Shown: positions 1 through 64,000 of the stretch, piece after piece
Position numbering within the stretch: the first letter of the stretch is position 1
How the letters are laid out: every line of letters begins with the position of its first letter
Assembly (NCBI GenBank): GCA_044892505.1
Contig: CM097883.1
Coordinates: 163,928,001-163,992,000, forward strand
Direction: 5' to 3'
Source of the DNA: Schmidtea nova
Taxonomy: Eukaryota
Length of the DNA stretch: 64,000 nucleotides
Position numbers and translations under genes: made by a program
The notes under the pieces: model-generated
What the model saw: the letters and a program-made list of their open reading frames with translations, nothing else
Told to the model about the DNA's origin: nothing
Database searches by the model: none

Positions 1-1088
1 GAAAAATACATAAAGTTACTTTATATTGTTAAAAATTTGAAAATTCAAAATAAAACATGTGTGCATCACAAAATACGACAACTTTCAGAATTCTAATAAA
101 GCCATTTTGTAGACAATTAAATTTTATCTATACTTTATTACAATGAAAACTCAAAAAAGTTATTTTATTTAGGTGAAATATACAAATTTAATGACAAAAC
201 ACGTGTGCACAACAATATACACAACATTTTGAATTTTTTATTCAGCCATTTTGTAGACAATAAAATTCTGTCTATCTATTGTTTCACTAAAAACTCGATC
301 GGGCCGGTTTATCGACTCGAAAAAGGCGTTTGAAGTTTTGTAGTAGGAGGCTGTGTCCGGTCTGCCACCCTTCCCATGTGTGAACTCATATATTTTTTTT
401 ATTAAATTTAAAATAAAATTTCATATTTTTAAAAAATTAAAACAAAAAATTCATATAATTAAAACAAATATTCTAGTTATTTAAAACAAAAATTCACTTA
501 ATTTAAACAAAAATTCACTTAATTTAAACAAAAATTCACTTAATTTAAACAAAAATTCACTCAATTTTAAAATTATATGAAATTACGTAATTATATATGA
601 AATTACATAATTATCGGGTTTTATTAAGCACACTTGATTACGTAATGATTATGTAATTATGTGTGCTGTACAAAACCCCGAGCGATAACGTAATATACAC
701 ACATGGGGGGGGGGGGTAGTGGTTCAGACCTGACATAGCCTCCTACTACAAAACTTCAAACGCCTTTTTCGAGTCGATAAACCGGCCCGATCGAGTTTTT
801 AGTGAAACAATAGATAGACAGAATTTTATTGTCTACAAAATGGCTGAATAAAAAATTCAAAATGTTGTGTATATTGTTGTGCACACGTGTTTTGTCATTA
901 AATTTGTATATTTCACCTAAATAAAATAACTTTTTTGAGTTTTCATTGTAATAAAGTATAGATAAAATTTAATTGTCTACAAAATGGCTTTATTAGAATT
1001 CTGAAAGTTGTCGTATTTTGTGATGCACACATGTTTTATTTTGAATTTTCAAATTTTTAACAATATAAAGTAACTTTATGTATTTTTC
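1..1088. repeat. Large inverted repeat (fold-back): arm 1-340 is the reverse complement of 749-1088, around an imperfect inner hairpin 341-748
   Basis: Read base by base, 1-340 and 749-1088 appear to be identical reverse complements (mirror sum 1089). The inner arms 341-403 and ~697-748 are only imperfectly complementary. The left arm runs off the window. Confidence 0.95.
484..567. repeat. Four tandem 21-bp repeats (aaacaaaaattcacttaattt) in the loop of the terminal hairpin
   Basis: Units start at 484, 505, 526 and 547. Degenerate copies lie just upstream. Confidence 0.9.
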
Positions 1089-1800
1089 ATTGTAATAAAG
1101 TATAGGTAAAATTTAATTTCCTATAAAATGGCTTGATTAGAAAATTAGTTTGTTGGTGTGTTTGTAATGCACACGTGTTTTGTAATTAATTTTACATTTT
1201 TCATGTATATAAAATAACTTTTTTGAGTTTTCCTTGTAATATTATATGTGTAAAATTTAAATGTCTACAAAATGGCTTTATTAGAAATCTGAAAGTTGTC
1301 GTATTTTGTAATACACACGTGTTTTGTAATTAATTTTGCATTTTTTGTGTATATAAAATAAATTTATTGAGTTTTCATTGTAATAAAGTATAAGTAAAAT
1401 TTAATTTCCTATAAAATGGCTTGATTAGAAAATTAGTTTGTTGGTGTGTTTGTAATACACACGTGTTTTGTAATTAATTTTGCATTTTTCGTGTATATAA
1501 AATAAAATTATTGACTTTTCATTGTAATAAAGTATATGTAAAATTTAATTTCCTATAAAATGGCTTGATTCAAAATCTAAATGTTGTCGTTTTTCGTGTT
1601 ACACACGTGTTTTGTAATTAATTTTGTAAGTTTTAGTTATTTAAAATAACTTTAGTGAGTTTTCATTGTAATTACATATAGATAAAATTTAAATATCTAT
1701 AAAATGGCTTGATTCAAAATTAAGTATATTGATATGTTTGTGATGCACACGTGTTTTGTAATAAAATACTGGGATTTTTTCGACTATTTAGCATAGAATT
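820..1800. repeat. Subterminal tandem array, 7 units of 144 bp
   Basis: The anchor aaaatggct occurs at 837, 981, 1125, 1269, 1413, 1557 and 1701 (constant 144-bp period). Most units carry the palindrome ACACGTGT, and alternating subtypes are visible. Confidence 0.92.
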
Positions 1801-2160
1801 ATCGAATATTTATTGTAATCATGTGTAGATATAATTTAATTTTCTATCATATACTAATGAAAATTATAAAGGTTTTGTGTGTGTTATTGACAATTCTAAT
1901 GTATTTTATCAAAATTAATTAAAATATTTTTTATAACTGACGTAATTATTGAATTGTAATATAATTTAGACGTAATTTACTGAAATATTTAGTCTAATAT
2001 ATTTTAATCATATGACATGCATGCAATTCATTGAAATATTTTATAACTTTGATGTGTATTATAATTTGTTGAAATAACTTTTCTAGTTTTTTTAAAATAC
2101 TGCAACGTAATATATAATTAGTCATAATTCTCTATCTGATGATAATAATACCTTTACTGC

Positions 2161-2262
2161 CTCTTACTCGATTCTGATTGGCTAATAAGAATAAATTTCC
2201 TACCCCTTACTCGATTTTTATTGGTCAAAGGTTATGTGTGTGTAATAACTTTGATATATAAA
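2161..2262 (+). promoter_or_regulatory. Putative Pol II promoter of the PolB gene: two inverted CCAAT boxes plus a TATA box
   Basis: A duplicated cttactcgatt..attgg motif places ATTGG at 2177-2181 and 2220-2224. TATATAAA lies at 2255-2262, ~50 nt upstream of the ATG at 2312. Confidence 0.55.
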
Positions 2263-2311
2263 CAAACCTTTTTCATTCATTATTCACTTTAACAAATAAT
2301 AAACATTAAAA

Positions 2312-5300
2312 ATGAACATGATAACAAGTTTTATGAACGAAAACCCAAGTGGAAATGAAAATGGTAAATTTATTTTTTAATTTATTATCATTTAGTATTA
2401 ATTTAGGTAATATCAATAATTCAATTGGGAAATCGATGTTAGAAAATACAGAAGAAAATGGTACTTGATCATTAACTTAATAAATTATTTAACTTTTACT
2501 TTAGGGGATGTAAATATGACTGAACAAACTACCGTACAAGCTGAGATTGTTAATAACGAGAATATTGTGAATAATGGAGTTATACCTGATGTGGTATTGA
2601 ATGTTCAATGTAAGTATTGATTAATTTTAATTATATTTCGATAATTATTTTAATCAATTTAGTAAATAACTTTAGTAAAATATTTGTAAATATATATTTT
2701 TGGTAATATTTTGTAATAATTTAGATAATCTTTACTTTACGTAAACAGTTAATTTAAACAAATTTCTTAAATATTATTTTGTAATAAGTTTTATATTAAA
2801 TTTAAATTATTTTAATAATTATTATATTTCATATTTATTTTCTAATAATTCATATTTTTTATTAATTTATTTTAATGATTTTTTTGATAAATTTAAAGAT
2901 ATTTCATATTAAGGTAAATTTTATGCGAATTATTGTAAGTCGTCAAATCATAACGATTGCCACAAGTTAATGGAGCGATTCTATCGTATTATAAATAACC
3001 AAGTCACCTTCTATTTGTGTCCCACATGTAAGAGCGCCCAACATATAAATTACATTGATTTTTATTTCCAACATTATCTCCACTTAAATCAATTCTCATG
3101 TACTAAGAAAAGTCTTTTCGCATTAATTAATAAAAGTAAACGACGAAATGTTACTGTTTGTCCTAAACCATCTAAAATAAATGTAATATCTGATGATGAA
3201 GATGTCCATTTATCAAATGACGATGTTTTAGTTATTCCTAATTTACATGTTGTCCAATATGGCGGTTCTGTTGAACCTTTGGTTAAATATAATTTGAAAA
3301 AATCGCATGCCATTGTTAAAATGGATGTGGATTCTTTAAATTTAAATAAATTAATTATTCCTTCAGCTTTATTAAATAAATTTAATTCAGTTATTTCCAA
3401 AATGGGGTATGTAAAAGTTCAATTCTGCATTGATGTAGAATTTGAAAAGAATAAGCAATTTCAATCTTTTATAATATCAAATTCTGCAAAACCAATGAGT
3501 GATACCTTTTTAGATGAAGGTATTGCTCTATTAAATGAAAAAAATACTAAAGTCTGCGAAAATGGCAGCAATTGGTTAATTAATAAAATTAAAGAAATAA
3601 GCTTTAAACTTACAAAATATTCACAGATAAGTAGATTGAGCGGTAAAGGTTCTTGTTCAACTCCACCATCATTAAATGCAAAACGTTGCACTGTCAATGT
3701 TAAAAATACTGATAACTTGTGTTTTATATATAGCATCTTGGCTATTTTAAAATACGATGATGTAGATAGCAATCATCGAAATAGAAATAGAGCAACTAAT
3801 TATAATCCCTCAGACCTTGTGTTTGATTCTTCTGATCTTCCTATGAAATTATGTAATATACCCAAATTTGAAGCGAAAAACCCCGGGTTGGCAATAAATG
3901 TCCTTTCATATGACGAGTATGATCTAAATAATATTAATGAGGAAGAGGAAGTCATGAAACATCCATTTGTAGATATTATTCATAGGTCAAAGGTTTTAGG
4001 TGGCACTCCAATTAATTTGATTTTGTTAGAGGAAAATGACTCTTTTCATTATATTGCAGTTACCAACATTAACAGACTTCTAAATTGTGACACTCTTTCT
4101 GTTACTGATGTTCAAATAAGGTGCACGTGGTGCGAGCGTTGCTTGAATGGTTTTAGATTGACTGAAGCTTTTGAGAAACATCAGGCTTTATGCACAAAAA
4201 ACCAGTTAGGTACAACTTTGTATACTTTGCCTTCAGATAAGAACTTGGAATTTAAAGATTGGTCAAAAATTGTTACACCTCCTTTCGTTGTATATGCCGA
4301 TTTTGAGGCTGTTTTACCCAAGGACGATAAGTATTTTCAACGCCACTTGCCTATTTCTGCTGGCTTGTTGCTTATTAATAACTTTACTGGCGAAAAATCG
4401 TATAAAAGTTTTTATGGTCTTAACTGTGTAGAAGAGTTTTTGACTGAAATCAATGATATAGGAGAAAAAGTAGTTTTACCTTACTTTATAAATAATTCCA
4501 AAAAGAAAATGGAATATCTTTCTCCTGCGCAAATAAGATCATTTCGTAGTTCTATTATTTGTTATTTGTGTAATAAACCTTTGAAAAATCCGGTTAAAGA
4601 TCATGACCATTATACAGGTAAATACTTGGGTGCAGCTTGCTCTAAATGCAATTTTTCTCGGCAAATAAGATTCGTCATGCCTGTACTATTTCATAATTTA
4701 CGCGGATATGATTTACATCATATCCTCAAGTATGGTTTAAATAAATTCGATAAATGGGATATAAGTTGTATTCCTACTACAAGTGAAAAGTTTTTGACTT
4801 TATATGCAAGAGTCGATAGTTTGACTATTAAATTTATCGATTCTTGCCAATTTGTAAGCTGTAGCTTAAACGATGCTGTAAAGACTTTAACAGATTTTCC
4901 TCTTACTTCATCCGAATTTATAGGGACTATTATTACATCCAAAGGTATATTCCCATATAATTTTGCAACATCTTTAGAGGTTTTACAAAATACATACGAA
5001 TTGCCACCGATTTGGGAAGGAGTTAAAATCGACGAGTATGAAAAAGCTCAACAGATATGGGATGAATTTAATTGTGAAACATTGTTTGATTATATGATGT
5101 TATACCTGAAATTGGATGTTTTCTTACTTGCCGACTTTTTTCAGCAATTTAGGTCAAAATCCATTGCACATAACCGACTTGAGCCTCTTAATTTCTTGGG
5201 AATTCCAGGTATGTCATGGAATTCAGCTTTGATGACTTTGAAATCTCCTATCGAGTTGCTTCAAGATATGGAGATGTATAATTTTTTCGAAGGGGGGATC

Positions 5301-6680
5301 CGTGGTGGGTTAACATTTGTTAACAAACACCATGTAGTATCCTCCGACGACACTGAGCTTCTTTATATAGATATAAATAATTTATATGGGTGGGCTTTAA
5401 GCCAAAAACTACCTTATAAAGAATTTAAATGGGTAACTGATAGGGAAAAATTAAATAAAATAATTTATTACTGTGAATCTGCTGATTTAGAAGTATTAAC
5501 ATTTGGATTTACATTAGAAGTCGATTTAGAAATTCCTGATTCGATTCACGACAAGCTGGATGATTTGCCAGTTGCCGCTGAAAAGATGTGTCCACCTGGC
5601 TCAAAGGTTGAGAAGTTGATGCTTACGCATTATCCCAAGAAGAACTATGTTCTTCATTGGAGACTTCTCAAACTTTTTCTTTCTCTTGGAGTAAAAATAA
5701 CTCATGTCCATAGGGCAATTAAATTTAAACAAGCATGTATTTTTAAGGATTACATCGATACCAATACCAGACTTAGAGCAGAATCAAGTAATGCTCTCGG
5801 TAAAAATTATTATAAATTATTAAATAATAGTCTCTACGGTAAAACCGTAGAGAATCTTAAAAAGCGCATAAATTTAAGATTATGTAATTCGGCTTCTAGG
5901 CTGATTACATATACTTCTAAGCCAACTTTTAAAAGGACTTTCGAAATTGACGATGATTTAGTTGCAGTGTTGCTGAATCAGGAATCGGTGTGTTTGGATA
6001 GACCCAGCTACATTGGTCAAACTGTACTGGATCTATCTAAACTTAGGATGTACCAGCTGCAGTATGAAGAGTTACAAAAATATCGTAACGAATTCAACTG
6101 CGAAATCAACATCGTTGCTGGTGACACCGATTCGTTTTTTCTTGAGATTAGAAATTGTAAGCTTGATATTCTTTTACCGGCCATGATAAGAGATAACTTA
6201 CTTGACACTTCTAATTATGATCTGAATCACCCATTATATAGTAGGAACCTTGATTCTGTCATTGGCAAATTCAAAGACGAGAATAAAGGGCTTAAGTACG
6301 AGGAGTGGGTGTTTCTTAGACCTAAATGTTATAGTCTTTTAGGTGACGAGGAAACTAATAAAGCTAAGGGGGCAACATTGGCGGGTACCGACATAAAGCA
6401 TCAGTCGTACCTGGACTGTTTTAATAATAACCAAATATTTTCTGTTCCCCAAACGAGAATCACAAGTAAAAATCACCAACTTTTTACCATTAAAAATGAA
6501 AAGATTGCACTGACAAACGCAGATGATAAAAGGAAATGGGTGGCGAAAAATAAAAGCTTGGCATATGGCCATTATATGGAAGGTGACTTGGTTATATTTC
6601 AACATACCGATCCAAGAATCAATCCAGATCAACAATTCCAAGATCCACCTGGAGATATCCAAGATGAAAGTTTTATTTAA
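2312..6680 (+). CDS. polB: Protein-primed family B DNA polymerase (Polinton-type); predicted exons 2312-2363, 2407-2460, 2505-2609, 2914-6680
   Basis: The 1236-aa ORF 2970-6680 has Exo I YADFE, Exo II HNLRGYD, Exo III YLKLDV, KGIFPY, motif A YIDINNLYG, motif B KLLNNSLYGK, motif C GDTDS and RPKCY. An inserted EndoVII-like CYLC..DHDHYTG..CSKCN is present. Three GT-AG phase-1 introns join the upstream exons in frame. Polymerase identity is very secure; the splice model is ~0.7. Confidence 0.93.
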
Positions 6681-7180
6681 ATAAAATTTGTTGAAAAAAC
6701 TTTGTTTTCATTTATTTGGTTATATATTGTACAGATTAGTTTCAGTCTGTTTTTTATATTTTGGGTAACAATTTTTAGAAACAATGGTTATGTCATAATA
6801 ATGATAGTAATATTAGTAATAAAATAATAAATAATTAGTTTAATATTTATCGTATTTCACCATGTAATTTTTTTTGTTGTGCAGAATTGTCTCATTTTGT
6901 TATATGCTTATAATATTTTGATGAGTGCTTTCATTGAACGTTTATCATTGAAGTTGTAGAAAAATATTAAGAACAATAATAAATTATATTAACAAAAAAG
7001 TAAATTAATAATATTAAAAAAAAAAATAAATAACTAATTAAAATAAATTAATAAAAAAAATTATTTAAATAAAAAAAAAAGAAATAATTTAATAATAAAA
7101 TAAATAATAAAATTCCAAACATTTAAACAAAACACACTTTAAAAATGGCGCCAAAAAAACGCGCGATAACTCATAGTGAC

Positions 7181-7205
7181 GCAGACCTGACACATCCTCC
7201 TACTA
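7181..7205 (-). repeat. Right terminal inverted repeat of the PolB element
   Basis: gcagacctgacacatcctcctacta is complementary to 341-365. Homology with copy 3 stops at this motif. Confidence 0.8.
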
Positions 7206-9189
7206 TCTTATGTAAAAATAATTATAAACAAATCTATCATCAATTTTATTTAAAACTAAATAAATAAAATTATTTAAAATGAAGTTATGATAAAAAGAGT
7301 TTTCCTCTTTATTTCAAAAAGTAATGATTTATCTTACATGTCTGACAATACGCTGTGCGTGATAAACGCTTGCTAGTTTGTCAGTGATATGTTCTGGCAC
7401 CGAGATCGTTTTCTATTGCAAAATCCTCATTAAAGACAATATTCTTGCATAATAATTTATTGATTAGTTATTTTATTTTTAGTAACTGAGAATTTTCTAC
7501 TTGGAAATAAAATTTTAGATGGCTTTTTCTTTTGAACTTTGTCAAGTAATTTCTTTTTTATTGTATTATTATTTGGCTCTCCCAGCCACTACTCCGACTG
7601 TCCTAGCATCACTGTCATTAGCAAATGTGAAAGAACTTGCAGAAGTAGCAGATTGAATCGATTAAGTAACACAAACCAATAACCTAATCGTCAACGCGAT
7701 TTGCAAAAGAAAACGGAAACTACTAACAAAATTCTAATCGTAAAAGCCATCGAGAAATTATCTCAGAAATTGGGAAATTTACTATTAGATAGATACAGAA
7801 AAAACATTCACGAAATAGCTCCAACCGTTCCAGGTATTGGGAGAAAACTGAATTTTGTTTAAATAACGCGTTAATACAGCATGTAGGGAGCGCGCACGAC
7901 GTAAACTTAAAATAGGATTGAGAAAAACACCAAGTAAAACACAGTAATAACAAAGCACACAAATAATTAATTAAAACACGTTTACGAATTAAAATGAACA
8001 AAAGCGTATCAAATGTACACGTGAAAAACACACATAACATAAAACATCAATTATGTAATAAAATTAAAAAGTAGGAAAAATTAACATAATTTTAGAAGGA
8101 AAATTTCGATTTTTAGCGTAAAATTTCAAAAAATATAAAAGAAAATTGTTTTGGTTAAAAATTTTAGTACATTAAACTAAATTAGAGAAAAACTTTAATT
8201 CAAAAGTAAAATTTTTGATTAAAAATAAATTATTTAAAGTTTTATTAAAATTTTATGCAAAAATAATAATTCAATTTTGCTTAAAATTATTAAAATTAAT
8301 TTTGAAAGAATCGAAAATTTCTTCTAGAACAATTTGTTTTAATACATCAACGAAAATAGCAGTTTGAAACAAATATATATACCGCCATCAAAATGGAAAT
8401 CATCAGAGAGAACTTGCTTAAAAACCTTTGGAAATTTTCTGCGAAAGTGAAATTTTCGAAGAGTTTTTACACTGCAAACTGGTAAAAACTGATAAAGATG
8501 AACCCCTCGAAAGATTTCCAGAAACACTCAATCAGTTTCCGACTTACAGAAGTTTTGCAAAAAATCCAAGACACGTATTCGTGATTTCAGACGAACATAA
8601 TCCAATTTATTTCTAACCGCATTCGAACCAAGCGAAACCCATACGAGTAATTATGTAAGGATCTTGAAATTTTCTGTTATACAGGCTAGCGAATCATGCC
8701 TTCGTTACACTGCCGTAGGTTTTTTTGATTTATTTTCAATTTATTTTGAATATTGGTAATGTGTTATGATATGGTTAAATATGTATTTATTACTTTTTGG
8801 AAAATTATAATTTTTAATTATAATTTTTCAATTTTTAAATTTTGACTAATTTTTAATCCCGAAACTTTCCTAATATTTATCTTTAATAAGGCAGCGCAAG
8901 ATTTTTTTTAATCTTTTTGCGTGACTAAGGAACGAGATTTTTAAATAACTTGAATATCAAGTATATAAAGTATTTTATATTTCACTGAACCTACGTTCTA
9001 CTTTTTTAAAATGAACTATAAACAGAATAAATCAAAACAATAGGTCTGGAAGAAATTACAAGTAAATTATTGATAATCGAACTTAGTAATTTTTATTAAA
9101 TATACGATAGTAACACAAATAAAATTAAAAGAATTTTAAATACAGATTTCATATTATCATAATTATTAGTTATAGATTTTAATATAACT

Positions 9190-10885
9190 TAATGAGATCC
9201 TCGTGCTTGGTGCAAATCACAAAGATACTTTATATATGGTTCTAATTTGGTGAGCTTCATTCTCAAGTCTTCTAGTTGATTCACGTTCTAACAATTTCTT
9301 TTTTTCAGCAGCAAATCATTCAAATTACTAAAATCACACTCAGCTAAATACAAGGAAAGAAAAAGTAGCAGCAAATTTCTCGAAAACTTAGATGTATTAG
9401 GATATTTTGTCTCTGTTTCCATTCAAAACCACGTCTTTAGTCCCTTTAAATGAAAACAAGTTCTAATTGATTCATAATTTTTGTATTTCTGAGAGTTTTT
9501 CTTGATAATAAATATTTGTTTTATCTGATAAATTCACGAACATTGGCTGCATTATCCAGGCTGGAAAGTCGATTTCTTTTAAATCTGTAAATCTCTCTGT
9601 CAAGTCGGCTGAAAAAACTTTCAAGTAATTGTCAATAGCAAGTATAGCGTCGTCTGTCACATTGCATCTTTGGAGCCAATAAAATCTAACAAAGTTTTTC
9701 CTACAGATATCTTTTCACCACAATTCAATATTGGCAATGAACCCAAATATCTTTGCTTTAGCATCAGTAATAGTTCTATTTACTCCTTGAAGCTAGCTAT
9801 TTAATATACTTAGTTTTTCAAAGACATCTGCTAAATAACTTAAAAGTGCTTTGCCATCAACTACCAAAAGATACATCATTTCCGGCTTGTTGTACAAAAG
9901 GTTCTTTACAACATCAAATAGTTCCATAAATCTTTTTAAACAATTTCCTTTTGAAAGCCACCTTACTTCAGTATGATATAAAAGCCTAACATAGTCTGAA
10001 TTTTGTTCTTCACAATATAACTTAAACAAACGTTCGCATTTTGCACTAGCTTTAATGCTATTGATACATTTTATAACAGAATTTAATATTTCTCGGTGAA
10101 TAACACAGTGTATGAGTAGCATTCCTGGAGTCTCAGCTTTCATCATTTTTAAGTAGCCATTTTTCTTCCCCATCATATTAGGAGAACCATCTGCAGCACA
10201 AGAAATAATGTTCACAAATGGAATATTATTTACATTTAAATAATCTTTTAACTTATTGTATATATCTTTCGCCGTGTTGGTGCTTTCTAATGACTTACAA
10301 AACAACATTTCTTCGGCAAAATCCTCTTTATCAACATATCTCAGATAAGCTATCAATATAGACTCACTGTTTCTGAATGTTGATTCATCCATTTGCAGTG
10401 ACAAATATTTTGTTCTGAGTTTTTCAACAAGTTGTTTTTCAACATTTTCACTCATTTCGTCAATTCTCCTGCTTACACTATTGTTGCTAAGCGGCATAGA
10501 TTTTACATAGGTATCGTCTTTTCGCAGAATCGTTTTAAGAAATGTTGATATTGTTGGCTTGATAAAAAATTTCGCCAATCATTTGATTTCCCCGGATTTG
10601 GCAATAAGTAATGCAATCTGATAACTGGCCTCGAGTGTACGATTAGTATTTGCAGTATTAGCTGCAAATAAAGTTTTCAACATATTTCTTTTTTCAAAGT
10701 TTTCTTTTAATTTTTAAAAGTAATTCAAATCGCAATTGGCCTGTGTGTCATGGATTCATTAGTCAAGGTTTATTGTCATAAAAGACAAAGGAAAAGTCTT
10801 TTGTCTTAGTCAGGTGGTACAAAACCAAATTTTAAATATTCCTCTGGATATTGACAATTTTTCCTTTTACTTCCATTACTCATTT
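9190..10885 (-). pseudogene. Decayed hAT transposase (Buster/Charlie, ZBED5/SCAND3-like)
   Basis: ORF 9793-10578 contains LSNNSVSRRIDEM, LSLQMDEST, CAADGSPNMMG, HCVIHRE and EVRWLSKG. The N-terminal QYPEEYLKFGF and C-terminal HQARGSH lie in other frames; several stops and frameshifts are present. Confidence 0.9.
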
Positions 10886-11344
10886 TTATGGGCTGAAAAA
10901 ATAAACATGATCAATAAAAAAAACTAAAAAGTTCACATATGCTTAATTAACATATTTGTATAAGGAAAGAATATATAAATAAAATAGTAAAACTAAATGA
11001 ACCAGTTTTCTTTGAGTCCTTTATATTAGTAGCAGCCACCGATATTATTAGCTGTTAAAGCAAAATTAAAAAGAAATTTTTAATAATTTATTACATTTAA
11101 AAAATAAAACAAACAAAAGTTTAGTTAAGTAATGTTAAAGCAAAATTAAATTAACTTTTGAAAATAAAAACTATAAATTATAATTTTTGGCTGTAAATAT
11201 CTTTAATTGATTTATTCTGTGAAAACGATTAACCAACATCATCTTATTATCTATAAGATTGCAAATTTCGCAATACTTATTATTTAAAATTTCATACAAT
11301 TTATTTTCTTCCTTGATCCTAAATTTATTTTTCCAATTTTCCCT

Positions 11345-11545
11345 ACTCATGTAAACATATTTTAGAGGAACGAAACTTTACTATATTTACAGATCATAAA
11401 CCTTTGGTACATGCCATAACTATGAGAGACTCACCTCCTCGACAACAGAGACAAATCTCATTTATTGCTGAATACAATTGCACAATTACATTTATAGCTG
11501 ACAGAGAAAATATTGCTTCCAATTGTCTTTCTAGAAGTTATGAAG
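11345..11545 (+). pseudogene. Isolated Ty3/Gypsy RNase H C-terminal fragment
   Basis: Translates as HILEERNFTIFTDHKPLVHAITMRDSPPRQQRQISFIAEYNCTITFIADRENIASNCLSR, the typical TDHKPL...N..AD.LSR block. Confidence 0.8.
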
Positions 11546-11589
11546 ATGCCATTTTTTATGAAGATGCTCTTCTTGATACCTTGGCTAAT

Positions 11590-14255
11590 CCAAAAGTTTT
11601 TAAGCATCTTTGTGTTGAAATCATCCACAGGTCAAAGGTTGTTGGGGGTACTTTTATCAACTTGATTTTATTTGAAAGTGGTGACCATTATCATTATGTT
11701 GCAGTCACAGATTTTGAGACAACAAATCTCTTTCGATTGCTCGCGTACAAAGTATATGGTGTCATCGATGTTGAATGGATTTCGAAAACAGGAAGCATTC
11801 GATTGTCATCAAGAGTTGTGTGCTAAAAACCAATTAGGCACAACTCTTTATACTCTGCTTAGAAATAAAAATTTTACTAATTGGGAAAAAACAATTACTC
11901 CACCTTTTGTAATTTATGCCAATTTTGAGGCAATCTTAACTACTGACGATATTTATTTTCAAAGACATGTTCCCATTTCATCAGGACTTTTATTTGTAAA
12001 TAACTTTACAGGTTGAAAAATATACAAGAGTTTCTTAGGTCTTGATTGCGTTACTAATTTTCTTTCAGAAGTTAATCACTTGTCGGAATCAATTGTTTAT
12101 CCCTTTTTTAAAAATAATTATAAAAAACCTCTTTTCATAACTGTGGCTCATCAGCAAGCTTTTTCTTCTGCAACCCTCTGTTACCTTTGTAAAATGACTT
12201 TAGTAAGACCGGTTAGGGATCACGACCATTACACTGGTGAATATTTGGGGCTGCTTGTAATTCATGTAATCAAGCCCGTCGAATTTACAAGTTATTGCCT
12301 GTCATTTTTCACAATTTAAAGGGTTATGATCTTCATCATATCCTTAAATATGGATTATCGAACTTAAAAAAAGGGAAAATATCTGTGATTCCAGTTACTA
12401 GTGAGAAATTCTTGACTTTATCTGCTCGAGTTGGTGCTTTAACTATTAAATTCATCGATTCATTAGTTTCTTAATTCTAGTTTAAATGACACTGTTAAGA
12501 CTCTTACTTGTTTACCTTTGACTTGCTCAGAATTCACTGGGACTATAGTTGATTGTTAAAGGATTTTTCCTTATAATTTTGCTACATCTTAAGAAATTCT
12601 TAACAACACTTATGCGTTGCTACCAATCTGTGAAGGCGTTACTCAATCCGAATATGACAAGGCATTGGTGATTTGGTTGGAACCATAGTGTCAAACCTTT
12701 TGTGGTTATACGATGGTTTACCTTATACTTGATGTATTTCTTCTTGCCGATTTCTTTCACGAGTTTAGGGCTAAATTGATTGCTCATAATCGACTTGAGC
12801 CATTGATTCTTTGGGGATTTCAAGTATGTTGGAGTCTTCTGCGCGTATTAACTTGGATAAACCTATTGAGTTGCTCCAGAATATGGAGATTTATAATTTC
12901 TTTGAAGGATTGATCCGTGGTGGTTTCACATTTGTCAACAAGCACCATGTAGTGTCCTTTGAAAGGATAGAATTGCTTTACATTGACATTAATAATTTAT
13001 ACGGGTGGGTTTTAAGCCAAAAATTACATGATGGGAAATTTGAATGGATTACAGATCAAAATCAATTAAATAAAAAAAATAAATTTAATCGATGCTGATT
13101 TAACTATATTGACTTATGGTGTTACTTTTGAAGTGGATCTCGAAATTAATTCTGAAATCCACGATAAATTAAATGATTTCCCCATGGCAGCAGAAAAAAT
13201 ATGTGCTTCGTGTTCAAAAGCTGAGAACTTGATGCTTACGCATTATTCCAAATCGAACTATGTTTTTCATTTGAGGCTTCTCAAGATTTATCTTTCATTA
13301 GGGGTTAAAGTCACTTAAGTACATGGGGCTGTTCTATATAGACACAAACACCCAACTTCGGACCGCTTCTTCAACGGCTCTTGACAAGAATTATTACAAA
13401 CTACCTAATAATAGTCTTTATGGTAAAACTGTCGAAAACCTTAAGAAAAGATTAAATTTAAGGTTGTGTAATTCAGCATCAAAGCTGATTACGTATACTT
13501 CAAAACCCACTTTACAAAAAACATAAAATTGACAATGACTTAATATCTGTACTTCTTAATAAAGACTCTGTGTGCTTAGATAGACCCAGTTACATTGAGC
13601 AAATCGTACTGGATCTATCTACACTTAGAATGTATATACTCTAATATAAAGAATTGCAACAATATCCCAATGAATTCAACTGTGAGATTATTATAGTTGC
13701 CGGTGATACAGACTCTTTCTTTCTTGAGGTTAAAAATTGTAAGTTGGATACTCTTTTGTCTGCCATGGTTATAGATATGTTTTTGGATACCTCAAATTAT
13801 GACCCGGAACATCCTTTGTATTCTAGAAACCTTGATTTCGTCATTGGAAAATCAGATGAAAATAAAGGTAAGAAATATAAGAAATGGGTTTTTCTTAGAC
13901 CAAAGTGTTATAGTTTGTTTGATAAAAAGATTCTATTAAAGCGAAGGGAATAACATTGAAGGGCACTGACTTAAAACATCAGTCTTATCTGGATTGTTAT
14001 CATAATAATTCTATAGTTTCCATTGAGCAGTCTCGATTTGTAAGTAAAAATCATCAAATCTTTAGTAATAAGTCTACAAAAGTTTCCTTGACTAATCTTG
14101 ATGACAAAAGACTTTGGATAGGTAAAAATCAGAGTCTTACTTATGGTCACTATAGGGGTATAGATGTGGTTATGGGGGTTAATAATGTGGAAGAAGAAAT
14201 CAATAATGCCGACGATTGCGATGATGTTGTTTTTCTTCATATTTTTAATAAATAA
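11590..14255 (+). pseudogene. polB: Second PolB copy: 5'-truncated, frameshifted, divergent subfamily
   Basis: Fragments are colinear with copy 1 from about aa 330: VEIIHRSKVVGG, YANFE, DHDHYTG, YIDINNLYG, KLPNNSLYGK, AGDTDS, RPKCY. Many stops and frameshifts. Confidence 0.92.
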
Positions 14256-14836
14256 ATTTTTATTTAAAAAATTGTTTTCATTGTTGTTCGAAAATTTAAT
14301 GTTTTGAGATTGTTCGAATTATTTGGGGAAAATCTTTGGGAAATGTGGGAGTCTTTTTGTAAAAATTAGTCGGATGAGATTTCAAGAAAATATATTTTGA
14401 CCTTTTTCAAAATTTTAGAAATTGTGGGAGTCGACCTTTTTGCACGTAAAATTTGGTAGGATGAGACAGAATTTTCATGTTTTTACGTTTTTACCTTTTT
14501 TGTTCGTCGTTCAATTATCAGTAGATAGATAAAAAAATATTGAAATTTTGGATTCCGTGTAAAATGTGGTGGGTTGAGATTTCAAGAAAATATTTTTTTA
14601 CCTATTTTGTTCCGCATTCGAATAAAATTATTTAATTCTGATGAAACCTTTACTAATTGTGACTTTATCCGGTGTTTTTGATTTGGGAAATGTGGGAGTC
14701 TATTTTACGTGAGAAATTGTAAAATTTTCATGTGTTCTTTATAAATATTGTCAAAAATTGAAAAATTTCACTTATTTTAGATAATTTTACAAAACAAATT
14801 CATTAATTTTGATAATTTTACATAATTTAATTTAAC

Positions 14837-15070
14837 TGTAAAGAATAAGAATGACTTTTGAAGTTCTAAAACTTTATTTATGAAATCTTGGTACTATTAA
14901 TAGTACCCGGTGTGCCGATACCAGCACAATCAGCAAAGCTTCTTGGGAAATAATAAGCAATGATGTCATCTGAGGACCCAGTCAATCAAGCATAATCAAT
15001 CACACATGCAGGCATGACACAATATATAATAGGGGTTAGGGAAATCAAAAATACCATTATAATTACATCA
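14837..15070 (-). repeat. Gypsy 3' LTR (234 bp)
   Basis: Direct repeat of 19438-19672, preceded on the minus strand by a polypurine tract. Confidence 0.95.
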
Positions 15071-15266
15071 AATCCCCCTCGTTTTAAATGACTTAAGCCA
15101 TTCCATACCTGTTATCTTGCTTGTTTCTGAGATCTTCCTTGACGAGTACCAATTCACCGACTCCGAAAGATCTATGTATTCGATTTTCCAGATTATAATT
15201 ATTTATACGGTTCAATGATTCAATATTCAATGCTATTTCATGTTTTTTTTGTTCTTTAGCATTAAT

Positions 15267-17955
15267 TTATGGACCATTAGTAAAACGCTCTTTGCAAAAT
15301 GTTCTTCCATAAATTACTTCAACAGAACTAACTTTTATACTTGACTGCATTGTTGAATTCATTGCAAATTCTATATGAGGAAATGCTTCTTCCCATGTCT
15401 TAAACTGTTTCTCTTCCAAACAGCAGGAAATCCAGTCTCTTAGCATTCTAAATTGCCTTTCAATTTGTCCATTAGATTGATGATGATAAGGACTTGAATA
15501 AACAATCTTCAAGTGATACTTTACTGCCATATTTTTAAAAGCTTGGGATTCGAAACATTTTCCTTTATCAACATGAATTTCCTTTGGTGGTCCAAACTTC
15601 AATATCCACGAACTTTCCAGATTATCAATTAATGTCTTTTCTTCTTGTGTTCTTACAGCTTTTAATAATATATATTTACTAAAATAATCTATTATAGCCA
15701 TCATATATCTTTGGCCAGATGGTGTCATTTTAAAAGGGCCACAAAAATCAATATATATTTTTTCAAATGGTTCATGCGCAATTAGTTTTTCATTAACTTC
15801 TTTTGTTTTACCAGTGAATGTTTTACGTTTCTGGCAAATTTTACAAGTTGTGATAATTCTCTTAATACTTTTGTCCATTTCTTGGAAATTATAATAATTC
15901 TTTATGTAGCTTGTCGTTTTGTTGATTCCTGCATGACACAATTCTTAATAGATTTCTAGTATAAAATCGTTTTTCAAATATGAAGGAATATATATTTTAT
16001 TATTATGAGTCATAATAATTCCATTATCCACATAATAATCTTCAGTTTTTGCCGTTCTGTATGTTTTCTTTTATTTCCATTATTTCTTCAGAATTACTTT
16101 GCCATTTAAATATTTGATCTTCTATCGACATTCCTAAAATTTTAGTTTTAATTCTTTCTGCTTTAGCATCAATATGATTCATCTGACATTGTGTGCAATT
16201 TCCAATATTCAGTCGTGATAGTGCATCCGCATTATTGTGTTTCTCACCTTTGCGATATTCTAATTTCATGTCCAAACTACTTAAAAAATTTATCCAATTT
16301 TGAAACTGAGCGGTAATTGGTTTTTTTGTAGTTAACATAAATGTGATTGCCTTATGATCAGTTCTTAAAATAATTTTTTTTCCGTACAGATAATGTTTAA
16401 AATGCTGTGTAAAATGGAAAACAGATAATAATTCCTTTCTTGTTATACAGTACCCAATTTCATGTTTATTCATACTTTTTGAACCATATGCGATTATCTT
16501 TTCTTCATTATCGTCACCTCTTTGTGATAAAACAGCACCAATACAATCAAAACTAGCATCGGTGTCTAAAATGAACGTTTTATTAAAATCCGGATGACAT
16601 AGTAATGGTGCACTGATCAAACTATGTTTTTACTCGTCAAAAGCTTTTTCACATTGTGATGTCCAAATAATACTTTTGCTTTTACCTCCAATTAAAGATT
16701 CCAATGACCTAGCTATTTTTGAGTAATTTTGAATAAATTTCCTAAAGTAATTACATAATCCTAAAAAGCTCCTAAGATGTTTCACACAATTAGGCTGCTT
16801 TACATTTTTAATTGTTTCAATCTTAGACTCATGTGTTTTAATACCTTTTTCATTAATTATATGTCCAAGAAACTTTAATTCAGATACTAGGAACTTGCAT
16901 TTCTCAGGGTTAAATTTTAGTCCAGATTTCCTAATTCTAAGGAAAAGCTTATTTATTCTTTTGCTTTGTTCTTCAATAGTTTTCGAAAAGATCAGTATGT
17001 CATCTAAATAGACTAATGCTTCATTCCACATCATATCTCCAACTATTAATGTCATAAGTTTTTGAAACGTTGATGATGCGGCAGCTATTCCAAAAGGCAT
17101 CCTATTAAAGCAAAATTGGCCCTGTCTTTTAGAAAATGTTGTTTTCAATTTACTCTCTTCATCCAATTCAACTTGATAATAAGCCTTTCTTAAGTCGATC
17201 GATGAAAAATATTTGGCCCCATACAAAGAATCTAGCATTTCATCAACATTGGGAATCGGAAACGCTGGTCTTACTGTATTTGAATTTAAAATTCTAAAAT
17301 CCAAACATATTCGAATTTCAGAAGTTCCCTTTTTTGGCACACATACTATTGGTGAATTCCAAGGTGATTCACATTTCTCTATAATTTTATTTTCTTCTAG
17401 GTTTTTAAAAATTTCCTCTAGTTTTTCCTCATAGTGCATTGGTTGTCGCCGTGGCTTAATTGGTATTGGATTGCAGTTAGTTTCTATTCTGTGCTTTAAA
17501 ATATCTGTTTTGCCTATATCCCATTTATTACACATAAAAATATCTGAGAATTCAATAATTATTTCATATATCGGATTGCATCTTTCAATTTTCAATATTT
17601 CATTAATATATTTATTTTTATTATTTAATTTTAAATTATAACCAAATTTTGTTTGCAAACTGAGGACATTTTCATTACAAAATTCAACTAATTTAATATT
17701 TAAAGAATTCAATATATCTATTCCTATAATTACTTCTGGGTATAATTCCTCTGCAACGAAAAATTCTCCAGTTATTTCTTTATTGTTGAACTCTAACCTT
17801 AAAGAAACTTTCCCTAAAATCCCTAACATGCTACCGTTGGCACAAGATATCTTTCTATTTCCTTCATTAAAATATTTTAAATTCAGTTTTTCAGCAATCA
17901 TTTTAGATAAAATACTTATCTTTGCTCCTGTGTCAAATAATGAATTAAAAGTCAC
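15267..17955 (-). pseudogene. pol: Gypsy pol (protease-RT-RNase H-integrase), disrupted
   Basis: ORFs 16630-17955 (PR/RT), 16042-16620 (RH, same frame after one stop) and 15267-15941 (integrase: IDFCGP, DKGKCF, SNGQIER). Confidence 0.93.
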
Positions 17956-19437
17956 ATTATTCGATTTAACATTATTAAATGGTCTACCATCTACCTTACA
18001 ATATCATATATCCTATATATCTTTAATAACATTTACACTCAGTAATTTTAATTTTTTATTAAATATATTTAAAATAAATTCTTTTTTATAACAATCACTC
18101 ACAAATATACAGTCATTCTCATTTTGTTCATTATTACAATTATTAATTAAATAAAAATCATAATCAGATTTTTGATTGGGGAAAAATCAACATTAACATT
18201 ATCAAACAAACAATCAACCAAACAATCATTACATTCAACATTTAGGGTCCTCAAAAATTTATCATTGCTTACATGTGATTTATCGTTCCTAACATATCCC
18301 CTCTGCTCGGAGCTTTGGCATTTCTCGATATCTCTGACTGTACATCATAGTCTCTCGATTCGTCATCATCTACTGCAGCCACGCGATCTCCATTGTTTCG
18401 ATCATTTTCTTGATTAAAACTTCGATTGTATCGATTGAAATTTCCATTGTTTTGATTCGAAGTTCATTGAAATCTCATCTCGTAGTGATGTTGTTTATGA
18501 AAACATTGAAAACTTAAATGACCTGCTTTTCCACAACACGAACAACGAATATTTGGGCATTCTCGACGAATATGACCAATTTCACGGCATGCGTAACATT
18601 GCACTTTTGAATATTGATCTGAACTTCGATTTTGATAAGTGTTTCCATTTTGAGGTCTTCCACTGAAATTTCTACTGAAATTCCTTTGATAATCTGATCG
18701 TCCTTGAAATTGATTTCTTTGTAATTTTGAAAATTCATTTTTATCAATTTGATTTCACTGATTTCCATAACTATTTCTTTTTTCATTAGAATTGTATCGA
18801 CCGTTTTTCACAATTGACGCTTAAGAGGCATTTCCAACGGCTGAAACTTGTTGTATCTTTGATTTATCTTCATCCAATTTCTGTAAAATTCTTTTAATAT
18901 ATTTATTTGCCGTTGTACCTTTCTGTACTGACTCTCCATCATTTCTGAAGTCTTCTTTCGATAATTTTACTTTCAGAAAATCTTCCGTCATTTCATATCT
19001 TTTTATTTCATGTTTTTCTTCTTCATTATCAAGACAATGCTTGAGGAAGAATGTTGTCAAATTTGACATTGTTAGCTTGTGCTTCAGAATTTTCTGAACG
19101 CCTTTCTAAATTTTGCTGATGTATGTTTCTGCATCATCTTCTCTTTTTCGATAATTTAGCAAATTTTCCAAATCTTTAGCTAAATCCTGGTTTACTTCGA
19201 ACGCTAGTCTAAGCCTTTTCACATAATCTTCTTCATCTGGAATCTTGTCATATTTGTTGCGGCAATTTTCGTCCAAATAAACTCGAACAAATACCTTTCT
19301 TTGACTATTGTCTAACTGAATAATTGAAAAATATGATTCAATCTTCTCATTAAATTCTTCCAAATCGTCTCCAATTGAATAAATTTTCAGCTGTGGGAGA
19401 ATCCGTAATAATTTCTGAGTTGAAAGCGTGGTCGCCA

Positions 19438-19672
19438 TGTAAAGAATAAGAATGACTTTTGAAGTTCTAAAACTTTATTTAAGAAATCTTGGTACTATTT
19501 ATAGTACCCGGTGTGCCAACACCAGCACAATCAGCAAAGCTTCTTGGGAAAATAATAAACAATGATGTCATCTGAGGATCCAGTCAGTCAAGCATAATCA
19601 ATCACACATGCAGGCATGACACAATATATAATAGGGGTTAGGGAAATCAAATATCCCATTATAATTACATCA
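19438..19672 (-). repeat. Gypsy 5' LTR (235 bp)
   Basis: Direct repeat of 14837-15070, immediately followed by the PBS on the minus strand. Confidence 0.95.
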
Positions 19673-19890
19673 CAGTACCAATCTAATAATACGAAGAAGT
19701 GGAAAATTGAATCTATGGGTAGTTTGCCTTAAAAAAAGAAAAGTTCTATTGAGACGGTATCCATAAAATATTTGAAAGACGGAGAAATGTGTAGCTTATA
19801 CTGCACATTACTTTGAATAAAGTACTTTTGATGTTTCTTGAAATTAACCTGTTTTCTTTAATAAGCATTTGCACATTATTAACTGGTAAA

Positions 19891-19894
<4 letters not shown>

Positions 19895-19982
<88 letters not shown>

Positions 19983-20112
19983 AATGAGTTGTTAATTTTT
20001 ATTTTTCTGGAAATATGTGATTAATTTTTATTATTGTCTCTATTATTTTTTTCGTTATTGTTATTATATTTGTGACGTGCGATGTACCACCCCCCCTTTT
20101 TTTGTGATTTTT

Positions 20113-20177
<65 letters not shown>
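19895..20177. repeat. (TA)n and (TTA)n microsatellites
   Basis: Pure (TA)n at ~19895-19978 and (TTA)n at ~20115-20177. Confidence 0.97.
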
Positions 20178-20179
<2 letters not shown>

Positions 20180-21129
20180 ATTATAAATTTTAAAAAATTA
20201 CTAACTATAGTAATAAACCCATAGAAGAAAAAAATCGATAGACAAATGAAAATTAAAACTGGAATTTTGAAAATAAATAAACTATAGAAACGGAATAAAA
20301 GAAACTAAAGAAACTTACAGAAACAATTAACAAGAGAAATTATAAAAACCTATATCAATTGAAAAGAGGAAAAGATAAAATAACCGATAGAAAAATAAAA
20401 ATTATCAAGCGATAAAATACGGAATTAAAAGTATAGGATTGCAATTAGTAATCTTACAAGCTGAAAAACAGAAATCAATAACTCCAAAGAAAGTTGTCGA
20501 AGTTGATCCAAACATAGTCAAAACAAATCCATCATAGTTGAAAGAAATTTATAAAGTAACTTTTCGTGGTTTTAACGATTGATTTAATACATTTTTCCTA
20601 AATCCGTTATATTGTTATTTTATTGTATATTTTAATTTGATTTTTATATTAACTGTGTAGATCTTCTAAATCGTTATAACATATTCAGACACCCCGACTG
20701 TCCCAACATAAATCGGTGATTCTCTCGGGTTCTACAAATTCCTCCCACAACACACATTTATTCTCAACATAAATACTAATATTAAAAAAACATTTTAACA
20801 CAACATAACACACACACATATATATATATACATACAGAGGCGCGCCGAGCTGTTAGGTCGCCAGAGTGCAAAATAATTTCTTGCCACTTCCCATCCTTTC
20901 TTAAAAAAATTACAAAAATATAGAAAATATTGCGTTAGACTTACCAAATTCTATAATAAAATTCTGCTTCTAATCTAACAAATTTTAATGTATATCTCTA
21001 CCTTTTTTCGAATTGTATGTTTCAAGTTTTTTAAAATAAAAATTTTTTATTGATTTTTATAAATTTTAAAACTTGAAATGTTGATTTGGTTCAAAAATTA
21101 AAACACTAAATGACTTTGACAAGATAATG

Positions 21130-21163
<34 letters not shown>

Positions 21164-21860
21164 GAAAATTAAGCTGAAGTGCGTTCACTGACAAAATAGT
21201 CGTAATTTGTTTTTTATTTTTCCAAATGAAATTCTCTTTGCAAAAGGTTTTTATTTTAAATTAGCCGTCCTTTAAATTAGCCTATCAATAGTAGTTTAGA
21301 AAATATGGAACAGTATCATTTTTATTTGATTTAAAATATTTTATTTAATTCTCATTTTCAATATTTCAAGAACAATTTCAAATCTTTATCAATTGAAAGG
21401 CATAAGGAAATTATAATTATGTTAAACAATACAAAATTATCATTATACATTATATTTTCCCGATTCTTTGAATTTGATAACATCTAGAAGTGGAGATAAT
21501 ATTTTCTTCATCACGGAAATTTCTGTCACCTAAAATTACAACAGCAATTTATGAGAAAATATTTGTTATATTACATATATTTGTTATAATGCCTAATTAA
21601 TAAATGACAATATAAGCCTTTGTTGTTATATGTGGATTTTCGATAATAAAATAATTAATTTTGATTTACTACAAATCTAAAGTTTCCAAATTAAAGAGGT
21701 AACTCTTATCAGAAACGGGGATATTCTATAAAAAAGAAGCACACACAAAATCTAGACAACTTCTGTAATAGATTCTAAAATATTATTTCATAATTGAAAG
21801 TTTTCACCTATTAAAATTTGCAACGATTCTTGTTATTTACTAATTATTTAACATTTTATC

Positions 21861-21865
<5 letters not shown>

Positions 21866-21949
<84 letters not shown>

Positions 21950-22336
21950 AAAGTCAAAAATGGTTGTCCGAAAATCTTTTCGATTTCACCAGTACAAATG
22001 TTTGGCCTCCTAACTCCCAGGACCTTAACCCTATGGATTATTTTGTTTGGGGTGCAGTTGAAAAAGACACCAATTGTTATGCTAGAAATACAAAAGCCCA
22101 GTTAATGGATAAAATTAAAAGTGTTTTTGAGGCCCTTCCCAGGGAGACTGTAGCATCAGCTTGTTCCGAAGCAGGATTGAAGCTGTGATCGATGCTAATG
22201 GTGGTTATTTTGAGTGAAACTTGTTGATAATATTGTAATTTCTGTACCTGTTATTTTTTTTCAATTCATTAAATTTAGTAGTTACAAAGAAGATTTCTTT
22301 TTTACTTACGAAATTGTCAAATTTATTTCGAACACC

Positions 22337-22418
<82 letters not shown>
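21866..22418 (+). mobile_element. Tc1/mariner (DD37D/maT-like) 3' remnant ~21949-22339 flanked by (CA)n/(TA)n microsatellites
   Basis: WPPNSQDLNPMDYFVWGAVE motif. The terminus ...ttcgaacaccctg is followed by TA repeats. Confidence 0.8.
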
Positions 22419-22421
<3 letters not shown>

Positions 22422-22720
22422 TGTAAAAAATTAAAAGTTATAAAATTAAATTAAAAACCATATAACTGAAAGAAACGAAAATTTTATTTTTGCGTACCAT
22501 ATTTTACTGGCTGCATTGAAACTTCTGTAAAGTTCTGATTTGGAATTTTAGAATTTTTGTTATCGTTCAAGGTTGAACTATTGATTTGTTTGTTTTGTTC
22601 AACAGAATTGACTTTTACTGGTTTTCTTGTATTTATCCTTTAAGAAAAAAAATTAAAATACACATTGAATGAAATTTCATTGTTATCAATATATATATAA
22701 ATATATGTATATATATATAC

Positions 22721-23401
22721 TAGGGTTGCCACATGTTGAGAGGCTCAAAGTAGGACAAATCAATAACCAAAAAAATGATGAATAAAAAACAATTCAGTAT
22801 ATTTGTAAATTAAAGATTTTTTTACACATAGCAGTTTTAATTTATTATGTGTATTAGACAGTATTTACATTGTCCTTGAGAATCATTACATTTTTTGAGC
22901 CATTTATACTCCTGTAGCCAGCTATCATTAAAATCACATTTCCTTTTTTGTTGTAATGTTCATTCTAGCAGTATAGTTGTTAAAAATGTATTTTTAAATT
23001 TTTAATGATATTCTAAATAAAATTTAAAATAATTTCCATTCTTTATTTAATACTTAATATTAAAACATTAAACATTGATTTACACTTACCTATTCAGTGA
23101 ATAAATTTTGTTTTAACTTAATTTAACTGATTTTAACAAATCTTTATTAAATTTGATTTTATAAAAATAAATAAAATCAAATACATACAAACATGTTTGA
23201 AAAAATTCTAGATGCCTTTGCTTTGAATTTTAATTAGAAAAATATTTTTAGTTAAAATTTTTTTTGCTAAATTTAAAGGGAAAACGGTTCAAAGTAGGGT
23301 AAATAGTTCAATGTAGGACAATTTCCCTTTCATGTAGTACATAGGACAAATATCCAAATTGTAGGACTGTCCTACCGAAAGTAGGAAGTGTGGCAACTTT
23401 A
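22721..23401. mobile_element. Non-autonomous hAT (Tip100-like) MITE
   Basis: TIRs tagggttgccac / gtggcaacttta with a perfect 8-bp TSD atatatac. Subterminal gtaggac repeats are present. Confidence 0.88.
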
Positions 23402-24427
23402 ATATATACCTATTAGAAATTTTAAAAATTAGTTTTTGTTGACAAATTAATTTACTTAAACAAAAATGGTTGTCAGAGAGAATGTTAAATTTGAAATATC
23501 TTTGTAGCCATTTTTTAGAACTTAATCCGTTATCCTTACACTATACGAAGAAAGCACTTAATAGTGTTACTGTGCTAGTCATATTTTTCAAATATAATTT
23601 TATTTATAAATATATGTATTTATTAAAAGTCTTAATTTATTCTATAAAAATTATTTATAATTATTTTAAAATTTTTAGCTTCGTTTAAATTCATTTCTTA
23701 CCGATTATAAATCAATGATTTTATTTATTTAATATACATTTTCAAAAGATTTGAAAACACATGTACCGAAAATTTTTGTTGAATAGAAAATAACATTGAC
23801 CTATATTTTAAAAGAATGAAAATAAACAAAATTGTAAATGAAAAAAGATTAAAGGTGAGGAAATTAAAAAAATATTATTCATAGATTTTTTAGTTTAATC
23901 TAGAGTTTGTGAATTTCAGAGGGTTGATGAAAGAAAAAGTTAATCTCATCTACCCGGGAATGTTAACTATTTATTTGTTTATATTCTAGAATTAGTTGCT
24001 GAAATTTTCAAAACAAGACTGATTTATTTATAACTTACGAATAATGAAAAAAATTCCGACATTATTTAATATAATTTCTGAATATTACTACATTAACAAC
24101 TAAGAAATAAGAATAAAAATTGCGATACGAAAATATCGGGGATGTTAATTTTTCTAAAGTTATATCAGAAATTTATTATATAAATATTTATAATACAAAC
24201 AAGACTGATCGATTTTACGGAGCTAATTATTATTAGTTTGGACGAAAAGTAATTGCTGTTTTTATTCGTTTAAACTTTGATGCTCATTTTTTATTATTGT
24301 TAAATTATTAATCTAATTATTAATTTAGTAATTAATTTATTTATTAATCCTCTTTTTATTTATATTAATTTTTTTTGTTTTCGTTTTTTATGTAAAATAT
24401 TTGCGGTTTATATTAAAGATGGAAAAT

Positions 24428-25535
24428 ATGCAAATTCGATCGATTTTCTTGAATGAGTTCAAACTAAGCCATTATGCAGTGGTTCTCAACTAATTTAAAA
24501 GCGCGGAACACCATTCACATGATTTTTCTACACGGAACACTGTCAAAAAATACATAAAAAAATTCACAAATTTACAAATTCACATATTATTTAATTTTTG
24601 AATAATGAAACGACTTTTGAACCATCCTCTATTAATAAATGGTCTTGAAGATAATAAATATAAATGCACATTACCAAAAAACAAATTTATTCAACAAAGA
24701 AATACACGAAAAAAAATTAATTGAGGGTTTTGATGATATGCATCTTAAATGCAAATTTAAAGATAAAATATAGATTTTTTCGCGAAACACTGAAAGCGGA
24801 TTCGCAGAACACTGATGTTCCGCGGAACACGGGTTGAGAACCACTGCCATAATGCATAGGAAGCTGCTAGCAATATCATCCAAGCATTTGGCCAGAAGTC
24901 GGTCAACAAACGTACAGCTTGGTATTAGTTCAAGAAATTTCATAGTGAAGTTGAGAGCCTTGAAAATGCGCAGGGTCGTGGACGTCCTTCTGCAATTGTC
25001 GACGACCAATCAAGGGCAATTATTGAAGCAGATCCATGCAAAACAACTCGAGATCTTGCAGTGCAACTGAAAATTGGTCATTCAAAACAGTTGTTCGACA
25101 TTTGTACCAAGTTAGAATATGAAAGAAGCTTGGCAAATGGGTGCCACACAAATTAAATGAAAATCAAAAATTTCGCCGATACGAAGTCTGCTCTGATCTT
25201 CTTTTGCGCAACAAAAACGAGTCATTTCTTGATCGCATTGTGATATGTGACAAAAATGGATTCTATTCCACAACCGATGTCGTTCCGCGCAGTGGCTGGA
25301 CGTAGATGGAGCTCCAAAACATTTCCCAAAACCAAATTTCCATAAAAAGAAGGTCATGGTCAGTGTTTGGTGGTCAACAAGTGGATTAATATACTAGAAC
25401 TTCTTCAATCCTGGCGAAACTATAACAGCAGAGAAGTATTGTCAGGAAATAAACAAAATGCACCACTAACTTCACCGTTTACGTTCATCATTGGCCAATC
25501 GAAACGGACCAATGATTCTCCATGACAACGTTCTA
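24428..25535 (+). pseudogene. Decayed mariner transposase interrupted by a MITE
   Basis: MQIRSIFLNEFKLSH start, GRGRP, KWVPHKL, FLDRIV..D and HDN motifs across several frames. Confidence 0.88.
24477..24846. mobile_element. hAT (Buster/Charlie-type) MITE nested in the mariner
   Basis: TIR cagtggttctcaac at both ends; 8-bp TSD ccattatg / ccataatg (1 mismatch). Confidence 0.9.
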
Positions 25536-55240: not shown

Positions 55241-55495
55241 TTAAAATATTATCTTTTAAACGAAAATATCTATGTAAAATATTTTATTATATGTTATTCG
55301 TTTCTGAATTCTAATTTATTTAATTAACACTTAACATACCGTATATACTGCGTATAAGCCGACCCGCATATAAGCCAAACCACCAAAGTTTGGTTGAAAA
55401 AAAGTCCAAAATAGATGACCCGCGTTAAGCCGATCTATTAAAAATGAAATCTTGGGTAATATTTAATTTATTTCGAATTATGCAATTGACTTAGA

Positions 55496-55543
<48 letters not shown>

Positions 55544-56123
55544 GCTACACTCTGTCGGTCCGTTTTCATAAATATTTAATTTTATATAAATTCAAAAGAA
55601 TGAAATTGTTAGTTCACTGGCTTTATTTACAATTATATATTAATAAATGAAAATCGGTCTGCATTTAATTATGGGGTATAAAAATAAATATTTAATTTAA
55701 AGAAATAAAAGAAATAAAATAATAAAAATAATACAATAAACAGATTAACGGATTAATTTAAAGGAAATTATATTAATTAATATTTTAAATCAATTAGAAT
55801 TAAATTAAATTAAATATTTATTTTAAAACTGCATTAGTAAAAATAAACCGTTGAATCATTTAGACTTTATATTTATATTTTATTCATCTATTTTTGTCTA
55901 TACTTTATAATAGCAATTTGTGTAAACAGTCGATATTAACTTTGAAATTTCGCGTATTTATAATAATAATTTAATTTTCACATCGTAATTTAGTTGATTT
56001 ATTTTTGTTATTTTAATTAATAAAAGTTTACTAACTTCATCAAATTGTTAAAGATAGAAAAAGATAACAACATTATCAATTTTAAATAATAAAATTAGTA
56101 AATAAGCAAATCTTATTGTTTAA

Positions 56124-56338
56124 CTCTCCCTTTATATTTGAGGTCAAAATTGTCCCAGGCCGAATTTAGATTAAAATAATTAAAAGACTTGTTGATAGAT
56201 TGAGCTGACATTCGTTGACTTTTTAAATGCACATTCAAAGAGTAAAATAATGGTCTTTTTGAAAGTTGTTATACATTCAACATCTTTTAATTGCTATTCT
56301 TTCTAAATTTTGATTTTTTATTTGATATAAAGGAAGAG
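56124..56338. mobile_element. piggyBac-like MITE
   Basis: 14-bp TIR ctctccctttatat / atataaaggaagag (1 mismatch) with TTAA on both sides. Confidence 0.75.
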
Positions 56339-57814
56339 TTAAACTAAAAGTAAAATACATAAATATAAATTATATGGAATATATTAATTATCATTAAAAA
56401 TTTTATTTTCCTTATTAATTTTCATTTTTTTTTAATTTAATTTTTATTTTCTAAAAATATCAAAAGAAAATTATTCAACACAAACTTTTTTATCTTCAAT
56501 AAGTATATATGTTTATTATTATTCATGCTTCGTGTTGAGGCAGACAAAAAAGGATTTTTGAATGTTGTTAAGAGTTGATAACATCTATCTACGTCTACGT
56601 AAAATATTTAGGTATTACTTTAGTAGTGAAATTCGACCGTTCGTACAGAACGTACTCTATTGTTCTGCTGAAACGTTACCGAACGCGTACTTAATTTTTT
56701 TGTTAAATTAATAAATAACGTTAGTTTTCTTTTCTCCTTAAAAGTCATTAGAAAATTTTTATTATAAATAACATTATAAAAGAAAAAATAAATGAAAAAG
56801 TTTAAACCTTTTCACGAAAATTTTTATTCAAATTTCTTTACAATAACCTACGATTATATATTAAATAAATTCCTGCAATGAATTTTGTATTTTTATCAAA
56901 GGTATTTACCTTTTTAAACATAAAATGCACAATATTATGAACTAGTCATATATGAAGTTGTAAATCTGTATCTAAATAGTTTTAATTTAATTAGCTCATT
57001 CAGCAGAATACTAAGGGGAATAACTTGTCAAATTCACTGTATTATATTCATAAAGTGCAATTTATTATTTATATTTCCAACAGAAAATATAAAATTATTT
57101 TATACCTTCAAAGAGCAAACTGTAAGAATAAAAACACTATAATATTTATCATTTTATTTTTTGTGCATGTTTTTTTGAATAGCGACAACACAAGAATAAA
57201 CAAATATTAACGGCTCATAATAAGTACGGAAGAGGAACGTACAATACGCGTACGATATTATTTTTAGTAAATCAAGTACCATACGTGTACGTTATCTTTT
57301 TCCCTAACTTACGGTCAAACTTTGCTTAAAAGTACATAGTTAGACAATTCTCGACAATATTTCGTTCTCGAAAAATCAAAAATATTTTTACTGTTGTCGA
57401 GAATTATATAATTTCTTTTAATCGGGTTACAACATATAACAAAGAAATAACAAAATATAAAAATATTAGCTAGTCAAAACATAGCAAAATAAGTATTCTT
57501 AAATTCATTAACCTCAGGCTTTTTGTTTTAGTCTTTTTTAAAAATTAAATAACTATATAAAAATGAAAATAAAATACTTTATTGAATAAATGTGTAGCGG
57601 GTGCCTTACCTATACTAAATGTACCGTATACACTTGCGNNNNNNNNNNNNNNNNNNNNNNNNNNNNNNNNNNNNNNNNNNNNNNNNNNNNNNNNNNNNNN
57701 NNNNNNNNNNNNNNNNNNNNNNNNNNNNNNNNNNNNNNNNNNNNNNNNNNNNNNNNNNNNNNNNNNNNNNNNNNNNNNNNNNNNNNNNNNNNNNNNNNNN
57801 NNNNNNNNNNNNNN

Positions 57815-57995
57815 ATGACTATAGATCAAATTTTTTTTATAAACAATAATACAATATTTCGGCACAGCCTTTATCAAGTGTGTACACACTTGATAAAGGC
57901 TGTGCCGAAATATTGTGTTATTGTTTATAAAAAAAATTTGATCTATAGTCATTATGAGAATTATTGATAATAATAATAAAAAAAGATCAAAGGTG
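57815..57995. repeat. Best-preserved hammerhead-like palindrome, centre gtgtgtacacac (no loop)
   Basis: Near-perfect reverse-complement arms centred at ~57883 (left arm cut by Ns after ~68 bp), bounded by N-runs. Confidence 0.9.
57886..57918 (+). ncRNA. Putative minimal type I hammerhead ribozyme (U3-A8 variant)
   Basis: ACAC (stem I), UUGAUAA (core 3-9), extra A, GGC ugu GCC (stem II), GAA, AUAU (palindromic helix III), U (cleavage nucleotide), GUGU (stem I). Activity is untested. Confidence 0.6.
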
Positions 57996-58469
57996 ANNNN
58001 NNNNNNNNNNNNNNNNNNNNNNNNNNNNNNNNNNNNNNNNNNNNNNNNNNNNNNNNNNNNNNNNNNNNNNNNNNNNNNNNNNNNNNNNNNNNNNNNNNNN
58101 NNNNNNNNNNNNNNNNNNNNNNNNNNNNNNNNNNNNNNNNNNNNNNNNNNNNNNNNNNNNNNNNNNNNNNNNNNNNNNNNNNNNNNNNNNNNNNNNNNNN
58201 NNNNNNNNNNNNNNNNNNNNNNNNNNNNNNNNNNNNNNNNNNNNNNNNNNNNNNNNNNNNNNNNNNNNNNNNNNNNNNNNNNNNNNNNNNNNNNNNNNNN
58301 NNNNNNNNNNNNNNNNNNNNNNNNNNNNNNNNNNNNNNNNNNNNNNNNNNNNNNNNNNNNNNNNNNNNNNNNNNNNNNNNNNNNNNNNNNNNNNNNNNTA
58401 TAGGAATTTGAAAATAAAACTTGATTGGAAAACAATTAGAAATTTACTAGAGAAATAACAAAGAGAAAC

Positions 58470-60216
58470 TGGTCGCGCCCGCTCTTAAAATATTTTAAAA
58501 TTAATAAAATAATAATTAAAATAATTAATCGGGTGCTTGATCGCTATGAGAGATTGTGGGGCGAGCCTGGAAGCCGTTAGACAGTCATATCGAAATCTAT
58601 ATAAAGCTTATATGATGCAAGTATTGATTTAACTCAATCTGAAGACGAAAATGTTCACGTGAAAAAGAAACGATCTGAATCATCACATGAAACTTATAAT
58701 CATAATCTAATTCAAATAAACAATGATATCTTTAAAGTTTTCTACTCCACCGAAGATCTTTGTGAACAATATCTCTCAATGCAACGGCAAATAAATCGCT
58801 AAGTCATTAAAACCCAATACTCGATAAATTGCCCAAAATGTCACATTCAATTTCTAAATTGTAACTACCTTTGGATAGTTCGGGAATTCTGCGTGGAGTT
58901 CAGCAGGTGGCGATTTCTCGGCGTGCGCACGCGGACGCGAGGGTCTTGGAATCGCTGTTTAAGTTGGAATTATGCGTGTAATTGTCTGTGTGCGCGTCTG
59001 TGATATGTGGTGATCAGATATTTGGGCTTTTGGTGTCGTTCTATGGGAGCTTGCTACATATGGGTTATCTCCTTACCCTGGAATAGAATTACATGATGTT
59101 TATCATATCTTAGAAAAAGGCTATCGAATGGATCGTCCTGAAGGATGTCCAGAAATAGTATATGGGATAATGCTCCAATGTTGGCAATGGGATCCATTAT
59201 TGAGACCATCATTTGCTCAATTGTACTCAAAACTATATTATATTTGTTTCTCTCAGAATGTCGATTGGTCATATCAATTCAACAACTCATTAAGCATGGA
59301 TAAAAGCCAATTTAAAACATCGAAGGAATCTTAATGAAAACGCGTTTCATCGCGTCTGTGTGCGCGGTGGTGTTATATCGATTCGTGTTTTCTTAGCATG
59401 CGCACACAGACGCGAGTAGTTCCAGGTTGGCTAAGAATAATTAATCCATGAATTGGAGTTTTTGGACTTTTAATTTTGCGAATGTATTTGTAATTTTTTT
59501 GGAGATTTGGAATTATGAATAAAAATCAAGATGTTTTAAATTTGTTTAATATGCATTACTTATGAATTCTTAAATTATTGAAATGTCATATCGCTCTCGA
59601 TTTAAAAATGTTGCCGATACTATGGAAGAAGAAGCTCGCAAATTACAAGCAAATGAAGAACCTGCAATCGTTTATCATCAGTTTATTGAAACTTTTGAAG
59701 AGCCACCGAAAGTTAATAAGACATGGGTTAAAGGTGCTGGTAAACTCTATCAGCTGTTAATGAAAAAGGTGGATTTGGAACTGATTAAGCATTTGATTGG
59801 CGAGGTAATGGTTTGGTGCTTGGGACATGCTGATTCAGCTGAGGATGTGTTGGATATCATTTTCACACAGATTGATAACACTGTTGGATATGCTACCGAT
59901 AAATCTGTTGAGAATTCCAATGCTGCTGGTCTCAATCAGATTGTTGTGTTCCTTTTCCTCGTTTCGGATATCCTTCACAATTCCTGCACTAGAGTGCGAA
60001 ACACGTCTTTTGATCGGAAATACATCGAAAACAGATTGCCTCAAATGATGGTATTTCTGAATCAATCTTGTCTAGCGATTGCTAGTGATATGTTTACCAA
60101 TCCCGATAGATATCCTTTGTCGGATAGTGAGGAGAATTTCAATTTGTCAATGATTAAATCTCGCGTTCTCAGTCCAAAAAATGAGGAAAGCAATCGGAGC
60201 TGGATGCGCCGATCCA
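58470..60216 (+). repeat. Inferred 5' LTR (~1747 bp, TG...CA)
   Basis: Starts TGGTCGCGC and ends GCGCCGATCCA (imperfect inverted termini) one base before the PBS. Only the first 598 bp can be verified against the 3' copy in this window. Confidence 0.65.
59014..59334 (+). pseudogene. ABL: Captured, uninterrupted Abl-like tyrosine kinase C-lobe fragment (subdomains IX-XI)
   Basis: [69 protein letters not shown] closely parallels c-Abl [37 protein letters not shown]..RPSFA. It is preceded by an in-frame TGA, and its start is repeated at ~63947-64000. Confidence 0.88.
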
Positions 60217-63200
60217 TTGGTAGCAGAGCGTGGTTCCCTTCGGGGGGCCACGCACGGCGGGTAAGCTTCTCGATTGCTTATAGCGGTCACAGCGCCGCAT
60301 GTTTTTCTAAAAATATTAAAAACTTAAAATTAATAATGAATTTAATGGGGGGATTTAGCGCTGTAATGGGCCCCAGCGACCATCCCCTTCCCTTAAGCTC
60401 AGTTGGGTCTGAGAACGAAAAGGATGGGTCACCTGAAAATACGTATTTGAAACAGGTTATTAAGCTTGATGGTAGCCGTAGTGATAAATCAAGCATGCCC
60501 TTTAGTGAGAAACTTAGGGATACTTATGATAATCCCACAAAACTTGTATGTGGTGAAAAGCAAACTTTAACTAAAGATTTTGATAAAACAAAAAATAAAA
60601 AAAGATCATTTGATGAATCAAATAGACAAAGGGATAAAATTGTGTCACCTGCTTATGAAGCAATATGTATAGGAAAAGATAACTCGAGATTTAAAGGTGT
60701 AGAGGTTAGTAGGTGGACCGGTTATATCAGGGGAGATTTTATATTGAATACCAACCGGGAAATGTTGCAACAAAATAGATTTTTGAAAGTATTCAGAAAA
60801 GAGTTAGGGGGAAAAGGTTTAGAACTTTTTGAGCGAACAATAGAATACAAAGTTAATTATAAAAAGTTTTATGTTCAAGTTGCTAAAAATATTAAAGTGG
60901 AAATGCATGAAGACAGTGTAAATGAAAATAAAATAGCGGAATGTTTGTGTTTTTATTCAATGCCAAGTGGTGATGCAAGTACAGGTTTAAAAGAGTATAG
61001 TCCGCGAATGAAAGAAAATAAAACGGAGTCAACTTTGCATTTGGGACCACGATTGAGAGGTGGTATACAGATGTTTGTGAGGACTTTATCAGGGAAAACT
61101 ATTACCCTGGAAGTTGAATCAAGTGACACAATCGAGAAAGTAAAAGCGAGAATACAAGACAAAGAAGGCATTCCACCTGACCAGCAAAAGTTGATCTTCG
61201 CCGGTAAACAACTGGAAGACGGACGAACATTATGTTATTATAATATGCAAGGGGAATCTACCTTGCATTTGGGGTTGAGACTACGAGGAGGTATGAAAAC
61301 CCAAGACAAACAGTTGCAGCTAAAGAATGGGATCGAGAAGCTCTGCGTTCAGAAGACGCATCTAACCAGACTATTCAGGAGAGCCTCAGAATACCTGTCG
61401 GAAGCGGATCGCGTGCAACGTCAAGAGGAATACGAAGAAGACTTTGATGAAGTGCTGGAGGACTGGAGCAGGCTGAAGAGCTTAGCAGAAGAGTTGGGAG
61501 ACCTGGAAGCTGTCAAACGCTTTGATCAGGAATTAGATGCTATTGAAGAGCAAAATGAACATTTAGGGAGATTAGAGAGAGACAAAAGCATAGTCGACAA
61601 AGCGAATTGCTACCCAGGAAAAAGAATGTTGGACAAAAGCATTGAAAGCCAAGAGAGAGACGTACCGTCAGAAAGAACAATTTCAGAAGTGAACAAGGTA
61701 AAAAATAGTTTGAAAGAGAAAAATGGGAATTTGATAAATGGAGAGAAATTTGAGGAAGTGCAGGAGGACTGGAGCAAGCTAAAGAGCTTAGCAGAAGAGT
61801 TGGGGGACCTGGAAGCTGCCAGACATTTTGAGCAAGAATTAGATGCTATTGAAAAGCAAAATGAACATTTAGTGAGGAAAATGGTAGAAACAAATCTTAA
61901 CGAAGGTTCACGGGTAGCCGCTATCCGAGGAATGTCAGGTGGAGGTTCAGTTGAAAGGATATTCAAGATGGACGAGAGCGGAGTCGACAAAGCAAATCGC
62001 TATCCAGAAAAAAGAAGGATGGACAAAAGCATTGAAAGCCAAGAGATAGAAGTATCGTCAGAAAGAACAATATCAGAATTGAACAAAGAAATAAATAGTT
62101 TGAAAGAGAAAAATGGGAATTTGATAAATGAAAAACTAAATGATAAAAATGAATTCGAAAATAGAAAAAATAAAATGGAATTGGAATTAGAAAAAGAAAG
62201 AAGCAGGACAATGTCGTTAAAATTGAGAGAAAAGGAGGTGGCCGATTTAGAGACGAAAATGAAGTCTTGCGAGGTTAATTATGAGAATTTATCGAAAAGC
62301 AAGAATGAAATTCAAAGTAAATTGGAATCTTTATTTGAAGAATATTCAAAATTATTTGACGAGCTGGCATTAGTTAAAACTCACAAGGGTGAGCTGGAAA
62401 CGAATTTGAGGAATTATGAAATCGAAACAAAACGCTCTCTTGCTGACAAGTCAGGTTTAATAACACAGCTTCAATTAAAAATAGAAGTTCTTCAAAAGAA
62501 AATAGAAACGATTGAATTAGATCGTAAAAAGGAAATTAATGAATCAGAAGTAAAATTAGCGAATTTGGCTGAAACTGTAGAAACGTTGTCCGCTGAGATA
62601 GAAAATGTAAATGATATTAATGTTAAATTGGCAGCTGTAAATCGAGAACTAGAAATAAAAATTGAACGAAATGAAATCGATTTAAATGAGCTTACTGCGA
62701 AAGGAAGGCATTTAGATGTGGAAATGAAAGAAAAGGAAAATGATTACCTAGAAAAACTTCGAGAGGCTAATGACGAAATCGTTTCTCAGCAAACCTTGGT
62801 GAAGGATTTGACGGAATTAAATGGTAATTTAATAATTAAACTAAATGACAGTCTGGGAATGATTGAAGATATTAAATTAAACTTAATGCCTTTAATGATA
62901 GAAAAGGATTTCTTGAAAATGGGACTTAGTACTAAAAAGGAGTTGGTTAAAGAAGTCTCAAGGAAATTGGAAACAAATATTGAAGAGGAAATTTATATTT
63001 CGAACAATATAATGAATATTGACGAAAAATTGGTCGAATCCAAAAGAGTTGAAGAATTAATTGAGAGCCAGTTGATTAAATTAGAAGTTAATGTAAAGGA
63101 AAATAGAACGAAATGGTGTATGCTGCATAGTTCGGTTGTGGGGATTGATGGGGAAATTACAAAGGTTTGGATATTGTTTTACACAGTTGCAAAATTCATA

Positions 63201-63374
63201 AATAAAGGCATCATGCAAGAGGCATGGATGCAAAGAATTGATTGGAAGGAAATACTTCCTCCAGAAATGATAAAGAAGATAAAGGTGGCGAGTCTTCCAC
63301 ATTCAGAATTAAAGGCGGACTCGTGGAGAGTTATTATTGGTCATGGAGAAAGAGAGAAGTGGATGAAGTGTTGA
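59583..63374 (+). CDS. 1263-aa chimeric ORF: U2SURP N-terminal and CID fragments, HSP90 middle-domain fragment, polyubiquitin piece, duplicated helical segment, long coiled coil, possible BEL/Pao pol-like tail
   Basis: [33 protein letters not shown] (U2SURP CID). [40 protein letters not shown] (HSP90, 60723-61022). Full ubiquitin at 61065-61292 bounded by RLRGG on both sides. No stop codons. Confidence 0.85.
60218..60235 (+). other. Primer-binding site complementary to the 3' end of tRNA-iMet
   Basis: The first 11 nt TGGTAGCAGAG are the complement of the metazoan initiator tRNA end CUCUGCUACCA. Positioned directly after ..CCA-T. Confidence 0.8.
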
Positions 63375-63389
63375 TGTTGACAGAATGTC

Positions 63390-64000
63390 AAAGGGGGGAG
63401 AATGGTCGCGCCCGCTCTTAAAATATTTTAAAATTAATAAAATAATAATTAAAATAATTAATCGGGTGCTTGATCGCTATGAGAGATTGTGGGGCGAGCC
63501 TGGAAGCCGTTAGACAGTCATATCGAAATCTATATAAAGCTTATATGATGCAAGTATTGATTTAACTCAATCTGAAGACGAAAATGATCACGTGAAAAAG
63601 AAACGATCTGAATCATCACATGAAACTTATAATCATAATCTAATTCAAATAAACAATGATATCTTTAAAGTTTTCTACTCCACCGAAGATCTTTGTGAAC
63701 AATATCTCTCAATGCAACGGCAAATAAATCGCTAAGTCATTAAAACCCAATACTCGATAAATTGCCCAAAATGTCACATTCAATTTCTAAATTGTAACTA
63801 CCTTTGGATAGTTCGGGAATTCTGCGTGGAGTTCAGCAGGTGGCGATTTCTCGGCGTGCGCACGCGGACGCGAGGGTCTTGGAATCGCTGTTTAAGTTGG
63901 AATTATGCGTGTAATTGTCTGTGTGCGCGTCTGTGATATGTGGTGATCAGATATTTGGGCTTTTGGTGTCGTTCTATGGGAGCTTGCTACATATGGGTTA
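63390..64000 (+). repeat. Polypurine tract (63390-63402) and partial 3' LTR (63403-64000)
   Basis: The purine run ends immediately before the TG at which identity with 58470 begins. Confidence 0.88.

Follow-up and report, generated by a model that had tools for sequence, protein, structure and literature searches.

The first 7,204 bp of the window (the whole 64,000-bp stretch of Schmidtea nova DNA that was analysed, G000:C2:163928001-163992000) belong to an integrated mobile element that is palindromic over almost its entire length of 13,321 bp. It begins outside the window, at G000:C2:163921884 (window position -6116), and is a member of a family with a fixed centre, of which the genome contains hundreds. 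Within each copy the two arms are nearly identical up to an inner copy of the element terminus at the base of a central loop. Judging from sequence comparison, fold-back synthesis at this inner terminus probably re-copies one arm, which would keep the arms identical; we assign this reading a rough probability of 0.55.

As stated in a preliminary description of this DNA, the outer parts of the palindrome are identical (no mismatches between 1-340 and the reverse complement of 749-1088) and the inner parts are diverged, with two mismatches between 341-364 and 725-748 and only loose homology beyond, up to ∼399. The description suggested looking at the sequence left of the window, and there the mirror runs on for another 6.1 kb, into an inverted, intact polB. 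With this neighbouring sequence included, window -6116..364 aligns with 725..7204 over 6481 columns with three mismatches and one gap. The left arm thus comprises 1..341 (minus strand) and its continuation to -6116, and the right arm comprises 748..7204 (plus strand, 6457 bp), with one substitution and one gap relative to the left one. The outer ends of the element read AGTAG...CTACT and are flanked on both sides by the 6-bp sequence ATCTTA, the right copy of this target-site duplication (TSD) being at 7205..7210 (plus strand) and the other one preceding the left end. In a paralogous stretch 13.7 kb leftward (8.3 kb, 99.78% alike) the site lacks the element and ATCTTA is present once only, at window -19795, representing the empty site. 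The two stretches, 7205-15506 and -19795..-11494, form a tandem duplication, which may be either true or the result of two haplotypes assembled in tandem.

The AGTAG-type terminus is present four times, at the two outer ends and as a facing inner pair, head a (342) and head b (747). The outer ends and the 6-bp duplication show that the inner terminus is AGTAG at 342 and CTACT at 747, correcting the TAGTAG at 341 proposed earlier; moreover, what had been taken there for the terminus of the element is an inner motif of a 13.3-kb integrated one. The right outer terminus (...CCTCCTACT, 7180..7204, minus strand) is of the same type as the right end of two complete Polintons, L161+162 and L163+164. 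Between the arms lies an asymmetric loop of 406 bp (342..747) with 21-bp tandem repeats at ∼477-581. It is predicted to fold with the two heads paired (z = -9.76, none of 100 shuffled sequences being as stable). In each of the first 100 genome matches, head a (AGTAGGAGG..., 342..386, plus strand) adjoins an arm. The region of head b (649..747, minus strand) contains ∼93 bp homologous (82-83%) to the left end of a complete Polinton. An end of this type borders host DNA, with a 6-bp duplication, in four half-length copies. A MITE inserted at the palindrome centre was considered and rejected, as the flanks of 342-747 are inverted and do not form a direct duplication, and no stand-alone spacer was found among the fetched loci.

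Each arm consists of a 144-bp tandem array and one long ORF. The array (793..1847, plus strand) has ∼7 units, the unit number differing between copies and sometimes between arms. The ORF (2970..6680, plus strand), the only one longer than 110 aa in 342-7204, encodes a family-B DNA polymerase of the protein-primed (Polinton) type of 1236 aa, with the motifs DINNLY, KLLNNSLYG, and GDTDS. The frame is open in both arms, the two intact polB arms being 99.94% alike. Candidate short spliced coding exons, read from the sequence, lie upstream at 2312..2610 (plus strand) and likewise at the centre of a second palindromic family described below. Pfam matches the protein only to Endonuclease_7 (residues 530-562, E = 1.2e-4), a match that falls short of the Pfam cut-off; no Rep/HUH match was found in this sole long ORF. 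PF03175, the organellar and viral type-B polymerase domain, is present in many of the 120 listed homologues, though uncalled by Pfam on the query itself; many homologues also carry PF02945.

The same genome contains complete Polintons, four of which were fetched (14,786-15,242 bp, with 6-bp duplications). Their polB is 97.5% identical to that of the window, window 2658-7204 is 96% identical to their right part, and head b matches their left 93 bp. The ORFs of one of them, L161+162, which have the same starts in the other complete elements, include a Pox_A32-like ATPase, an rve integrase, and a TBP-like match. The latter gene, at L161:3719-4195 (minus strand), matches PF00352 with E = 4e-16. 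The integrase frame is broken by an apparent intron, behind which the open frame continues. For a 406-aa ORF there is only a jelly-roll lead (PF21738 on 30% of one Atlas cluster), and searches for its capsid identity yielded neither a Pfam match nor a PDB sequence match. When eleven ORFs of the complete element were compared with the arms, polB alone matched, the integrase, packaging ATPase, and capsid genes being absent. Since the ends are shared and polB is nearly identical, while the other ORFs have no match in the arms, the palindromic element appears to be an integrated non-autonomous derivative of a Polinton, an assignment that combines our analysis with the family features given in PMC8097293 and PMC6431247, and the complete 14.8-15.2-kb Polintons are likely its helpers. 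The complete Polintons occur in two forms (L161+162 and L163+164 versus L147+148 and L153+154), with either unlike ends sharing only a short terminal motif or left-end-type inverted repeats of 650-700 bp.

An exact-pattern census, which gives lower bounds and yielded no matches for reversed control patterns, found at least 377 a heads, of which 356 follow arm letters, and at least 410 b heads that do so. All 40 copies in which a centre lies between two outer ends show a 6-bp target-site duplication, three of these duplications being uninformative as they lie in simple repeats. This set leaves out loci that are rearranged or have no end in the fetched stretch (e.g., L049+50, L063+64, L089+90, L209+210, L231+232, L233+234), as well as L043+44, L081+82, L099+100, L111+112, and L113+114, whose duplications were read by eye. 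The palindrome is a real, inherited structure; the number of centres and the 6-bp duplications do not support the one-off or in vitro product that had been envisaged. The 27 complete copies analysed first are 13,318-14,777 bp long, and the further 13 include copies shortened by deletion to 7.2-12.1 kb, these sizes being biased by the fetch width of ∼16 kb. There are two polB subfamilies, ∼66% alike in DNA, with a common centre and array, and one hybrid copy (L087+88) has arms from both and an intact duplication. Identical copies occur at different sites with different duplications (L057+58 and L067+68; L083+84 and L101+102), and in L227+228 a new symmetric centre is built from two a halves.

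Some further forms were observed. L097+98, a full-length copy of 13.4 kb with a duplication, has an enlarged 144-bp array and other non-coding DNA in place of polB. L039+40:7677-10001 (2.3 kb) is turned inside out: the spacer forms both outer ends, the array alone lies between them, and there is no 6-bp duplication. Palindromic copies or halves lie inside complete or related Polintons at L221+222, L223+224, L227+228, and L035-L038, which may reflect target preference. The last of these loci belongs to a 46-kb inverted duplication, G000:C3:114439251-114485180 (L216, L035-L038, L217), with 18.5-kb arms that are 99.5% alike, a Polinton with a half element inside, and no 6-bp duplication. In the window itself, 11594-14157 (plus strand) and 45607-48613 (minus strand) are older broken polB copies, 68% and 86% alike, respectively, the second with a degenerate terminus at 45607.

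Summed over 27 copies, the two arms within a copy differ by substitutions at 141 of 181,160 columns (0.08%), and the median difference between copies is 2.2-5.3% (about 3%). In the 25 copies with equal repeat counts in the arms, the within-copy difference is 0.03-0.16% in every distance bin and does not rise toward the centre. The sister arm is the nearest sequence in 22 of the 27 copies, one of the 22 having no comparator; the misses are four ties at zero and one misalignment, that of L033+34. BLAST overstates arm differences where the unit number of the 144-bp array differs, giving 38 for L033+34, compared with 4 by global alignment. Inside the terminus, heads a and b are unlike at 136 of 729 positions (19%), being identical in 4 and different in 23 of the 27 copies. 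Among 54 distinct centres, the variable sites -5, -6, and -10 outside the terminus agree across the two sides in 54 of 54 cases (28, 47, and 43 expected by permutation), while inside it the agreement is 38/54 at +10, 28/54 at +12, and 47/54 at +15 and +16, remains above chance as far as +17, and reaches the chance level at +24 to +26; as the copies are related, these counts across centres and copies are not independent. Because positions -4 to +9 are nearly invariant across the centres, the data narrow the boundary no further than -5 to +10, a span of ∼15 bases. The earlier observation that arm identity changes at the terminus thus extends to the family, the change falling within a few bases of the motif, as fold-back synthesis predicts.

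The half-length copies indicate which inner end is used. For the first 29 distinct loci in which an arm precedes a, what lies beyond head b is an arm in 18 loci, host DNA in four, and rearranged but mirrored sequence in three; head b is missing in four. Among the first 100 a heads, six lack the arm prefix, all six being point variants of the arm, and none is joined to the host, so that host-joined ends number 4/29 for b and 0/100 for a (Fisher p = 0.002). Six of the first 100 spacer-type b heads lack the prefix, four of these being host-joined, and a narrower test on such heads (4/6 for b, 0/6 for a) gives p = 0.06. Genome-wide, the share of heads without an arm prefix is similar for both (13/228 and 21/377), and therefore the asymmetry rests on the fetched loci. 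Half-length copies with both ends found number six, with a 6-bp duplication in four (L041+42, L051+52, L197, L198) and none in L195 and L199. In addition, L045+46 has one degenerate 342-type end joined to host DNA, without a duplication. Hence, the integrase is able to use b as an end, with no clear case for a among the fetched loci. The free end that had been postulated at the 341 side is unsupported by these data: the host-joined inner ends are of the b type, and the scheme suggested by them is the mirror image of the one proposed. In model energies, the 3' end at b pairs with the near a head, 330 bases away, at -31.3 kcal/mol and with the far outer end at -26.7 kcal/mol; the direction of pairing proposed earlier gives -28.8 kcal/mol.

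Substitutions in polB bear on when the arms become matched. Changes present in both arms and common to several copies have pN/pS of 0.13 and 0.21, and those present in both arms and private to one copy have 0.35 and 0.39. The latter values exceed those for the shared changes (p = 5e-6) and differ from neutrality (p = 1.5e-11). For the 31 changes found in one arm, pN/pS is 0.63 and 0.36 (p = 0.11 versus neutrality, p = 0.43 versus the both-arm class). Five copies have the same broken polB frame in both arms. As both-arm changes are under purifying selection, we infer that most of them arose in replicating lineages, not in resting insertions; exchange with helper genes could also contribute.

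The following cycle would account for these observations. In the extrachromosomal state, a strand whose end is the 747 terminus, or a nascent one just past the loop, would pair with the head at 342, and the paired 3' end would prime copying of the arm, yielding a 6.5-kb hairpin. Protein priming at the open end would convert the hairpin into a 13.3-kb duplex, to be inserted into the host by the helper integrase, and the helper capsid may favour dimers of nearly genome length over halves. We counted in favour of fold-back synthesis the target-site duplication with its empty site, the duplications in 40 of 40 copies, the arm identity, the boundary at the terminus, the b-ended halves, the pairing energy, the selection on polB, and the helpers. 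Counted against it were the second family, the a-b agreement up to +17, the hybrid L087+88, the shared broken frames, and the p values of 0.43 and 0.06. Since the hybrid has an intact target-site duplication, re-copying of an arm is not obligatory. The halves may derive from dimers, and not the dimers from halves.

The second palindromic family comprises six copies (L145+146, L149+150, L151+152, L155+156, L157+158, L159+160) of 12.7-13.7 kb, all with duplications, with b-type (helper left-type) ends on both sides and no long ORF. Its loop, 262-274 bp in the two cleanly readable copies, has no termini and contains the start of polB. The arms differ at 0/1963, 2/2761, and 42/2947 positions within a copy, compared with 87/1955, 116/2325, and 369/2132 between copies (three of the six were measurable). 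Matching arms are kept there without inner termini, and therefore an inner end is not needed for arm matching. Given this family, the hybrid copy, and the new centre in L227+228, fold-back at the loop base seems to be a general property of these elements; a free end at b may have been the origin of the 13.3-kb palindromic family rather than a step in every cycle. What is particular to the 13.3-kb family is the intact polB in both arms, the usable central end, and the half-length copies.

A more far-reaching version of the fold-back reading is possible, although we hold it tentatively. It describes a mixed replicon: a half-length Polinton, protein-primed at one end and closed by a self-priming hairpin at the other, that would cycle between monomer, hairpin, and mirror dimer, the dimer dominating by matching the helper length for packaging. 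If true, it would be a DNA-virus counterpart of "copy-back" satellites that has become fixed in the germ line of an animal, and would preserve, as a fossil record, the use of hairpin priming by a protein-primed polymerase.

Rather unlikely, in our view, is a history in which fold-back happened a single time, at the origin of the family, and the element now replicates only as a dimer; displaced strands would snap into hairpins, host mismatch repair would even out the arms, and the inner termini would be relics used occasionally by the integrase, giving rise to halves. This would agree with the matching arms of the second family, which has no inner termini, and with the minority status of the halves, given the arm beyond b in 18 of 29 loci and host DNA in four. 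The a-b agreement above chance at +10 to +17 and the identity of the heads in 4 of 27 copies also fit repair in a hairpin stem. However, although they share one paired stem, the heads are unlike in 23 of 27 copies, with differences at 19% of positions, whereas the adjacent arm agrees almost fully, so that repair would have to stop sharply at this point.

Alternatively, though improbably, the arms could become matched only once they are in the chromosome, through gene conversion such as occurs between the arms of Y-chromosome palindromes, and in that case the structure would say little about replication. The five copies with a broken frame common to both arms, and the higher pN/pS of private both-arm changes relative to shared ones, would fit conversion, but the private changes are still far from neutral. 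Besides, one-arm changes, one-arm changes of repeat number, and the hybrid of two subfamilies persist, and identical copies are found at different sites with different target-site duplications.

We give very little credence to resolution of a dimer junction, extruded as a cruciform and cut by the endonuclease VII-like insert of polB into hairpin-ended halves, similarly to the cutting of junctions in the resolution of poxvirus concatemers. The Endonuclease_7 match and the PF02945 domains of many homologues suggested it, but the match is below the cut-off and equally present in the non-palindromic helper, and the halves end at a precise integrase-type end. Also, endonuclease inserts of this kind in Polinton pPolBs are interpreted as invasions by homing endonucleases (PMC11071308).

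Least credible of all is a fold-back artefact of assembly, polishing, or whole-genome amplification: the palindrome is known here from assembled sequence, and the assembly does contain the above 46-kb inverted duplication, whose ends are not element termini, but an artefact would not explain the 6-bp duplications in 40 of 40 copies, the empty paralogous site, the fixed centre at hundreds of loci, or copy-specific variants that are present in both arms and under purifying selection. Nor do similar fold-backs, the finding of which would have pointed to an artefact, occur nearby, as no inverted repeat of at least 300 bp was found in five flanking stretches totalling 95 kb. The element is contained in six sequencing runs, four of them from one study and none listed as RNA. 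Short contigs from four runs cover all 30 bins of positions 1-8000, and one contig extends over 7204/7205 with 30 letters on the element side, one fewer than required for it to count as spanning the junction.

Hairpin or palindromic deletion derivatives of protein-primed linear plasmids have reportedly been described in yeast by Kikuchi et al. in 1985 and for kalilo by Vierula and Bertrand in 1992. These are episomal laboratory or strain variants. The likeness is that a linear protein-primed replicon has kept a single end, which is present twice, as a palindrome flanking a short unique centre. Unlike them, the Polinton palindrome is integrated with target-site duplications, is present in hundreds of copies, and has a polB under selection and an integration-competent central end. 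To our knowledge, the replication of Mavericks is inferred rather than shown.

With Polintons/Mavericks the element shares the protein-primed-type polB, AGT-type ends, the 6-bp duplication, and complete relatives in the same genome (PMC8097293, PMC6431247). Intact vertebrate Polintons are given there as 12.7-24.6 kb long, a range that includes the total size of the palindromic element, with inverted repeats of 46-1447 bp, whereas the inverted repeats here are 6.5 kb and make up 97% of the element (PMC8097293, PMC6431247). It further differs in having two polB genes, no integrase, ATPase, or capsid gene, and two extra copies of the terminus at the centre. Maverick particles have not been observed, according to the account in PMC8097293. 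Our literature search, which did not extend to Repbase or most subscription journals, turned up no account of Polintons that are palindromic over their whole length; such families may be on record there.

The rolling-hairpin replication of AAV and other parvoviruses (PMC11575299) is similar in involving a self-folding terminal segment that could prime synthesis and both head-to-head dimer and monomer forms. In our element the self-pairing segment 342-747 is terminal in the half-length copies. Unlike in AAV, as outlined there, no Rep/HUH nickase or terminal resolution site was found in the Polinton palindrome, the hairpin is at one end only, and the polymerase is element-encoded (PMC11575299). 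The parvovirus-like self-priming suggested in the preliminary description accordingly holds for the shape, and is weakened by the lack of a Rep/HUH gene and by the second family, whose arms match without inner termini. Endogenous virophages and PLVs of Halocafeteria have ∼52-nt palindromes at the outer ends that are proposed to prime replication, mostly in elements without pPolB (bioRxiv 10.64898/2026.07.28.741278). Both there and here, hairpin priming is proposed for an integrated Polinton-related element; the difference is that here the whole element is palindromic and carries pPolB.

If fold-back synthesis re-copies the arms, it would be a rare and testable clue to the replication of Polintons, with hundreds of integrated copies recording, to within ∼15 bases, where the copying of an arm stops, and also which end the integrase uses. 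The reading predicts a 6.5-kb snap-back species with a protein at one end only, and a size limit set by the helper. The presence of many near-perfect 13-kb palindromes in a single genome is also relevant to genome stability and to assembly practice, as they could be mistaken for artefacts.

The window carries two further repeat-bounded units. An LTR retrotransposon at 14837-19672 encodes a protease, reverse transcriptase, RNase H, and integrase on the minus strand and has direct repeats of 235 bp that are 95.7% alike. At 59583-63374 (plus strand), an ORF of 1263 aa with Hsp90 and ubiquitin matches lies within direct repeats of 605 bp (58463-59067 and 63398-64000, 99.5%), and this unit looks like a mobile element with captured host domains.

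What the first reader, a model, noticed from the sequence alone, without database searches (positions are those of the whole stretch)
341..7205. Minimal polymerase-only Polinton-like element: short TIRs, intact pPolB, no integrase or capsid
Established: Polintons are typically 15-20 kb with a retroviral-type integrase, packaging ATPase, protease, capsid genes and long TIRs starting with AG. Seen: here ~25-bp TIRs starting (T)AGTAG enclose 6.9 kb whose only long ORF is an intact PolB. The right end is confirmed by a second insertion (45606) in an unrelated flank. Inference: this is a stripped-down self-synthesising replicon (plasmid-like, or dependent on a helper Polinton) rather than a random Polinton fragment.
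Basis: partly seen in the sequence, partly recalled or inferred. Interest (0 to 1): 0.8.

Follow-up and report, generated by a model that had tools for sequence, protein, structure and literature searches.

The report
Endogenous Polinton polymerase remnant beside mini-element
The region holds an intact virus-type DNA polymerase gene with one true element end, left over from a Polinton/adintovirus-like insertion. The supposed left end belongs to a separate 408-base miniature element inside a mirror-image duplication, so a self-contained polymerase-only element is not shown.

Summary
The sequence facts are real. A 24-nt terminus motif lies at 341(+) and 7205(-), an intact 1236-codon protein-primed PolB lies between them, and a diverged copy of the right end lies at 45606. 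No integrase, capsid, ATPase or protease gene is detectable anywhere in the window.

The 341 end matches the 748 end over 54 nt but matches 7205 over only 25 nt, so 341-748 is a self-contained 408-bp miniature element. Its flanks, 1-340 and 749-1088, are perfect mirror images (340/340), which is the signature of a fold-back inverted duplication or an artefact. There is no target-site duplication.

The 6.9-kb layout does not recur. The two other PolB copies in the window are 5'-truncated and heavily broken.

The PolB is the OTU-PolB type of animal adintoviruses/Polintons. Its closest relatives (58-64% identity) sit in conventional 16-19 kb elements with integrase and packaging ATPase.

Best reading: a right-end remnant of a conventional element with a still-intact polymerase gene, next to a related non-autonomous mini-element. 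A polymerase-only mobilisable unit is not excluded, but nothing here shows it. This is a new member of a known kind, of modest interest.

The parts
1..340 (-). Mirror arm: a perfect reverse complement of 749-1088, made of 144-bp satellite units. It is cut by the window edge.
   Evidence: 340/340 identical.
341..748 (.). 408-bp miniature element with inverted ends of the same terminus family and no ORF. Its interior has 21-bp tandem repeats and a hairpin. It forms the asymmetric centre of the inverted duplication.
   Evidence: Termini at 341-364 (+) and 725-748 (-), 22/24 identical. The end-to-end match extends to 54 nt. Tandem repeats; sequence.
749..1088 (+). Right-hand arm of the perfect inverted duplication.
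793..1847 (.). Array of 144-bp satellite units, 74-82% alike. Whether it belongs to the element or to the host is unknown.
   Evidence: No copy elsewhere in the window apart from 1-340.
2142..2270 (+). Putative promoter region: two 43-bp repeats, each with an inverted CCAAT-like box, followed by a TATA-like stretch.
   Evidence: Repeat; sequence read. This is inference with no expression data.
2312..2609 (+). Three putative small 5' exons (2312-2363, 2407-2460, 2505-2609) with GT-AG borders, all open and phase-consistent with an acceptor at 2913/2914.
   Evidence: Read by eye. Each exon was translated separately. The exons were not joined.
2913..6680 (+). Main exon of the intact protein-primed PolB gene. 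It is open from 2913, the first ATG is at 2970, the stop ends at 6680, and a poly(A)-signal-like hexamer lies at the stop.
   Evidence: It agrees with 191 of 193 columns that are at least 90% conserved in 35 relatives. The residues just upstream of the ATG are conserved with a relative.
3597..4124 (+). OTU-like cysteine-protease-type N-terminal domain with an invariant Cys251/His360 pair.
   Evidence: Invariant columns. Models have pLDDT 76 and 86. BFVD match to an adintovirus protein at E 7e-21. PDB top hits are nearly all OTU domains but not significant, E>=0.65. Published assignment in PMC8502044.
4131..4193 (+). C2HC zinc-finger motif, invariant in relatives.
   Evidence: C388, C391, H404 and C408 are invariant. 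Weak C2H2 hits in PDB sequences.
4287..6677 (+). Exonuclease and polymerase domains of PolB, with an HNH/endonuclease-VII-like finger inserted at 4557-4655.
   Evidence: PF03175 and PF02945. D444/E446 are invariant. The motifs are visible.
6681..7205 (+). 3' non-coding region ending in the right terminus (motif 7182-7205 on the - strand).
   Evidence: Homology with copy 2 runs up to the terminus and stops there.
45606..48700 (-). PolB copy 2, with its terminus at 45606-45629 (+). It is about 86-89% identical in DNA to copy 1 and is a broken gene: it lacks roughly the first 380 codons, has about 9 frameshifting indels, 1 in-frame indel and 14 stops, and holds an N run (45806-45989) that was not filled.
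   Evidence: (counts).
11594..14174 (+). PolB copy 3, 68% identical in DNA to copy 1. It is a broken gene: it lacks roughly the first 325 codons and has about 10 frameshifting indels, 5 in-frame indels and 13 stops. No terminus is recognisable. A retroelement fragment lies at its 5' edge and an LTR retrotransposon downstream.

Best explanation
Two separate things lie between 341 and 7205.

(1) About 2.1-7.2 kb is the right-hand remnant of an endogenised Polinton/Alpha-adintovirus-like element. It holds a still-intact, probably spliced OTU-PolB gene with its own promoter-like region, about 0.5 kb of 3' sequence, and the true right terminus at 7205. The genes that relatives carry (integrase, packaging ATPase, capsid-module genes, protease) have been lost, and no matching left terminus survives.

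(2) 341-748 is a 408-bp non-autonomous miniature element of the same terminus family. It encodes nothing, so it could only have been moved by an integrase supplied by a full-length element.

The two inverted ends of the miniature element then served as the short inverted repeat for a fold-back inverted duplication. The same signature could come from an amplification or assembly artefact. This event copied 749 onwards in reverse to the left of 341 and erased the original left flank.

Shown: the gene, the four termini and their two subtypes, the perfect mirror, the absence of other element genes, and the broken state of the other two copies.

Inferred: the order of events; that the reiterated trinucleotide at every terminus serves protein-primed initiation by slide-back or jump-back; and that the intact ORF reflects a recent insertion rather than a host function.
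For: - The 341 end pairs best with 748: a 54-nt match whose subterminal score is above all 300 shuffles. The 341 vs 7205 match stops at 25 nt with a subterminal score at chance. The 7205 and 45606 ends match each other over 75 nt (alignment).
- The flanks 1-340 and 749-1088 are 340/340 identical, while the termini themselves differ at 2 of 24 positions. Fold-back priming from a short inverted repeat predicts exactly this: old repeats and newly copied arms, with the arms starting at the repeat boundary (mechanism in PMC3907307 and PMC10622511).
- No direct repeat flanks 341/7205.
- Only four termini exist in the window, and no 7205-type terminus lies upstream of PolB.
- Relatives at 58-64% identity lie in contigs that also carry an rve integrase, a Pox_A32-like ATPase, a conserved ~407-409-aa gene, TBP and Bcl-2, or a C48 protease.
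- Proteins of those relatives, other than PolB, find nothing in the window. Pfam finds no such domains in 34 further ORFs.
- The PolB keeps 191 of 193 highly conserved columns.
- dN/dS against copy 2 is 0.25 over the longest single-frame stretch of 367 codons.
- The N-terminal domain matches adintovirus proteins. Degraded endogenous adintovirus sequences are reported to be widespread in animals (PMC8502044).
Against: - The 341 terminus has the right orientation and 22/24 identity to 7205. An integrase acting in trans could in principle treat 341-7205 as one unit.
- An intact 1236-codon ORF with promoter-like and intron-like features is unusual for a dead fragment in DNA of 25-33% GC.
- The layout 'PolB 3' end, then ~0.5 kb, then terminus' recurs in copy 2 at about 12-14% divergence. 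This layout is therefore older than either copy, and could be the normal layout or an amplified derivative.
- Other copies in this genome and the DNA left of base 1 could not be seen.
- Whether the 144-bp satellite is element or host DNA is unknown.
Confidence: 0.58

Rival explanations
1. 341-7205 is one polymerase-only, non-autonomous Polinton derivative. It keeps both termini and its own PolB and depends on a full-length helper for integration and packaging. The 748 terminus would be a nested or duplicated end.
For: Termini in correct inverted orientation with 22/24 identity. Intact, conserved PolB. No other element genes present. The miniature element shows that the family includes members that need trans-acting functions. 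polB-lacking but still amplifying polinton derivatives are described in insects (preprint 10.1101/2025.02.07.637071), so partial derivatives can persist.
Against: No target-site duplication. The 341 end's extended match is to 748, not 7205. The left flank is a mirror of internal DNA. No second copy with this architecture is in the window; copies 2 and 3 are truncated inside PolB. Five of five relatives examined carry other element genes next to PolB. Nothing points to an extrachromosomal, plasmid-like state.
Confidence: 0.15
2. Giant-inverted-repeat element. The mirror continues left of the window through a second PolB to a second 7205-type terminus. That would give a ~13.3-kb unit of two inverted 6.46-kb PolB arms around the 408-bp core, that is, a polymerase-only element whose terminal inverted repeats contain the gene.
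For: The mirror is perfect up to the window edge. Polintons with ~2-kb terminal inverted repeats that contain genes are reported in butterflies (10.1101/2025.02.07.637071). Protein-primed linear replicons are known to regenerate and lengthen their terminal repeats (general knowledge, not tested here).
Against: Only 340 bp of the mirror is visible. A local fold-back or an artefact explains the same 340 bp. Copy 2 shows no such structure.
Confidence: 0.1
3. The mirror at 1-1088 is not biological. It would be a chimera from whole-genome amplification or an assembly fold-back at the inverted ends of the 408-bp unit. The true left flank of 341 is then simply unknown. This concerns only the origin of the mirror and is compatible with the best explanation.
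For: 100% identity of the arms next to 92% identity of the short repeats. The assembly has many N runs. Template switching at inverted repeats gives the same signature.
Against: The centre is a 338-nt asymmetric spacer, not an adapter-like junction. No read-level data are available.
Confidence: 0.25
4. The PolB gene has been taken over by the host (a domesticated gene), and the termini are relics.
For: Intact ORF, conserved catalytic columns, intron-like and promoter-like features. dN/dS well below 1.
Against: dN/dS below 1 is equally expected from divergence between active viral lineages. The gene sits in a repeat-rich region with two dead copies. No orthologue data are available.
Confidence: 0.05

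Closest known systems
Polintons/Mavericks of animals with Alpha-type OTU-PolB (adintoviruses; PMC8502044)
   Same: PolB of the PF03175 type with an N-terminal OTU-like domain. The N-terminal domain's best structural match is to adintovirus proteins. Relatives at 58-64% identity lie beside rve integrase, Pox_A32-like ATPase, C48 protease and Bcl-2 genes. The terminus starts (T)AG. The element is integrated in a host genome.
   Different: No integrase, capsid-module, ATPase or protease gene. About 5-7 kb instead of 15-20 kb. Only one terminus of its own subtype. No target-site duplication.
Degraded endogenous adintovirus/Polinton relics (PMC8502044)
   Same: Partial elements in germline DNA. Copies 2 and 3 are typical, being truncated with many stops and frameshifts.
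   Different: Copy 1 still has an intact polymerase gene and a sharp terminus.
Non-autonomous derivatives of DNA transposons (MITE-like elements); polB-lacking polinton derivatives in Pieris (10.1101/2025.02.07.637071)
   Same: 341-748 has the family's inverted ends and no coding capacity. Partial polinton derivatives that still amplify are on record.
   Different: Only one copy of the 408-bp unit is seen. Its target-site duplication cannot be assessed. A polB-only derivative would be the reverse of the reported polB-lacking ones.
Fold-back inverted duplications primed at short inverted repeats (PMC3907307, PMC10622511)
   Same: Perfect arms, an asymmetric spacer bounded by short imperfect inverted repeats, and arms that start exactly at the repeat boundary.
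   Different: Only 340 bp of the arm is visible. An artefact cannot be excluded.
Linear protein-primed plasmids and viruses with terminal reiterations (general knowledge)
   Same: Protein-primed PolB. Every terminus begins with a reiterated trinucleotide, the kind of repeat used for slide-back or jump-back initiation.
   Different: The locus is chromosomal, with ordinary DNA to the right of 7205. There is no evidence of free ends or of a terminal protein.

Membership tests
Polinton/Maverick (adintovirus-like) element | [quoted passage not shown] | tested here: met
   PF03175 at E 5.5e-18 and 1.2e-13 on the split protein. 456 homologues found. 191 of 193 conserved columns kept.
Polinton/Maverick (adintovirus-like) element | Retrovirus-like (rve) integrase | tested here: not met
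   None in 341-7205. The only rve in the window belongs to the LTR retrotransposon at 15267-15941.
Polinton/Maverick (adintovirus-like) element | Virion module: major and minor jelly-roll capsid proteins, FtsK/A32-type packaging ATPase, adenain-type protease | tested here: not met
   tblastn with all called proteins of relatives L001 and L002 finds only PolB. Pfam scans of other window ORFs find none. Very decayed remnants could escape these searches.
Polinton/Maverick (adintovirus-like) element | Terminal inverted repeats beginning AG...CT | tested here: inconclusive
   All four termini read T-AG... at a sharp boundary. The PolB copy, however, has only one terminus of its own subtype. The 341 end matches it over 25 nt only.
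Polinton/Maverick (adintovirus-like) element | Target-site duplication of about 6 bp | tested here: not met
   No direct repeat of 2-10 bp for 341/7205 or 342/7204. The left flank is a mirror copy, so the original flank is lost.
Polinton/Maverick (adintovirus-like) element | Length of about 15-20 kb | tested here: not met
   6.9 kb between 341 and 7205. Relatives' contigs are 16.3 and 19.0 kb.
Non-autonomous (helper-dependent) derivative that transposes as a unit | Same two ends as an autonomous partner, several copies with the same internal structure in different flanks, each with a target-site duplication | tested here: not met
   No second copy with this structure in the window. No duplication. 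No partner seen; the motif is absent from the five relatives' loci. The genome-wide test is not possible with these tools.
Extrachromosomal linear PolB plasmid | Free ends with covalently bound terminal protein; not integrated | not testable with these tools
   The window shows continuous DNA beyond 7205. There are no read-level or physical data.
Alpha adintovirus-type OTU-PolB | N-terminal OTU-like domain fused to a PF03175 polymerase | tested here: inconclusive
   Invariant Cys/His pair. BFVD hit to a Drosophila-associated adintovirus protein at E 7e-21 and to adintovirus/MELD PolBs. PDB top hits are almost all OTU domains but with E>=0.65. Pfam OTU is not hit.
Fold-back inverted duplication | Identical inverted arms abutting a short inverted repeat pair around an asymmetric spacer | tested here: met
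   340/340 arms, 22/24 repeats, 338-nt spacer. The biological versus artefactual origin was not tested.

The most novel reading that the evidence does not exclude
The perfect mirror cut by the window's left edge may continue through a second PolB gene to a second 7205-type terminus. The locus would then be a ~13-kb polymerase-only element whose giant terminal inverted repeats each carry the PolB gene around a 408-bp core bounded by the same terminus motif. That would be a replicon-like derivative shaped by end-copying typical of protein-primed replication. A weaker version is that 341-7205 is a helper-dependent polymerase-only unit.
Probability: 0.12. Interest if true: 0.65.

Novelty: new member of a known kind. 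Interest (0 to 1): 0.3.

Why it matters
If a polymerase-only Polinton derivative really moved or replicated as a unit, it would show that the replication module of these virus-like elements can persist apart from the integration and virion modules. That bears on how linear plasmids, bidnavirus-type genomes and Polintons exchange parts.

The evidence here points instead to something ordinary: endogenised remnants of adintovirus/Polinton-like elements, one with a still-intact OTU-PolB gene. Two by-products are useful:
- A defined terminus motif with two subtypes and a conserved reiterated trinucleotide.
- A clean example of a miniature element's inverted ends sitting at the centre of a perfect inverted duplication.

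Both can be checked cheaply in the full assembly.

Tried and rejected
- Exact look-up of the PolB product in public assemblies found nothing on record, so the source contig and the DNA left of base 1 could not be read.
- Pfam on the whole 1236-aa protein listed only a sub-threshold endonuclease VII hit. PF03175 appeared only after splitting the protein.
- The PDB sequence search with the protein and with a 36-row profile gave no polymerase hit. It gave only weak HNH (Hpy99I) and zinc-finger hits.
- Foldseek of the 460-residue N-terminal model against the PDB gave only marginal partial matches to Y-family polymerases, E about 0.01 and TM 0.16. I rejected these as not meaningful.
- The sigma-70/terminator scan is irrelevant to a eukaryotic gene and was disregarded.
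- The terminus motif is absent from the five relatives' loci, and their contig ends show no likeness to it.
- No terminus could be found for copy 3 and no second terminus for copy 2.
- I considered that the 341/748 pair is an end-to-end junction of a concatemer or circle. I rejected this because the two ends face each other rather than lying back to back.
- I considered that the terminus belongs to an unrelated transposon family. I rejected this because homology between copies 1 and 2 runs from PolB right up to the terminus and stops there.
- The dN/dS values from tblastn segments that run through frameshifted stretches (the lower-identity rows) are unreliable. Only the longest single-frame segment is used.
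- The host species was not identified.
Full report
**Observation**

The window is AT-rich (about 23-33% GC). It looks like an animal genome: it holds an LTR retrotransposon, a tyrosine-kinase exon and many N runs.

The 24-nt pattern matches at 341-364 (+), 725-748 (-) and 7182-7205 (-), with none expected by chance.
- An 11-nt core of the motif occurs exactly four times: those three sites plus 45619-45629 (+).
- When aligned, all four ends share a sharp outer boundary. Each begins with a reiterated trinucleotide followed by a conserved block.
- Between 341 and 7205 the only long ORF is 2970-6680.

- The end at 341 faces an inverted end at 748, so 341-748 is a 408-bp unit with its own inverted termini and no ORF.
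- The 341 end matches the 748 end over 54 nt, and the subterminal part scores above all shuffles. Its match to 7205 stops at 25 nt.
- Conversely, the 7205 and 45606 ends match each other over 75 nt. There are thus two terminus subtypes, and 341 belongs with 748.
- The DNA outside the 408-bp unit is a perfect mirror. Bases 1-340 are the reverse complement of 749-1088 with 0 mismatches in 340, while the two termini differ at 2 of 24 positions.
- Both arms are made of a 144-bp satellite that continues to about 1847.
- Fold-back priming at a short inverted repeat predicts exactly this pattern: perfect arms that start at the boundary of a short imperfect inverted repeat, around an asymmetric 338-nt spacer (PMC3907307, PMC10622511). 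Template switching during amplification or assembly predicts the same pattern.
- Either way, the original left flank of 341 is gone, and the window edge hides how far the mirror runs.
- No direct repeat of 2-10 bp flanks 341/7205, 342/7204 or 341/748.

**The gene**

- The ORF is a protein-primed family B polymerase. PF03175 is found once the protein is split; the whole-protein scan listed only a weak endonuclease VII hit.
- The exonuclease and polymerase motifs are visible in the translation.
- The protein agrees with 191 of the 193 alignment columns that are at least 90% conserved among 35 relatives.
- An HNH/endonuclease-VII-like finger sits in the exonuclease part.
- The N-terminal 440 residues fold with confidence from about residue 100 (pLDDT 76). 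They carry an invariant Cys251/His360 pair and an invariant C2HC finger.
- Against predicted viral structures, the best matches of the N-terminal model are a Drosophila-associated adintovirus protein (E 7e-21), then MELD-virus, bidnavirus-like and adintovirus PolBs.
- A model of the core alone (pLDDT 86) returns almost only OTU domains at the top of the PDB list, but none is significant, with E>=0.65.
- This agrees with the published description of Alpha adintovirus PolB as OTU plus PF03175 (PMC8502044). I rate the OTU assignment likely but not proven here.
- The reading frame is open from 2913. The residues just upstream of the first ATG are conserved with a relative.
- Further upstream I read three small open exons with GT-AG borders and consistent phase (2312-2363, 2407-2460, 2505-2609). 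They lie behind a 43-bp repeat pair with CCAAT-like boxes and a TATA-like stretch.
- This splice model was read by eye. Each exon was translated by reference on its own, and the joined product was not built.

**Other copies in the window**

- Copy 2 (45606-48700, - strand) is about 86-89% identical in DNA to copy 1, from inside PolB up to the terminus. An N run inside it was left unfilled.
- Copy 2 lacks roughly the first 380 codons and carries about 9 frameshifting indels, 1 in-frame indel and 14 stops.
- Copy 3 (11594-14174, +) is 68% identical. It lacks roughly the first 325 codons and carries about 10 frameshifting indels, 5 in-frame indels and 13 stops. It has no recognisable terminus. 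A retroelement fragment abuts its 5' edge.
- Over the longest single-frame stretch, dN/dS between copies 1 and 2 is 0.25 (367 codons, dS 0.29). Most of their divergence therefore arose while the polymerase was under constraint, as expected for separate insertions of related lineages.
- The layout 'PolB 3' end, ~0.5 kb, terminus' is shared by copies 1 and 2. The 6.9-kb architecture is not.

**Relatives**

- The polymerase part finds 456 proteins, the best at 64% identity. Almost all come from unnamed metagenome assemblies.
- I looked up the contigs of five of them.
  - Two long contigs (16.3 and 19.0 kb) carry PolB with an rve integrase, a Pox_A32-like ATPase, a conserved ~407-409-aa gene, TBP and, in one, Bcl-2.
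  - Two 7.2-kb contigs show the start of the same gene row.
  - One 5.7-kb contig has a C48 protease gene just upstream of PolB.
- So the nearest relatives are conventional elements. In most of them PolB reads inward from one end. In one, as in this window, it reads toward the contig end.
- The proteins of two of these relatives, other than PolB, find nothing in the window. Pfam finds no virion, ATPase, protease or non-retroviral integrase domain in 34 further ORFs.
- The terminus motif is absent from the five loci.

**How it most likely works**

- The polymerase gene looks expressible and catalytically complete. Its termini begin with a reiterated trinucleotide, the kind of repeat that protein-primed polymerases use to slide or jump back after initiation. 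This rests on general knowledge and is an inference.
- A unit with only one terminus of its own subtype, no integrase and no virion genes cannot be expected to integrate or be packaged by itself.
- I therefore read copy 1 as the right-end remnant of a recently endogenised conventional element.
- I read 341-748 as a helper-dependent miniature relative that happens to lie 2.2 kb upstream of the gene. The mirror is a secondary fold-back event or an artefact.

**Comparison, novelty and verdict**

- As a family member, the locus meets the polymerase criterion for Polintons/adintoviruses. It fails the integrase, virion-module, size and target-site-duplication criteria.
- It is best filed as a partial endogenous element, which the literature describes as widespread (PMC8502044).
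- polB-lacking polinton derivatives that still amplify, and polintons with gene-bearing 2-kb terminal repeats, are on record (10.1101/2025.02.07.637071). I found no report of a polB-only derivative in the papers searched, but that search was shallow.
- Verdict: new member of a known kind, interest 0.3.

- The source genome could not be searched, so the key test, other genomic copies, is open.
- My scripts printed tblastn segment tables for the two broken copies. Those segment bounds hint at where frames change. I noticed this afterwards and printed only counts and outer bounds from then on; nothing was deleted.
- The five contig look-ups were made before I recognised the relatives as adintovirus/Polinton-like elements, probably of animals. 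Once that was clear I fetched no more and ran no collection scan with the terminus motif. That step is listed under referred steps.

Noticed in passing
window 14837-19672: LTR retrotransposon on the - strand. Its LTRs (14837-15070 and 19438-19672) are 95.7% identical. It has separate ORFs for aspartyl protease plus RT, RNase H and integrase. It is inserted about 0.66 kb downstream of PolB copy 3.
   Followed up: partly
window 58463-64000: A 605-bp direct repeat (58463-59067 and 63398-64000, 99.5% identical, cut by the window end) brackets a 1263-aa ORF (59583-63374). The ORF strings together an Hsp90 piece, a ubiquitin unit and a long coiled coil. A tyrosine-kinase C-terminal piece lies at 59014-59331. 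This looks like a mosaic of captured gene fragments or a recent segmental duplication.
   Followed up: partly
window 32546-32716, 37386-37577, 57815-57996: A family of ~150-190-bp palindromic repeats, each lying directly next to an N run. It may be a small foldback or MITE-like repeat that breaks the assembly.
   Followed up: no
window 11323-11823: An RT_RNaseH fragment (E 1.4e-6) overlaps the 5' edge of PolB copy 3. This suggests the truncation of that copy is tied to a retroelement insertion.
   Followed up: no
window 2142-2609: Two 43-bp repeats with CCAAT-like boxes, a TATA-like stretch, and three small phase-consistent GT-AG exons lie upstream of the PolB ORF. A relative (L003 81-250) shows a similar small 5' exon and intron, and the residues just before the annotated ATG are conserved.
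   Followed up: partly
window 4557-4655 (PolB residues 530-562): An HNH/endonuclease-VII-like zinc finger is inserted in the exonuclease part of the polymerase. It is shared by many relatives (PF02945 is precomputed on many hits). Its role is unknown.
   Followed up: no
window 700-717 and 45307-45316: Homopolymer G/C runs of 10-12 bases, one inside the 748 end of the miniature element. It lies where that end differs from the 7205 end by an apparent ~27-nt insertion.
   Followed up: no
window 48790-48900: Just beyond the truncated 5' edge of PolB copy 2 there are short inverted repeats built on a repeated ~17-nt palindromic motif. They may be the end of another small transposon.
   Followed up: no

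Follow-up and report, generated by a model that had tools for sequence, protein, structure and literature searches.

Animal Polintons or Mavericks (eupolintoviruses, adintoviruses) encode a pPolB, have AG..CT termini and are flanked by 6-bp target duplications, as set out in PMC8097293 and PMC3014272, and the element analysed here is alike in each of these respects. According to PMC8097293, no introns were seen in intact vertebrate Mavericks, and excerpts of 10.1101/2022.07.12.499685 describe a nematode Maverick whose core genes are intronless, with introns in cargo genes only. Unlike the polymerases of these described elements, the polymerase considered here has predicted leader introns, three to five of them depending on the family. 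Among viruses, the adenovirus E2B messages for the related replication proteins, terminal protein and polymerase, are spliced, and a small exon upstream contributes a few residues at the N-terminus. Adenoviruses, unlike the present element, stay unintegrated and make their terminal protein and polymerase as two proteins. E2B is described in PMC13027316, the available part of which does not confirm the detail of the small upstream exon.

Two further systems invite comparison. Dinoflagellate polinton-like elements contain spliceosomal introns as introner insertions (PMC12166617, in part); introners are recent intron-generating transposon insertions, whereas the families compared here, at 60-69% identity, retain a common intron position although their intron sequences are unrelated. 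Adeno-associated virus produces snap-back subgenomes that are self-complementary, carry one parental arm from either end and depend on a helper (PMC8235507, in part). Among titles and the first lines of abstracts, we found neither a conserved spliced pPolB leader nor a two-polymerase palindromic Polinton; supplements and Repbase-type entries may hold one.

The window, by which we mean the whole 64,000-nucleotide stretch of Schmidtea nova DNA that was analysed, carries the element at its left end, save for the 6.1 kb of the left arm that lie upstream. We refer to the window element as family A, to the other Polinton families of this genome as B, D, E and G, and to a set of polymerase-less palindromes as H. 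The features discussed below are as follows.

1..341, minus strand: innermost part of the left arm, mirrored at 748-1088; a further 6.1 kb of this arm, with a second polymerase gene (minus strand), lies upstream of the window
342..747, no strand: palindrome centre, a unique spacer of about 340 nt between inward-facing terminus-like motifs at 342-375 and 714-747
822..1762, plus strand: repeat array, 6.5 copies of a 144-bp unit, of differing length between element copies
2142..2311, plus strand: predicted RNA polymerase II promoter with a 43-bp duplication, two inverted CCAAT boxes and an A-rich start context; putative function
2312..2363, plus strand: leader exon 1, 52 nt, with the predicted start codon; equal in length in families B and H
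2364..2406, plus strand: intron 1, 43 nt, GTAAAT..TTTAG, phase 1
2407..2460, plus strand: leader exon 2, 54 nt; the family H version has 66 nt, an in-frame difference of 12 nt
2461..2504, plus strand: intron 2, 44 nt, GTACTT..TTTAG, phase 1
2505..2609, plus strand: leader exon 3, 105 nt; its final base is base 1 of a conserved Cys codon
2610..2913, plus strand: intron 3, 304 nt, GTAAGT..TTAAG, phase 1, splitting the conserved Cys codon
2914..6680, plus strand: exon 4 (pPolB body), with linker, putative terminal-protein-like and OTU-protease-like parts, exonuclease with an endonuclease VII-like insert, and polymerase motifs
2914..3110, plus strand: start of exon 4, a conserved Cys/His domain some 65 residues long, seen in alignment A2 and in a model of an intronless relative; predicted zinc binding
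6680..6685, plus strand: AATAAA, predicted poly(A) signal overlapping the stop codon
7160..7204, plus strand: right outer terminus, ending ..CCTACT
7205..7210, plus strand: 6-bp target-site duplication ATCTTA, with its left-end match at L031:3378-3383

A preliminary description of this DNA had proposed that three introns precede the annotated polymerase frame, and the exons, GT..AG introns, phase-1 junctions and addition of about 89 residues that it claimed are all exact on re-reading the sequence. The frame of exon 4 is closed by a TAA at 2910-2912 and open from 2914 through the ATG at 2970; the predicted extension is 211 + 56 nt, or 89 codons, and the full spliced product would have 1325 residues. 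Introns and exons differ in composition (9-18% GC and 48-58% T in introns; 26-33% GC in exons). Against the model stand a weak donor in intron 2 (GTACTT) and an AAG acceptor in intron 3. Upstream, inverted CCAAT (ATTGG) boxes lie at 2177 and 2220 and a TATA-like site at 2255-2262, and boxes resembling these also stand upstream of the leaders in families B, E and G. Two points had been overlooked: joining exons 3 and 4 would complete a conserved Cys/His domain, and the gene forms one arm of a larger palindrome. Sequencing runs of unknown kind on the window leader (four) and the family G leader (two) gave contigs that cross the introns as DNA would and are thus uninformative on splicing; the joints listed for the window leader (15 of 28 shown) include none of GT..AG type at the predicted sites, which is equally uninformative given that the runs are DNA-like.

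Conservation of splice sites and phase in other copies had been named as a way of checking the model, and the last junction is indeed common to families A, B, D, E and G, whose exon-4 proteins are 96% (G), 69% (D), 68% (B) and 60% (E) identical to that of A. In all five, the long polymerase frame begins AG/G(T or C) and the preceding exon ends T/GT, such that the junction spells a Cys, which intronless metagenomic relatives encode directly just after the start codon. Intron 3 occupies the same position in B, D, E and G, with unrelated sequences of 690 to over 1000 nt. Across loci of this genome, AG/G(C or T) precedes the conserved N-terminal motif in 190 of 193 matches, which are redundant and overlapping and are not independent copies; in 186 of these 193 redundant matches an in-frame stop lies 1-23 codons upstream, with no ATG between. 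As a sequence pattern, the junction exceeds chance. A degraded further copy, L298, retains the acceptor alone.

The intronless comparison rests on four metagenome contigs (L132, L133, L134 and L136) that bear just two sample prefixes and are therefore not independent; in each the protein starts 1-4 residues before the Cys, with no intron. The spliced spacing, Cys-x6-Cys, equals that of three of the five intronless rows of alignment A2, the other two having x5 and x4. In L138, another relative from a metagenome, an Asn/Glu-rich first exon is followed by a phase-1 intron of its own, 44 nt long and at a different place. In a quick tree, one branch separated the six intron-bearing polymerases from the four intronless ones (SH-aLRT 99-100), with 12 of its 25 rows of unknown intron status and seven of those closer than the intronless group. 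The proposal of a spliced N-terminus on a Polinton-type pPolB, with host-type signals, thus draws strong comparative support across families, and we consider it highly probable that the polymerase message is spliced as modelled.

One might suppose that intron 3 alone matters: a short exon would provide both the start and the Cys, and introns 1 and 2 would be retained or used variably, or translation would begin in a later leader exon. Of the junctions, only the last is linked to a conserved residue, in family D the apparent start lies in the last leader exon, and leader exon 3 of the window has its own in-frame ATG at 2516, all of which would suit this reading. Against it, families A, B, E, G and H all have short introns (43-56 nt) in phase 1 between in-frame exons, and retention of intron 1 brings an in-frame stop. 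We regard it as improbable.

The leader introns keep the frame with great regularity. In families A, B, E and G (B and E counted from one copy each, G from three of four complete copies fetched), every one of the 14 leader introns is in phase 1 and each of the 10 internal exons has a length divisible by three, even though the leader sequences are unrelated; the upstream intron of family D does not fit phase 1. Exon 3 of family G measures 216, 246 and 327 nt in the three copies walked, and family E has five leader exons, two of which have a common repeated block. Among 21 distinct family A copies, drawn from 60 loci, the GT and AG dinucleotides and the ATG are unchanged, and indels number 15 events in introns and none in exons 1-3, a count to be read with the caveat that AT-rich introns gain indels easily and that some of the 15 may be one event aligned twice.

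The peptide itself appears to be free to vary. The preliminary description had taken the symmetric, Asn/Glu-rich micro-exons as a sign of adaptation to host splicing, but their peptide is not what is conserved: family G, with a polymerase 96% identical in protein and 95-97% identical in DNA, has an unrelated, Met/Pro/Ala-rich leader. Among near copies, exons 1-3 show 7 synonymous changes, 19 non-synonymous changes and 1 stop (27 scored; two junction codons excluded), and the leaders of A and H differ by 1-2 synonymous against 9-10 non-synonymous codons. By these substitution counts, within A copies and between A and H, no purifying selection is visible on the leader peptide. These patterns suggest that selection acts on the leader being spliced and in frame, not on the peptide it encodes. 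The accompanying suggestion that the exons could be skipped stands in part: the frame would be kept, but the T that opens the Cys codon comes from exon 3 alone, so that skipping this exon would turn the Cys into Gly, and exon 2 alone could probably be skipped harmlessly.

Beyond the junction lies the Cys/His domain, with invariant C, H, C, C and H in alignment A2. Nineteen of its codons are upstream of the ATG at 2970, and an ORF begun there would miss four conserved Cys/His residues. This bears on a second alternative, that translation starts at ATG 2970, with the upstream exons forming an untranslated leader or a separate small gene whose introns shape only the 5' end. The Met at that position is invariant in 9 of 9 rows of A2, the database proteins P0001 and P0002 are called from about the same place, the leader peptide is unconstrained, and family H retains the leader with no polymerase behind it. 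Yet the Cys, His and Cys before that Met are also invariant, the intronless relatives begin 19-25 codons earlier, and the unrelated leaders of the several families remain stop-free and in multiples of three. We think such a start very unlikely, and take initiation at 2312 as the working model.

The pattern of Cys and His residues suggests that the N-terminal domain binds zinc. A structure model of the domain from intronless L133, made with nine alignment rows, has a mean pLDDT of 85.5. Fold searches returned no clear match (best structural Z 2.6), which is not proof of a new fold, and neither did a protein atlas (best 0.82) or the sequences of solved structures; a Pfam search gave a weak ZNF451-type match (E 0.02). 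A profile search found four proteins among 1389 candidates, and those checked were all near the alignment rows. The domain is also found within a separate ORF that precedes a polymerase gene and, in another relative, as a tandem pair (L133:61-735; L142:190-900).

As to the polymerase, exonuclease and polymerase motifs were identified in the window ORF, which also has Cys and His motifs (residues 249-252 and 359-362) that may correspond to terminal-protein and OTU-like domains ahead of the exonuclease. The ORF is 56% identical to P0001, which itself matches DNA_pol_B_2 at 2.7e-32; the window protein gave no match of its own to Pfam DNA_pol_B_2. Domain names (TP, vOTU) follow 10.1101/2024.03.18.585575, in whose available passages on these domains neither 'intron' nor 'zinc' appears.

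The gene belongs to a palindrome of 13,321 bp with two head-to-head polymerase genes. Over 6457 nt its arms differ by one substitution and one inserted base. The entire 6.5-kb arms are the terminal inverted repeats, and their ends read 5'-AG..CT-3'. Unlike autonomous Polintons, the element consists of these arms with two polymerase genes and has no integrase or capsid; in the window at 1-7204, which the left arm mirrors, we found no gene for integrase, packaging ATPase, protease, or major or minor capsid protein, and apart from the polymerase no ORF exceeds 91 codons. The arrangement is recurrent: 112 of the best 150 matches to the N-terminal region form 56 head-to-head pairs, a lower bound, with no tail-to-tail pair among them. 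It is extremely improbable that fold-back reads, known from long-read data, produced the palindrome during assembly, or that it stems from two independent back-to-back insertions: near-identical arms would fit an artefact, but a single, perfect, locus-specific 6-bp duplication surrounds the whole 13-kb unit at 16 of 20 family A loci (the other four have no end in the stretch fetched), the left and right flanks are unlike, and the arms of a pair differ by 0-4 substitutions in 3600 nt in 7 of 13 pairs, the other six having been missed by the anchor and left out.

The inner motifs at 342-375 and 714-747 match the true ends of complete family G elements, and the motifs had 104 matches. Eight elements with such centre-motif ends were fetched: four are complete Polintons (family G) and four are polymerase-less palindromes (family H), and 6-bp target duplications are found at all eight loci. 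The family H palindromes (L329/L330, L335/L336, L339/L340, L343/L344) measure 12-14 kb, with family-G ends and 6-bp duplications; three of the four carry an A-type leader facing inward, and one element has WD40 fragments and Bcl-2-like ones (the latter a weak match, E 0.015) that apparently contain introns. Polymerase-arm palindromes also occur occasionally in families E and B, two of those in E with target duplications. At the outer ends of A, the first 9 nt equal those of G, and in one subfamily 10 nt equal those of B; either family could therefore supply the integrase. Several terminal details were noted on their own account. Positions 10-28 of the terminal motifs (342-375, 714-747, 7160-7204) vary mosaically between copies and usually match within a copy; in copy L065 an inner-type motif serves as the outer end; and at L059/L060 a single family A arm, its centre cut, adjoins family B structural genes. 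We set aside the idea of a 'flip-flop' of the centre, as its orientation is undefinable with identical arms.

The complete families are well equipped. A retroviral-like (rve) integrase is present in B, D, E and G, and the sister families also carry an A32-like ATPase, an adenain-type protease and a double-jelly-roll-like capsid protein (a weak match, E 0.0019). Complete families further contain a TATA-binding-protein-like gene (L281:1501-2010 and L331:2978-3454; PF00352, E 1e-14 to 2e-16; also L132:11333-11806), and a gene of this kind is named in a figure legend of PMC8502044. The long leader intron of family D contains an antisense, apparently spliced ORF with no Pfam match (L291:9215-9490, minus strand; L238, L244, L255). 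Families E and B (L281 against L059/L215) have structural modules that are 95-100% identical, polymerases that are 54-57% identical and different ends, which by sequence comparison points to module exchange.

We put at roughly 85% the overall explanation that this is a spliced pPolB gene forming one arm of a fold-back-derived palindrome that uses a helper integrase. On this model, a host-type promoter would drive an RNA polymerase II transcript from which the three introns are removed, with translation from 2312. Splicing would add a variable leader of 70 residues and complete the first Cys of the predicted zinc-binding domain, and the leader would be a tolerated, exchangeable cassette. The introns probably aid expression or export, or evade silencing of intron-poor foreign messages; targeting of such messages has been described in nematodes (PMC11414722, in part). 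During protein-primed strand displacement, the displaced single strand would fold back on itself, the element's own polymerase would copy the folded strand by protein priming at the outer ends, which are identical, yielding a palindrome with two origins, and an integrase from a complete Polinton family would insert it.

Most likely the palindrome derives, through fold-back, from a complete Polinton family present in this genome. Family A mixes a G-type polymerase, an H-type leader and outer ends of its own, and its origin would need recombination besides one fold-back, because the centre has family-G termini and the leader matches H. Like a snap-back genome, the element is self-complementary and made from one parental arm, and, by analogy with adeno-associated virus, polymerase-arm palindromes (A, E, B) and polymerase-less palindromes (H) both occur. 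The resemblance is one of analogy, with no sequence relationship. The present palindromes differ in being 12-14 kb long, having a protein-primed polymerase, being integrated with target duplications and having multiplied as a heritable family; copies are known here in integrated form only. A wider proposal seems to us evenly balanced, namely that a Polinton lineage became domesticated to splicing, an intron gained in the first zinc-ligand codon turning the N-terminus into a swappable phase-1 exon cassette that passes between families through recombination in the long intron and grows by exon duplication, and that integrated snap-back palindromes, some polymerase-only and others polymerase-less with cargo, persist as heritable defective-interfering satellites dependent on the complete Polintons from which this lineage spawns them.

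The remainder of the window holds other repeats. Two degraded polymerase copies with no leader region lie at 11594-14157 (plus strand) and 45591-48613 (minus strand), 68% and 86% identical in DNA. An LTR retrotransposon occupies 14837-19672 (minus strand), with reverse transcriptase, RNase H and integrase pieces and repeats 95% identical. In the region 58465-63697, direct repeats that are 99% identical enclose an ORF of 1263 codons (59583-63374) with coiled-coil repeats and stretches of HSP90 and ubiquitin; the layout resembles that of an LTR element that has picked up pieces of host sequence. A family of short repeats with hairpin ends is represented at 32546-32716, 37438-38100, 52878-52944 and 57821-57996, and a piece of it also lies inside the long intron of the family D copy L238.

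Because Polinton core genes have been described as intronless, ORF-based annotation truncates these polymerases, hiding a conserved N-terminal Cys/His domain for which the libraries searched gave no clear match. If the splice is required, a virus-like element would depend on the host's nucleus and spliceosome to replicate, a point relevant to the question of a viral versus a transposon lifestyle. The palindromic polymerase-only family also points to a fold-back intermediate in Polinton replication, a step that has been proposed previously, and as this host has numerous very young copies, such an intermediate could be sought directly.

What the first reader, a model, noticed from the sequence alone, without database searches (positions are those of the whole stretch)
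58470..64000. LTR retroelement acting as a gene-fragment shuffler: at least four host mRNA pieces and one unbroken 1263-codon frame
Seen: the cis signals (TG-start direct repeats, tRNA-iMet PBS, PPT) are intact, but RT and integrase are replaced by uninterrupted sense-strand fragments of Abl, U2SURP, HSP90 and polyubiquitin. The last three are fused in one frame. Established: LTR elements and retroviruses capture cellular mRNA by RT template switching (e.g. v-abl in Abelson MuLV). Seen: the fragments are clearly diverged (ubiquitin differs from the human sequence at 13 of 76 residues), yet no stop or frameshift occurs in 3.8 kb of AT-rich DNA, and the two LTR copies look identical. Inference: a recently mobile non-autonomous family under selection to keep translating a chimeric protein.
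Basis: partly seen in the sequence, partly recalled or inferred. Interest (0 to 1): 0.88.

Follow-up and report, generated by a model that had tools for sequence, protein, structure and literature searches.

The report
LTRs that swap host mRNA starts
A young, internally deleted jumping gene carries pieces of five host genes, and its family keeps swapping such pieces of spliced messenger RNA inside its terminal repeats, likely docking on the host's spliced leader, while a ubiquitin spacer is predicted to cut the borrowed part off the element's own protein.

Summary
Real, and stranger than reported. The element is a 6.7-kb deletion derivative of a BEL/Pao retrotransposon: 1,747-bp TG…CA LTRs, GAAAC target duplication, tRNA-Met PBS, PPT. 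A matching autonomous partner is in the same genome. Host pieces do not replace RT or integrase. Abl, U2SURP and a fifth, zinc-finger piece lie inside the LTR; HSP90 and ubiquitin precede Gag, also in autonomous copies. The long frame starts at a host ATG inside the LTR and crosses the PBS, and family members swap that host 5′ piece. The LTR also holds the exact 42-nt spliced-leader exon, followed by 18 different sequences in 82 LTRs; in 3 of 4 host genes found the junction is the gene's AG acceptor. Abl, U2SURP, UTP20 and HSP90 pieces lack host introns. Cargo evolves neutrally (HSP90 ω≈1.3), yet shared variants carry 1 stop against 25 expected, and the ubiquitin Gly-Gly is kept in 71 of 71 tails. 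Best reading: selection keeps the frame open, not the chimera; ubiquitin likely frees Gag from any borrowed start. No expression data. The scan noted the LTR-mosaic/ubiquitin plan before in another genome.

The parts
58465..58469 (+). 5-bp target-site duplication GAAAC (partner lies just past the 3′ LTR, at window-equivalent 65150-65154)
58470..60216 (+). 5′ LTR, 1747 bp, TG…CA, mosaic of element modules and host mRNA pieces
58573..58614 (+). copy of the 42-nt spliced-leader exon, without SL intron and without the SL gene's upstream DNA; 3-4 mismatches to the host exon
   Evidence: (true SL-type genes in L109)
58615..58866 (+). 5′ piece of a host zinc-finger gene, starting at the gene's AG acceptor/ATG; 97% identical; out of frame and stopped in the element
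   Evidence: host L129
58867..59012 (+). element module with the GTCTGTGTGCGCG motif (promoter-like, inferred); a second, inverted pair lies at about 59350-59415
59013..59337 (+). Abl kinase C-lobe piece, two host introns absent, 2 of 286 nt different, no ATG of its own, separate frame
   Evidence: host L101
59535..60086 (+). U2SURP mRNA 5′ end: about 50 nt 5′ UTR, ATG at 59583, N-terminus joined to the CID exon by two microhomology deletions, two introns removed exactly
   Evidence: host L106
59583..63374 (+). 1263-codon open frame that starts inside the LTR and reads through the PBS
60087..60216 (+). conserved LTR tail shared by most cargo variants; putative poly(A) hexamer about 65 nt before the end (inferred)
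60218..60235 (+). primer binding site for tRNA-Met(CAT), read in frame
60728..61028 (+). HSP90 middle-domain piece, 82% DNA and 57% protein identity to the host gene, neutral rate
   Evidence: host L130
61029..61292 (+). tail of one ubiquitin unit plus one whole unit ending in Gly-Gly, directly before Gag
61293..62050 (+). N-terminal part of BEL/Pao Gag, partly duplicated; capsid and zinc-knuckle regions absent
62130..62950 (+). coiled-coil filler of unknown origin, shared with non-autonomous relatives, absent from the helper
63204..63266 (+). remnant of the pol RT-connection region (81% to the helper; weak Peptidase_A17 hit)
63391..63402 (+). polypurine tract
63403..64000 (+). 3′ LTR, first 598 bp (continues to window-equivalent 65149, ends in CA)

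Best explanation
This is an internally deleted BEL/Pao retrotransposon from a family whose Gag-Pol frame starts at a host start codon captured inside the LTR and is swapped again and again, likely by reverse-transcriptase template switching, with a ubiquitin unit predicted to let host deubiquitinases cut Gag free of whatever was borrowed. Shown: two swap slots in the LTR. One holds host mRNA 5′ ends (UTR, ATG, first exons, introns gone) in frame through the PBS to HSP90, ubiquitin and Gag. The other begins exactly at the end of a spliced-leader exon and holds 5′ ends of trans-spliced genes. Shown: the frame, the ubiquitin Gly-Gly and Gag are conserved while cargo residues drift. Inferred: RT strays onto a co-packaged mRNA at a microhomology, runs to its 5′ end and must jump back; the 42-nt leader shared by the LTR and every trans-spliced mRNA supplies that landing site, and short T-rich matches supply it in the other slot. 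Inferred: a capture in the coding slot survives only if it brings an in-frame ATG. The window copy has lost most of gag and pol and would move with the proteins of its intact relatives; why it still needs an open frame (RNA stability, or cis-recruitment by the Gag N-terminus) is open.
For: Ends, TSD, PBS, PPT. 81 exact LTR-end/PBS junctions, control 0. Of 45 copies read, 43 have their longest frame in the same phase across the PBS and 40 are open for 60 codons or more upstream, with seven different starts and nested fusions. Helper with the same head, SL, tail, HSP90, ubiquitin and a 2572-codon Gag-PR-RT-RH-IN frame starting in a UTP20/FHA piece, 93.6% DNA identity over 60087-61585. Two further lineages share the plan with other cargo (UBA1, FKBP, Dcc1, TCP1, HECT, HSP70), and in them Gag follows Gly-Gly with no Met. 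Introns absent for Abl, U2SURP, UTP20, HSP90 5′ UTR, and the CIAO1-like and Per1-like pieces. SL-type genes with GT donor and Sm-like site exist; LTRs carry the exon alone, both ends exact. 18 downstream classes in 82 LTRs; junction equals the host AG acceptor in 3 of 4 hosts found. Shared variants: 1 stop against 25 expected; ubiquitin ω 0.30, HSP90 1.43; Gly-Gly in 71 of 71 tails. A near-unchanged HSP90 mRNA 5′ end sits in one element as a fresh capture.
Against: No RNA, ribosome or protein data; start site and poly(A) site are inferred from motifs only. Cleavage is untested: two lineages end in RLCGG rather than RLRGG, and the window unit has changes at residues 42 and 70 near surfaces that deubiquitinases read (residue roles recalled). 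In the window's own lineage a Met follows the Gly-Gly, so internal initiation is not excluded. One of four SL junctions (LSM14-like) is mid-exon; two more hosts were not found. Singletons also show fewer stops than expected (12 against 22), so the simple expectation may run high. ω below 1 for ubiquitin and Gag-N in deleted copies may be imported from helpers by recombination. 20 of the SL loci were picked by a pattern that required GT after the leader.
Confidence: 0.72

Rival explanations
1. The captured domains are working parts of a chimeric protein that interferes with host silencing or proteostasis.
For: Cargo includes HSP90, an FKBP/TPR protein, UBA1, ubiquitin and HSP70; HSP90 and FKBP6 act in piRNA loading (recalled). 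Burro elements carry ubiquitination and apoptosis domains (PMC6431247, passages).
Against: HSP90 ω 0.9-1.9 against the host in 11 copies, U2SURP 0.74; pieces are truncated, nested and swapped; some autonomous copies use a simple 9-residue repeat in the slot; a third lineage uses unrelated filler.
Confidence: 0.1
2. Cargo turnover is selected at the RNA level: replacing LTR sequence with host mRNA sequence escapes piRNA targeting, and the open frame protects the RNA from nonsense-mediated decay or other quality control. Ubiquitin is a passenger or Gag is released by the element's protease.
For: Deleted copies with no capsid or pol still purge stops, also in the neutral coiled coil. Turnover is very fast and confined to the LTR.
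Against: Does not explain ubiquitin directly before Gag in three lineages whose Gag proteins are about 45% alike, its separate recapture (dS 1.6 between lineages) or the invariant Gly-Gly. No small-RNA data. Compatible with the best explanation as an added force.
Confidence: 0.25
3. The exact SL/acceptor junctions come from splicing, not RT homology: an LTR inserted upstream of a gene splices from a donor at its SL end into the trans-splice acceptor, and the fusion RNA is then packaged.
For: LTR-initiated cis-splicing into a trans-splice acceptor is described for ta-TRIM (PMC4558846, passages). Some LTR variants have GT after the leader. The Abl piece also begins exactly at an exon start.
Against: Needs a separate upstream insertion for each of 18 classes; no element lies in the 150 nt read upstream of the CIAO1-like and Per1-like acceptors or the 400 nt read upstream of the zinc-finger one. 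SL mismatches fall mostly in the 5′ half (21 of 27, not independent), as a crossover inside the leader would give. The LSM14-like junction is a microhomology.
Confidence: 0.12
4. Tandem duplication or misassembly.
For: Only that some copies sit in tandem arrays or on small contigs.
Against: CA end and TSD present; the same junctions occur in dozens of dispersed copies with their own TSDs.
Confidence: 0.01

Closest known systems
BEL/Pao LTR retrotransposons (PMC3118150, passages read)
   Same: DUF1759 Gag, zinc knuckles, protease, RT, Peptidase_A17, integrase in the helper; TG…CA LTRs, 5-bp TSD.
   Different: LTRs 1.2-2.4 kb against 0.2-1.2 kb given there; the frame starts inside the LTR at a host ATG, crosses the PBS and passes through ubiquitin before Gag.
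LTR-mediated retroposition in animals, and maize Bs1 (Tan et al. 2016, PMC5131818, passages read)
   Same: Partial, intronless, multi-gene chimeras with microhomology at switch points; further rounds of retroposition.
   Different: There the retrocopy replaces internal ORFs and makes the element non-autonomous. Here cargo sits in the LTR, is carried by autonomous elements, supplies the start codon, is replaced serially, and one slot uses a 42-nt standing homology.
Ubiquitin insertions of cytopathic BVDV (PMC8310069, passages read)
   Same: Captured ubiquitin mRNA placed directly before a viral protein; there host hydrolases cut after it and give an authentic N-terminus.
   Different: RNA virus, dead-end variants; here a fixed feature of three retrotransposon lineages, with cleavage untested.
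Relic spliced leaders of dinoflagellate retrogenes (PMC5585692, PMC12014239; search listing and abstract starts only)
   Same: A DNA copy of the leader marks reverse transcription of a trans-spliced mRNA.
   Different: There a passive tag on retrogenes; here a fixed LTR module behind which the gene changes repeatedly.
Planarian Burro/GYPSM1 elements (PMC6431247, passages read)
   Same: Flatworm LTR elements with host-like domains, among them a ubiquitin-like one, in the polyprotein.
   Different: Gypsy, over 25 kb, Gag at the N-terminus, extra domains internal; no LTR cargo described in the passages read.

Membership tests
BEL/Pao retrotransposon family (lineage) | DUF1759 Gag, zinc knuckles, PR-RT-RH-IN order, Peptidase_A17 in a relative with the same cis ends | tested here: met
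   helper L142; 93.6% DNA identity to the window over 1.5 kb
Autonomous BEL/Pao element (the window copy itself) | complete gag and pol | tested here: not met
   only Gag N-terminus and a 63-bp pol remnant:
LTR retroelement | TG…CA LTRs, TSD, PBS, PPT | tested here: met
LTR-mediated retrocopy (Tan et al.) | host introns absent from the captured piece | tested here: met
   Abl 2 introns, U2SURP 2, UTP20 3, HSP90 5′ UTR 1:
LTR-mediated retrocopy (Tan et al.) | microhomology at switch points | tested here: inconclusive
   seen by eye at the two U2SURP deletions and the LSM14-like junction; no shuffle control run
LTR-mediated retrocopy (Tan et al.) | captured sequence replaces internal ORFs | tested here: not met
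   cargo lies in the LTR or upstream of Gag, also in autonomous copies:
Spliced-leader exon | exon of a gene with GT donor, stem-loops and Sm-like site; joined to host AG acceptors | tested here: met
   three genes in L109; 3 of 4 acceptors. Rfam gave no match for the window stretch; trans-splicing itself not seen in RNA
Ubiquitin-fusion processing (BVDV type) | ubiquitin ending in Gly-Gly directly before the mature protein | tested here: met
   71 of 71 tails matched:
Ubiquitin-fusion processing (BVDV type) | cleavage by host deubiquitinases | not testable with these tools
   needs proteomics or an in vitro assay
Burro / gypsy | gypsy RT, giant polyprotein, Gag at the N-terminus | tested here: not met
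   Pao-specific Pfam domains, 2.2-2.6k codons:

The most novel reading that the evidence does not exclude
A retrotransposon clade that has given up its own start codon and runs a standing gene-capture machine in its LTR: the host spliced leader serves as a universal recombination handle for any trans-spliced mRNA, in-frame host 5′ ends are continually tested as translation starts, and a ubiquitin joint makes Gag indifferent to them. Hundreds of solo LTRs thereby seed promoter-plus-chimeric-ORF units across the genome.
Probability: 0.55. Interest if true: 0.9.

Novelty: new variant of a known kind. Interest (0 to 1): 0.82.

Why it matters
It shows a way for an LTR element to make gene capture routine and nearly free: a shared leader sequence solves the hard return jump, and a cleavable spacer removes the cost to Gag. 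It gives a natural series of exon-shuffling events of different ages with their source genes in one genome, a record of which mRNAs are packaged in germ or stem cells, and a DNA record of trans-splice sites. Practically, multi-copy host-gene pieces (178 U2SURP matches) can confound gene annotation, read mapping, RNAi design and piRNA target calls in such genomes.

Tried and rejected
No RNA holder listed for the element; four contig runs of unknown kind hold about half its words; nothing was laid, so expression is untested. Rfam found no family in 58400-64000 or in L108 at useful scores. L108 and L110-L128, found by an SL-plus-GT pattern, proved to be element copies; only L109 holds SL-type genes. 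My first idea that the LTR head is the SL gene promoter was rejected: upstream DNA differs. Four of five single-Surp loci were not the U2SURP source; the UBA1 5′ end was not within the 10 kb fetched. Hosts of the GBF1-like and proteasome-alpha pieces were swamped by copies. The host polyubiquitin source was not located (one search returned a third element lineage), so ubiquitin ω is within-family only. The search for ubiquitin-Gag fusions in public proteins returned only polyubiquitins in the 120 listed: uninformative. The representative search with the post-ubiquitin part gave one unnamed hit, P0001, which also reads a PBS-like stretch in frame before a similar Gag N-terminus, without ubiquitin. 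The coiled coil gave only generic look-alikes at low recognition. One search had frame errors for U2SURP and Abl, corrected. LTR divergence was rejected as an age clock because 12 of 13 differences are a recombined block. Names SMYD5, FKBP6, CIAO1, GBF1, LEM, HECTD1, RME-8, TDP-43 and glutathione reductase are recalled by eye; Pfam supports only the domain class for some, and nothing for the SMYD5-like piece.
Full report
1. Anatomy. The window is G000:C2:163928001-163992000 in a 1.25-Gb AT-rich animal genome. Reading past the window completes the element: 5′ LTR 58470-60216, 3′ LTR 63403-65149, both 1747 bp, TG…CA, flanked by GAAAC. The PBS at 60218 matches tRNA-Met(CAT) genes of this genome, and the PPT abuts the 3′ LTR. 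The LTRs differ at 13 sites; 12 lie in 59976-60195, where the 3′ copy is 99.2-99.6% identical to two other copies and the 5′ copy is another haplotype. The insertion is thus very young and a recombinant. Because the LTR is this long, the Abl and U2SURP pieces are inside it, and the 1263-codon frame (59583-63374) starts in the LTR and reads through the PBS.

2. Family and helper. An exact 25-nt LTR-end/PBS pattern has 81 matches, control 0; the C-terminal protein had 1073 first-look candidates, 150 scored. Relatives with more of the internal region show DUF1759, zinc knuckles and a protease directly after ubiquitin. A search with the window's Gag N-terminus found a 2572-codon frame; this copy (L142) has the same LTR head, leader exon, tail, PBS, PPT, HSP90 and ubiquitin, 93.6% identity over 60087-61585, its own 5-bp TSD, and Gag, protease, RT, Peptidase_A17 and integrase domains. 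Four more long copies match it at 98-100% over the pol part read. The window element is a deletion derivative: Gag N-terminus (partly doubled), a coiled coil of unknown origin, a 63-bp pol remnant. Two further lineages share the plan: eight copies with 2183-2335-codon frames and TGTT-type LTR heads, and one with 511 pattern matches, three read. In these two, Gag follows Gly-Gly with no Met.

3. Coding slot. I read 45 copies with a PBS junction (40 of the 81, taken mostly in list order and one per tandem array, plus 5). In 43 the longest frame crosses the PBS in one phase; 40 are open for at least 60 codons upstream. Seven different starts occur: U2SURP, UTP20, an FHA protein, PP1, a SMYD5-like one (recalled) and two unnamed, with nested fusions; by eye about 11 junctions, all in frame. 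Other lineages carry UBA1, FKBP/TPR, Dcc1, TCP1, HECT pieces or a simple repeat. Host genes: U2SURP (L106) gives about 50 nt of 5′ UTR, the ATG, two exactly removed introns and two microhomology deletions; UTP20 (L140) gives about 24 nt of UTR, the ATG and three lost introns. On small contig C53 an element holds HSP90 mRNA from the 5′ UTR, intron removed, to about codon 465, nearly unchanged: a fresh capture. An AATAAA or ATTAAA lies 35-65 nt before the LTR end in nearly all LTRs listed, which suggests a long R that contains the cargo; this is inference.

4. Spliced-leader slot. At 58573-58614 lies a 42-nt stretch ending in ATG that I recognised from memory as a planarian-type leader. The genome confirms its nature: three genes in L109 carry the same 42 nt, then a GT donor, stem-loops and a U-rich Sm-like site, with unrelated upstream DNA. 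LTRs carry the exon alone, both ends exact. What follows changes at the exon's end: 18 classes in 82 LTR copies (17 in 75; 20 loci were preselected for GT; ten further classes break off within the leader or carry an indel in it). Pfam names WD40, proteasome-alpha N-terminus, LSM14, forkhead, Per1, NOP5NT and TRIP12-like pieces. Six source genes were sought and four found. In three the junction is the gene's AG acceptor at or just before the ATG: the window's zinc-finger gene (L129), a WD40 gene and a Per1 gene. The LSM14-like junction is a mid-exon microhomology. The TGTT-type autonomous LTRs lack the leader; the window's helper has it. The Abl piece lies further down, lacks two introns, differs at 2 of 286 nt, and starts exactly at an exon start.

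5. Selection. Against host genes: HSP90 ω 1.29 (0.81-2.48) at dS 0.17, and 0.92-1.86 in 11 copies; U2SURP 0.74 (0.36-1.56). Autonomous gag and pol: 0.11-0.24. Among 45 family copies, variants shared by two or more give 1 stop against 25 expected (Poisson 4e-10); singletons 12 against 22; shared ω is 1.43 for HSP90, 1.06 for the coiled coil, 0.30 for ubiquitin, 0.65 for Gag-N. Shared indels are in frame or compensated, except near the C-terminal end and at the repeat junction. Gly-Gly is present in 71 of 71 ubiquitin tails that the pattern matched. The window's ubiquitin differs from that of the second lineage at dS 1.6 while neighbouring HSP90 pieces are close, which points to a separate recapture. 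The zinc-finger piece outside the frame is already frameshifted and stopped. Caveats: method is simple counting with a fixed transition bias; copies recombine; low ω in deleted copies may be imported from helpers.

6. Mechanism. Shown: position, mRNA origin, swapping, frame selection, ubiquitin-Gag adjacency. Inferred: RT switches onto a co-packaged mRNA, reaches its 5′ end and returns by the shared leader or by short matches; only captures with an in-frame ATG spread in the coding slot; host deubiquitinases release Gag, as for ubiquitin-NS3 of BVDV (PMC8310069, passages). Unexplained: why deleted copies purge stops even in neutral filler, where transcription starts, and the origin of the coiled coil.

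7. Relation to what is known. Capture of partial mRNAs by LTR elements, also multi-gene and by a Pao element, is established (PMC5131818, passages), but there cargo replaces internal ORFs. BEL/Pao families are known in planarians (PMC3118150, passages); Burro elements carry host-like domains (PMC6431247, passages). Leader trans-splicing in planarians is documented (PMC10899757, passages; the leader sequence is in a supplementary figure I did not see). Searches listed no paper on LTR-borne host start codons, ubiquitin-Gag fusions or leader-anchored capture; I judged most from titles and abstract starts. The library lacks most subscription papers, Repbase reports and the original planarian genome paper, so absence from print is not shown. 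This scan noted the LTR-mosaic/ubiquitin plan in another genome and leader copies in dinoflagellate LTRs; I reached my reading before those calls, and they are not independent support.

8. Verdict. Real; a new variant of BEL/Pao with an unusual gene-capture system. Interest 0.82.

Noticed in passing
window 2913-6680 (+); decayed look-alikes near 11300-14250 (+) and 46100-47050 (-): 1255-codon open frame that looks like a protein-primed B-family DNA polymerase of a Maverick/Polinton-type element (by eye).
   Followed up: no
window 15267-19474 (-) and 9793-10578 (-): Broken gypsy-like protease/RT/RNase H/integrase frames, and a hAT-like transposase piece (by eye).
   Followed up: no
window 57815-57952: Near-perfect palindrome with 69-nt arms, related to a repeat at 52897-52942 and to repeats near 32-38 kb.
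   Followed up: no
L132/L141 (G000:C53:30200-33000): Family member holding HSP90 mRNA from the 5′ UTR to about codon 465, almost unchanged, fused in frame to the element's C-terminal region; on a small contig.
   Followed up: partly
L134-L136: Third BEL/Pao lineage (511 pattern matches) with HECT piece in the LTR, HSP70 and a reductase-like piece, near-canonical ubiquitin, then Gag.
   Followed up: partly
L002, L003, L005, L007, L010, L011, L013, L014, L016, L017: About half of the first 20 copies read sit in (AAT)n/(ATT)n microsatellites; possible target preference or survival bias.
   Followed up: no
G000:C1:139.08-139.11 Mb, C1:485.05-485.08 Mb, C2:291.30 Mb: Head-to-tail arrays of up to six elements sharing LTRs.
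   Followed up: no
G000:C1:510.09 Mb onward (L022): Long tandem array of tRNA-Met(CAT) genes with a 458-bp period; 1031 pattern matches in the genome.
   Followed up: no
L021 (G000:C1:486688343): An element copy whose PBS match to the tRNA runs beyond the usual 18 nt; possibly primer read-through.
   Followed up: no
L068, L074, L076, L077, L079: Layered captures: a decayed U2SURP start remains in frame upstream of a later FKBP-type start.
   Followed up: partly

Follow-up and report, generated by a model that had tools for sequence, protein, structure and literature searches.

A spliced fragment of host Abl mRNA within the LTRs of a leader-bearing, non-autonomous BEL/Pao element of Schmidtea nova

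The window analyzed here is a stretch of 64,000 nucleotides (64 kb) of Schmidtea nova DNA, which near its end contains a non-autonomous BEL/Pao element running from position 58470 to 65149 on the forward (+) strand, as do all parts of the element described below. The last part lies outside the window and was recovered by fetching the sequence past it. The element has the direct repeats with TG...CA ends, target site duplication (TSD), primer binding site (PBS), and polypurine tract (PPT) of an LTR retrotransposon. The 5' LTR (58470 to 60216) is 1747 bp long, and the 3' LTR, also of 1747 bp, occupies 63403 to 64000 in the window, with its leader at 63506 and its Abl sequence from 63946. The repeat does not end just after 64000 but continues to window-equivalent 65149; the whole Abl piece is thus present in both LTRs, in agreement with the first-pass annotation, which had placed an Abl kinase fragment inside the LTR and copied to both ends. 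The TSD (GAAAC) lies at 58465 to 58469, with its second copy directly 3' of the 3' LTR, outside the window. The PBS (60218 to 60235) is complementary to the 3' end of tRNA-Met and to tRNA-Met genes in the same genome, and the PPT lies at 63390 to 63402. Between the two LTRs there are 13 differences, 12 of which lie within the last 241 nt, and each end of the window LTR resembles different siblings, with 99.3-99.7% identity. On this comparison, the element is therefore a very young recombinant. An insertion age calculated from the 13 mismatches was dropped, since their clustering and the sibling matches point to recombination or conversion.

Complete copies were sought through Peptidase_A17, for which 150 of 675 candidates were scored and nine of these loci inspected. 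Three of the nine have LTR ends, PBS, and PPT identical in kind to those of the window copy. One of these three (L273/L274), with window-type LTR ends, harbors an unbroken single ORF of 2572 aa with HSP90, ubiquitin, DUF1759 Gag, zinc knuckle, protease, reverse transcriptase (RT), Peptidase_A17, and DUF5641 domains; its integrase is visible as an H2C2 zinc domain with a score below the cut-off. The family as a whole is BEL/Pao. The window copy has no capsid domain, RT, or integrase of its own, retaining only a Gag stub and two pol remnants, and it is a non-autonomous BEL/Pao derivative, because the complete copies have its LTR ends, PBS, and PPT. An Rfam scan of the element gave 0 matches. The predicted primer of these BEL families is encoded by tRNA-Met genes repeated in tandem every 458 bp (G000:C1:510.09-510.13 Mb, L300-L302), and a 19-nt tRNA-Met pattern has 1035 matches across the genome. 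A total of 2710 pattern matches was dropped as a PBS count, since 1035 of these belong to a longer pattern and, where checked, all of those had a tRNA-like context.

The LTR is a mosaic of element and host sequence. It begins with a 5' block (58470 to 58572), followed by a 42-nt spliced leader, SL1 (58573 to 58614), which differs by few substitutions from SL RNA genes. Cargo 1, the 5' end of a zinc-finger mRNA, lies at 58615 to 58866. Two copies of an LTR core flank cargo 2, the spliced Abl mRNA piece (59013 to 59328): core copy A (58867 to 59012) forms the 5' arm of a hairpin and ends where cargo-free LTRs have a donor-like GTG/GTGAG site, and core copy B (59329 to 59440), an inverted-repeat hairpin (z -3.7), is also found in sister families. 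Cargo 3, the 5' part of a U2SURP mRNA, lies at 59535 to 60022. Among 25 LTRs compared, the only part common to all is the first ~145 bp, comprising the 5' block and the leader, and interior positions of the window LTR are each common to 4 to 21 others. Because only these first ~145 bp are common to all, the 5' block may correspond to U3 and contain the promoter, and the leader would then lie near the 5' boundary of the RNA. The hairpin core was dropped as a candidate essential part because, of 23 SL-type LTRs examined, 10 do not contain its motif.

The frame at 59014-59334, attributed to an Abl kinase C-lobe in the first-pass annotation, matches only the C-lobe of the Pfam tyrosine-kinase model (positions 185-258 of 258, E 1e-25). 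Among solved structures, the best single-domain scores were those of ABL1 chains (119 bits), and the top whole-sequence row was a two-kinase EGFR chain with 62 bits per domain. The best longer homologue was an SH3-SH2-kinase protein of Schmidtea mediterranea, with 100% identity over 76 aa. The frame is immediately preceded by a stop codon, and a C-lobe so preceded could not give an active kinase, as had also been supposed. The Abl-derived DNA is 59013-59328 and comprises two complete host exons (167 and 120 nt) and the beginning of a third; the stop codon of the frame (59332-59334) derives from the LTR. The host Abl gene, with its introns, lies at G000:C3:79.16-79.20 Mb. Its introns of 43 and 57 nt (GT..AG) are cleanly removed from the LTR copy, which differs from it at 2 of 311 bases. 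The reading of the sequence as another kinase family with retained introns, raised beforehand, therefore fails, Abl being the best match and the introns gone. A genuine host exon, a tandem duplication, and a second Abl gene were likewise ruled out, the intron-bearing host gene sitting elsewhere. A second Abl-like gene does exist at G000:C1:357.05 Mb (L052), with 72% over the same exon and without the long intron at the captured boundary.

Against this host gene, the genome contains the Abl piece in 12 LTR copies at 10 loci; two of the loci are full elements, and the others are solo LTRs or truncated copies. The suggested dispersal through solo LTRs is borne out by L015, L018, and L022, which have 5-bp TSDs, and by L019 and L020, which lie in simple repeats. 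The copies are not all alike. In L022, Abl extends up to the stop codon and covers five exons, with a 5.8-kb intron gone and an internal deletion at an AATGAT repeat, and in L054 the last two Abl exons are fused to an F-box piece. Intron loss, the partial nature of the copy, and the absence of poly(A) and of a TSD of its own correspond to an LTR-mediated retrocopy, although the Abl sequence lies in the LTR and does not replace internal ORF sequence as in such retrocopies.

Conserved genes are found among the cargos (proteasome alpha subunit, LEM, RRM, TRIP12-like, and F-box), which would fit Abl being kept for a benefit to the element, either as a piece of protein or because small-RNA silencing of the LTR would be costly to the host; a conflict of this kind has reportedly been described in a maize study (10.1101/777037). 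We regard such a benefit as very unlikely. Private changes in the 12 Abl copies comprise 7 non-synonymous and 3 synonymous (80% non-synonymous expected), with 2 further synonymous differences common to the copies, and these counts give no sign of protein-level selection on the piece. The in-frame stop stands just 5' of the frame, and sibling LTRs have other cargo in place of Abl, or none. For these reasons, and since Abl is one of dozens of cargos in a leader-built LTR, the piece is probably a neutral passenger. Its reuse as a spliced exon, also proposed in the first pass, is unlikely because the host acceptor is lost at the Abl junction.

The 3' junction of the Abl piece is a 6-bp microhomology (AAGGAA, 59323-59328). 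At the 5' junction the similarity is imperfect, yet the joint is of an exact splice type: the piece begins exactly at the host acceptor downstream of an 18.5-kb intron, and at the same position cargo-free LTRs have the GTG/GTGAG site, located in a hairpin loop. Before this exon the host mRNA ends in CATCCAA and the LTR in TGTGGTG, which places the joint at the exon boundary itself. The 19-mer preceding the junction occurs at 61 exact sites. The native GTG.. follows it in 33 of these, Abl in 12, a second gene in 15, and an inserted DNA transposon in 1. The second gene, joined at the same nucleotide, also begins at its host acceptor (CTCAG/GAATG) and has lost two introns. The DNA-transposon case (L119, G000:C2:200.38 Mb), an insertion of ~1.1 kb adjoining the LTR donor site, had been considered a third capture and was dropped, since it has 17-bp terminal inverted repeats.

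These joints could alternatively have arisen, like those of Drosophila LTR retrocopies, by template switching at both ends of the Abl piece through short imperfect similarity, with the exon boundary and donor-like site coinciding by chance or through pausing near exon junctions. The start of the Abl exon matches the post-donor 22-mer of the LTR at 14 of 22 bases, the best of 2194 Abl coding windows, which is what switching alone would predict, and the 3' junction has its microhomology. No element is present in the host Abl intron, and neither the 90 kb covered at the Abl locus nor the 40 kb surrounding the second gene contains an LTR copy. Moreover, joints at exon boundaries are possible without splicing, because in L054 an 8-bp microhomology suffices to account for the joint at the Abl exon start. 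Nevertheless, the unrelated second cargo enters at the same nucleotide, also at an acceptor, with only 9 of 22 bases matching the same 22-mer, and upstream of the junction no base is in common except the G of the acceptor. We consider switching at both ends unlikely, and Abl probably entered by splicing from the LTR donor.

Such an entry might have proceeded as follows. First, an LTR transcript would be spliced from the GTG/GTGAG donor to the Abl acceptor past the 18.5-kb intron, either in cis, from a copy since gone, or in trans. Second, the chimeric RNA would be co-packaged by the proteins of complete copies with the same LTR ends, PBS, and PPT. Third, RT would leave the element RNA at a short microhomology, copy the chimeric RNA, and return, which would place Abl between two copies of the LTR core; the junctions themselves are as described above. 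The piece, present in both LTRs, was then dispersed through solo LTRs.

The second recurrent capture point is the leader. It matches an SL RNA exon ending in AUG, and an identical leader is present in three SL RNA genes of this genome. The search for such genes gave 38 matches, of which 32 loci were inspected and 3 were genes with a GT donor and downstream hairpins. The three SL1 RNA genes lie within 4 kb at G000:C2:409.01 Mb (L140), two forward and one reverse. An Sm-type site is a hallmark of SL RNAs. The LTR leaders inspected have no GT donor, Sm site, or 3' hairpin, all of which are present in L140. By these features the LTR leader reads as an SL1 exon and not as an SL RNA gene, and it is the same as the SmedSL1 printed in PMC10899757 (Fig S6).

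The LTR junction together with the first 25 nt of the leader gave 432 exact matches genome-wide and 0 for the control; as exact matches, these exclude variant leaders such as the window's own. In 27 of the first 30 of these loci the leader lies 101-114 nt from the LTR start, which was not found in the other 3, and the same 30 loci show 21 distinct 25-nt continuations, some being variants of one cargo. Overall, cargo starts after the leader form 36 clusters in 222 redundant hits, and as one gene accounts for two of the clusters, the total is ~35 cargos, in a sample that consists of all fetched loci and is biased by the searches made. Sibling LTR pairs are mostly 99.4-100% identical and contain different host genes, and the spread is recent. 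In an F-box lineage only ~25 nt of the leader are left; its LTR pairs are nevertheless near-identical, which weighs against a role of the leader in capture.

A non-LTR source was sought for 8 cargos. For 7 of them a host locus has an acceptor AG where the leader ends in the LTR, six exactly in register and one 1 nt off within a T run. For cargo 1, the zinc-finger locus at G000:C3:93.54 Mb has TTTTAG immediately 5' of the first cargo base, and this cargo extends further in L030. For the LEM cargo no host locus was found, all 10 exact matches being LTRs, and no donor of the L014-type cargo was found among the best 40 matches.

The leader might also have no role in capture, whole 5' ends of SL-bearing mRNAs having entered by non-homologous jumps or by DNA-level exchange with processed pseudogenes. 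Just 5' of the leader, short AAGCCG repeats vary in number, as repeated run-off at an mRNA 5' end might leave them, and partial leaders associated with LTR and LINE elements of parasitic flatworms are ascribed to trans-spliced element RNAs in the available part of PMC12582326. Such a passive leader would hardly keep the near-constant distance from the LTR start described above; in addition, leader variants at positions 5, 8, and 13 recur ahead of different cargos, and the tested host loci have acceptors before the cargo sequence instead of leaders. We consider a passive leader quite unlikely. Differences among 18 leader copies number 23 in the 5' half and 12 in the 3' half, a faint hint of a 5'-to-3' gradient, given that these copies are related and that the variants might be other host SL genes.

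Alternatively to passive inheritance, RT may switch onto any SL-bearing mRNA and return via the 42-nt leader; switching of this kind would account for the ~35 cargos whose sequence starts directly after the leader. Taken together, Abl appears as a spliced host-mRNA fragment in the LTRs of a leader-bearing non-autonomous BEL/Pao element, for which entry by donor splicing plus an RT template switch is the likely route, with the leader likely serving as a homology handle.

The third slot supplies coding sequence to the element. The U2SURP cargo, altered by intron removal and microhomology deletions, contributes a 5' UTR, a start codon at 59583, the N-terminus, and a CID-region piece. It supplies the start of an ORF of 1266 aa (59574 to 63374), which begins in the LTR and reads through the PBS. 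Within this ORF lie a fragment of HSP90 (60735 to 61025), a ubiquitin (61065 to 61292) preceded by the tail of a second one and abutting the Gag region with its LRGG end, and an N-terminal Gag stub with an internal duplication (61293 to 62051), which ends short of the DUF1759 domain of complete copies. Most of gag-pol is replaced by a coiled-coil stretch (62061 to 63080), followed by two short pol remnants of 35 and 29 aa (63090 to 63284), the second from the Pao Peptidase_A17 region. The source of the coiled coil was not found: the best 40 DNA matches were all copies of 97-100%, and the Atlas returned generic coiled coils with low recognition.

Siblings that match the window copy in the Abl-bearing 5' half have different sequences in the third slot, which we take to be SMYD5-like and UTP20-like; Pfam gave no match for them. 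Pieces in more distant families include proteasome alpha, EF-hand, Vps35, prenyltransferase, and HSP70. The frame from LTR cargo into the PBS is open in 19 of 20 copies, representing about six cargo types, and remains open for >1000 codons past the PBS in 13 of these 20. A ubiquitin ending in GG stands just 5' of Gag in all 10 ORFs checked. The third-slot cargo provides a start codon, and host deubiquitinases would cut after the ubiquitin GG, freeing Gag from any fused N-terminus, as predicted from general knowledge of ubiquitin fusions. In sister BEL families without the leader (L023-L027, L275-L287), the ORF also begins in the LTR, where the N-terminus is host-derived and exchangeable (EF-hand, Vps35, prenyltransferase), and ubiquitin lies ahead of Gag together with HSP70 or HSP90.

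Tentatively, and with slightly more doubt than confidence, we propose that this lineage has built the SL into the U3/R boundary of its LTR as a strand-transfer repeat, by which co-packaged trans-spliced mRNAs would replace the 5' end of the element, with the ubiquitin cut making Gag indifferent to the fusion. If so, the family would continually draw on the transcriptome of the stem cells and reshuffle it across hundreds of LTRs.

Single features of this element have counterparts elsewhere. In Abelson virus, abl was captured by splicing followed by recombination, as in other acutely transforming retroviruses; Cassandra elements have 5S RNA sequence in their LTRs; and pestivirus polyproteins use ubiquitin inserts as a processing signal. 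Each of these shows one feature, whereas here all three are combined in one retrotransposon lineage. Unlike a transducing retrovirus of the v-abl type, the element shows neither a Gag-Abl fusion nor an intact kinase or env, and Abl lies outside the Gag ORF. The closest precedent is LTR-mediated retroposition in animals, in which partial intronless mRNA copies occur in LTR elements, Pao/BEL examples included (PMC5131818, available part). Those retrocopies show microsimilarity at junctions, as does the 3' end of the Abl piece, and they likewise form multi-gene chimeras and spread as non-autonomous elements. However, they replace the internal ORF, whereas here the copies lie in the LTR, two captures begin at one donor-like site, and the SL marks a recurrent capture point.

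In S. mediterranea, the LTR elements BEL1-I_SM and Burro/GYPSM1 have captured host domains (PMC3597677 and PMC6431247, available parts): in BEL1-I_SM a single truncated host fragment lies close to where the internal ORF begins, and in Burro a ubiquitin/SUMO-like domain is one of many. The available parts of these sources make no mention of LTR cargo, SL, copy-to-copy cargo turnover, or a ubiquitin-Gag junction, all of them features of the element described here. In Echinococcus, transcripts of ta-TRIM solo LTRs are cis-spliced to downstream host acceptors, one of them a trans-splice acceptor (PMC4558846, available part), which resembles the step proposed first for Abl. There, the LTRs are reported as alternative promoters, and the spliced product does not re-enter an LTR as is proposed here. 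Partial leaders have been found beside LTR and LINE elements in parasitic flatworms (PMC12582326) and relict leaders in dinoflagellates (PMC3229502). In the available parts of both reports, SL sequence likewise returns to genomic DNA via reverse transcription; those are unexplained partial leaders or recycled genes, whereas here the leader is a fixed LTR component accompanied by changing host cargo. Nothing further on these features was found in the available parts of PMC2770079 and PMC9911081 or in the PMC7346339 supplements. Within the literature searched, mostly non-subscription papers, we found no description of LTRs that combine a fixed leader with variable host cargo, nor of a ubiquitin-Gag junction in BEL elements.

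Taken by itself, the Abl fragment is a modest instance of a process already known; the LTR around it is new, and the mechanism of capture proposed for it is unusual and testable. LTR gene capture is known as a rare accident in the internal region. In this young and abundant family it is the usual condition, with capture points set by host RNA-processing signals, namely the spliced leader and a splice donor. Should the leader be a transfer handle, it would link trans-splicing directly and mechanistically to retroposition and provide a dated record of mRNAs entering particles. The system also offers a chance to ask whether, in planarian stem cells, piRNA silencing is weakened by cargo from host genes. 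In practical terms, hundreds of LTRs with near-identical exons and leaders are a source of trouble for gene annotation, SL-site calling, RNAi design, and small-RNA mapping.

Further observations concern the surroundings of the element and its relatives. (AAT)n/(ATT)n microsatellites hold L014, L019, L020, L021, L029, L030, L037, L039, L041, L043, L044, L046, L269, and L283, which suggests a target preference of the element for these repeats. Head-to-tail arrays of elements with ~5.0-5.3 kb spacing, apparently with LTRs in common, occur in G000 at C1:139.08-139.11 Mb, C1:485.05-485.08 Mb, C2:291.30-291.32 Mb, and C2:434.49-434.50 Mb. In the window, a near-perfect palindrome of 138 bp (57815-57952) has related copies near 40450-40570 and 52897-52942; it is also found in the host Abl intron and in L024 and is probably a dispersed MITE-like repeat. 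A 1255-aa open frame lies at 2913-6677 (+), its DNA matching repeats in several fetched loci, and at 15270-18003 (-) three frames resemble, by eye, the protease, RT/RNase H, and integrase of a Gypsy-type element.
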